24,340 bases of DNA, taken from contig JBGTGT010000066.1 in the NCBI GenBank assembly GCA_041746575.1, positions 1 to 24,340 on the forward strand, written 5' to 3'. The translations under genes and the position numbers were made by a program. The notes beneath the pieces were generated by a model. It made no database searches, had not been told where the DNA came from, and saw nothing but the letters and a program-made list of their open reading frames with translations. Source of the DNA: Microcystaceae cyanobacterium (GTDB lineage Bacteria > Cyanobacteriota > Cyanobacteriia > Cyanobacteriales > Microcystaceae). This document shows positions 1-24,340 of the stretch, in pieces (positions within the stretch are counted from its first letter, which is position 1; each line of letters opens with the position of its first letter).

Positions 1-43
1 TTCCTACTAATACTATATTAATATCAGATTTTGTAAATAAAAG

Positions 44-75
44 ATACCAGATAGTTAAATTATACTATCTGGTAT
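44..75 (-). terminator. Intrinsic terminator after the IS110 recombinase gene
   Basis: 12-bp perfect inverted repeat ATACCAGATAGT (44-55) / ACTATCTGGTAT (64-75), followed on the minus strand by CTTTTATTT, just past the stop at 82. Confidence 0.7.
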
Positions 76-81
76 TTAATG

Positions 82-1527
82 TTAAGGTTTTTTCTGCATT
101 AATAAATCGGGGTTGATTTCTTTACCTTGCCAGATAACCAGTAAGATTTTCCAGAGAATTTTAATTGCTTTATCAATGGCTCTGCTGGCTAAATATTCTT
201 TAAGCTTTGCCTGAGTTTTAGAAGCTTTAAGTGCTTTTGAAGGTTTGCGCTTTGCTTGGATGGCATCGGTGATAATTTCCTTAAAAAAGCGATTTTGAGG
301 TTTGTCATCGACAATTTCGTCAATCTTGCTTAATATTGCATCATCCATTGCCATTAAGCTTTTAAGTTGTGCGTAGGCCGGATCAGCTTCCTTCCAGTAA
401 GATTCAGTAATAAGCTTTAATACTGCTGATTTTCTCAAAATTCCTTTACTGCCTACTTTTTCCCTGATTATCTTACTTATTCCCCATTGCATTAGAGTTA
501 ATTTGATTTCCTTATTTCCTCTAACTACTTTGATGGTTGTTTGTCCTGAAGATTCCTCAAATAATCCTCGTCCCATCAGGCAATGAAAATGGCGGTAACC
601 GATTCTTTTTGTAACGGGGTTTCCTTTTTTGGTCTTCTTTCGTTTAAAGATTGAGCGTTTTTCTTTTAAATCTGGTGTTAAAAATTGTTCAAAAGGGTAA
701 ATCTGACATAATGTGATTACTCGATCATAGACCCCAAATTGTAACCAATCGAAACCTTGATTGTATTTATCAAATTTCTTTATTTTGATGATTTCTTGCA
801 AGCATTGACGAATTCTGGCTCGTTCTCGTTGCATATCGTCTATCGTTCGGGCTAAGATAATTAATTCCTCGCTAAATTTCTCTGTTCTTTTATAACTTCC
901 GATATCTTCGGTTAATCGGGTTTTGTATCGGTTTTTTGTGTCTCGTCCGGCGATCCATGTCCATAGAGGCGTTATTCTGTATTCTCCACAAAAATCAATT
1001 TTTCTTAGGCAGGGTGCTTCTGTTTTTAATAAGTTTTTGGCGTGGTTAACCAGTTGTCTTATTCTTCTATTGATTCTTTCCTTTTGTAAAAACAGTTGAT
1101 AGGCGGTTTCTAGTTCAGGAATTCTGACACGGTTATAGTAGCCTAAGTCTTGGTCAAGTTCCCGTCTCCAACCGTCATAAGCGATGGCTACTGCATCATG
1201 TTCATCATCGGACATATCCCAGCCACAATTCTTTCTGATAGCGATAATCATGTTATTTTTAATGATTCTGACTTCTTTTCCTGCTCGTCTGAGTTCATCT
1301 TCGATATTCTTAGAATATCTTCCTGTTGGTTCGAAGCAGTAGATATCGCCGAGATGGATCAATAGTTCCATACTGCTTTTAGTATCTTTGATATCATGGA
1401 AGTCACAGATATCGAAAAAGTCTTTAGCCTTGCTGGTGGGGTATTTGTTATAATCTTCGTGAGTCAGTCGCACGGCAACAGATCGGTCTTCGCTCACGTC
1501 GATTCCGATGATAATGGGTTTATTCAT
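82..1527 (-). CDS. IS110-family DEDD recombinase/transposase (bridge recombinase), 481 aa
   Basis: RuvC-like DEDD motifs GID10VS, FE66PTG and D108EHD111A; coiled-coil middle; C-terminal GLFEESS327G matching the IS110 catalytic-serine loop, followed by GN. Confidence 0.88.
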   Translation of the reverse strand: MNKPIIIGIDVSEDRSVAVRLTHEDYNKYPTSKAKDFFDICDFHDIKDTKSSMELLIHLGDIYCFEPTGRYSKNIEDELRRAGKEVRIIKNNMIIAIRKNCGWDMSDDEHDAVAIAYDGWRRELDQDLGYYNRVRIPELETAYQLFLQKERINRRIRQLVNHAKNLLKTEAPCLRKIDFCGEYRITPLWTWIAGRDTKNRYKTRLTEDIGSYKRTEKFSEELIILARTIDDMQRERARIRQCLQEIIKIKKFDKYNQGFDWLQFGVYDRVITLCQIYPFEQFLTPDLKEKRSIFKRKKTKKGNPVTKRIGYRHFHCLMGRGLFEESSGQTTIKVVRGNKEIKLTLMQWGISKIIREKVGSKGILRKSAVLKLITESYWKEADPAYAQLKSLMAMDDAILSKIDEIVDDKPQNRFFKEIITDAIQAKRKPSKALKASKTQAKLKEYLASRAIDKAIKILWKILLVIWQGKEINPDLLMQKKP

Positions 1528-1554
1528 AGTAAAAACGGTCTAAGTGGGTGGATA

Positions 1555-1848
1555 AAGCTTGATTCGTCTGTGAATGACCAAAGACTGCGTTAAGCGTCTG
1601 ATTCCTACTTAAGACTCTCTATCAAGCTTGAGGGAAAACCCTCGTGAGACTGTGGCTAAACAGTCCCAAGAGGTAACCGACCTTAAGTGAGTTAACTGTT
1701 GGGAGTGTTTAAAAGTGAGAAGTTAAGCGTCTGTGAAAGGACTAAGACTCCTTAAAAAGCGTCTGTTTCATTTAAAAGACTCCTTAACTTCTCGGTGTTT
1801 GTTGGTCATTTAGCCATGACTGTGGGATGTGGGATAGAAGCCTATCCC
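1555..1848 (-). ncRNA. Putative bridge RNA: target-binding loop (1717-1793) and donor-binding loop (1555-1629) plus accessory hairpins
   Basis: Four CGTCTG-N10-AAGACT units. Closing stems are AAGCTTGAT/ATCAAGCTT (9 bp) and GAGAAGTTAAG/CTTAACTTCTC (11 bp). The variable 10-mers match the element ends and the host flank. Strand and RNA ends are inferred, not observed. Confidence 0.85.
1565..1781 (+). repeat. Four CGTCTG-N10-AAGACT units (1565-1586, 1595-1616, 1728-1749, 1760-1781)
   Basis: Read directly; the 10-mers are TGAATGACCA, ATTCCTACTT, TGAAAGGACT and TTTCATTTAA. Confidence 0.97.
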
Positions 1849-1887
1849 CTTAGTCTCTCAATTCAATTGAGTTAAGAGACTAAGGGG
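1846..1887. repeat. 13-bp perfect inverted repeat (hairpin) upstream of the guide loops
   Basis: CCCCTTAGTCTCT (1846-1858) / AGAGACTAAGGGG (1875-1887). Could be a 5' stem of the RNA or a processing/termination site. Confidence 0.8.
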
Positions 1888-2019
1888 GTGGGTTTCATTT
1901 GTTGAGATAAAGTATTGTATTGCCATAGCTCCTAAGATACAGATTAATCCTGTAGAGATAAGTGCTTTGAGTGCTTCTAAATTCGTGTTAATCTCCTTTA
2001 GTAATTCAAGTTCTGTCAT
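1858..2019 (-). CDS. Small putative membrane protein, 53 aa (MTELELLKEINTNLEALKALISTGLICILGAMAIQYFIS...)
   Basis: Manual translation; starts 5 nt after the upstream RHH gene stop; one hydrophobic segment; 3' end overlaps the 1846-1887 hairpin. Confidence 0.5.
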   Translation of the reverse strand: MTELELLKEINTNLEALKALISTGLICILGAMAIQYFISTNETHPLSLLTQLN

Positions 2020-2024
2020 AATTT

Positions 2025-2171
2025 CTAGATATTGGGTAATGATTTAATCCAGTTACGGATTAAATCGGATTTGGTGATCCTACAGATTTGAGCATAGCGA
2101 TTAAGTTTGGCCTCCTGTTCGGGGCTGATCCTCGCTCGTAACCAAGTGTTAAAGGTTTTGTCTTCAGTCAT
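2025..2171 (-). CDS. Ribbon-helix-helix (CopG-like) DNA-binding protein, 48 aa
   Basis: Manual translation MTEDKTFNTWLRARISPEQEAKLNRYAQICRITKSDLIRNWIKSLPNI: alternating beta strand, helix, then the TKSDLIR motif typical of RHH proteins. Confidence 0.75.
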   Translation of the reverse strand: MTEDKTFNTWLRARISPEQEAKLNRYAQICRITKSDLIRNWIKSLPNI

Positions 2172-2223
2172 CTGTAGTCATCTGTTAATATGAGGGCGTT
2201 TTTGTAATTTAATTCGGTTCAAT

Positions 2224-2260
2224 ATAGGGGGCGATCTATTTGGAGTAGATCGCCCCCTAT
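2224..2260. repeat. 15-bp perfect GC-rich inverted repeat (candidate packaging/origin hairpin or operator)
   Basis: ATAGGGGGCGATCTA (2224-2238) / TAGATCGCCCCCTAT (2246-2260) with a 7-nt loop; function inferred only. Confidence 0.7.
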
Positions 2261-2310
2261 TTGATGTGAATAGCCTTATCGCTTTTTATTTTTTCTTGTA
2301 GAATAAGGTC

Positions 2311-2338
2311 ATCATACACAAAAAAAAAAAACAGTCAA
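2311..2338 (-). promoter_or_regulatory. Sigma70-type promoter for the leftward operon, with a homopolymer spacer
   Basis: Minus strand TTGACT (2338-2333), 16 nt, TATGAT (2316-2311); the spacer contains a 12-nt T run (A run 2320-2331 on +). Confidence 0.6.
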
Positions 2339-2379
2339 TATTCTTTCAATTTTTTACATAGTGTTAAGGATGGTTAGGT

Positions 2380-2718
2380 ATGCTAAAGAAAGAAGGTAGG
2401 GGGCGACCAAAAGGATCTTTATCGAGCAGAGTAGGCAAGACTCAAGCTAGTATAAGCATGTCCGCTGAGGCGTGGGCGATTCTCACTAAGCGAGCTAAGG
2501 ATTTAGGCGTTTATAAGAGTGATTATATTGAAAATTTGGTGCGTCGTGGCGATAATGTTACTTACGATTTATCTATTTCTTTTCTAATTGAGATGGTAGT
2601 GAATTTGGAAAAGGATATTATTTCTTTAGAATTGACGAAAGTGGAATTACAAGAAAAAGCAGCAGATATCCGTAAATTTTTGCGAGAAATAGGCGTAAGT
2701 CCTAATATAATGCCTTAA
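2380..2718 (+). CDS. Putative RHH-type regulator with a GRPKG N-terminal arm and C-terminal coiled coil
   Basis: GRGRPKG, then ASISMSAEAWAILTKRAKDLGVYKSDYIENLVR (RHH pattern), then heptad-spaced leucines. Confidence 0.65.
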   Translation: MLKKEGRGRPKGSLSSRVGKTQASISMSAEAWAILTKRAKDLGVYKSDYIENLVRRGDNVTYDLSISFLIEMVVNLEKDIISLELTKVELQEKAADIRKFLREIGVSPNIMP

Positions 2719-3017
2719 ATTATGAAGGAGGCGTGAGATTGATAGCTAGGACGGTGTATTTAGCGTTTTTTCTTGGGAGATTAGTAAAAACAGTCAGCTA
2801 TCAGTCTCCGTCTCCCCCTCACAAAAGGCGTAAAGGGGGCTTTATGCGAGGAACGAGCTTATCCCCGTTGCTTTATAGATAAATCTCATTGGTAAAGATT
2901 TGTAATTGTATCCCTCAGTGATTTTCCCCTTATTTTTATCAATTACTATCGGGTATTTTAAAACTAACAGCAGGTTAAATGATCACCTAGTTGGTTAACA
3001 ATAGCTAAAAATGCTTT

Positions 3018-4004
3018 ATGTCTATCTCCTGTCGCTTTGATTACCTTCAAGGTACGTTTTACTTTAGCGAGCTTGACTTTTTCTCTCGATTGCTTGATAA
3101 ATTATCAGGGCTGTTGTTTCCGGTCGTGGATCAATGGTTTTGGCTAGATCATGGGATGTTTAGCGGTGAGTTTTTCTCTCGTGCGTTTACCTCTTTAAGT
3201 GGCTTTCGGGGTGGCATACGATGGGATAGAGATCAAGGCAAATATCGGGGAATTTTATTTATTTCTGGGCAATTTTTAGAATGCTTAGATGCATCTTTAC
3301 AGCGTCGTCTTGTTTGCGCATTAAAGCGATTACAATTTCGGTTTACTCGTGTTGATGTTTGTCTTGACGATTGGAATAGGCGTATTCAGTTTGAATGGGT
3401 TAAAAAGGCAGGTGATAAGGGACTGTATCGCTATTTTCAACACTTTGATTATCGGGCTTCTTGCTTGAGTAAGACAGATCAAATTGTGCCTACTTGTGTG
3501 TTTGGTGCTGATCTTTCCGATAAAAAATTGAGATTTTATAATGCTGAGGCTGTTCATGGCTTTTTAGCGGATCGGTGGGAGCTTCAACTCCGGCGTGATT
3601 ATGCCCAAAAAGTGATTGATGATTATTTAAGTTTAGGGGCTTCGGTTCTTCCAGCGTTTGTCGTTGGAGCAATTGATTTTGTAGAGTTCAAAGTTAAGCT
3701 AACCCGTGATTATTGTCGAGTTGCTTGGTGGCAATCGTTGATAGATGCTGTTGATTTTGAACCCAGACGAATATCTGTCAAGCCGTCTGTGCCGAATATA
3801 GATCGGGTTTTAGTTTGGCTTCAGAAACAAGTTGCTCCTAGTCTAGCGGTTCTTCATGAGGGTATGGAGTCCGAAACGTTTGAAGCTTACGTTCGGTTCT
3901 TAGTTGAAGATGGCATTTGTCGTTTTCAGGATAAGCATTCTGCTTTAATTACTCGTCTTCAATCTGTTGACGATTCAGATTTATTAAATGAAGGAGAAAG
4001 TTAA
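3018..4004 (+). CDS. Rolling-circle replication initiator, Rep_trans family
   Basis: Motifs FTRVDVCLDD, TCVFG...S.KKLRFYN (catalytic Tyr), RWELQLR and WLQKQVAPSL. Confidence 0.88.
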   Translation: MSISCRFDYLQGTFYFSELDFFSRLLDKLSGLLFPVVDQWFWLDHGMFSGEFFSRAFTSLSGFRGGIRWDRDQGKYRGILFISGQFLECLDASLQRRLVCALKRLQFRFTRVDVCLDDWNRRIQFEWVKKAGDKGLYRYFQHFDYRASCLSKTDQIVPTCVFGADLSDKKLRFYNAEAVHGFLADRWELQLRRDYAQKVIDDYLSLGASVLPAFVVGAIDFVEFKVKLTRDYCRVAWWQSLIDAVDFEPRRISVKPSVPNIDRVLVWLQKQVAPSLAVLHEGMESETFEAYVRFLVEDGICRFQDKHSALITRLQSVDDSDLLNEGES

Positions 4005-4610
4005 ATGTCTCAAATTGTTTTTTGTGTAGAACATCAAAATTATACTCGTAAAAATGGGGATGAAGTTGACAATTACATTTGTCATTATTTTGATCCTTCA
4101 GAATTTGAAAATTCGGCGTTATATAAAGGGGTTCAGCTGTTGAATAAAGTTTCTTCTTTAGGCTTTGAGAATTTTCCCCATGTTCCCGGTGTTTATGAAA
4201 TGTCTTCTCGGCCTTTAAAGCGGTTTGGTAATTTTGTTTCTTCTCTTAAAAGTTTGCGTTTTTTGAAGTCTGTTGATTCAATTGTCCCTAAAGGAGAATA
4301 CTTTATTGTTTTTGGGGTAAGGGTTGTTTGTAATTATAAGCCTCTTAATTCTACTCAAGTTTTAAATGGGGTCAAATTTTTTGCGATTGATCCGACGGGT
4401 TCTGATAATTTAGATATTAAAGGTTATCCTGTTTTTGAGCAATTTATTTCGGGATTAACGCTTGATAGTTTTCCAAAAATTCCTGCTTATTATGATTTTC
4501 AGTTTAAAGAAAAGCGGGGTAAAAATGGCGAAGCTATTTTAGAGGTAGTTAGTGTTCAGTATGTTGAGTCCTTTTTTAATTCAGAAAGTCTTAGTCAGGA
4601 AGGTGAATGA
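4005..4610 (+). CDS. Putative ssDNA-binding protein (pV-like) made of two tandem homologous domains
   Basis: Directly follows rep. An internal repeat IVF.V..NY...N...DP...KG...FP..P..Y occurs twice; beta-rich and aromatic. Function inferred from position. Confidence 0.6.
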   Translation: MSQIVFCVEHQNYTRKNGDEVDNYICHYFDPSEFENSALYKGVQLLNKVSSLGFENFPHVPGVYEMSSRPLKRFGNFVSSLKSLRFLKSVDSIVPKGEYFIVFGVRVVCNYKPLNSTQVLNGVKFFAIDPTGSDNLDIKGYPVFEQFISGLTLDSFPKIPAYYDFQFKEKRGKNGEAILEVVSVQYVESFFNSESLSQEGE

Positions 4611-4738
4611 TGATCACTGATGATCAAGCGATTCAATTTATCATCTTTCTCTGTCAGTCTATTAGAGATTGTTTGATGTTAATTTACTTTGTAGCTACTG
4701 GCATTAAAATCATGAATTTTTTCCTAATAGGATTGTAA
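4607..4738 (+). CDS. Small hydrophobic protein, 43 aa (minor virion protein candidate)
   Basis: Manual translation MMITDDQAIQFIIFLCQSIRDCLMLIYFVATGIKIMNFFLIGL; ATGA overlap with the upstream stop. Confidence 0.65.
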   Translation: MMITDDQAIQFIIFLCQSIRDCLMLIYFVATGIKIMNFFLIGL

Positions 4739-4741
4739 ATA

Positions 4742-5011
4742 ATGTGCTTATCTTTTTCCCTTACTCTTACAGGTTGTAAATCTCGTGATCTTGATGTTTT
4801 AAAATCTGTAATTTCTCAGATTTCTACTCAATTAGAGATTAGTAAGCCAGAATTTTCTATTACACAATGTAATATTGATTTTTGTTGGGATATTAATATG
4901 AATAATTTATTTCATATTTTTGTTTCTTCATCGACAGAAATCATTTTCACAATTTTATTATGGCTAGTTTTCCATTTATTTTATTCAGCGATTCCAAGTC
5001 AGTCTAAATAG
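4742..5011 (+). CDS. Small phage protein with a C-terminal TM segment
   Basis: ORF track; IIFTILLWLVFHLFY hydrophobic stretch; start uncertain (alternative ATG at 4898). Confidence 0.55.
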   Translation: MCLSFSLTLTGCKSRDLDVLKSVISQISTQLEISKPEFSITQCNIDFCWDINMNNLFHIFVSSSTEIIFTILLWLVFHLFYSAIPSQSK

Positions 5012-5019
5012 GAAGAAAA

Positions 5020-5193
5020 ATGTTTTTATTTAAAATGATGATTGCCTATTCTAAGGCTAAATTCTTAGGAATTCCGTTACCTTTTTTCCCAATTTTATTA
5101 TTGGTCGCGTTTATTATTACTTGGGAGATTGTTAAGCGAAGACCAACCAAAAGGAGAAAAAATGCTCGCCGTAAAGTACCTCGCCGAAATTAA
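5020..5193 (+). CDS. Small TM protein with an Arg/Lys-rich tail, 57 aa
   Basis: Manual translation MFLFKMMIAYSKAKFLGIPLPFFPILLLVAFIITWEIVKRRPTKRRKNARRKVPRRN. Confidence 0.6.
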   Translation: MFLFKMMIAYSKAKFLGIPLPFFPILLLVAFIITWEIVKRRPTKRRKNARRKVPRRN

Positions 5194-5329
5194 ATTTAGT
5201 GAAATTCAATTAGATCCTCCCAAAGAATTTGTAGATTCTAATTTTATCGCTCACATTCAGCCTCATTTTGTTACTTTCTTATTCGCTTTAGCCTCAATTG
5301 CTATTTTCAGAAAACTTACAGGTATTTGA
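5162..5329 (+). CDS. Small virion-like protein, 55 aa, C-terminal TM and basic end
   Basis: AGGAG RBS before ATG 5162; ends ...FVTFLFALASIAIFRKLTGI. Confidence 0.7.
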   Translation: MLAVKYLAEIKFSEIQLDPPKEFVDSNFIAHIQPHFVTFLFALASIAIFRKLTGI

Positions 5330-5331
5330 TC

Positions 5332-5550
5332 ATGAATTCTTGCTATTTAATTGATGATTCTTGCCAGTGTGGTAAAAATTTATCTGGTTCCAATCCTTGT
5401 TTTGATATTGGCGGCGGCAATATTAGCGGTGGCCAGTTTGGCGATCAGGCCGTTGGAGCTTTTGGCGGTTTTTTAGGCTCTAATCCGGGGCTGGTTGGTG
5501 CTTTGGGGTTATCGTTGGGTGTTGGATTTTTGATGAGGGCTTTTAAATGA
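5332..5550 (+). CDS. Small Cys/Gly-rich virion-like protein with C-terminal TM
   Basis: MNSCYLIDDSCQCG...C; Gly-rich; ends GLSLGVGFLMRAFK. Confidence 0.7.
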   Translation: MNSCYLIDDSCQCGKNLSGSNPCFDIGGGNISGGQFGDQAVGAFGGFLGSNPGLVGALGLSLGVGFLMRAFK

Positions 5551-5714
5551 TTTTCTATTTTCTTCAATCCGATTCTACCGCCAAAGCTTTAGAGGATATC
5601 CAGTCAATGCCTCAATTCTTTGCTGATGCGATCAACTGGGGAATTGATGCTAGTTACGTGGCTGTTGGTTTTATGGCTTTGCTCGCTCTTGGTGTTTCAA
5701 TGTTTAAAAGGTGA
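5547..5714 (+). CDS. Coat-like small protein, 55 aa
   Basis: Manual translation MIFYFLQSDSTAKALEDIQSMPQFFADAINWGIDASYVAVGFMALLALGVSMFKR: acidic/amphipathic N-part, TM, basic end; ATGA overlap. Confidence 0.7.
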   Translation: MIFYFLQSDSTAKALEDIQSMPQFFADAINWGIDASYVAVGFMALLALGVSMFKR

Positions 5715-5719
5715 GAAAA

Positions 5720-5854
5720 ATGGTTCCTAAAAAATTAGAAAAAACAACTGATTATTTGGATTTAACTTTGATTGTATGGATGATAGCTACTCAATTAATT
5801 ATTACCTATACTTTGTCAAAAATATTGATTATTTTGTCAATTTCTCCACACTAA
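5720..5854 (+). CDS. Small hydrophobic protein, 44 aa
   Basis: Manual translation MVPKKLEKTTDYLDLTLIVWMIATQLIITYTLSKILIILSISPH; AGGTGA RBS-like sequence upstream. Confidence 0.6.
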   Translation: MVPKKLEKTTDYLDLTLIVWMIATQLIITYTLSKILIILSISPH

Positions 5855-5930
5855 AGGCTTGTCCGGACAAGGGTTTTTTGAGTTCCTAAAACTCAGCTGT
5901 ACTTACCACTTACTTTTTGAGGTGAAACTA

Positions 5931-6179
5931 ATGAAATCAATGAATTTTTCGCAAAAAATGGTCTTAGGATCTGCTACTGCTATCCTTGTAGTCCTTGGAT
6001 CTGCTGGCGTGGCGGGTGCTTGGGGTAAATCAGATTATGATCAAGAACTTGAAAAAGTTGGCGCATTTTCTGATGCAATTGGTGCTATTGTAGCGTCAAT
6101 GACTACAATTGCTATTACGCCTATTGGTATCGGTGCGGCTGTCAAAACGTTTCGCCATATCGTTCTTAATAACGTTTAA
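5931..6179 (+). CDS. Major coat protein candidate (pVIII-like) with signal peptide
   Basis: GAGGTG RBS; 30-aa leader ending AGA; 52-aa mature part with acidic N-terminus, Ala/Ile/Gly-rich helix and basic KTFRH; followed by a terminator as in Ff phages. Confidence 0.75.
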   Translation: MKSMNFSQKMVLGSATAILVVLGSAGVAGAWGKSDYDQELEKVGAFSDAIGAIVASMTTIAITPIGIGAAVKTFRHIVLNNV

Positions 6180-6186
6180 TTTTTAG

Positions 6187-6208
6187 GGGGGGAATATCCC
6201 CCCATTTT
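6187..6208 (+). terminator. Terminator-like hairpin after the coat gene
   Basis: GGGGGGA-ATA-TCCCCCC followed by ATTTT. Confidence 0.55.
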
Positions 6209-6211
6209 CTC

Positions 6212-6571
6212 ATGAAAAAGTTATTTTCTCGTTTTTTAGCTGGATTAAAATATGGTTTTTTAGGGATATTTATCTTTTTTATTCTTTTTAAACCTGTATA
6301 TGCTCAAGATTTACAAGTCGATGTAGAAATTGGCCCTCGTTTTGATCCTGATGATCAGTATGTTATTACGAGTTGTATGAGCGAGAACTGGGATAATATT
6401 TTTCCTCTAAATTTCGTCTCTGAATACGAACCTCAGCCTATTTCTGCTGATTGCCCTAAGTTAGAAATTTTTAATAATAATTATGAGGCTTGTTACTTAA
6501 TAGATATTTACGAAATAATTGAACCGGCTATTTTATTGGGACTTTTTACTTATGCTATTATCCATCTTTGA
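6212..6571 (+). CDS. Short pIII-like protein (signal peptide, Cys-containing ectodomain, C-terminal anchor)
   Basis: Leader ending VYA; acidic region with 3 Cys; C-terminal ILLGLFTYAIIHL; lies between coat and pVI-like genes. Confidence 0.55.
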   Translation: MKKLFSRFLAGLKYGFLGIFIFFILFKPVYAQDLQVDVEIGPRFDPDDQYVITSCMSENWDNIFPLNFVSEYEPQPISADCPKLEIFNNNYEACYLIDIYEIIEPAILLGLFTYAIIHL

Positions 6572-6821
6572 TTTTTTTTCCTACTATTTTCTACAAGAAC
6601 AAATGCCTGCTTATGGTGAATGGGCCTGTAATTTATCGTCTCGGTGGGCTTTTCAATTATTTCCCTCTACTCACACAATTAAGAGTTTATCAGATCAATT
6701 ATCTGGCAATATTCCTTTTTTGGGTGATTATCTAATTTTTAAGATGATCAATAATATTTGGGATCTACTTTGGTGCGTTGCTACTTATAAAGTTATTAAA
6801 ATTATGCCGGGCAAATTCTAA
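6552..6821 (+). CDS. pVI-like minor virion protein
   Basis: Hydrophobic ~89 aa ending WCVATYKVIKIMPGKF; upstream of the ATPase; ATG 6552 preferred over TTG 6519. Confidence 0.6.
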   Translation: MLLSIFDFFSYYFLQEQMPAYGEWACNLSSRWAFQLFPSTHTIKSLSDQLSGNIPFLGDYLIFKMINNIWDLLWCVATYKVIKIMPGKF

Positions 6822-6991
6822 TGTGGCGATATTTTCTCTTAGTGGGTTTAGGCTTTTTATTAAATTTTTGTACGATGCAACCTAAAGTTATGGTTAAGTG
6901 TGCTGTCAATAAAGGTAAAAATTATCCAATTTATTATTATTATTCTCACTCTAAATGTGTAGAAATTGAGAAAATTTTAAAAGGAGAGTAA
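6821..6991 (+). CDS. Small membrane/lipoprotein-like protein, 56 aa
   Basis: Manual translation MWRYFLLVGLGFLLNFCTMQPKVMVKCAVNKGKNYPIYYYYSHSKCVEIEKILKGE; TAATG coupling to the upstream gene. Confidence 0.6.
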   Translation: MWRYFLLVGLGFLLNFCTMQPKVMVKCAVNKGKNYPIYYYYSHSKCVEIEKILKGE

Positions 6992-6997
6992 AAAGTA

Positions 6998-7822
6998 ATG
7001 GGCGTTTTTATTCAGGGCATAAATGGCATAATTGGTGAACAAGGATCAGGAAAAGGTTTTGCTATGTTGAAAATTGGTCTTTTGTATGCTAATCAAATTC
7101 AATATGATCTTTGTTTTAATTTTGAAATTGATGAAAAGGCTTTGTATAATTATTGTTTGGAAATGGGATATACATGGCTATTAAGCAGAATACTACATAA
7201 TAAAATAAGAGTAAAGAATAGTAAGGATTTAATTAGTTTTATGGATCTGCCTAAGACGATTTATATATTAGATGAAGCCGGTGTTTATCTTAATTCAAGG
7301 CGTTTTCGTGATATTGATCCTGACTTTTTACATGAAATCGCACAAGTAAGGCATGATTGTAAATTGCTTTGGTGGGTCGCACAATATCCTGAAATGGTTG
7401 ATAAAATGCTAAGGAGCCTTACCGCTTCTTTTATCCAAGTTGATGGCAAACAAAGATTTAATAAAAAATTAGGAAATTCTGAATTAATTTGGCAGCGTAT
7501 TTATTTATTTAATGCTCGAAATTTTAATATTTATTTATCTAAGGTTCATGATAAATTTACAGGAATTAAATACTGGTTGAATGCTCGTAGATTGGCTGAT
7601 TTTCACTGGGAAGGGGTTCTCGATTATTCTGATAAAATGATTTTTGATATTTATCAGAGTTTTGGTTACAGAGTGGGTGATTCAGTTGTGAAACAAATTA
7701 AAAAACATAAGCACAATTCAAAATTAATTTATGTTAATTATCCTTCTAAAATTCTGGAAGAATCTAATGATCAAGAGAATTCTATTATTCCTATTAAGCT
7801 CGACGTTTCTCACTTATTTTAA
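6998..7822 (+). CDS. Zot/pI-like morphogenesis ATPase
   Basis: Walker A GEQGSGKG, Walker B IYILDEAG, RH...AQ....DKMLR motif; AGGAG RBS. Confidence 0.9.
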   Translation: MGVFIQGINGIIGEQGSGKGFAMLKIGLLYANQIQYDLCFNFEIDEKALYNYCLEMGYTWLLSRILHNKIRVKNSKDLISFMDLPKTIYILDEAGVYLNSRRFRDIDPDFLHEIAQVRHDCKLLWWVAQYPEMVDKMLRSLTASFIQVDGKQRFNKKLGNSELIWQRIYLFNARNFNIYLSKVHDKFTGIKYWLNARRLADFHWEGVLDYSDKMIFDIYQSFGYRVGDSVVKQIKKHKHNSKLIYVNYPSKILEESNDQENSIIPIKLDVSHLF

Positions 7823-8360
7823 TGGTTTAAAGGCTTATGCTTATGCTTATCCTAATCCTAATCAGTTTTTTGTAGAGGGATTTAATTCTGCTGGATCTGT
7901 AAATTCTTTTCTGCAAAAATGGGAAAATTATATTAACGGATTTCCTAAAGATCCTAATAAGTTTCCCTGTAACTGTAATCCTGTTTTATTTGCTAGATTT
8001 TGGAACTATTACGATCATCCAGATTATTCAGCGTGGGATCATTATGGTAAAGAAGAGGGGAATTCAGATACGGCTACTTTTCGCAACGGAGGTTCGTGTA
8101 AATGGAAAGTTGCTATTAACGAGTTTAACTCTTCGATACTTTCTTCAGAGTTTAGTGCTTTGGTTGCTGCTTATAGCAAGTCGTATCATTATTTTTCAGC
8201 ATCCTTTAATTACAATGTTCCCGGCGGTATTTATGAGGGCGATCTTGAAAAATGTCGTTCTAACGCTCCACCGTTTTCACCTAATGATCCGGGCAGTTGT
8301 CCACGGGTAAATGTTCGGAGTCTTCCAGTTGTTCGTGTGCGTGTTACTTGTACTCAATAA
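7767..8360 (+). CDS. Secreted Cys-containing hypothetical phage protein
   Basis: MIKRILLFLLSS...AYAYA signal peptide; 6 Cys; rich in Asn, Tyr and Trp. Confidence 0.65.
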   Translation: MIKRILLFLLSSTFLTYFNGLKAYAYAYPNPNQFFVEGFNSAGSVNSFLQKWENYINGFPKDPNKFPCNCNPVLFARFWNYYDHPDYSAWDHYGKEEGNSDTATFRNGGSCKWKVAINEFNSSILSSEFSALVAAYSKSYHYFSASFNYNVPGGIYEGDLEKCRSNAPPFSPNDPGSCPRVNVRSLPVVRVRVTCTQ

Positions 8361-8372
8361 AGAGGTTTTATT

Positions 8373-8825
8373 ATGAGGGGTTTTACGTTAGTTGAGACTA
8401 TGGTGGCGGTTTTAATCGCTGGTGTTTTGGCGACGATTGCTGTTCCTCAGTTACAGGGAATTGTCAAGGCGCAATCTGAGGGATATGAGATTGAGCAGAT
8501 TCAAGATTTTATTAAGATAGCTCAAAGGAATGCAATCCGGCGTTCACAAGGCTGTCAGGTTGATTTCGTTGTGTCTGGTCAAAAGGTTTCGGGGCTTGGG
8601 TCTAACTGTGATGGGGTCACTCAGCAATTAAGGATTGAGCAAGATATTAATTATGTTGGTAGTCAAGTTATAGATTTTAATTTCCGTGGTTATGTGGTTA
8701 GTTCTGCTGGAGCTCTTAGCCGTGATTTTGAAACTTTATTTTTCTCTAAGAGTTATTGTGTTGTTGTGGGTACTAATATCGGTTTGATCCGCAAGGGGGT
8801 TTATTCTGGATTTTGCAAGATTTAG
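8373..8825 (+). CDS. Type IV pilin/pseudopilin-like protein (FimT/GspH-like)
   Basis: Prepilin cleavage/methylation motif MRG|FTLVE followed by a hydrophobic helix to AVP; AQRNAIRR motif; 4 Cys; GAGG RBS. Confidence 0.88.
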   Translation: MRGFTLVETMVAVLIAGVLATIAVPQLQGIVKAQSEGYEIEQIQDFIKIAQRNAIRRSQGCQVDFVVSGQKVSGLGSNCDGVTQQLRIEQDINYVGSQVIDFNFRGYVVSSAGALSRDFETLFFSKSYCVVVGTNIGLIRKGVYSGFCKI

Positions 8826-8881
8826 TATAAGTTAACTATTTATTTGTCTTACTTAAGTCGGTAAGTTGTCTTACTCTTGGG

Positions 8882-9238
8882 TCATTCGTTTAAATACCAA
8901 AGCACAAAAACTGCCAACAAGACAACAGTAAAAACGACAGTAGTTGTTACCAAACTAACGCCAAAACCGTCTACCAATTGATCCGTAATTAATGTACCAA
9001 CAATACTTATTAAAATAACCACCAGCCAGTAACTTAAGGGGACATACCGTTTAAGTCTAAACTGATTGAAAAGAGCCATCAGTAGCAAACCCCCCATGAG
9101 ATAGGATGTAATGCCTAAACCAAGATTCATTGTAAAGGCCAAAAAATCAGCCCCTGTTTCACCTACCGTGGTGGCTAGAACTTTAATAATCCAGAAATAA
9201 AATGTTACGTCTGGAACCCTATTTAACATTTTCCTCAT
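8882..9238 (-). pseudogene. 5' half of a DUF347/COG4705 membrane protein gene, truncated by the prophage
   Basis: MLNRVPDVTFYFWIIKVLATTVGETGADFL signature; ends abruptly at WYLNE with a stop supplied by element sequence. From memory of the family, it normally continues E[K/R]TLS and is about twice as long. Confidence 0.85.
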
Positions 9239-9323
9239 GATATTTTTCCTTAGTCCTATCATTGATGACTTCATCATCAAAGGAAAAAATCAAGAACTTA
9301 AAAAGATCTGGCTCTTAAAATAG

Positions 9324-9403
9324 GGCGTTGCTGAATAAGAGGGGGATCATGACCCTCAAAGCCAGTAAACTCGTACAAAAACCACTCCAAAATCAGCGAC
9401 GCT
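9324..9403. repeat. Possible ~80-bp MITE-like element
   Basis: Imperfect terminal inverted repeats GCGTTGCTGA (9325-9334) / TCAGCGACGC (9393-9402). Confidence 0.4.
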
Positions 9404-9675
9404 TAATGGTAGGGGTGCGTATATTTGCGCCAACAAATAGGTTACATTAGTTTGCAATTCGCGAGGCTCATCTTTCAGAACCTTAAAGGGCTAAAAATCT
9501 TGCTGTCAGAGGTTCTTAGCGTAGTTGTCGTTTCCCCTGTAAACTGAGTTAAGTCATCCTTTAAAGGGAAAAAGATAGGTTTTAGGTTTTCAGTTTGGGG
9601 CAATCGGCTTAAAACCTTACACCTGCTCCTCCTAACCTATCGCTTACACCTTGTCAAATCCGTTTTTTTAAGTTA

Positions 9676-10161
9676 TTAACGTAAACGAATGACTAATCTT
9701 CGGTCGGGTTCATGTCCTCGGCTTTCGGTCTCTAAGTCCGTTGCATCTTTGAGAAAAGTATGGATTTGACGACGTTCTGCCGAAGAGAGGGATTTCATTT
9801 CTACCGCCTGCCCCGTCTGACGCACTTGCTCAGCGACTTGTTCAGCTAAGGTCTTTAATTCCAGTTGTCGTTTCAGGCGATATCCCACTAATTCGATGGT
9901 GAACGCTTGTTGGTCTTCGTATTCAATATTGAGATTGACCAACGTATTCGCTAAATACTGAATCGCATCCAGACTTTCCCCGTGAACGCCTAATAAAATA
10001 TTAAGCTGTTCAGGACTAAGATTTGCTTCATTGATGACTAACCAGATAGCGTTATTGGTTTCATCCATTGCATCTCGTTCAACACTAACGGTTGTTTTGA
10101 TTCCCATCAACTCTAATAGAGTTTCTAACCATTCTTTCCCTCTGGTCATTTGTTGGTTCAT
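9676..10161 (-). CDS. jag: Jag/KhpB (EloR) family RNA-binding protein (KH + R3H)
   Basis: LLGVHGESLDAIQYL KH motif; ERRQIH R3H motif; downstream of yidC. Confidence 0.92.
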   Translation of the reverse strand: MNQQMTRGKEWLETLLELMGIKTTVSVERDAMDETNNAIWLVINEANLSPEQLNILLGVHGESLDAIQYLANTLVNLNIEYEDQQAFTIELVGYRLKRQLELKTLAEQVAEQVRQTGQAVEMKSLSSAERRQIHTFLKDATDLETESRGHEPDRRLVIRLR

Positions 10162-10218
10162 TGTTACTTCACTGAATCCTTACGCTAACGGTCAGACAAC
10201 ATACGTTATATTTTAAAG

Positions 10219-11364
10219 CTAAGAAGTTTTCTCTTTCTTCTTATTTCGCTTTTCAAAAGGCAGGGTTTCCCGTCCTTTTTCGGTTTTTTCCTGTTCTTCT
10301 ACTAACTTTTGCAGATTTTCAGGGAGAGGTTCCCGCATTAAAATCACAGTTTGCAGGGTTTGGAAAATGTTTGCCACCACAATGTACATCAAAACCCCTG
10401 CCGGAAGGGGGAAAAAGAGGAACATAGACGTAAAAAGAAGAGGAGTGAGCTTATTGACCATCTGTTGCTGTTGTGCACCAGAACCCCCTGCTCCTTTGGC
10501 ACCGGATAATTCTTGGTTAAGATAAACGCTCAAGCCAAAAAATAAGACCATGCCCAAGATATCCCAGTTAATTTTACCGTTTTCGCCAACGACGCCGACT
10601 TGACCTAAGGCTTCAATAAATAAAAACCCTGAATCGGCCGCAATTCCCGGAATCGTCCCTTGAATGGTCGCTTCCCCCGGTGTTAAGGCTTCAACTGTAC
10701 CGTCGGAGTTGACTTGAATGCGTTCTTCCCCTTTTGTTACCTTCCATCGAGGTTGAATATCCTTTTGAGAGAATTCTGTCGCCAATTGGCTTAAGGTTTT
10801 TCCTTCGGGGGTTTGAAAATCAATTTGCGCTTTTTCTCCCACACCCAATTTATTTCCACTCGGCAGTAAAGCACTAACGGGATAGTGAACCCCATCTTCA
10901 ATGTAGATATTTTGTGGTTTTGTCACGAAAGGTTGCGGAATAACCCGCTCCATCTGTTCGGCAGGAATGACCTGTACATCTACCGTATAGTTAATATTTG
11001 AAAAAGGTGAGCCGCGTAGCGTGGCAAAAAGAGCGAATAAAATAGGCATTTGCACCAATAGAGGCAAGCATCCCGCCAAAGGGTTGCCAAATTCCTGCAT
11101 TAGCTTAGCCATTTCTTCTTGCTGTTTCGTTGGGTCGTTTTTATGGCGTTTTTGAATTTCCTCTTGTCTTTCTTTCATGAGAGGTTGCGTAATCCGCATT
11201 TTGCGCATATTGCGAATTTGCCCCGCACTGAGAGGATACAAGGCAAAGCGAATTACGAGGGTTAAGGCAATGATGGCAAAGCCATAACTCGGCACAATCC
11301 CGTAGAAAAAGTCAAGGATTGGCAACATGATATTTGTGGAAATAAATCCAACTCCAAAGTCCAT
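10219..11364 (-). CDS. yidC: Membrane protein insertase YidC/Alb3
   Basis: [46 protein letters not shown]; conserved operon. Confidence 0.97.
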
Positions 11365-11439
11365 TCGTCTAAGTCCAATTATCCCTTTATTAATTTATCC
11401 ATTAAATGTTGGAAGGTTAACCACCGTCAAATGCAGTTG

Positions 11440-11832
11440 TTACCCCTTAATTGCTTCCAACGGCCGTCCTGTTTTTGCCGCCGCACGTTCGGCAATATAA
11501 TCAGAGATTTCCCGAAAGCGAGGTATTGCCCGCAGTTCTAAGCGACTCCCATCTTTGAGGGTGACGACAATATCTCCCCAGAGACCAATCCCTCTGGAAA
11601 TTTTGACAATCTTAACAATCTCAGGGTAAATGATGTCGGTGCGATCGCGACCCATCCAGCCCCCTGTCACAGAGATACGACGGTCGGTAATGCGATAACG
11701 CAACCACAGCGCACGAACCACTGCCCCAACGGTCAAGGGTAAACAAATAACGGTAAACCCCAGTAATATATTGACAATTAAGTCACCGATATGGGGGCCG
11801 CCTTCATAATAGGTTTCTTCTCGAATGCCCAT
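11440..11832 (-). CDS. Bacterial PH-domain membrane protein
   Basis: LRYRITDRRISVTGG motif; usual position between rnpA and yidC in cyanobacteria. Confidence 0.88.
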   Translation of the reverse strand: MGIREETYYEGGPHIGDLIVNILLGFTVICLPLTVGAVVRALWLRYRITDRRISVTGGWMGRDRTDIIYPEIVKIVKISRGIGLWGDIVVTLKDGSRLELRAIPRFREISDYIAERAAAKTGRPLEAIKG

Positions 11833-12184
11833 GAATGATCTCAGCTTGAATGAACAACTGCTTTAATTCTCGCAAAAAATGTTCATAATTGCACTCTAAA
11901 CTTTGGCGACGGACGATGATTACCATTTTCCAACTAGCGGTAATTTGAGGTAACAATGTCCGAATAACTGCCCGAATCTGTCTTTTTAGACGATTACGAG
12001 TGACAGCTTGCTTACTCACTTTACGACTAATAGTAATACCAAAGCGAGAAGCCGGATGGTCTTCTTTAAGGCTGACAGCCAGAACTTTGAGGACAAAATG
12101 GGAGCTTTTATAAGTCTTGCCCTGCTTATAGACTTGCTGAAAGTCTTTGTGGTGTCTAAGTCGATGAATTTGGGGTAATCCCAC
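11804..12184 (-). CDS. rnpA: Ribonuclease P protein component
   Basis: RFGITISRKVSKQAVTRNRLKR (RNR motif). Confidence 0.97.
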   Translation of the reverse strand: MGLPQIHRLRHHKDFQQVYKQGKTYKSSHFVLKVLAVSLKEDHPASRFGITISRKVSKQAVTRNRLKRQIRAVIRTLLPQITASWKMVIIVRRQSLECNYEHFLRELKQLFIQAEIIHGHSRRNLL

Positions 12185-12219
12185 CGATTTTTTGCATTTT
12201 TAATGATAATTGCAGAAAT

Positions 12220-12357
12220 TTATACTGCCAAGCGATGACGGCCTTTTTTTCTGCGGGATTGAACAACTCTTCGTCCGGTATGGCTCTGCATCCGAGCGCG
12301 AAATCCCGATGTTCTTTTTTGTTTACGAACTGTTCCACCTAAGGTACGCTGAGTCAC
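12220..12357 (-). CDS. rpmH: 50S ribosomal protein L34
   Basis: Manual translation from [55 protein letters not shown]. Confidence 0.97.
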
Positions 12358-12481
12358 AATTTTTCCTCTAGATAAAGACACAATCAATGATTATATCATT
12401 TACCAGGTTTGTTCTGAAAAAAAAACCGCTTAGAGCGGGCTAGATCGTTATTTAGAAAAGTAGATAAGACTTTTAACGGTT

Positions 12482-13147
12482 TTAAACTCTTGCGGGTGCG
12501 CCAACGTATTGTTTAGGAATCCAGCCCCCTGTCGCTAATTCCACCCAATCACCTACACCAGCGTGGTACACATCTTTATCGGTGATTTTGACGGCTTCGC
12601 CATTATGAACGTAACCGATCACTTTTGAAGCTAAATTGGGTTCCGCATAAACGGAAATGGGATCTTCGCTACCTCGAACAATAGCATCATAGTAACGATG
12701 GTGATGATGGACAACTTCATCCGTATCTCGACCTTTTGCCCATGCTAACAAGGCGGGAAGCCCCAAAATCGGCAGTAACAACCACCACCAAGGGAACTTT
12801 GTCGTTAAGGAAACGGCATCTTCATCGCCAAAGGAAGCCCCACTGACTTGATCATAATAACAAGTGAGCTTGAATAATCCCCCGTCTTTGAGTAAATTTA
12901 AGACAATTTTGACATCTTTCCCCCCCTTGTCTGAATCACCCGCATAAACGACTTTTTTCAGTTCAAAGCCTTTTTGTTGTGCCTGTTCAACACAGGACGT
13001 TTCAGCCGTTCGGACAACTGCTGGATCAGCCGCTTGAGCGGGGGGGTGCATCACGCTTAAACTAGAAGCGAAGATGACTGCCGTTGCGACTTTGGCAGAC
13101 CAACGATTCAAAGAAAGTTGATTCATGATATTCATTGGGTATTTCAA
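12482..13147 (-). CDS. Exported/membrane protein with a C-terminal SH3-like domain
   Basis: Signal peptide ending AQA, WWWLLLPILGL TM segment, VYAEPNL..KVIG...GE.V...W...GGWI SH3b pattern; start uncertain. Confidence 0.7.
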   Translation of the reverse strand: MKYPMNIMNQLSLNRWSAKVATAVIFASSLSVMHPPAQAADPAVVRTAETSCVEQAQQKGFELKKVVYAGDSDKGGKDVKIVLNLLKDGGLFKLTCYYDQVSGASFGDEDAVSLTTKFPWWWLLLPILGLPALLAWAKGRDTDEVVHHHHRYYDAIVRGSEDPISVYAEPNLASKVIGYVHNGEAVKITDKDVYHAGVGDWVELATGGWIPKQYVGAPARV

Positions 13148-13441
13148 AAAAATTTTGGCCTAACTGTAGCATAATTCCAGAACTCAACAGGTCAAAATTT
13201 AATATTTTCTTCCCAATTTAGGTTAATTAATCTTTAAATTTTAGGACAACGTTATTAGACTAGGCGATACTAGCTGACTAAAACTAAGTCATCATAAAGG
13301 CGGTAATTTTTCGTTCCCAGTTTGGGTGAAGAACATTTAAAGAGGGCTTATTGCATTGCTCGGTTAGATACAGCCAAGGAAACGGGCTTGGACTTGATGA
13401 TAAACTGTCCCATTCTTTTTGTTCTTTTTTGGGAATATTAC

Positions 13442-13657
13442 TTAATATCCTGTCACCGTAATCAGATCACGAATCAGCGAGGTACGGTGATTCAAATAGA
13501 TTTTTAAACAGTGGTAATCGTCAGGGGTGAGGGGCTGTCTAAGGGACATCTCTCGGAGTAAGCAGGTTACTAATTCAGTATCATTAAGGTCTAGTAGAAT
13601 TTTGGGCGAAAGTTCTGACACCAATTTCCAAATTTGTCGCAGAATCTTCGTGTTCAT
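13442..13657 (-). CDS. Conserved cyanobacterial small hypothetical protein
   Basis: MNTKILRQIW...LLDLNDTELV...RTSLIRDL pattern; GAGG upstream of ATG 13657. Confidence 0.7.
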   Translation of the reverse strand: MNTKILRQIWKLVSELSPKILLDLNDTELVTCLLREMSLRQPLTPDDYHCLKIYLNHRTSLIRDLITVTGY

Positions 13658-13834
13658 ACTTCTTCCCCTCACCATTCAGTGCATCGTTTTCTAAGAATCT
13701 GTAGCACATTTTAGCGGTTTATTTTCTTAAAACAGTATTAAATTTTACCGACAAGGTAAATTGAGCTGCCTCACTCAATAGATAATCTTGAGTCAAATCA
13801 GTTAACCTTCCCTCTTCGTGATCATAAAATTCGC

Positions 13835-15187
13835 TCATTCTTGAAAATAACGACGAAAGTATTGGGCGTATAAAGGGCAACTAGCAAGGGTTTGATGATT
13901 TTTAATTTGTACCAATCCCAAGCTTTGTAGTTTAAAAGCAGTCAGCAAATCAAGGTCGATAGGGTTATCTGCCATCACGACTTTCTCATAGGCTTCAACT
14001 AGAAATTCGGGTTGATTTTGTAAACCTAATAGTTGCCGTCTAAGGTGATTTTGATAAATAGATTGAGAGGCATTAATGGCTTCTTCTAATAAGTCATCTA
14101 AAGCCATTTCATCCTGAGAAAGATGATACAAAGACAATCGAATAAGATAAGGATTTCCTCCCACCAAATCCATCAGCTTTTTAACGTCTTGAACTGTCCA
14201 GTCTAGCTGATACTGATGAGCTAATGCTTCAACTTGTTGCTGGCTAAATTCAGGTAATTCAACGGGCAAACCTACGTTAAAAGGAGATTGATTAACCGTT
14301 AGTGGAATATAGACTTCAGTGGAATGGGCCACAATTAACCGTAGTTTTTGCCAAATTTCTCTGTTTTTACTTTCTTCATGCCAAGAACGCAGTAAACCAA
14401 AGAAGTCATCAGCTAAATCAGGGTACTGAAAAAGATAGTCGACATCGTCAAGTCCCAAAATAATTGGCTGTTGAATATTCGCTAAGATGTACTGTTCTAG
14501 ATACAGTTTACAACTAATTTTACTGCCAAATAAATCGTCCCAATAATCATTTAAACGATTGGGTAAAGCGAGGGACAAGGTGAGATTTGCACAAAACCAT
14601 TTGAGAAATAAATCGAGATTTTGCAGGAGATTTCTATCCACCAACAATAAGCTTAAGTAAACCGTTCGATAGTCTTTTTGTTTACCTGAAGCTAATATTC
14701 GAGTCATCAAAGAGGTTTTTCCCGTTCGACGTGACCCCTTGAGACGCAATAACGCCCCTGGTTGTAAAATGGCTTTATAGCACTCAGTTTCAATAGGCGA
14801 TCGCTCAACATAATAGAGGGAATCGAGGGGAACTTGTCCTTCGGGAAGTTCGGGTTGCGATTGAAACGAAGAGGATTCTTCGTTAAATAAAGGGCTATCG
14901 GGTTTATAAAAGTCTTTTGTTTCTAAAATCAGGTTAAAAGCCTGAAAAAAGATTTTGAGAGAACTGCGATCTACGGGAATTTCGTTGTCTAAAATTTTAT
15001 TACAGGTATCAACAGACAAACCGGTTTTTTCGCTTAAGGATTCTAGGGTATAGCGATTTCCTCGGTTTTTATCAAATTCTGCCTGTATTTTGGCTTCTTG
15101 TAACCTTCCAATTCCCGTTTCCGTCAGTAGAACACCCCGTAAGCGTTTCTTTTTCGGGAATTTAGGTTGGGTCATTGCTATTCTCAT
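13835..15187 (-). CDS. HTH + AAA_35 (P-loop) regulator
   Basis: RGVLLTETG...YTLESLSEKTGLSVDT HTH; YYVERSPIE, GSRRTGKTSL, LGLDDVD, SPFNVG, GGNPYL. Confidence 0.88.
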   Translation of the reverse strand: MRIAMTQPKFPKKKRLRGVLLTETGIGRLQEAKIQAEFDKNRGNRYTLESLSEKTGLSVDTCNKILDNEIPVDRSSLKIFFQAFNLILETKDFYKPDSPLFNEESSSFQSQPELPEGQVPLDSLYYVERSPIETECYKAILQPGALLRLKGSRRTGKTSLMTRILASGKQKDYRTVYLSLLLVDRNLLQNLDLFLKWFCANLTLSLALPNRLNDYWDDLFGSKISCKLYLEQYILANIQQPIILGLDDVDYLFQYPDLADDFFGLLRSWHEESKNREIWQKLRLIVAHSTEVYIPLTVNQSPFNVGLPVELPEFSQQQVEALAHQYQLDWTVQDVKKLMDLVGGNPYLIRLSLYHLSQDEMALDDLLEEAINASQSIYQNHLRRQLLGLQNQPEFLVEAYEKVVMADNPIDLDLLTAFKLQSLGLVQIKNHQTLASCPLYAQYFRRYFQE

Positions 15188-15226
15188 TGTTATCAGTTTA
15201 GGGAACGTGTTATCAGTTTAGGGAAC
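15188..15226. repeat. 19-bp direct repeat x2 (TGTTATCAGTTTAGGGAAC)
   Basis: 15188-15206 and 15208-15226, identical. Confidence 0.9.
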
Positions 15227-15282
15227 AGAGAAATTTCAGCTAAATCTATCTTACGTTAGATACTATGCCAAAACAATCTATT

Positions 15283-15343
15283 AACCTCATACTAATCTCA
15301 TATTAATCTCATAAGTTATGATATTAATCTCATAAATCTCATA
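15283..15343. repeat. Five AATCTCATA-like direct repeats (candidate operator)
   Basis: Copies at 15283 (AACCTCATA), 15294, 15305, 15326 and 15335; the first three have an 11-nt period. Confidence 0.75.
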
Positions 15344-15596
15344 AAAATTTTTGAGGAATTATATTAGGATAAGAGAAATTAGATGAGGAATTGAACACAT
15401 AATAAGAAAGCTTAAAGTGCCTTCTGTAAGTAGCTTTCATGCAAAAAAAGTTTAAATTCCTTAAGTTCTTGCTTAAGATCCTAAACTTCTGTTGTTGAAA
15501 TCAAAGTTTACCGTAAAACTATAAGAAGACAAGGCTAACGTTTAGTCAATGTCATTGTCTGATCCATTTGTTAGAACTCAGTGAGAAAAGAAAATC

Positions 15597-16127
15597 ATGG
15601 TTAATGTAACGCTTAAACTCTACCAATTATGGAAAAATCGTATTTTGGTTGATTTTCCCCAAGATCCTGATAGTATCACTGCTTGGTTATTTGGTCAGCC
15701 TTCAGCTAACTATTCTGCTTTATCCTCTCATCAATTAACTCAGCAGATGGACTATCGTTATCGTATCTTACAAAAACGGTACTTGAAAACTTCTGCCCAA
15801 GAAGGATATAAGCAACTTGTTCGACGTTTATCAGTAATAATTGTTGAATATCCGCCAATTGCTCAAAAGTTGTCCCAAAAGTCCAATTACCATGGGTTCA
15901 TTCTTTCTTTGACCCAAAGCATCTTAGCAGAGATTGTGCATTATGACTTAGAAGCTCAAAGAACCATCAAGTGGATTGGACAATTAACCTCGGATACTCG
16001 CCTACAAGAAATATTATTGTTAGCCAGCTTAGAAGCGTATTGCTCACGCTTGGTTAATGATCAACCTGTTATTATTCATCGTTTGCGGGAATTTTTACAG
16101 CAAGATCAATCGGCTTTATCTGCTTAG
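15597..16127 (+). CDS. HetZ-related protein (N-terminal-domain-like, short)
   Basis: SITAWLFG, MDYRYRILQKRYL, YKQLVRRL and LLLASLEAYCSR...QP resemble, from memory, the N-terminal half of cyanobacterial HetZ-related proteins. Confidence 0.6.
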   Translation: MVNVTLKLYQLWKNRILVDFPQDPDSITAWLFGQPSANYSALSSHQLTQQMDYRYRILQKRYLKTSAQEGYKQLVRRLSVIIVEYPPIAQKLSQKSNYHGFILSLTQSILAEIVHYDLEAQRTIKWIGQLTSDTRLQEILLLASLEAYCSRLVNDQPVIIHRLREFLQQDQSALSA

Positions 16128-16396
16128 GGGATGGTTTGGTTGAAAGGATGTTGGATAGACACGCTTTCGGGGAATTCAATCTTCAAAAATTTCCCCATCA
16201 TCCCCATTCATCCCTTAAGTAGCCAATTGCAAGTTAATATCATACACCTTTGGGCGCAAAATAGGCACCCCTACCATCAATCATGTATCTCATCAAGTCG
16301 CAAAACGCTGTATTTTCCTACTTTTATGAAACGGATGCACCAAAGTAAAGAGATATCGGTAAAAAAAGATGAGCAGTTGACTGTTAACTAAACCTT

Positions 16397-17179
16397 TTAG
16401 GCGGTTTTAAAAAATTGAATTAATTCCCGCACGTTGGATAAAATTCGACTATCTTCAGTTAATTGTGCTATAGCCTGTTTCGTTTCTTGAGTAATTTTTT
16501 CGTGTTCTGTCTGATTTTGTTTTTGAAATTGTTCTAATAGATATTGTAGAGATATAATCTCTTGTTGGAGTTGATGCCATTTGCCTTGATAAGTTACAAT
16601 CCAAGATTTAGGATTATCTAAATCCCAGCGATTTTCTAACTGTTGAAGTCGGCTATCTAGCTTTTCAAAACGACCTTGTAACGCGATTACATCGTCACGA
16701 GGATATTTAATTTGTTGACGAATAAAACTCAGGCGAGTTGCTAAATATTGATAGGCGCGAATTGCTGGCCGTAATCCCATAAGCAACAAAGTTGCCGCCG
16801 AACTCACATAACCTAAAGAACTTAAATTAAAAAACGATAAACTATAAAGAACAAAGGCAGAAATTAGATGCAAACTAATCGCAATAATTAATGACCAATG
16901 GCGGACTCTATGGATATAACTGAGGTAATCTTGCTCAAAGATGATTTCTTTTGCTTGGGAAATTTGAGCGTCTGAGATCACTTCTTTCGCTTCAAAATAG
17001 ATATTCCAAGGGATCACGGTAATAATAAATAACCACCAAAAAATGGCGACGCCAATTAACCAATCAATTAAACTGCCAGAGGGAATTTGCAATCCTTGTA
17101 GAATTAAAAATGTAATTAATCCCAGTAAGGTCACCGCAAAGCCAAATCCCAAATAATAGGTACGATAATAAAGTGCCAT
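16397..17179 (-). CDS. Hypothetical membrane protein with C-terminal coiled coil
   Basis: About four TM segments followed by a Gln/Leu heptad region. Confidence 0.8.
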   Translation of the reverse strand: MALYYRTYYLGFGFAVTLLGLITFLILQGLQIPSGSLIDWLIGVAIFWWLFIITVIPWNIYFEAKEVISDAQISQAKEIIFEQDYLSYIHRVRHWSLIIAISLHLISAFVLYSLSFFNLSSLGYVSSAATLLLMGLRPAIRAYQYLATRLSFIRQQIKYPRDDVIALQGRFEKLDSRLQQLENRWDLDNPKSWIVTYQGKWHQLQQEIISLQYLLEQFQKQNQTEHEKITQETKQAIAQLTEDSRILSNVRELIQFFKTA

Positions 17180-17402
17180 CTGTTTTCTCTCAGTTTAGAA
17201 TAATTTTTCTTGTCTCAATAATGGCATTCCTCTAACGACTTCAGCTTAAGAACTGTGACAATTTTAAAAGTGTTGAAATGATTGACTAAAAGGTTGTTTT
17301 TTTTAATCTTGATGAAAATAGAAAAAGCGGGTACGCTACTGATAGATAAGGCACAGAGCCTTTGATTGTCGGGAATCGGAGCTAATTTTAAGGTGACCCT
17401 TA

Positions 17403-18221
17403 TTATGACAAAATACACTGAACAAGGGGTCGAAAAACAGGAATTAACTCCTCACGGCTAACCGCTAAACAAGTAAATGGCTGATCTTTGTAATTTTGTC
17501 CTACTTTTAAGGGAAATTGTGCTTCTTGATCATCTAAAAAGATGAAAGAGCCTCCTGCGCCTTTTAAAATGACCCAAACAGCCGCAATATCCCAAATTTT
17601 GGGGGTTGCTTCTACGCCTCCTAAGGCCGCACCTCCAGCAACTAAGAGAATATTATAACTCGCTACTCCAATCATGCGAATCTTACAGGGAAATGGCTTT
17701 TGTAAAATAGCTAAACTGCGCGCACAAAGGTTAAATAAATGACTTTTACTGGGATTATCAAGGCTGACGTGAATCGGTGCGTGATTACAATAAGAACCGG
17801 TTGGCCCTGTTAACCCTGTCTTTCCATACCAATAACCGTAATAGGATTGTCTTAAAGTCGGTAAATGAACGAAACCGAATACAGGTATCCCTTTATAAAC
17901 TAATCCTAACGAAATTCCCCAAATAGGAACACCTCTCGTAAAATTGGTCGTCCCATCAATGGGATCAATAATCCAACACCAGTCATTTTTGGGGAAAACA
18001 TGAGCCGTTTCTTCTGTTAAAACGCCATGATCGGGGAATTGATACAAAATTGCTTTCCTTATCTGTAAATCTGCCCATTTATCGCCTTGTGTAACCAATG
18101 TTCCATCGGATTTGTGCGTCGCTGATAATTGTCCAAAATCTTTCAAGAGTTGACTACCAATAGTTTCAGTCGTATTTTCGCAAAATGATCGAATATCTGC
18201 CCAAAAATCAGCCATTTTCAT
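17403..18221 (-). CDS. Inositol monophosphatase family protein
   Basis: LTEE, WIIDPIDGTTNF and IWDIAA motifs. Confidence 0.93.
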   Translation of the reverse strand: MKMADFWADIRSFCENTTETIGSQLLKDFGQLSATHKSDGTLVTQGDKWADLQIRKAILYQFPDHGVLTEETAHVFPKNDWCWIIDPIDGTTNFTRGVPIWGISLGLVYKGIPVFGFVHLPTLRQSYYGYWYGKTGLTGPTGSYCNHAPIHVSLDNPSKSHLFNLCARSLAILQKPFPCKIRMIGVASYNILLVAGGAALGGVEATPKIWDIAAVWVILKGAGGSFIFLDDQEAQFPLKVGQNYKDQPFTCLAVSREELIPVFRPLVQCILS

Positions 18222-18254
18222 CCTAAAGCAATTAATGATTTGCTGGCACCGTTA

Positions 18255-18611
18255 TCAATATTTACCTTCAGTTTCAGGGTTATCCATTTTGGGTAATCCC
18301 ATACTGTAGTTTAAGACTCTTGCTTGAATATTATAGCTAATTTGCCCTTTTTGTAGTAATTCGCGGACAAAATGCTCCAAATCTGAGCCAATGCGGCGTA
18401 AATTGTACTCACTTAGTTCTTCACCACTGTAAGATTCTACCAATCCATCGAATTGACGATAAACACTTTGCAAGGCTTCTTCTGACCAATTGAACTCGTT
18501 ATCGGGATCAACATCGAGTGTTAGAACATTTTCGCTAGTAACTAACTCATTTTTCTTGATTTCGGCAGTATAAAGTCGAATATGACGAGTGGTAGATTTA
18601 AGAATAATCAT
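18255..18611 (-). CDS. ndhM: NAD(P)H-quinone oxidoreductase subunit M
   Basis: LKSTTRHIRLYTAE, LTLDVDPDNEFNW, YNLRRIGSDLE, LNYSMGLP. Confidence 0.96.
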   Translation of the reverse strand: MIILKSTTRHIRLYTAEIKKNELVTSENVLTLDVDPDNEFNWSEEALQSVYRQFDGLVESYSGEELSEYNLRRIGSDLEHFVRELLQKGQISYNIQARVLNYSMGLPKMDNPETEGKY

Positions 18612-18769
18612 GGTTAAGCGTTAACGGTTGAAGGGTAGATGCGTTCAATTTATAAGATAACTCAGTTTACTAACAAATGAAGTGCAGGGATGAGGAAGGA
18701 AGTCTGGCAAAATTGACAACGCTAATTCACCCTTTCCCCAAACCCAACACCGAGATAACTCAAATTTTC

Positions 18770-19282
18770 CTAAGATTGACCGGCTTTAATACATTGTTCC
18801 ACCAAAGGAGCTACTTTATCTACTCCCTGCCATCCCAAAATTTCAGTGACTTTTTTTTCCAAATTTTTGTAGGTTCGGAAGAATTCAGCAATTTCCTCTA
18901 AACGATGAGGCGCAATATCGTCAAGACTTTTTACCCCATTGTAGCGCGGATCATCAGCCGGAACACAGAGGATTTTTTCGTCGCGATCGCCTCCATCTAT
19001 CATTTCTAACATCCCAAGGGGACGGGCGGCAATCACACACCCCGGAAAAGTCGGTTGATCCATAATCACCATACCATCTAAAGGATCACCATCATCAGCT
19101 AGGGTATTCGGCACAAATCCATAGTCGTAAGGATACTGTACGGACGCATACAAAACTCGATCAAGGATGAAAGCGTTCATTTTTTTATCAAATTCGTACT
19201 TATTTTTGCTTCCGGCAGGAATTTCAATAAGTACATTAATCAAACCTGCTTCAGGTTGTGCTGGAATGCGTGATAAATCCAC
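18770..19282 (-). CDS. ppa: Inorganic pyrophosphatase, family I
   Basis: [35 protein letters not shown] start at 19282 after GGAG. Confidence 0.97.
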
Positions 19283-19582
19283 AAGCGTTGCTCCCAAAAG
19301 TTTAAGACATTGCCTAATATTCGGGTAATAAACCCAGACTCAATTTTATCACCCTCATTACGCAGTAAGAATGATCATTTATGGATTATAAGGGGTGCGA
19401 ATCTACTAGAAATCTGAGCGACACGCAGGTGCAGACTTAATAGAGATATAAGTCATCATTTCCAATCTGATGAGTAAATTTGAACATTCTATACTTGACT
19501 TTACTTGACTTTTTTCGGCATCAAGCCCTATTCTTGTATAGATAATAATCAATTTTAAGGAAAGATTGATTTATTTAAATCT

Positions 19583-20986
19583 ATGACAATAGGAGAAAGT
19601 CTTGATATGCTGAGTTTACTAACTTGGCCGATGTTGCCAAGCTCAACTTTACTTGCGACTGAAACTGTTTCAGAAAATACACCTGTTGTCTTAACGGCAG
19701 TATTACTGAGTTTAGTAATTATTTACTTAGCGAGTAAATTAGGGGGCGAACTCTCAAAGGCGGTTAATTTACCGCCTGTCTTAGGAGAATTAGTCGGAGG
19801 GGTTGTTGTTGGGATTTCTGCCTTCCATTTTCTGGTCTTTCCCGAAAGTGGTGCCACCGCTCATGATTCTCTTTTAATGACTTTTTTGCAATTAATTGGT
19901 GACCTAAGCCCCGAAGCGGTTACTGACGTTTTTCGCTCTCAGAGTGAAGCTATTTCTATTTTAGCGGAATTAGGCGTCATTATCCTTTTATTTGAAATTG
20001 GTTTAGAATCAGACCTGCGAGAACTGCAAAAAGTAGGTTATCAAGCCGCTATTGTGGCTGTAGTGGGTGTGGCCGCACCTTTCGCCCTTGGAACAATCGG
20101 AGCGATGCTTTTATTCGCAATTCCGGCGATTCCAGCGATTTTTGCAGGAGCGGCTTTAACCGCCACCAGTATTGGCATTACTTCCAAGGTGCTGTCGGAA
20201 TTAGGTCAACTAAAGTCGAAAGAAGGTCAAATTATCGTCGGGGCGGCGGTTATTGATGATGTTCTGGGTATTATTGTCTTAGCCGTGGTAGTGGGTTTAG
20301 CGAAAACGGGAACGGTGGATGTTCTCAGTGTACTTTACTTAATTATCAGCGCAACGGTTTTTCTGTTAGGCTCAATTTTTCTGGGTAAATTCTTTAATAA
20401 ATCCTTTGTCGCTATTGCAGAACGCTTACAGACGCGCGGGAATTTAGTCATTCCGGCTTTAACCTTTGCTTTTTTAATGGCCTTTTTAGCCAATGCGATT
20501 CATTTGGAAGCCATTTTAGGGGCATTCGCGGCGGGTTTAGTTCTCGATGAAACGGATAAGCGTAAGGAATTAGATCAACAGATTATGCCCATTGCAGATA
20601 TTCTCGTGCCGATTTTCTTTGTAACTGTGGGTGCAAAAGCAGATTTAGGGGTTTTAAACCCGTTTATTGCTGAAAATCGAGAGGGATTGATTATTGCTAG
20701 TTTTTTAATTTTAGCGGCGATTTTGGGTAAAGTCATTACCGGTTGGACGGTGGTTGGACAATCAAATCTTAACCGTCTTGCGATCGGTATTGGCATGATT
20801 CCTCGCGGAGAGGTAGGATTAGTCTTTGCGGGCATTGGCTCAGCTAGTGGACTTCTCAGCAAGCCTCTTGAAGCTGCCATCATTGTAATGGTCATTTTAA
20901 CCACTTTTCTCGCTCCTCCTCTTCTAAGATGGGCTTTTCACGGGGAAACAAACGAAACCGTTAGTTCTGCCGATCTAGTACCCTAA
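19583..20986 (+). CDS. nhaS3: Na+/H+ antiporter, CPA2 family (NhaS3-like)
   Basis: LPPVLGELVGG, TATSIGIT, AAVIDDVLG, GMIPRGEVGL. Confidence 0.88.
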   Translation: MTIGESLDMLSLLTWPMLPSSTLLATETVSENTPVVLTAVLLSLVIIYLASKLGGELSKAVNLPPVLGELVGGVVVGISAFHFLVFPESGATAHDSLLMTFLQLIGDLSPEAVTDVFRSQSEAISILAELGVIILLFEIGLESDLRELQKVGYQAAIVAVVGVAAPFALGTIGAMLLFAIPAIPAIFAGAALTATSIGITSKVLSELGQLKSKEGQIIVGAAVIDDVLGIIVLAVVVGLAKTGTVDVLSVLYLIISATVFLLGSIFLGKFFNKSFVAIAERLQTRGNLVIPALTFAFLMAFLANAIHLEAILGAFAAGLVLDETDKRKELDQQIMPIADILVPIFFVTVGAKADLGVLNPFIAENREGLIIASFLILAAILGKVITGWTVVGQSNLNRLAIGIGMIPRGEVGLVFAGIGSASGLLSKPLEAAIIVMVILTTFLAPPLLRWAFHGETNETVSSADLVP

Positions 20987-21112
20987 TTTCCCTATCTTCA
21001 ATTCTGTAAGATTAAATGGTTCAATGATTTTGTGATCTTCTGAGCCATTTTTTTAGGTTTTTTTCGGGAGAATTTTCAAGGATTTAGGCAAAATAGAAAA
21101 AAATAACTCACA

Positions 21113-21889
21113 TCAAATGACTGCATTAGACTTTGATGGTACTGCTGTTTTTGGCACTTGGGAAACGGCAATAGATGCCGCAGAGGAAGGAATCGGGGCT
21201 TCTTGCAAAACATCAGGATTAAAACGATAACCCACATTCCTCACCGTTTGAATAATACTGGGTTGTCGAGGATCCGTTTCGATTTTCTTCCTCAAGGAAA
21301 GTACATGGGTGTCAATGGTTCGGGGATTGTCAATGGCTTCTGGCCACGCTTGTTGCAGTAATTCAGCCCGACTGAGAGGAATTCCTTCTGCTTGAGCTAA
21401 AACATACAATAAACTGAATTCTTGCGGAGTTAAGTCCACAAAATCCCCCATATACTGCACCCGACGCTGAACTAAATCAATTTTTAAGTCGCCATAATCG
21501 AGGTATAACGGGGCGGCAGATACCTTGACTCGCCGAATGAGGGCTTCAACCCTTGCCAAAAATTCCTGCATACCAAAGGGCTTTTTGAGATAATCATCTG
21601 CGCCAGACTTTAATCCTCTCACAATATCACTCTCAGTCGTTTTAGCTGACAGAATTAACACTAAGGATTGACGCTTCTGATAAATCCACTGACAAAAATC
21701 TACCCCATCCCCATCGGGTAAATCCGAATCTAATACCACAAGAGTGGGCAGTCTTTGTGCAAACGCCTGTCGCGCTTGATGGAGATTAGCACATTGTTGT
21801 ACCGCGTAGCCAGCCTGCTGTAAGTGCCAGGCTAACAGCGATCGCAGATGGGGATTTCCCTCGACAATTGAAACATATACTAAGCTCAC
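21113..21889 (-). CDS. nrrA: OmpR-family nitrogen-regulated response regulator NrrA/Rre37
   Basis: IVEGNPHLRSLLAWHLQQ N-terminus, winged helix RTIDTHVLSLRKK, upstream NtcA promoter. Confidence 0.88.
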   Translation of the reverse strand: MSLVYVSIVEGNPHLRSLLAWHLQQAGYAVQQCANLHQARQAFAQRLPTLVVLDSDLPDGDGVDFCQWIYQKRQSLVLILSAKTTESDIVRGLKSGADDYLKKPFGMQEFLARVEALIRRVKVSAAPLYLDYGDLKIDLVQRRVQYMGDFVDLTPQEFSLLYVLAQAEGIPLSRAELLQQAWPEAIDNPRTIDTHVLSLRKKIETDPRQPSIIQTVRNVGYRFNPDVLQEAPIPSSAASIAVSQVPKTAVPSKSNAVI

Positions 21890-21922
21890 CCTAGATTCTT
21901 CCTATTCAACTAAACGTCTTCT

Positions 21923-21964
21923 ACAGTATCAGAGCAAATGTCAAGATTCTGTAACATTTGCTAC
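21923..21964 (-). promoter_or_regulatory. NtcA-activated promoter of nrrA
   Basis: GTAGCAAATGTTAC (GTA-N8-TAC, 21964-21951), 22-nt spacer, then TACTGT (TAN3T, 21928-21923). Confidence 0.88.
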
Positions 21965-22204
21965 CTTCAATAGTCTCAAACCTGAGACAATCTTAAGAAA
22001 TCCTAAAGAATGCTAGAGCAGGAGGTTTTTTATCGATATTTTAGCATTCGTTCCTTTTTGCCGATTTAGGCAGGTACAATAAAGATAAGACTTTATCAAG
22101 GCATTTTCGTCACTCCTAACGATTCGGGGGGATTATGCCTAAACCATAACACAATCTTAAATTCTTAACTTAACGAATTCGACAGCGTTCACCTAAATGG
22201 AATC

Positions 22205-22453
22205 ATGCTTCAAGATCCCCAAACCATCCGATTTTACCAAAGATTGACCGATTCAATGGTTGATTTATGGCACCGAGGCTATCGATTCGACGAGATTCGC
22301 TTATATATGGACGGTTATTTGGCAAGTCTTCGTCACAGTAACCAATTGGAAGCCTATTTAATTCATCGCCTTGAGGAAGCGGCGGTCAGTTTCCTGCGAG
22401 ATCCTTTAAATTTCACGACTGCCATGCCCCAACCAGAGCCTGAGATGAATTAG
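22205..22453 (+). CDS. Conserved cyanobacterial small protein (DUF6761-like)
   Basis: TIRFYQRLTD...RLYMDGYLASL...IHRLEE pattern. Confidence 0.8.
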   Translation: MLQDPQTIRFYQRLTDSMVDLWHRGYRFDEIRLYMDGYLASLRHSNQLEAYLIHRLEEAAVSFLRDPLNFTTAMPQPEPEMN

Positions 22454-22514
22454 CTGGGCTTAGTCTCCGTTTAGGGCGATTTCGTCGGGTGGGCGAGGCC
22501 CACCTTATTTTAAT

Positions 22515-22838
22515 TTAAGAAGCAAGGGCGACTTCTAACATCTGGGGTAATTCTCCGTTTTGATACAGTTCTATCAAAATATCTGAACCGCCCACAAATT
22601 CCCCATTTATATAAACTTGGGGGATCGTTGGCCATTCAGAATACTCTTTAATGCCTTGACGAATTTCAGAATCAGACAAAATATCAAACGTTTCAAAAGG
22701 AACGCCTGTCGTGTTGAGGATTTGCACGACATTATTAGAAAATCCGCATTGAGGCATTAATTTATTGCCTTTCATGAAGACAAAAATTTTGCTACTCTTG
22801 ATGAGTTGTTCTATCCGTTCTCGGGTTTCAGGTGTCAT
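22515..22838 (-). CDS. grxD: Monothiol glutaredoxin Grx4
   Basis: FMKG...PQCGFS, WPTIPQVY, GGSDI. Confidence 0.96.
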   Translation of the reverse strand: MTPETRERIEQLIKSSKIFVFMKGNKLMPQCGFSNNVVQILNTTGVPFETFDILSDSEIRQGIKEYSEWPTIPQVYINGEFVGGSDILIELYQNGELPQMLEVALAS

Positions 22839-22993
22839 AGGTCGTCTAGAAACTGAACAATAATGAATGGTGAGGGACTTGAACTACTATTCTACTGAAT
22901 TTAAGCAAGAACAGGTCGTGTTACCCCCTTCTTTTGATCAAGGGCGAATGTTCAAATTAGAAAATAAAACTGATTGGTCAAATTTTCTCCCCT

Positions 22994-23581
22994 TTAAGCC
23001 GTTTTCGGCATCAGAGGGATTTGTTTTAATCTTAAACCCAGAATCGAGAACTGTTGCTCAATTATCTCTTGGGGATAAGGAGGCGTTTCGTCAAAGGTTT
23101 GCAAAGGGGTGGTTAAAACCCCTAAAACGCTCACTGGTATCTGAATAAACAGATTCGCCAACACAAAGGAAACCGCCGCGATCAATAAGCCTAAAATCCG
23201 CCATTGAGGTAACTTTAAGGTTACCATTGCCCCTAGAGGCGCAGATTGGTACAAAAACCATAATACACCCATCATGGCGATCGCTGTAATCAAGGTCAAA
23301 AAACGATGTTTCGGCGTTTTAAATCGCGATAAAACTCGTCTTTGATTTTCAGTTAAGGTGGATGGAGTAAGGGAAACAAGAATTAGGCAGTAAATCGAAA
23401 AGGGACGAAACCACTGCATCAGAACAACAGGGACGATGCCGAAAATAACTAAGAAAACTAATTCTAGCCAAAAAAAGGGTAACGGATCCCCGATGGATAA
23501 ACCCAACCCTGTTAACTCTAGAAAAATCGGAAAAGCGGCCATTCCCGCGAGATGTAGCCAGAGATAAGGATCAGAACGCAT
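22994..23581 (-). CDS. Conserved cyanobacterial membrane protein (low-complexity tail membrane protein family)
   Basis: DPYLWLHLAG start; four TM segments; LANLFIQIPVSV. Confidence 0.8.
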   Translation of the reverse strand: MRSDPYLWLHLAGMAAFPIFLELTGLGLSIGDPLPFFWLELVFLVIFGIVPVVLMQWFRPFSIYCLILVSLTPSTLTENQRRVLSRFKTPKHRFLTLITAIAMMGVLWFLYQSAPLGAMVTLKLPQWRILGLLIAAVSFVLANLFIQIPVSVLGVLTTPLQTFDETPPYPQEIIEQQFSILGLRLKQIPLMPKTA

Positions 23582-23782
23582 AGTATTAGAAGCAAATTAA
23601 ACATAAACATCATTAGTCCTTATTTTAAAAGATTTTTTCCCTCTTTTTTGCCTTTCTCCTTAGTTCTTCATAAAAGGACGTTTTTGGGTCTCTCACAGCA
23701 CTTGACATATCAATTTAATTTGATATATTCTTATATTTGTATCATTGAAAGCAAAAAAAAGAAGAATTAAAAAGAAATTAAA

Positions 23783-24241
23783 ATGGACAAAGATGTTTCT
23801 TATCCTGATTATCTTTGGTGGGTTATTCCCAAAAAATTAGCAGGAATGCCTCGTCCTCCCCTTGACGATTTACCTCAACTTTATCAAGCAGGATTAAGAG
23901 GAATTGTCTCAGTTATGGATGAATCTTCTTTAATTCAAGAATATCAAAAAATGAAATTTGAGGCTCTTTCTTTACCCATTTTAGAAGACCTTGCTCCGAC
24001 GATTCCACAAGTCTTAAAATTTGTTCAGTTCGCTGATATGATAATGTCTCAGAATCAAGCAGTTGCTGTTCATTGTACAGGGGGAAATCATCGTACTGGA
24101 ACATTACTTGCTTCTTATTTTGTGGCTAAAAAAGAAAATCCAGACTTGAGCATTCAACGAATTCAGCAGATTCATCCGACCGCACGGTTATCTAAACCTC
24201 CAGGGCTATTTCATTCTAAAAAGTACCAAAATCTGCTTTAG
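23783..24241 (+). CDS. Dual-specificity/protein-tyrosine phosphatase, C-terminus replaced by IS sequence
   Basis: LWWVIPKKLAGMPRP; HCTGGNHRTG (CX5R); residues encoded after 24200 are read from the IS end. Confidence 0.85.
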   Translation: MDKDVSYPDYLWWVIPKKLAGMPRPPLDDLPQLYQAGLRGIVSVMDESSLIQEYQKMKFEALSLPILEDLAPTIPQVLKFVQFADMIMSQNQAVAVHCTGGNHRTGTLLASYFVAKKENPDLSIQRIQQIHPTARLSKPPGLFHSKKYQNLL

Positions 24242-24340
24242 TCCATAACTGCATAATCGTTGTGCTTGCGCCATATTCGTAAAACCCGCTTCTCGGTACA
24301 GATTAATGGCTAAATCCCTTGTAATTGCCCATAGATTCGG
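24201..24340 (-). mobile_element. End of an ISAs1-family insertion sequence (partial transposase 24206-24340)
   Basis: Minus frame PNLWAITRDLAINLYREAGFTNMAQAQRLCSYGLKQILVLFRMK* resembles cyanobacterial ISAs1 C-termini; CAGGGC terminus at 24201 directly beyond the stop codon. Confidence 0.75.

Follow-up and report, generated by a model that had tools for sequence, protein, structure and literature searches.

An inovirus-like prophage in a hot-spring cyanobacterium with a probable IS110-family bridge recombinase and bridge RNA as its integration module

Introduction

How does a filamentous-phage-like element enter a chromosome when it encodes neither a tyrosine nor a serine integrase? This question is raised by a contig (G000:C66) of a hot-spring cyanobacterium, the whole of which, 24,340 nucleotides, is referred to here as the window. 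An initial annotation of the sequence proposed that positions 1–8887 are a filamentous prophage that integrates by means of an IS110 bridge recombinase. We examined the ends of this element, its recombinase, the candidate guide RNA and the related loci, and we weigh below two other explanations of the same DNA.

Results

The element and its ends

The first 141 bases of the window also occur terminally on C120 and C123, two long contigs of the chromosome. Comparison of these contigs showed that their flanks part company exactly before window base 1. The C123 flank and window positions 8888–9280 carry the two halves of a DUF347 gene, which read in frame, the break separating a GAA codon for Glu from a Lys codon. 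The N-terminal half (8888–9280, minus strand; PF03988, E = 3.5e-30) is the left-target side of the target. Removal of 1–8887 and one TTC restored the split gene in frame, and an unbroken DUF347 gene with a single GAA at that position was present in G005 and G006, which represent two related genera. Because the flanks diverge at base 1, the split gene reads in frame and the gene is intact in these relatives, we concluded that 1–8887 is a discrete insertion with exactly defined ends, and that its left edge at base 1 is a genuine element end. The size set by the host-gene break is thus 8,887 bp, not that of a compact IS110 element of ~1.5 kb. XerCD/dif-type integration at a chromosomal dif site is not indicated, as the insertion lies inside DUF347 coding sequence.

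The trinucleotide TTC (GAA on the gene strand) was found at both junctions and in single copy in the relatives' empty sites. A self-comparison of the window detected no long repeat between the element ends, so that the earlier description of TTC at both ends without a long att repeat held up. This agrees with IS110 bridge systems, which lack terminal inverted repeats and have a short core at each junction. The left junction core occupies positions 1–3 (GAA on the recombinase strand), as placed by the flank divergence and by the single GAA in the relatives' intact gene. The right end (RE) of the element, the non-coding stretch downstream of the recombinase gene (1–81, minus strand), includes a predicted terminator-like hairpin (44–75); its final bases are the left-donor sequence (9/10 to the LDG loop) and are conserved in two related elements, G009 and L063, described below. 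The left-end (LE) terminus, comprising the right-donor sequence and the TTC core, lies at 8877–8887 (minus strand), and its 10–11 terminal bases are identical in the same two elements.

The recombinase

The gene at 82–1527 (minus strand) encodes a 481-aa protein that matched NCBIfam NF051857 (E = 1.4e-51) with 175.9 bits, just below the 180-bit cut-off, which five of its relatives exceed. The Pfam model DEDD_Tnp_IS110 failed to detect it (E = 0.53), and a PHROG transposase profile matched at E = 5e-6. In an alignment of 10 sequences the acidic positions 66, 107, 108 and 111 were conserved and position 10 was nearly invariant; the catalytic residues are presumably among these. Ser327 was invariant in the same alignment and is probably the equivalent of the one highly conserved serine in published accounts of the IS110 family. 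Both an N-terminal DEDD (RuvC-like) domain and a C-terminal domain with a conserved serine were recognized, and we classify the element's single recombinase, on its sequence, as a divergent IS110-family protein.

A family scan of the 17 element ORFs (19 proteins with two flank genes included) detected no member of the tyrosine or serine recombinase families, in agreement with the initial annotation. Relatives of the recombinase were absent from the viral contig collection. Most relatives elsewhere had no phage genes in the surrounding DNA (17 of 18 genome loci and 21 of 22 metagenome loci, many of these loci being short).

A candidate bridge RNA and its guide loops

The 270 nt upstream of the recombinase gene contain two modules, each a clamp with an internal loop, in the geometry of IS621. 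The bridge RNA candidate (1528–1800, minus strand) was delimited from its fold, an alignment of 13 sequences and RNAalifold. The region folds with z = −4.6, and none of 100 shuffled sequences was equally stable. RNAalifold recovered the same two modules from 13 aligned homologous upstream regions: a target-binding module at about 1712–1793 and a donor-binding module at about 1545–1640, both on the minus strand and separated by an additional hairpin of ~100 nt. Compensatory changes were seen in 5 of 20 consensus pairs; the clamps are invariant and therefore uninformative on covariation. Rfam contained no family matching the candidate.

All four guide segments could be read on the minus strand. 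In the first internal loop, the left target guide on the 5' side (1766–1775) matches the flank to the right of 8887 plus the core at 9/10, its lone mismatch permitting a G-U pair, and the right target guide on the 3' side (1734–1743) matches the core plus the C123 flank at 7/10. In the second, the left donor guide on the 5' side (1601–1610) matches the window from base 1 onward across the joined ends at 9/10, and the right donor guide on the 3' side (1571–1580) matches window 8879–8888 at 8/10. The first loop is complementary to the target and the second to the ends of the donor, each pairing taking in the core, which is the arrangement of a bridge system. When the guides were swapped as a control, the scores fell to 5+5 and 4+5 (4–5/10 each).

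Among the 176,688 GAA sites in the genome, 10 reached the score of the donor loop and 361 that of the target loop. Sixty-five genomic sites outscored the occupied one for the target loop, and the occupied target is only near-cognate to it. Within window positions 1–9400, position 8887 gave the best combined match to the right donor and left target guides. We concluded that the agreement between guides and ends is genuine and greatly exceeds chance. The donor guides name the ends of the whole 8.9-kb unit and not those of a 1.8-kb insertion sequence, which confirms what the initial annotation had read from the sequence. The annotation had also described the RNA as internal to the element; the LE terminus lies 7.1 kb away from it.

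Phage-like gene content

An imperfect palindrome of 81 bp (1837–1917) is 100% identical to C90:32880–32960, a copy that adjoins a second prophage-like locus; in the sequencing runs this palindrome formed a separate unitig of raised depth. Two small leftward ORFs of 53 and 48 aa occupy 1858–2171 (minus strand), and the 48-aa product resembles a ribbon-helix-helix repressor (PHROG transcriptional repressor, E = 8.6e-5; Pfam NikA-like, E = 0.0065, below the cut-off). The divergent control region (2172–2379) that follows has a palindrome at 2219–2264 and a leftward promoter-like site at 2338–2311, such sites being present in the number expected by chance.

The remaining genes run rightward on the plus strand. 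The first gene of this operon, a conserved 112-aa ORF (2380–2718), has homologues in the same position in G009, L061 and L063. It is followed by a Rep_trans rolling-circle replication initiator (3018–4004; PF02486, E = 1.2e-15), the type of initiator expected of an inovirus. A 201-aa ORF (4005–4610), conserved together with Rep in C89, G009, L061 and L063, had no match in the protein family scans and may, from its position, be the ssDNA-binding protein. A run of small ORFs (4742–6991), several with one hydrophobic span in their translations, had homologues in L061 at 55% and 44% identity and no family match; two of them (5547–5714 and 5859–6179) look by eye like coat proteins. The ORF at 6998–7822 is a possible Zot/pI-like P-loop morphogenesis ATPase, with weak matches to PHROGs (E = 1.1e-4, 2.7e-4 and 8.7e-3) and to the PDB profile 2r2a (E = 0.0018), and none to Pfam. 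In Foldseek searches 2r2a ranked 4–5 among generic RecA-like folds, Zot-named chains had TM scores of 0.4–0.5, and BFVD ranks 2, 3, 6 and 8 were named Zonular occludens toxin of Inoviridae. A 209-aa ORF without family match (7731–8360) and a prepilin-type protein with an N-terminal methylation motif (8373–8825; PF07963, E = 8.4e-6; ComGD-like, E = 3.7e-9, below the cut-off) complete the series.

The size and gene order of the element fit an inovirus genome of 5–15 kb with one-directional structural genes. Neither an adsorption protein nor a secretin was identified among the element ORFs, and with the Zot-like assignment weak as well, the 'full' inovirus gene set of the initial annotation was an overstatement. 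Rep and the Zot-like protein had no tblastn match in 50,697 GenBank phage records. The Rep_trans domain together with the weak Zot-like resemblance suggests that the element is of phage origin.

Related elements

Loci combining phage genes with an IS110-type recombinase had been proposed as a check, and two were found: G009, from another genus, and the metagenome locus L063, each with its own guides. Both have the same phage-plus-recombinase layout. Their target loops differ, each fitting its own flanks, and the termini are conserved among all three elements. The G009 recombinase is 35% identical and is preceded by the same RNA with different loops; homologues of Rep and of the 112-aa and 201-aa ORFs lie upstream, and the Zot-like gene and the far end are on contig C39. 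For guide match, the G009 RE junction was the top of 20,087 positions and its LE junction the top of 7,978 positions in C39, an equal score (15/20) also occurring inside the C64 part. In L063, whose recombinase is 36% identical, the RE junction had 1 mismatch in 15 and was the top of 21,388 positions, and the LE junction, about 9.1 kb away, tied for top. A third related prophage, L061, is syntenic, with a Zot-like protein 60% identical, and carries a different NF051857 subtype at the same end of the phage.

These loci bear on the possibility that 1–8887 is a bridge-recombinase-mobilized 'expanded IS110' element, its cargo a defective or plasmid-like filamentous phage remnant that makes no virions. 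Large natural IS110 elements with mobile-element cargo have been reported, and such a remnant would accord with the missing adsorption protein and secretin, the weak Zot-like evidence, and the absence of relatives from phage and viral collections. Against it, the gene order (regulators, Rep, 201-aa ORF, small membrane ORFs, P-loop ATPase) is complete and without visible breaks in four elements that share 24–60% protein identity, suggesting that selection acts on the module as a whole. Secretins of filamentous phages are, moreover, often supplied by the host. We consider a cargo remnant unlikely.

Copy number and the unit that moves

Two left flanks are known for the element, each at single-copy depth. 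The unitig covering 1–1866 and the phage part (length-weighted) were both at ~1.7–2.2 times single-copy depth in three sequencing runs, and these contig values point to roughly two copies of the entire element in each genome. In a fourth run (X4) the right end, at exactly 8887, joins another flank. The known flank of the second copy matches the right target guide at only 4/10, and, on inspection by eye, the alternative right flank in X4 was no closer to the left-target side. An 8887-to-1 circle junction was absent from the assembled contigs of four runs from one study, three of which possibly gave rise to the window itself, so that its absence is weak counter-evidence.

We also asked whether the active unit could be an ordinary 1.8-kb IS110-type insertion sequence (1 to about 1812) at the prophage edge. 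The far-end donor match would then be a relic or pseudo-end, and the phage would have reached DUF347 by another route. An inner site at 1803–1812 speaks for this explanation: it resembles the LE terminus and could be a vestigial or alternative LE. It agrees with the right donor guide at 9/10, one position more than the true end (8/10), and is placed where a canonical left end would be expected, ~20 nt upstream of the first stem of the RNA. In a related Crocosphaera/Cyanothece clade, DNA homology extends only ~1.6 kb around the recombinase gene, and published work indicates that IS110 excision can depend on donor-arm recognition alone. However, the left target guide is matched by the flank of 8887 and not by that of the inner site. 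It is the entire 8.9-kb unit that interrupts the host gene, and the insertion sequence's right end forms just one junction; the roughly twofold depth is equal in the phage and insertion-sequence parts; and the assembly has no copy of the insertion sequence by itself, bases 142–1836 occurring once. No second recombinase was found among the scanned element ORFs, and the outer-end logic is repeated in G009 and L063. A free-standing 1.8-kb unit is accordingly even less probable than a cargo remnant.

Discussion

Proposed integration mechanism

We think it likely that 1–8887 is an inovirus-like prophage whose integration module is the IS110-family bridge recombinase together with its own bridge RNA. 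This reading, which the initial annotation had put forward, gains from the discrete insertion with its exact ends, the family of the recombinase, the fold of the RNA, the matches of the donor and target loops to DNA, and their recurrence in G009 and L063. In this prophage, the double-stranded circular form of the phage would be the counterpart of the IS110 circle and serve as donor. The second internal loop would pair across the joined phage ends and the first with the chromosomal site, and the recombinase would exchange strands at the 3-base core GAA. The outcome would be insertion of the whole 8.9-kb genome, with one copy of the core at each junction. The RNA would be expressed with the recombinase gene from a leftward lysogeny-type operon beside the divergent phage control region; it is because of this placement that the LE terminus lies 7.1 kb from the RNA and does not adjoin it. 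The element would presumably also produce virions.

Implications

A large inovirus survey (PMC6813254) reported that selfish and virus-domesticated transposases are indistinguishable by sequence analysis alone. Here the donor loop of the bridge RNA answers that question directly at the sequence level, since the ends it specifies are those of the complete phage. To define prophage ends, the same survey asked for direct repeats of at least 10 bp, and elements with a 3-base core would escape it; the word 'Cyanobacteria' is absent from its main text.

If the proposed mechanism holds, the element is a natural instance in which RNA guides the integration of a self-replicating cargo at least 9 kb long (no less than 13 kb in G009). 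The three related phages have three different target loops and three different fitting sites, and together they allow a small-scale comparison of conserved donor loops and termini with reprogrammed target loops. One might speculate further that the cyanobacterial NF051857 clade consists largely of integrases that belong to filamentous phages and other elements of several kb, not to minimal insertion sequences, with the replicative circle as donor and the target loop as an evolvable address label; we hold this broader idea only tentatively and consider it doubtful as yet. A recent preprint found that IS621 excises mainly a single-stranded circle. Were the present recombinase to act likewise, it could excise from the prophage a single-stranded circle as long as the phage, which would enter rolling-circle replication and packaging directly; RNA-guided excision would then be coupled to ssDNA virus production.

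Comparison with known systems

In IS621, as described for IS110 bridge recombination by Durrant et al. 2024 (PMC11208160), a DEDD and serine recombinase is likewise accompanied by a non-coding RNA directly upstream of its gene, with two internal loops of which the first reads the target and the second the donor, and the core takes part in all four pairings. As in IS621, the 5' sides match the bottom-strand partner (9/10) and the 3' sides the top strand (7–8/10). Unlike IS621, the present element is 8.9 kb rather than about 1.5 kb long, its core has 3 bases, and its RNA lies in a phage operon and has the extra ~100-nt hairpin between modules. With 7.1 kb between the LE terminus and the RNA, any promoter re-formed at the end junction is too distant to lie just upstream of the RNA.

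Expanded IS110 elements (bioRxiv 10.64898/2026.08.14.744561) are natural units far longer than 1.5 kb that move with cargo and have tolerant 'half-match' boundaries, and such boundaries fit the second, unmatched insertion site seen here. The main text of that preprint does not contain the words filamentous, inovir-, prophage or cyanobacter-. Its cargo is described as mostly plasmid-derived and acquired by stepwise additions, whereas here it is one coherent phage genome, and the association with the recombinase recurs in other genera and in a metagenome contig.

The closest precedents are the filamentous phages of Neisseria (Nf/MDA), Thermus (Zuza8, Zuza27, phiOH16) and Acinetobacter (Af1), which are ~7–9 kb long and have a gene for an IS110-family DEDD transposase at one end (PMC7058167, PMC11437467, PMC11209303). 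According to these accounts the transposase is thought to perform both integration and excision. IS110 transposases on filamentous phages are thus already in print for three bacterial groups, and large IS110 cargo elements in a 2026 preprint, which makes the novelty lower than the initial annotation had suggested. The phage part of the element had no protein-level match among GenBank phages (tblastn, Rep and Zot-like protein). Like the precedents, the element lacks a long att repeat and has a short core, conserved at the site. Unlike them, it has a cyanobacterial host, a recombinase of the divergent NF051857 clade and a 3-base core, and it is inserted in a protein-coding gene, not in a repeat family. 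A guide RNA is not described for those phages in the sources consulted, whereas all four guide segments are readable here, which offers a testable lead: the IS110 transposases already known from filamentous phages may work by the same RNA logic. The present element carries a known phage strategy into a new group of hosts, and its guide RNA can be read with unusual ease.

Element boundaries and insertion site

The window spans contig C66 of the host genome from end to end (source bin 4.2 Mb, 134 contigs, 99.78% complete); base 1 was thus a contig end, and the left end of the element needed checking. The first 141 bases of C66 were identical to the ends of two other contigs of the same genome, C120 (75 kb) and C123 (141 kb), whose sequences part exactly one base before window position 1. 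The assembly break therefore marks a genuine repeat boundary: the element really ends at base 1, where two different left flanks adjoin it. Within 1–9400, only this 141-base end and an 81-bp palindrome at 1837–1917 recurred in the assembly.

A gene for a DUF347 membrane protein is split between the two sides: its C-terminal half lies in the C123 flank and its N-terminal half at window 8888–9280 (minus strand). Both halves fused in frame after removal of 1–8887 and one TTC. The unbroken gene was found in G005 and G006, two genomes from other genera of the same family (78–81% protein identity), each with one GAA codon at the point matching the break. We concluded that window 1–8887 is a discrete insertion. 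Because the split gene rejoined in frame and the relatives hold a single GAA, the initial annotation was correct in placing TTC at both ends, and this triplet is the recombination core rather than a coincidence of the window edge. The minus-strand genes of the right flank (9676–12184) are of an ordinary host kind. Pfam identified an R3H/KH-domain protein, and the ORFs after it resemble, by eye, genes for a YidC-type insertase, the RNase P protein and, between these, a small membrane protein.

Recombinase and phage genes

The ORF at 82–1527 (minus strand, 481 aa) matched the NCBIfam model NF051857, 'IS110 family transposase', over its full length (E = 1.4e-51), with a score of 175.9 bits that is slightly below the 180-bit cut-off; against the Pfam DEDD model it reached only E = 0.53. 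Five relatives at other loci exceeded the NF051857 cut-off, and all of them also touched NF033542, the RNA-guided IS110 model. Among 10 aligned homologues (27–70% identity), acidic residues 66, 107, 108 and 111 and Ser327 were invariant, and Asp10 was nearly so. The recombinase clade is rare: HMMER over 1.84 billion cluster representatives returned 143 clusters at E ≤ 1e-3 and eight at E ≤ 1e-30. Scanning a viral contig collection with the recombinase alignment gave no relative, and a genome-contig scan with the recombinase as a single-protein query gave no match.

We scanned the gene content of the element with Pfam, PHROGs and NCBIfam. The scans identified a Rep_trans protein at 3018–4004 (E = 1.2e-15) and a 48-aa leftward ORF with a weak repressor-like match. 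Short hydrophobic ORFs at 4742–6991 had no family match, and two of these resemble coat proteins by eye. The protein at 6998–7822 had weak Zot/pI-like matches (E = 1.1e-4, 2.7e-4 and 8.7e-3). No adsorption protein or secretin was recognised in the element with these three databases. The integrase scan covered 19 proteins (17 element ORFs and two flank genes), and no tyrosine or serine recombinase family appeared among the 17 element ORFs, in agreement with the initial annotation. Neither Rep nor the Zot-like protein had a tblastn match in 50,697 GenBank phage records.

A profile built from an 11-sequence alignment of the 6998–7822 protein matched PDB entry 2r2a (E = 0.0018), titled as the N-terminal domain of zonular occludens toxin from Neisseria meningitidis. 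When an AlphaFold model of the protein (mean pLDDT 74.5) was used in a structure search, 2r2a stood at ranks 4–5 amid many RecA-like folds, and 4 of the 8 top viral predicted structures carried the name Zonular occludens toxin of Inoviridae. Because the TM scores of the structural matches were just 0.4–0.5, the Zot-like assignment is plausible rather than firm.

The last element gene (8373–8825) encodes a prepilin-type protein with an N-terminal methylation motif. A related element in G009, a genome from another genus, has a 259-aa membrane protein in the same slot, which therefore looks like one for a variable accessory gene.

Bridge RNA and guide matches

The region 1528–1860 (minus strand) folded far more stably than its shuffles (z = −4.6; 0 of 100 equally stable). 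Upstream regions of 13 recombinase homologues, namely those of the window, G009, a paralogue on contig C26 and ten Crocosphaera/Cyanothece-type loci, aligned well. RNAalifold revealed two modules of one shared design, each with an outer stem, a 4-bp clamp, an internal loop of ~12 nt per side, and an inner stem with a hairpin. The clamps were invariant and the loops variable, with compensatory changes in 5 of 20 pairs. This two-module layout is the one described for IS621, in which target reading falls to the first internal loop and donor reading to the second (PMC11208160). As described there, the 5' sides of the IS621 loops pair with the bottom strand over 8–9 nt, the 3' sides pair with the top strand over 4–7 nt, and the core is part of all four pairings. 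Rfam searches of 1–9400 on both strands returned just sub-threshold miRNA/sRNA look-alikes on palindromes, and there was no match in two further loci, L013 (on contig C90 of the same genome) and L061 (in a Crocosphaera bin).

Four 10-nt loops were taken by coordinates (1766–1775, 1734–1743, 1601–1610 and 1571–1580) and scored in the IS621 register against the target rebuilt from both flanks and against the joined outer ends. The target loop matched the target at 9/10 (the mismatch permits G-U) and 7/10, and the donor loop matched the joined ends at 9/10 and 8/10. The swapped control gave 5 + 5 for the target loop against the donor and 4 + 5 for the donor loop against the target. Among 176,688 genomic GAA sites (both strands), the donor score was reached by 10 and the target score by 361. 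When the left-end junction test was slid over 1–9400, the single best position was 8887. Given the loop scores, the genome background and this best position, the central claim that the donor guides specify the ends of the whole 8.9-kb unit stands. The occupied target is a near-cognate and not the best site, as 65 genomic sites outscored it for the target loop.

An inner site at 1803–1812, directly upstream of the first RNA stem, matched the right donor guide at 9/10 and outscored the true left end for that guide; its flank had no match to the left target guide, and its core differed by one base. We interpret this site as a left end, either vestigial or alternative, that belonged to an ancestral 1.8-kb IS, and a short IS-only circle may arise from the 1.8-kb unit.

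Proposed mechanism and control region

In the mechanism that we propose, the donor would be the phage's double-stranded circle. The second RNA loop would read the joined phage ends and the first loop the chromosomal site, and the recombinase would exchange strands at the GAA core, producing a prophage with one core copy per side. In IS621 a promoter is rebuilt across the joined ends. Here such a promoter would sit 7.1 kb from the RNA, so that the RNA and recombinase are probably expressed from the phage's own control region. Both are preceded by a promoter-like site (2338–2311) and two small leftward ORFs, and are directed away from the rightward replication/structural operon, an arrangement that resembles a lysogeny module. 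The divergent region between the leftward and rightward operons contains a 46-bp imperfect palindrome (2219–2264), which is a candidate operator.

Related phage-type elements

The G009 element comes from a different genus of the same family. Its recombinase was 35% identical, with the same RNA but different loops. Upstream lay ~4.5 kb of other genes, followed by homologues of four parts of the window's element, namely its 112-aa ORF, Rep, 201-aa ORF and coat-like ORFs; the Zot-like gene and the far end were on a second contig (C39), beside cysK. The right-end junction ranked top of 20,087 positions (17/20). The left-end junction ranked top of 7,978 positions in the second contig (15/20), a score also reached once within the first contig (C64). 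The unit is at least 13 kb long. A gene with Pro/Thr-rich and Gly/Ser-rich repeats, split across the contigs (C64 end and C39:1–591; L016 and L028), sits between the coat-like ORFs and the Zot-like gene, and from position and composition it may encode an adsorption protein. A pattern match with one mismatch on contig C6 of G009 was dismissed as chance, with unrelated genes around it and ~0.5 such matches expected.

A locus on a 388-kb metagenome contig (L063; recombinase 36% identical) had the same divergent layout of 112-aa ORF, Rep, 201-aa ORF and Zot-like gene. Its right-end junction differed at one base from the guide-predicted 15-mer and ranked first of 21,388 positions, and its left-end junction, ~9.1 kb off and right past the Zot-like gene, was tied first. 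The window, G009 and L063 elements shared identical 10–11 terminal bases at the left end and had their last bases at the right end in common. Their target loops differed, and each fitted its own flanks.

L061 showed synteny with the window across the stretch bounded by the 112-aa ORF and the Zot-like gene (60% identity for the Zot-like protein, 40% for Rep). The recombinase at the same end belonged to another NF051857 subtype (27% identity, 473 bits), with an upstream RNA different from that of the window. Its RNA region and both boundary regions shared short words that gave no clear reading of the ends. A second prophage-like locus in the host genome, on C90 and C89, had homologues of the 112-aa ORF, Rep and the 201-aa ORF. 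Its recombinase (C90:31443–32690, L013:1198–2445; 415 aa) matched NF051857 at 265 bits, and the RNA upstream was of a different type, resembling that of L061. The 112-aa homologue reached a contig end common to C91, and the Rep and 201-aa homologues lay at C89:11563–12931.

The imperfect palindrome at 1837–1917 was 100% identical to C90:32880–32960, between flanks that are otherwise diverged. In both loci it stands between the recombinase module and the phage control region, and in the hot-spring metagenome runs it formed a separate unitig of increased depth. Possible roles are those of a terminator common to both loci, an origin, or a recombination hotspot at which integrase modules are swapped.

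Recombinase relatives without clear phage context

The recombinase alignment retrieved 18 genome loci and 22 metagenome loci, and phage genes were present in only one locus of each set, in fetched DNA that was short for many of them; these counts speak against a general phage link. The abundant Crocosphaera/Cyanothece clade shared only ~1.6 kb of DNA. Seven loci drawn from the 12 of Crocosphaera type with readable guides were tested: the predicted right-end junction was present in four (1–3 mismatches), and the predicted left-end junction in none within the fetched DNA. In the complete genome of L039 the predicted left end was not near the gene, with counts equal to those of the reversed-pattern control. 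Shared upstream spacing in several of the clade's loci suggests that more than 1.6 kb may be conserved.

At six loci of the Crocosphaera/Cyanothece type (L039, L033, L034, L041, L043 and L038) the right donor guide was complementary to a segment ~25 nt upstream of the recombinase start codon, and guide and segment covaried, with three different 6-mers changing in step. This pairing could act as an RNA switch by masking either the guide or the ribosome site, or it could indicate that the true left end does not coincide with the end of the DNA homology.

The C26 paralogue, the third in the host genome (C26:2048–3448, L010; 466 aa, 34% identity), adjoins an infC-like gene. It had the same RNA design, and its right-end junction fitted its own guides. 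The contig, at only 4.8 kb, was too short for the far end to be found. Upstream of the paralogue lies what looks by eye like a piece of a tyrosine recombinase C-terminus.

Copies and junctions in hot-spring metagenomes

The stretch was present in four hot-spring metagenome runs from one study, three of which may be the source of the window, and we used the assembled (Logan) contigs only. No joint of 8887 to 1, the circle junction, occurred in the assembled contigs of these four runs. Single copy was set at ~28.5, 11.5 and 35.3 in three runs. The two base-1 flank contigs had depths of 29.4 and 29.5, 11.4 and 10.3, and 36.9 and 33.7; both are at single-copy depth. The 1–1866 unitig reached 52.7, 26 and 63.9, and the contig that extends from 1888 past 8887 into flanking DNA 35.8 (22,009 nt), 20.3 (9,995 nt) and 42.7 (21,940 nt). 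After weighting of these depths by length, the phage part was at ~1.8, 2.1 and 1.7 times single copy, equal to the IS part, which suggests that each genome carries about two copies of the entire element.

The second copy's right junction was absent from the host assembly. In the fourth run (X4), a contig left the element exactly at 8887 and continued for 161 nt in different sequence, a flank not found in the host genome; depth there was 2.9 for the DUF347 flank versus 7.25 for the element. C120, which supplies the second left flank, is part of the chromosome; the flank lies ~120 nt upstream of what by eye looks like a psbU-like gene, in the neighbourhood of genes that by eye resemble rpsJ-tuf-fusA. 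This flank matched the right target guide at 4/10 only, and relatives examined for the empty site were not syntenic and too diverged (72% in the adjoining gene). A recent preprint describes IS621 recombining by donor-arm recognition alone, and attributes many of its off-target insertions to 'half-match' events. By analogy, a half-match insertion is a possible explanation for the unmatched second site. Target-loop differences between the two copies, masked by assembly, could also account for it.

Comparison with known systems

The analysis confirmed the initial observation of a filamentous prophage with an IS110 recombinase and supported its interpretation. A large inovirus survey (PMC6813254) states that sequence cannot separate domesticated from selfish transposases. 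Prophage ends were called there only where repeats reached ≥10 bp, and Cyanobacteria are not mentioned in the main text. Bridge RNAs were described in 2024. A preprint of August 2026 (bioRxiv 10.64898/2026.08.14.744561) reported large cargo elements of the IS110 type in nature; the terms 'filamentous', 'inovir-', 'prophage' and 'cyanobacter-' are all absent from its main text. Our full-text search of a limited literature collection found no paper that joins a bridge RNA with a filamentous phage, and none in which a guide RNA is compared with the ends of a phage.

This element belongs to an already known kind, that of filamentous phages whose integration relies on an IS110-family recombinase. 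For the filamentous phages of Neisseria, a 2005 proposal (cited in PMC7058167) was that an IS110-type transposase of their own integrates them. The same mode of integration has been described for Acinetobacter Af1 (PMC11209303) and for Thermus phages, in which Rep and the transposase occupy opposite ends (PMC11437467). What the present element adds is that its guide RNA is readable, and that related elements keep their donor loops and reprogram their target loops.

Follow-up and report, generated by a model that had tools for sequence, protein, structure and literature searches.

To our knowledge, bridge recombinases are the only single-protein systems in which an RNA specifies both DNA partners. 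Until now, most searches for them have relied on the Pfam IS110 architecture. Inoviruses of the CTX-phi type integrate site-specifically at dif by means of the host XerCD tyrosine recombinases. The element described here differs from them in carrying its own recombinase, with a site that would be specified by a predicted RNA guide.

The IS621/IS110 group combines a recombinase with a bridge RNA (Durrant et al. 2024, PMC11208160; structures 8WT6 and 8WT9). In the published passages that describe IS621, the RNA is encoded on the 5' side of the recombinase and folds into two stem-loops, each with an internal loop; a variable first loop recognises the target and a conserved second loop the joined ends of the element, and all four pairings include a core that is duplicated at both junctions. 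The locus analysed here resembles IS621 in its predicted form in all these respects, and its protein likewise has, in its modelled structure, the DEDD fold, with a candidate Ser. However, judged against the same passages, the core has 3 nt (GAA here, and TAA or AAT in relatives) where IS621 has a dinucleotide, and the loops are symmetric, with 10 + 10 nt between identical clamps, instead of 8-9 and 4-7 nt. Further differences from IS621 are an 87-nt structured linker in the RNA, a protein of 481 aa with a helical tail of ~130 aa that stays below the Pfam thresholds, and a length of 8.9 kb with phage genes. The compact element of ~1.2-1.6 kb, consisting of recombinase and RNA only, that marks IS110 bridge systems is not found here.

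A second group of relevant elements is formed by filamentous phages whose provirus bears an IS110-family transposase at one end, namely Nf/MDA of Neisseria (PMC7058167) and Zuza8, Zuza27 and phiOH16 of Thermus (PMC11437467). The passages concerned regard this gene as probably performing integration and excision. Our element shares with these phages the plan of an inovirus-type provirus of ~8 kb, in which the replication gene and the IS110-family gene occupy opposite ends. A guide RNA is not mentioned in those passages of PMC7058167 and PMC11437467, whereas a bridge RNA is predicted here; the hosts described there are Neisseria and Thermus, with the dRS3 repeat as the Nf target, whereas ours are cyanobacteria; and the transposases are annotated there as IS110 family, whereas our protein, P0001, escapes Pfam. 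'Expanded' IS110 loci, in which recombinase and bridge RNA mobilise many kilobases of cargo, have also been described (bioRxiv 10.64898/2026.08.14.744561). Their cargo is reported to be of resistance, metal and plasmid-like types, in contrast to the phage-like cargo here, and the main text of that study contains none of the words 'inovirus', 'filamentous' and 'prophage'. A bridge-RNA mining study (bioRxiv 10.64898/2026.10.21.760802) chose its loci by Pfam architecture, which P0001 fails.

The window analysed here is a stretch of 24,340 nucleotides from a Microcystaceae cyanobacterium. Four repeated units in it very probably form a two-loop bridge RNA that directs a distant IS110-type recombinase to the insertion site of an 8.9-kb filamentous-phage-like element. 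The system is a divergent member of the known bridge-recombinase kind, and its phage-borne form is new.

Insertion boundaries and cargo of the element

The window is one entire contig, and its position 1 is the first contig base. Despite being a contig start, position 1 is a genuine assembly fork: in the assembly, two other contigs, C123 and C120, both carry bases 1-141 and part ways precisely to the left of base 1. The interval 1-8887 is an insertion that interrupts the gene of a DUF347 membrane protein. In four relatives this gene is uninterrupted, with open frames of ~260 aa. Its half on C123 shares 83% identity with G007 protein residues 136-260, and the same response-regulator gene lies downstream of this half and in the relatives. 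Deletion of 1-8884 brings the gene back into frame (...WYLNE-KTLAMHSINT). The two TTC copies (Table 1) are represented by a single TTC in the restored gene and comprise 3 nt, not 2, in agreement with the 3-bp TTC core proposed in the preliminary description. In run X4, from another sample, a contig with the same element follows the window sequence up to 8887 and departs from it exactly there. Independent evidence, from the split gene and from this X4 contig, settles the end at 8887, and both proposed ends, 1 and 8887, hold. Neither a joint of base 1 to base 8884 nor an empty site was present in the contigs examined, from which rare forms could escape.

The element is 8,884 bp long, and ~7 kb of it is phage-like cargo, arranged as co-oriented ORFs. 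A rolling-circle replication initiator is present, recognised by its Rep_trans domain. The Zot-like ORF also matches a 'head morphogenesis' family (E 1.1e-4) and has no Pfam match; the small cargo ORFs appear hydrophobic or membrane-like by eye. Searches by tblastn of 50,697 deposited phage records with the Rep protein and with P0001 gave no match, and no relatives were found in IMG/VR viral contigs. In a related locus, L066, homologues exist for four of the eight cargo proteins compared, in the same order: the recombinase lies at one end, and the syntenic regulator, Rep, ORF and Zot-like genes are on the other strand. We consider it highly likely that 1-8887 is an inovirus-like prophage whose integration module consists of a highly divergent IS110-family bridge recombinase and a bridge RNA (~1555-1793). 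The preliminary description had read the locus as an RNA-guided recombinase system, and the fold of the protein and the tracking of the guides support this; in our reading, the element is an inovirus-like prophage and not a plain insertion sequence.

Table 1. Coordinates of features of the element and its junctions in the window (RNA features are predicted)
Feature	Position	Strand	Remarks
TTC core copy, right-end (RE) junction	1-3	.	host DNA (C123 or C120) to the left
Right end (RE) of element	4-81	-	terminus ...TTAGTAG on gene strand, would be read by D1
Recombinase P0001, 481 aa	82-1527	-	DEDD RuvC-like N-terminal part, Ser327-Gly328 motif
Donor-binding loop module	1555-1629	-	closing stem 1555-1563/1621-1629, 9 bp
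Donor guide D2 (RDG)	1571-1580		reverse complement of these positions
Donor guide D1 (LDG)	1601-1610		reverse complement of these positions
Structured linker between loops	1630-1716	-	87 nt, three hairpins predicted
Target-binding loop module	1717-1793	-	closing stem 1717-1727/1783-1793, 11 bp
Target guide T2 (RTG)	1734-1743		reverse complement of these positions
Target guide T1 (LTG)	1766-1775		reverse complement of these positions
Internal left-end-like site (LE'), TGGTCATTTA	1803-1812	+	complementary to D2 at 9/10
Imperfect palindrome, 81 bp	1837-1917	.	100% identity to C90:32880-32960
Cargo	2380-8825	+	every ORF opposite in strand to recombinase
Regulator-like ORF	2380-2718	+	
Rep_trans initiator	3018-4004	+	E 1.2e-15, 58 bits (cut-off 29.6)
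ORF	4005-4610	+	
P-loop Zot-like ORF	6998-7822	+	PHROG Zot-like E 2.7e-4 (weak); P-loop by eye
Prepilin-type ORF	8373-8825	+	N_methyl E 8e-6
Left-end terminus (LE''), GGGTCA	8879-8884	+	TGACCC on gene strand; D2 would read 5/6 positions
Second TTC core copy	8885-8887	.	GAA (Glu) codon of disrupted host gene
Host DUF347 N-terminal half, cut by insertion	8885-9280	-	C-terminal half at C123:154-546

Predicted bridge RNA and recombinase

On the + strand, CGTCTG-N10-AAGACT units lie at 1565-1586, 1595-1616, 1728-1749 and 1760-1781; a search of both strands of the 4.2-Mb assembly found these four only. As first described, they are grouped in two stem-closed modules with two units each (1555-1793), so that each loop has two 10-nt guides between constant clamps. 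The order of the loops on the minus strand also agrees with that of IS621, the variable target loop coming first and the conserved donor loop second. A non-coding RNA with two stem-loops and internal loops is thus predicted on the 5' side of the recombinase gene. When modules were folded singly, the minimum free energy (MFE) structure of the target loop had an outer clamp, an internal loop and an inner hairpin within the closing stem (z -3.75). For the donor loop, the closing stem was recovered, yet the fold was no better than shuffles (z -1.58, not significant), and the inner part of the MFE structure departs from the proposed model. The linker fold (1630-1707) had a z of -2.87, with 1 of 200 shuffles equally good; the linker is missing in the Crocosphaera-type and L066 RNAs. 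A scan of the window with Rfam 15 at E <= 1 gave just two chance microRNA matches, and a bridge-RNA family may be absent from that release. Sigma-70-like promoters in 1400-2400 numbered 2, against 2.0 expected. A CRISPR-like array was dropped as a candidate, as there are only four units, no cas genes and clamps that are paired.

The same RNA is shared by Crocosphaera/Cyanothece and metagenome loci, and both modules were present in 26 of the 50 loci fetched. Among 21 distinct sequences of 159 nt, there were 18 different T1 and 20 different T2 guides, compared with 7 D1 and 4 D2. The first loop (target) is hypervariable and the second (donor) conserved, with the core in every guide: columns in the T1 and T2 specific 6-mers had a mean identity of 0.56, versus 0.92 elsewhere, and the core columns were invariant or almost so. 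In the proposed structure, 92.3% of cells were paired, versus 37-53% with the partners slid. The clamps had been suggested to place the two guides of a pair on opposite sides of an internal loop, and compensatory changes in relatives back this arrangement: the inner clamp of the donor loop changes from AGAC/GUCU to AGCC/GGCU, and the outer clamp in L066 from GUCU/AGAC to GUUU/AAAC. Both modules of L066 and of L010 gave the expected architecture in single-module folding (L010 z -4.77 and -6.13). The G-U pairs 15-62, 36-41 and 90-137 suit an RNA from the gene strand, not its complement. We also considered a guide made of folded single-stranded DNA from the virion strand, and dropped it since the G-U pairs suit the gene strand only.

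A covariance model, R1, was built from the Crocosphaera-type RNAs. It matched L066 (51.9 bits, E 5e-9), the C26 paralogue (24.7 bits, E 0.003) and the target loop of the window (1691-1794; 21.9 bits, E 0.014). Covariation measures within the Crocosphaera set were not above shuffles; because the stems hardly vary, these statistics are uninformative.

P0001 gave nothing significant in Pfam (DEDD_Tnp_IS110 at E 0.53, Transposase_20 without a match), and a sequence search of the PDB reached IS621 only at E 1.3. However, the ten best Foldseek matches in the PDB to the modelled structure were all IS621 or ISCro4 chains, with E values of 1.7e-5 to 1.3e-4, TM-scores of 0.47-0.58 normalised by target length, and full-length alignments; Nop56/58-type and RuvC/RuvX folds came after them. 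ISCro4 (PDB 9T56) is among these ten, matched structurally over the full length, with a sequence identity of 12-13% in the structural alignment. P0001 is, by its modelled fold, a structural homologue of IS621 and ISCro4. Among 48 relatives scanned, DEDD_Tnp_IS110 was found at E <= 0.01 in 45 (24 above the Pfam cut-off) and Transposase_20 in 16 (6 above the cut-off). A RuvC-like DEDD domain is accordingly predicted from fold and transitive homology, not from a Pfam threshold. In the alignment of P0001, E66, D107, D108, D111, S327 and G328 are invariant; S327-G328 is conserved in all six sequences, but the stretch around it has a pLDDT below 50. By analogy, the DEDD residues and Ser327 would be catalytic.

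Guide matches at the element ends and insertion sites

Three of the matches between guides and DNA in the preliminary description were reproduced as follows. The reverse complement of 1571-1580, TGGTCATTCA, matches GGTCATTC at 8880-8887; ATTCCTACTT (1601-1610) matches A8884 followed by 1-8; and TTTCATTTAA (1766-1775) matches 8885-8893 with one mismatch. D1 (AAGTAGGAAT) agrees with the RE terminus and core at 9 of 10 positions. The left junction, 8879-8893, equals the composite of T1(1-6), core and the reverse complement of D2 at 13 of 15 positions; T1 and D2 each fit at 5/6, and T1 would form a G-U pair at its mismatch.

These matches suggest a mechanism in which the outer clamp (GUCU/AGAC) and the inner hairpin (AGAC/GUCU) of each module would hold an internal loop open, with one 10-nt guide on each side, laid out as 6 specific nt, a 3-nt core and 1 nt. 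T1 (UUAAAUGAAA), being of the same sense as the left target and core, would pair with the bottom strand; T2 (AGUCCUUUCA) would be complementary to the core and right target on the top strand. The donor loop would read the joined phage ends in the same manner, D1 (AAGUAGGAAU) the right end and core, and D2 (UGGUCAUUCA) the core and left end. By analogy with known bridge systems, the RNA would be transcribed and bound by P0001, and the donor would be circular. Strand exchange by the recombinase would then join the chromosome and the circular form of the phage at the GAA/TTC core, which would leave the prophage flanked by TTC, as observed.

Isolated matches of 8-9 nt are weak, because TGGTCATTC-like words are over-represented in the window (15 9-mers with at most one mismatch versus 4.9 +/- 2.0 in shuffles) and because D2 has a second match at LE'. 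At LE', D2 fits all 6 specific nt and thus does better than at the true end, 8879-8884 (5/6). An analogous left-end-like word lies in L066, ~85 nt upstream of its target loop; in the Crocosphaera type, a covarying site near the RNA is identical to the D2 complement in 19 of 20 sequences. Furthermore, the depth of 1-1866 is ~1.3-1.8 times that of 1888-12000, and there are two left contexts, from which we conclude that the recombinase module is present twice and the cargo once. The frequent TGGTCATTC-like words, the LE' fit, the word in L066 and the depth with its two contexts would all suit a mobile unit in the form of a canonical IS110-type insertion sequence of 1.8 kb (1-1810), made up of LE', bridge RNA, recombinase and right end and placed at the edge of an otherwise-integrated prophage, with the match at 8879-8893 due to chance. 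However, it is exactly 1-8884 that interrupts the host gene, with TTC on each side, the X4 contig match stops at 8887, and 8879-8893 matches the composite of left target, core and left end at 13/15. In addition, no unitig branches at 1810 in three runs (one unitig spans 1-1866), the core at LE' is TTT (AAA on the gene strand), not GAA, no integrase or transposase family was matched among the cargo ORFs scanned, and L066 shares the end-to-end layout. A mobile unit of 1.8 kb is therefore very unlikely, and we retain the complete 8.9-kb prophage as the probable integrated unit.

The second copy of 1-1866 lies in the C120 context, in a psbU neighbourhood. The other side of this context was not found through synteny of the psbU neighbourhood, which is not conserved, and the sole candidate contig end (C54) leads into another repeat. 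The X4 flank is absent from G000, and no tie between it and the psbU region was found. The copy of the palindrome on C90 likewise lies upstream of a paralogous recombinase.

About 14-15 bp had been proposed to be recognised per substrate. The left junction is consistent with this value at 13/15, but the target loop fits the actual site at only 12/15, with T2 matching the C123 flank at 4/6. Eleven other, unoccupied sites in the genome fit the target loop better (13-14/15), and two further flanks of the element, C120 past the right end and X4 next to the left end, fit it at 1/6 each. The system may be real even if the present target loop did not guide the insertion of this copy: recognition may have been donor-only ('half-match') or relaxed at the DUF347, C120 and X4 sites, or the loop may have drifted later. 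The junctions of relatives bear on both sides of this question.

Guides were compared with ends and flanks at 14 distinct junctions, from 18 loci with a right end. Homologous guides do follow their elements, as the preliminary description anticipated: D1 covaries with the right end, and T2 does so with the flank to its right. D1 fits the right end at 8/8 positions in 12 junctions and 7/8 in two. T2 scored a mean of 4.14/6 against the 6 nt past the core (6, 6, six times 5, 4, three times 3, 2 and 1), versus a mean of 1.73 for 180 mismatched pairs. None of 20,000 permutations reached the observed D1 or T2 sum. The right end was picked as the motif match nearest to D1, which biases the D1 score in its favour; the picked ends lie at a constant offset of 1395-1396 nt and coincide with the point at which copies diverge in alignment A3. 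T2 fits at >=4/6 in nine of the 14 junctions and at <=3/6 in the other five, which would agree with insertion away from the target of the present loop. Against such a history for the window copy stand the nine fitting junctions and the coincidence, above chance, of a left target at 5/6 plus core and a right target at 4/6 plus core at one site. We regard it as somewhat unlikely that the present loop did not place this copy, and continue with guided insertion as the preferred reading.

At L066, T2 fits the flank at 6/6, and D1 positions 2-9 are identical to the final 8 nt of the right end. Its left junction gives a 12/15 match directly after the last cargo ORF, where T1 fits at 5/6 and D2 at 4/6. 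The distal left end of the Crocosphaera type was not found in 3.7-10 kb upstream, nor in 19.7 kb in the WH 8501 record, and T1 and D2 could consequently be compared with ends in the window and L066 only. The WH 8501 record is full of DDE transposases. The DNA adjoining the L063 right end had no match in WH 8501, and a search for the left junction of the C26 element returned chance-level 13/15 matches only.

The tracking of ends and flanks also bears on whether an RNA is involved at all. Constant hexamers at regular spacing beside a replication and integration module could be double-stranded DNA sites for a protein, such as iterons or arm-type sites of a phage protein. It is exceedingly unlikely that the units are of this nature, since the variable 10-mers follow the ends and flanks of the elements, the constant parts change compensatorily with pairing kept, the G-U pairs are strand-specific, and the partner protein has the fold of an RNA-guided bridge recombinase.

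Implications for filamentous phages and bridge recombinases

A broader reading, which we offer tentatively as a possibility, is that cyanobacterial filamentous-type phages encode their integration specificity in RNA, with attP and attB both read by the bridge RNA. Near-identical phage copies would then differ mainly in ~2 x 6 guide letters, each landing elsewhere. In the same reading, the D2-complementary site near the RNA could be an anti-guide or a second internal left end, and might control the choice of donor between whole phage and recombinase-only circle, or whether the single-stranded phage circle serves as substrate.

The locus represents a clade that is missed by the Pfam IS110-architecture filter, and its predicted RNA is very regular, with symmetric loops, a 3-nt core and identical clamps; owing to this regularity, it should be easy to reprogram. 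If the recombinase acts as a phage integrase, the choice of the lysogeny site would be encoded in RNA, and the spread of target guides among the Crocosphaera copies would document retargeting as it occurs in nature. This also suggests how the IS110-bearing filamentous phages of Neisseria and Thermus could select their sites.

RNA locus and recombinase

The assembly comprises 4.2 Mb in 134 contigs, one of which (C66) is the window in its entirety, and this contig was present in four hot-spring metagenome runs. The occurrence of psbU on a neighbouring contig marks the assembly as cyanobacterial. The preliminary description had claimed two stem-closed modules with two units each, and a motif search found all four units together with both closing stems (see the table), directly upstream of the 481-aa ORF (82-1527, minus strand). 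No fifth CGTCTG-N10-AAGACT unit was found in the whole assembly when both strands were searched. The predicted gene-strand structure of each module starts with a closing stem, followed inwards by the outer clamp (GUCU...AGAC), 10 nt of internal loop per side and the inner hairpin (AGAC...GUCU). Single-module folding gave this shape for the 5' module of the window (z -3.75) and for both modules of two related loci, L066 (from a metagenome) and L010. For the 3' module of the window, the closing stem alone was recovered (z -1.58).

The same two modules were found in 26 of the 50 related loci fetched, giving 21 distinct RNA sequences, all 159 nt long. Pairing in the proposed structure held in 92.3% of cells across these sequences, compared with 37-53% when the partners were slid. 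The stems are nearly invariant across the 21 sequences, so covariation within this set is uninformative; the informative stem changes are those that distinguish modules or subfamilies from one another. In the 3' module, the inner stem is AGCC/GGCU in the Crocosphaera type, and the outer clamp is GUUU/AAAC in L066. G-U pairs are frequent, which is compatible with the gene strand alone. The covariance model from the 21 sequences scored 51.9 bits against L066, 24.7 bits against the paralogue on contig C26 and 21.9 bits against the 5' module of the window.

A Pfam search with the 481-aa protein (P0001) revealed nothing significant, with DEDD_Tnp_IS110 at E 0.53. A six-member family profile, run against 1.84 billion proteins, matched 401 representative clusters at E <= 0.001. 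DEDD_Tnp_IS110 was detected at E <= 0.01 in 45 of the 48 members scanned (24 exceed the curated cut-off), and Transposase_20 in 16 of the 48. E66-P-T-G, D107, D108, D111 and S327-G328 are invariant in the alignment. The ten best PDB matches of the AlphaFold model (pLDDT 78.5) were IS621/ISCro4 chains (E 1.7e-5 to 1.3e-4; TM-score 0.47-0.58, normalised by target length), and the next were Nop56/58-type proteins and RuvC/RuvX. Because of the Pfam matches in its family, the invariant residues and the fold matches, P0001 was placed on a deep branch of the IS110 superfamily.

Features of the window and related loci
Feature	Location	Strand	Details
CGTCTG-N10-AAGACT units (four)	starts 1565, 1595, 1728, 1760	+	motif search
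Inverted repeat closing unit pair 1	1555-1563/1621-1629		
Inverted repeat closing unit pair 2	1717-1727/1783-1793		
81-bp imperfect palindrome	window 1837-1917 and C90:32880-32960		100% identical, flanks unrelated
Words complementary to right donor guide, near RNA	L020:688-697; window 1803-1812; L066 ~9717-9725		
Rep_trans rolling-circle initiator		+	E 1.2e-15
P-loop protein		+	weak Zot-like and morphogenesis PHROG matches, E ~1e-4
Run of small ORFs		+	membrane-protein-like by eye
Prepilin-type protein		+	N_methyl match
Third element in genome	C26 (L006) 1863-2018 and 2048-3448		466-aa paralogue, 34% identity, own two-loop RNA
C90 paralogue (L007)	2443-3690	minus	415 aa, 25% identity, DEDD_Tnp_IS110 30.9 bits

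Element ends and guide matches

Contigs C123 and C120 of the same assembly both include bases 1-141 and diverge exactly left of base 1, so base 1 is not a mere artefact of the contig start. Two DUF347 repeats were found in the ORF abutting 8887 (8885-9280, minus strand) and two in the first ORF of C123, and both halves form one open frame of ~260 aa in four relatives. The C123 half shares 83% identity with residues 136-260 of the protein from genome G007, and a response-regulator gene lies downstream of the DUF347 gene alike in this assembly (C123) and in G007. Excising 1-8884 in silico gave ...WYLNE-KTLAMHSINT... in frame across the GAA codon, as in the relatives. Given the restored DUF347 frame and the intact gene of the relatives, 1-8884 is an insertion flanked on both sides by TTC, or GAA in gene orientation. 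As independent evidence, a contig from a fourth sample (metagenome run X4) matches the window through 8887 and then continues into unrelated sequence absent from the assembly. The X4 element has no differences over 1-3478, yet stands in another context; depth there was ~7-8 for the phage versus ~3 for the DUF347 flank.

The guides (T1 and T2 in the 5' module, the target loop; D1 and D2 in the 3' module, the donor loop) have a uniform format: the first six letters are specific, the next three are the core and a single letter completes the 10-mer. The Crocosphaera type has TAA as its core, the window and L066 share GAA, and the C26 element has AAT. The 21 sequences contain 18 and 20 distinct guides in the 5' module and 7 and 4 in the 3' module, the same pattern of a variable first and a conserved second loop that the accessible text of PMC11208160 describes for IS110 bridge RNAs. 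The guide sense is also as reported there for IS621, the 5' side having top-strand sense and the 3' side being complementary to the top strand.

The Crocosphaera-type right end lies where 13 copies cease to be alike, and guides were compared with ends and flanks at 14 distinct junctions from 18 loci. D1 matched the last 8 nt of the right end at 8/8 in 12 junctions and at 7/8 in 2 (n=14). T2 matched the 6 nt past the core at a mean of 4.14 positions, compared with 1.73 for mismatched pairs, and 0 of 20,000 permutations reached the observed D1 or T2 sum. Homologous guides had been proposed to track their element ends, and by these junctions and permutations D1 does track the right end and T2 the right flank. 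T2 of L066 predicts its flank at 6/6. The guide-DNA matches listed in the preliminary description are all present in the window, where D1 matches the right end and core at 9/10, T2 matches the C123 flank past the core at 4/6, and the left junction 8879-8893 corresponds to T1(1-6), the core and the reverse complement of D2 at 13/15.

The target loop matches the occupied site at 12/15, compared with 13-14/15 for eleven unoccupied genome sites. The second right-end context, C120, lies 112 nt upstream of psbU and its flank matches T2 at 1/6; in X4, the flank next to the left end matches T1 at 1/6. Logan unitig depths were 52.7, 26 and 63.9 for 1-1866 and 35.8, 20.3 and 42.7 for 1888-12000, a ratio of about 1.3-1.8, and the two flanking unitigs were of equal depth (29.4 and 29.5 in run X1; 36.9 and 33.7 in run X3). 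The depth excess and the two equal-depth left contexts therefore imply two copies of the recombinase/RNA module against a single copy of the cargo. The second module copy departs from the window sequence inside the 81-bp palindrome, and its continuation past this palindrome was sought but not located. Both copies of the palindrome stand upstream of a gene for an IS110-like recombinase, and the gene-strand sequence of the palindrome includes AAATGAAA, 8 nt of T1 with the core among them.

The match of D2 to the word inside the element at 1803-1812 is closer than its match to the true left end. Among Crocosphaera-type RNAs, 19 of 20 distinct sequences show D2 covarying with a 5-mer 25-29 nt downstream of the RNA (variants TACCC, TGCCC and TAGCC). 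Such D2-complementary words could be relic left ends, alternative left ends or donor sites, or else RNA anti-guides.

Cargo and related elements

All ORFs between the RNA region and 8825 lie on the + strand, and no match to integrase or transposase families was found among the cargo ORFs scanned. L066 carries at one end a recombinase 36% identical to P0001 and, on the opposite strand with the order kept, homologues of the window's regulator (46%) and Rep (41%), then of the ORF after Rep (28%) and of the Zot-like protein (26%). Neither the Rep protein nor the recombinase matched deposited phages when used as queries. We conclude with moderate confidence that the element is an inovirus-like prophage. 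C89:11563-12931 has a second Rep with an adjacent ORF; these share 31% and 41% identity with the pair at window 3018-4610 and suggest another inovirus-like element in the genome.

The RNA of the C26 element scored 24.7 bits with R1, the covariance model from Crocosphaera-type RNAs, and has the guides AAGTAAAATG, ACTGCCATTA, ATGTATAAAA and TGGGTAATTA with the core AAT. The right end of this element is ~50 nt upstream of infC, and a search for the left end was negative. R1 had no match at the C90 paralogue locus and was negative at the Pseudanabaena-type loci L025, L026 and L028-L030; the guide RNA of these loci, if present, is of another type.

At 3040-3060 of L063, a Crocosphaera-type locus, TACCCA comes straight after the right end and is the left end predicted by the family donor guide. 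The genes beyond it, at 3070-6601, are homologous to genes that L070 (94-831) and L071 (615-1898) carry 8-9 kb upstream of the recombinase. L063 looks like a joined-ends form, circular or tandem, and the arrangement in the three loci implies elements of >12 kb. In the ORFs read, the cargo genes near the left end of these elements have no resemblance to the inovirus-like genes of the window. Three DDE transposase genes lie inside a 9-kb span of the region upstream of the copy in Crocosphaera watsonii WH 8501 (L045, 606000-625999), where the element is probably broken up.

The whole window contains 15 TGGTCATTC-like 9-mers (<=1 mismatch; for example at 9687, 10143, 16889 and 20889) versus 4.9 +/- 2.0 in shuffles, an excess that may come from start-codon contexts (GAATGACC). 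Window 16220-16317 is a dispersed ~90-bp repeat that matched >25 contigs at 80-95% identity, and the right end of the window (24200-24340) is a multi-copy repeat common to C98, C4, C2, C95 and C134.

Comparison with known systems

The earlier reading of an RNA-guided recombinase with a four-guide bridge RNA is supported by the guide-DNA tracking, the RNA in relatives and the IS621/ISCro4 fold. The system belongs to the IS110 bridge-recombinase kind and, by analogy, would work alike. However, the core here is 3 nt, the loops are symmetric (10 + 10 nt) with identical clamps, the window RNA has a structured linker and the cargo is ~7 kb of phage genes; the protein falls below Pfam cut-offs and is half as long again as IS621. 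Half-match recombination and single-stranded circles are reported for IS621 in the accessible part of a 2026 preprint, and by analogy they could be relevant both to the flanks that do not match and to a single-stranded phage.

Cargo-bearing IS110 loci have already been reported (bioRxiv 10.64898/2026.08.14.744561), and the words inovirus, filamentous and prophage are absent from the main text of that preprint. A bridge-RNA mining study, by its accessible text, chose loci by a Pfam architecture that P0001 fails (bioRxiv 10.64898/2026.10.21.760802). Filamentous phages of Neisseria (PMC7058167) and Thermus (PMC11437467) carry at one provirus end an IS110-family transposase thought to integrate the phage, and the accessible parts of these two papers do not mention a guide RNA for it. 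In the literature searched, with most subscription journals outside coverage, neither a bridge RNA tied to phage integration nor a cyanobacterial inovirus was found; Roux et al. 2019 do not use the word cyanobacteria in their main text. From the sequence comparisons and the structural model, we consider it very likely that the RNA described here acts as a bridge RNA for the IS110-type recombinase that the prophage itself encodes.

Follow-up and report, generated by a model that had tools for sequence, protein, structure and literature searches.

The first 8.9 kb of the window (the whole stretch of DNA analysed here, 24,340 nucleotides long) most likely form an inovirus-like prophage that carries, as its lysogeny module, an IS110-family recombinase and a bridge RNA read from the minus strand. 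According to this reading, the guides of the donor loop would address the two phage ends, ..AGTAG-GAA and GAA-TGACC.., which would be adjacent in the circular phage genome, the guides of the target loop would address TTAAAT-GAA-AGGAC(T), and recombination at the shared GAA core would have put the phage into a DUF347 gene at TTAAAC-GAA-AAGACA. The RNA would be made by the prophage and would guide the enzyme, and the reverse reaction would restore the gene. The window corresponds to the entire contig C66, one of the 134 contigs of the assembly, and its position 1 is therefore a contig end. The features discussed below are collected in Table 1.

Table 1. Coordinates, strand and description of the features of the window
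Feature	Position	Strand	Description
Inovirus-like prophage	1..8887	.	includes both copies of the 3-nt core, TTC on the + strand at 1-3 and 8885-8887
Left element end, core and left donor	1..9	.	reverse complement TAGTAGGAA
IS110-family (DEDD) recombinase	82..1527	-	481 aa; NCBIfam NF051857
Bridge-RNA-like non-coding region	1555..1793	-	upstream of the recombinase ORF; minus-strand fold z -4.15
Right donor guide	1571..1580	-	TGGTCATTCA
Left donor guide	1601..1610	-	AAGTAGGAAT
Right target guide	1734..1743	-	AGTCCTTTCA; framed by GAGTCTT..CAGACGC
Left target guide	1766..1775	-	TTAAATGAAA; framed by GAGTCTT..CAGACGC
Rolling-circle replication initiator (Rep_trans)	3018..4004	+	PF02486, E 1.2e-15
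P-loop protein	6998..7822	+	weakly similar to Zot / M13 protein I morphogenesis proteins
Right element end, right donor and core	8879..8887	.	GGGTCATTC
N-terminal half of the DUF347 gene	8882..9280	-	132 aa, two repeats; TGA stop supplied by the element
Left target half of the host site	8888..8893	-	TTAAAC on the coding strand

Prophage boundaries and the split DUF347 gene

The boundaries of the prophage were set independently of the guides, by the branching of contigs on one side and by the break in a host gene on the other. Positions 1-141 of the window are common to two further contigs of the assembly, C123 and C120, and the divergence occurs directly after GGAA. At the other end, the sequence of the host gene restarts at 8888; in run X4, position 8887 is followed by different DNA. 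The right phage/host junction, at positions 8879-8894, reads GGGTCATTCGTTTAAA, and the core GAA was found at both junctions. Terminal inverted repeats were looked for at the prophage ends and none was found; a 17-nt subterminal inverted repeat lies about 50 nt from each end. Besides the genes of Table 1, the cargo includes a prepilin-type protein, located between the RNA region and the far end. The P-loop ORF gave weak PHROGs matches to phrog_20922 (1.1e-4), phrog_197 (2.7e-4) and phrog_1675 (8.7e-3), and no Pfam or NCBIfam match. Among the 12 ORFs scanned against Pfam, NCBIfam and PHROGs, no tyrosine or serine recombinase family was detected, and neither the recombinase nor the Rep protein had a tblastn match in 50,697 deposited phage records. 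As a side observation, the 8.9-kb prophage displays a series of short + strand ORFs at 4742-6821, whose transmembrane segments were judged by eye.

On the host side, the coding strand of the truncated ORF ends with TGG TAT TTA AAC GAA TGA, i.e., ..WYLNE*, and Pfam DUF347 (PF03988) matches this ORF with two repeats (E 3.5e-30). The other half of the gene was found on contig C123, which begins with an exact reverse-complement copy of positions 1-141 of the window. Past this overlap, C123 continues with AAGACATTAGCGATG.. / AAGACATTAGCGATGCAC.. / AAGACATTAGCGATGCACTCT.., the in-frame remainder of the DUF347 gene, which translates as KTLAMHSIN.. and is followed by two further DUF347 repeats (E 8.3e-29 for the ORF starting from Met). 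In total, four repeats were counted, two on C66 and two on C123, each above cut-off, and the insertion point falls between the second and the third. These results bear directly on the initial annotation, which had predicted from the guides that the unseen left flank would carry the missing half of the gene and end in AGTCCT or a near variant. The flank does carry the in-frame rest of the gene, but in the orientation of the window it ends in TGTCTT, matching the predicted hexamer at four of six positions. Likewise, the peptide across the junction was expected to be LNERT and LNEKT was found, with Lys in place of Arg. The observation is thus real and the prediction, right in kind though not to the letter, is partly confirmed.

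An empty site was constructed in silico by joining both gene halves by script with GAA kept once. In this construct, ..TTAAACGAA would be joined to AAGACA.., corresponding to a reconstructed host target of TTAAAC-GAA-AAGACA. The joined halves yield a 266-aa ORF without stops, which aligns without gaps to five of five orthologues with 72.5-85.3% identity; the intact orthologues are 259-264 aa long and colinear with it. Across the insertion point, the seven orthologous sites, located in six further genomes of the family, all conform to x-x-E-[K/R]-T-LAMHSINT, close to the continuation E[K/R]TLS given for the family in the initial annotation, and none of the seven ends at WYLNE. A DUF347 orthologue was found in 7 of the 89 genomes of the family, the source genome (G000) included, and the gene should therefore be regarded as accessory; no orthologue was found in two genomes of the same genus (92% and 77% complete).

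The DUF347 gene is split at the junction, i.e., it was disrupted on integration as had been proposed. Its restoration by precise excision, also proposed, agrees with the in silico result, in which the intact 266-aa ORF would be regained if conservative exchange took place at the 3-nt core. In the integrated state both halves stay open reading frames, the N-terminal one with a stop provided by the phage and the C-terminal one, which lies downstream of the recombinase gene, from a conserved Met 12 nt inside. Neither the circular junction nor the empty site was seen in the assembly or among the contigs of four runs of one study, a result that says little because contigs drop rare forms.

The recombinase, its putative bridge RNA and three related elements

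The recombinase was assigned through NF051857 ("IS110 family transposase"), matched with an E value of 1.4e-51 over positions 1-391 of 393 and a score of 175.9 bits for a cut-off of 180. Taken alone, it matched no Pfam family at E<=0.01, PF01548 reaching just E 0.53, and a PDB search with this single sequence or with a three-sequence profile returned nothing relevant. At the level of the family, all 22 members match PF01548 at E<=1 (best 5.5e-14) and 15 of them match PF02371 at the same threshold (best 2.6e-5), the recombinase of the window being without match to the latter. A profile built from the 22 members matches the recombinases of ISCro4 (9t56, E 1.5e-9) and IS621 (8wt6, E 1.2e-6) over 5-166, a stretch that covers the N-terminal, RuvC-like DEDD domain. 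Residues E66, D108, D111, S327 and G328 are invariant in the family, and D10 is nearly so. The pair S327-G328 aligns with ..ESGS.. of IS621 and ISCro4, in a weak second stretch only (i-Evalue 24 and 260); the serine aligned with S327 is presumably the nucleophile of IS621. In a class-wide search at E<=1e-20, the family was present in 43 of 401 cyanobacterial genomes.

Upstream of this gene, the predicted fold of the non-coding region is organized in two loops separated by a middle hairpin. The target-binding loop (1793-1717) would consist of an 11-bp stem around an internal loop that holds both target guides, with an inner hairpin, and the donor-binding loop (1630-1555) of a 9-bp stem around a second internal loop with AAGTAGGAAT and TGGTCATTCA. 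All four guides sit in identical frames, GUCUU-N10-CAGAC. The target guides described in the initial annotation do exist on the minus strand, at 1775-1766 and 1743-1734; joined through their TGAAA overlap, they give TTAAATGAAAGGACT, which is the sequence AGTCCTTTCATTTAA of that annotation in reverse complement, and in the frame of the gene the 15-mer reads LNERT, as stated. The truncated gene ends with TTA AAC GAA (LNE), and this visible part differs from the guide just by AAC for AAT, both of which encode Asn. Concerning the donor side, the left donor guide matches the element end beside the recombinase, ..TAGTAGGAA, at 9 of 10 positions when the T that comes next in the circle is counted, and the right donor guide includes eight contiguous bases, GGTCATTC, identical to positions 8880-8887 at the other element end. 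A search of Rfam at E<=1 with the RNA region gave four weak matches, none relevant, and the sites returned by a promoter and terminator scan were no more frequent than in shuffled sequences.

The same four-guide frame was found upstream of three homologous recombinases, one from an element of Pannus brasiliensis (35% identity), one encoded on contig C26 of the genome analysed here and thus a paralogue (34%), and one from a Crocosphaera MAG (39% over part of the sequence). The Pannus element carries, at the equivalent place, a Rep_trans gene whose product is 38% identical to that of the window; the recombinase/RNA module and the phage backbone have therefore diverged together. In each of the four elements, the left donor predicted by the third guide was found downstream of the recombinase gene with five of six positions matched (20/24 in sum). 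The right-target flank matched at 4, 5, 4 and 3 of 6 positions (16/24), and mismatched pairings of guides and flanks gave 10/72 over twelve pairs (binomial 2e-5 to 1.6e-3). The outermost base of the right-target guide is unmatched in all four elements, hence the effective guide is probably shorter than first assumed. RNAalifold, applied to the four target loops and to the four donor loops, returned in both cases an internal-loop architecture, in which an outer stem is followed by an internal loop and then an inner hairpin; compensatory changes affect 5 of 15 pairs for the target loop and 5 of 13 pairs for the donor loop. The outer stems of the four elements differ in sequence and keep their pairing. 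With n=4 sequences, the consensus lends modest support to the structure.

The far, left-target junction was not located in any of the three relatives: matches in Pannus were at chance level with a contig ending 8.7 kb upstream, the C26 contig is too short, and nothing was found within 9.9 kb in Crocosphaera. Therefore, the left-target guide was assessed in the window alone. In the wider cyanobacterial family, represented by 29 loci from the 43 positive genomes, no locus has the GTCTT-N10-CAGAC frame upstream (0/29), so these loci cannot be used for a comparison of guides. Viral contigs contained no relative of the recombinase; the guide-frame pattern occurred there at 27 loci, by eye mostly G+C-rich direct repeats without a bridge-RNA-like context. 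Relatives were likewise absent from metagenome contigs searched with two peptide patterns, and a search of a genome-contig collection gave only two loci.

Choice of the integration site and the second insertion

The guides specify TTAAAT-GAA-AGGACT and the real site is TTAAAC-GAA-AAGACA, i.e., 12 of 15 positions agree. The left target matches at 5/6 positions, or 6/6 with G.U, the left guide pairing at all ten bases with one rU.dG among them, and the right target at 4/6 positions beyond the core. Against the real top strand CGAAAAGACA, the right target guide pairs at 7/10 positions, namely the core GAA plus A, followed by an rC.dA mismatch and then GAC, and both of its outermost positions are unpaired. 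For a single hexamer, the 4/6 match in the part of the site that could not be seen has a chance probability of about 0.04-0.12. Every GAA of the genome was scored on both strands against the guide prediction over 12 flank positions. The DUF347 site, with 9/12, is in the top 0.06% by simple complementarity without being singled out: this score is reached by 110 of 176,766 GAA sites (6.2e-4), or by 30 sites if only five right-target bases are counted, and 11 sites outscore it, the best one (C40:38156, 11/12) being located between two ORFs and unoccupied in the assembly. The three differences between guide and host are a synonymous third base of Asn, AGG for AAG (Arg/Lys) and a synonymous third base of Thr, and both Arg and Lys occur at this position in the orthologues. 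Because all three keep the protein motif of the family, the guide seems to have been adjusted to a sister allele of this DUF347 gene. A perfect cognate allele was found neither at the seven orthologous sites nor in metagenome contigs searched with one degenerate 26-nt pattern. The left-target half varies among the orthologues, which score 7-12 of 15, and the top value of 12/15 is common to the G000 allele and to one of the seven sites, where the left-target mismatch cannot wobble.

A second insertion was detected near psbU. Contig C120 also opens with the reverse complement of positions 1-141 of the window and continues with TACGATGGCG.., the junction lying 120 nt upstream of psbU (PF06514, E 3e-42). 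In runs X1-X3 (Logan contigs from hot-spring metagenome runs of one study, possibly the source of the assembly), the depth of positions 1-1866 was 52.7, 26 and 63.9, respectively, and that of the two flank contigs at position 1 was 29.4+29.5, 11.4+10.3 and 36.9+33.7. The long contig running from 1888 into the host had a depth of 35.8, 20.3 and 42.7. This mean is the one expected from two phage copies plus one host copy, with an implied host depth, by arithmetic, of 27, 12 and 32, bearing in mind that contig depth is not copy number. In run X4, the depth was about 7-8 for the phage and 2.4-3.3 for the host part at 9011-9514, and the DNA joined to the right end is absent from the assembly. The flank on C120 and the flank in X4 may be the two sides of one site. 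The C120 left junction and the X4 right junction share the core alone with any guide: they match the target guides at 2/12 positions, below the genome median of 3, and the donor guides at 2/6 and 1/6 (partly scored by hand). If they do form one site, this second insertion would fall in the class called "none" for IS621, as far as the accessible part of that study describes it (10.64898/2026.08.31.748434). The gene upstream of psbU in two genomes of the same genus matches contig C3. The initial sequence of C3 recurs on four further contigs, which would account for the absence from the assembly of the short piece between the phage and the repeat. The DNA upstream of psbU in these genomes is too diverged to give an empty allele. 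Neither a framed copy of the second-site sequence, as would be expected from a second bridge RNA addressing it, nor complementarity of this site to the RNA region beyond chance was found in the genome.

This second insertion is an argument for a reading in which the bridge RNA and the recombinase are real and the choice of site needs little beyond the GAA core or a match to the left half, the DUF347 insertion being one near-cognate or off-target landing among many for which the guides were not programmed. The many genomic sites that fit as well or better and the lack of a perfect cognate allele among the orthologous sites and metagenome contigs also favour it, as do the half-match insertions of IS621 and the "none" class, which accounts for 27 of 168 sites in the part of the report available to us (10.64898/2026.08.31.748434). 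We nevertheless hold it to be improbable. A random GAA site attains the observed fit with a frequency of 6e-4, the guide reads LNERT with its three differences from the host all placed where x-x-E-[K/R]-T tolerates them, and the allele of the source genome ties for the best match, the co-top orthologue having a mismatch that cannot wobble. What these data do temper is the proposal of the initial annotation that the phage is programmed for a conserved accessory membrane gene. The gene is accessory and the module would address it, whereas "programmed" overstates the case, given the variation of the left-target half among orthologues, the better sites left unoccupied and a second site without guide match.

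The framed 10-mers could also act as DNA, as binding sites of the recombinase or copies of attachment half-sites, or could be read from the opposite strand. Both strands indeed fold equally well (z -4.15 for the minus strand and -4.20 for the plus strand), and the wobble pair which the initial annotation had taken as support for the minus strand does not discriminate. With the minus strand as the RNA, the right-target mismatch is rC.dA, and with the plus strand it would be rG.dT; the argument is neutral because the left mismatch wobbles in the former case and the right one only in the latter. This alternative is however very unlikely. The published bridge-RNA layout, by its position, loop order and guide polarity, fits the minus strand only, the four-sequence consensus holds 9 cells with G.U on the minus strand and 3 A.C cells, which would be G.U on the other strand, and the outer stems vary in sequence with their pairing preserved. 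The minus strand is favoured by its position upstream of the recombinase and in the same orientation, by loop order and polarity, and by the G.U cells. Even less credit can be given to an integration by host XerCD, by the Rep protein or by homologous recombination, with a likeness of guides and flanks due to chance. Some inoviruses do use host recombinases, and the 4/6 match of the unseen flank, considered alone, would allow it. Yet the matches of the donor guides fall precisely on the boundaries at both ends, the same guide logic recurs in the three relatives, no terminal inverted repeats are present, and the site lies inside a coding sequence with a 3-nt core shared by both junctions.

Returning to a bridge-guided prophage, a broader version can be proposed only tentatively, and we judge it rather doubtful as a whole: a lineage of cyanobacterial filamentous prophages with a stable, co-diverging bridge module, an address at the hinge of the DUF347 gene and a natural guide-independent second insertion. 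Such a lineage would comprise this prophage, the Pannus brasiliensis element and perhaps more. If true, the second site sharing the 3-nt core alone would be a natural guide-independent insertion by a bridge recombinase.

Relation to known systems

A bridge RNA in a filamentous phage is expected in principle, and the second site is puzzling. In the full-text literature, supplements aside, we found no paper laying out the bridge RNA of such a phage. The case joins a known kind, as IS110 transposases of filamentous phages and IS110 elements with cargo have both been published. If it proves true at the bench, it would be a case from nature of a phage whose attachment site is addressed by a bridge RNA, with both junctions, the empty site as reconstructed in silico, the guides and, for comparison, three relatives available. 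It also provides a recombinase/RNA pair of divergent sequence, obtained from a hot-spring metagenome, in which every guide is enclosed by one simple frame, and a natural test of how much mismatch with the right target is tolerated. The second, unguided insertion bears on the off-target debate for IS621.

Bridge RNAs of IS110 elements are established, according to the accessible parts of two papers (PMC11208160, PMC11208158). In the portion of the former available to us, the IS621 RNA has a first loop for the target and a second one for the donor, each guide covers the core, and the 5' guide has the same sense as the left half whereas the 3' guide is complementary to the right half (PMC11208160). 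The present element resembles IS621 and ISCro4 (PDB 8wt6 and 9t56) in the homology of the DEDD domain at profile level. As far as those sources describe the two systems, it also resembles them in having an upstream RNA with two internal loops, the target loop first, whose 5' and 3' guides cover the core. Further likenesses are donor guides matching the element ends, a core that occurs at each junction and ends that lack terminal inverted repeats. It differs by a recombinase of 481 aa with a long C-terminal extension, alone too divergent for Pfam or PDB matches, and by a guide overlap of 3-4 nt (GAA, GAA, AAT and TAA in the four elements, with AA in common) in place of the CT dinucleotide. Also in contrast with IS621 and ISCro4, a single frame, GUCUU-N10-CAGAC, surrounds all four guides, the insertion is targeted to a coding sequence, and about 7 kb of phage genes separate the element end from the RNA, which keeps any promoter arising at the circle junction away from the RNA.

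IS110 elements with cargo of up to about 100 kb, part of it phage-like, are reported in the accessible text of a preprint (10.64898/2026.08.14.744561). To the extent covered by this text, the two cases have in common a recombinase and bridge RNA that move many kb, a frequently partial fit at the boundaries and guides for the target flanks located in internal non-coding regions. Here, by contrast with the accreted resistance or plasmid DNA described in the same text, the cargo is a whole rolling-circle phage genome, which has co-diverged with the recombinase. Closer to the present prophage are the Neisseria Nf/MDA phages and the Thermus phages phiOH16, Zuza8 and Zuza27, filamentous phages with a terminal IS110-family transposase which, in the consulted sections of the two reports, is held responsible for integration and excision (PMC7058167, PMC11437467). 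The likeness, within those sections, extends to a small filamentous-type genome with a replication initiator toward one end and the IS110 transposase at the other. The differences are the cyanobacterial host and the guides and both junctions laid out here, no guide RNA being described in the same sections. This suggests that the IS110 transposases of the Neisseria and Thermus filamentous phages are worth checking for the same kind of RNA.

CTX-type inoviruses integrate at dif by means of the host XerCD. The prophage of the window is similar to them as an integrating filamentous phage devoid of its own tyrosine or serine integrase, and differs from them by its own recombinase with a putative RNA address and by a site located in a protein-coding gene instead of dif.

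Halves of the split DUF347 gene and an unoccupied site

The DUF347 gene interrupted by the prophage leaves a C-terminal open reading frame on contig C123 (see the table), and its N-terminal half likewise remains open after integration. The C-terminal frame starts at a Met 12 nt past the junction, a residue kept in all seven orthologous sites (7/7). Since this half lies ~95 nt downstream of the recombinase gene and in the same orientation, it could be expressed by read-through from the recombinase gene. Elsewhere in the genome, an intergenic site at G000:C40:38156 reads TTAAAT-GAA-AAGACT and agrees with the guide prediction at 11/12 positions, which places it above the occupied DUF347 site. No insertion was present at this site in the assembly.

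Features of the prophage, the split gene and the further recombinases
Feature	Position	Strand	Characteristics
Last prophage gene	window 8373-8825	+	150-aa protein; prepilin-type N-terminal methylation motif (PF07963, E 8.4e-6)
17-nt subterminal inverted repeat	window 51-67 and 8823-8839		16/17 identical
Recombinase, C26 copy	G000:C26:2048-3448 (L016/L040)		34% identity
Recombinase, C90 copy	G000:C90 (L039:6443-7690)		415 aa
C-terminal half of the DUF347 gene	G000:C123:154-546 (L038)		130-aa ORF, persists after integration

Related recombinases and a hairpin stretch in common

Besides the prophage recombinase, the genome carries two others of the same family, on contigs C26 and C90. The C26 copy has a bridge RNA that shares the frame seen in the prophage, and the gene directly downstream of this copy looks, by eye, like a putative translation initiation factor IF-3. 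The region upstream of the C90 recombinase differs. Sequence comparison within the genome showed that 81 nt of the prophage (window 1837-1917), containing a long perfect hairpin (..CCCCTTAGTCTCTTAACTCAATTGAATTGAGAGACTAAGGGG..), are identical to a stretch at G000:C90:~32860-32950, upstream of this third IS110-like recombinase, which is only 27% identical. In the hot-spring metagenome runs, these 81 nt form a separate contig, whose depth is the greatest anywhere in the stretch. They could correspond to a phage origin or packaging signal that both elements have in common, or to a recombination hot spot.

Prophage ends and assembly breaks

The product of the last prophage gene, a type IV pilin-like protein, also gave ComGD/GspH-like NCBIfam matches. 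Pili often serve as receptors for phages of this type. The 17-nt inverted repeat copies lie ~50 nt inward of either element end, the left one being part of a terminator-like hairpin 3' of the recombinase gene.

Contig C90 itself terminates within phage-like DNA, its final 141 nt being common to the end of C91. The assembly nearby is also broken at other repeats, namely G000:C3:1-250 and the starts of C56 and C54. By eye, the C3 start resembles a transposase gene's 3' end, and C3:142-200 is also present on four other contigs. The first 141 nt are common to C56 and C54, with portions at three further contig ends. Likewise, the final 60 bases of the window (24281-24340) are found again where contigs C4 and C98 end, which makes the right end of the window a repeat branch of the assembly too.
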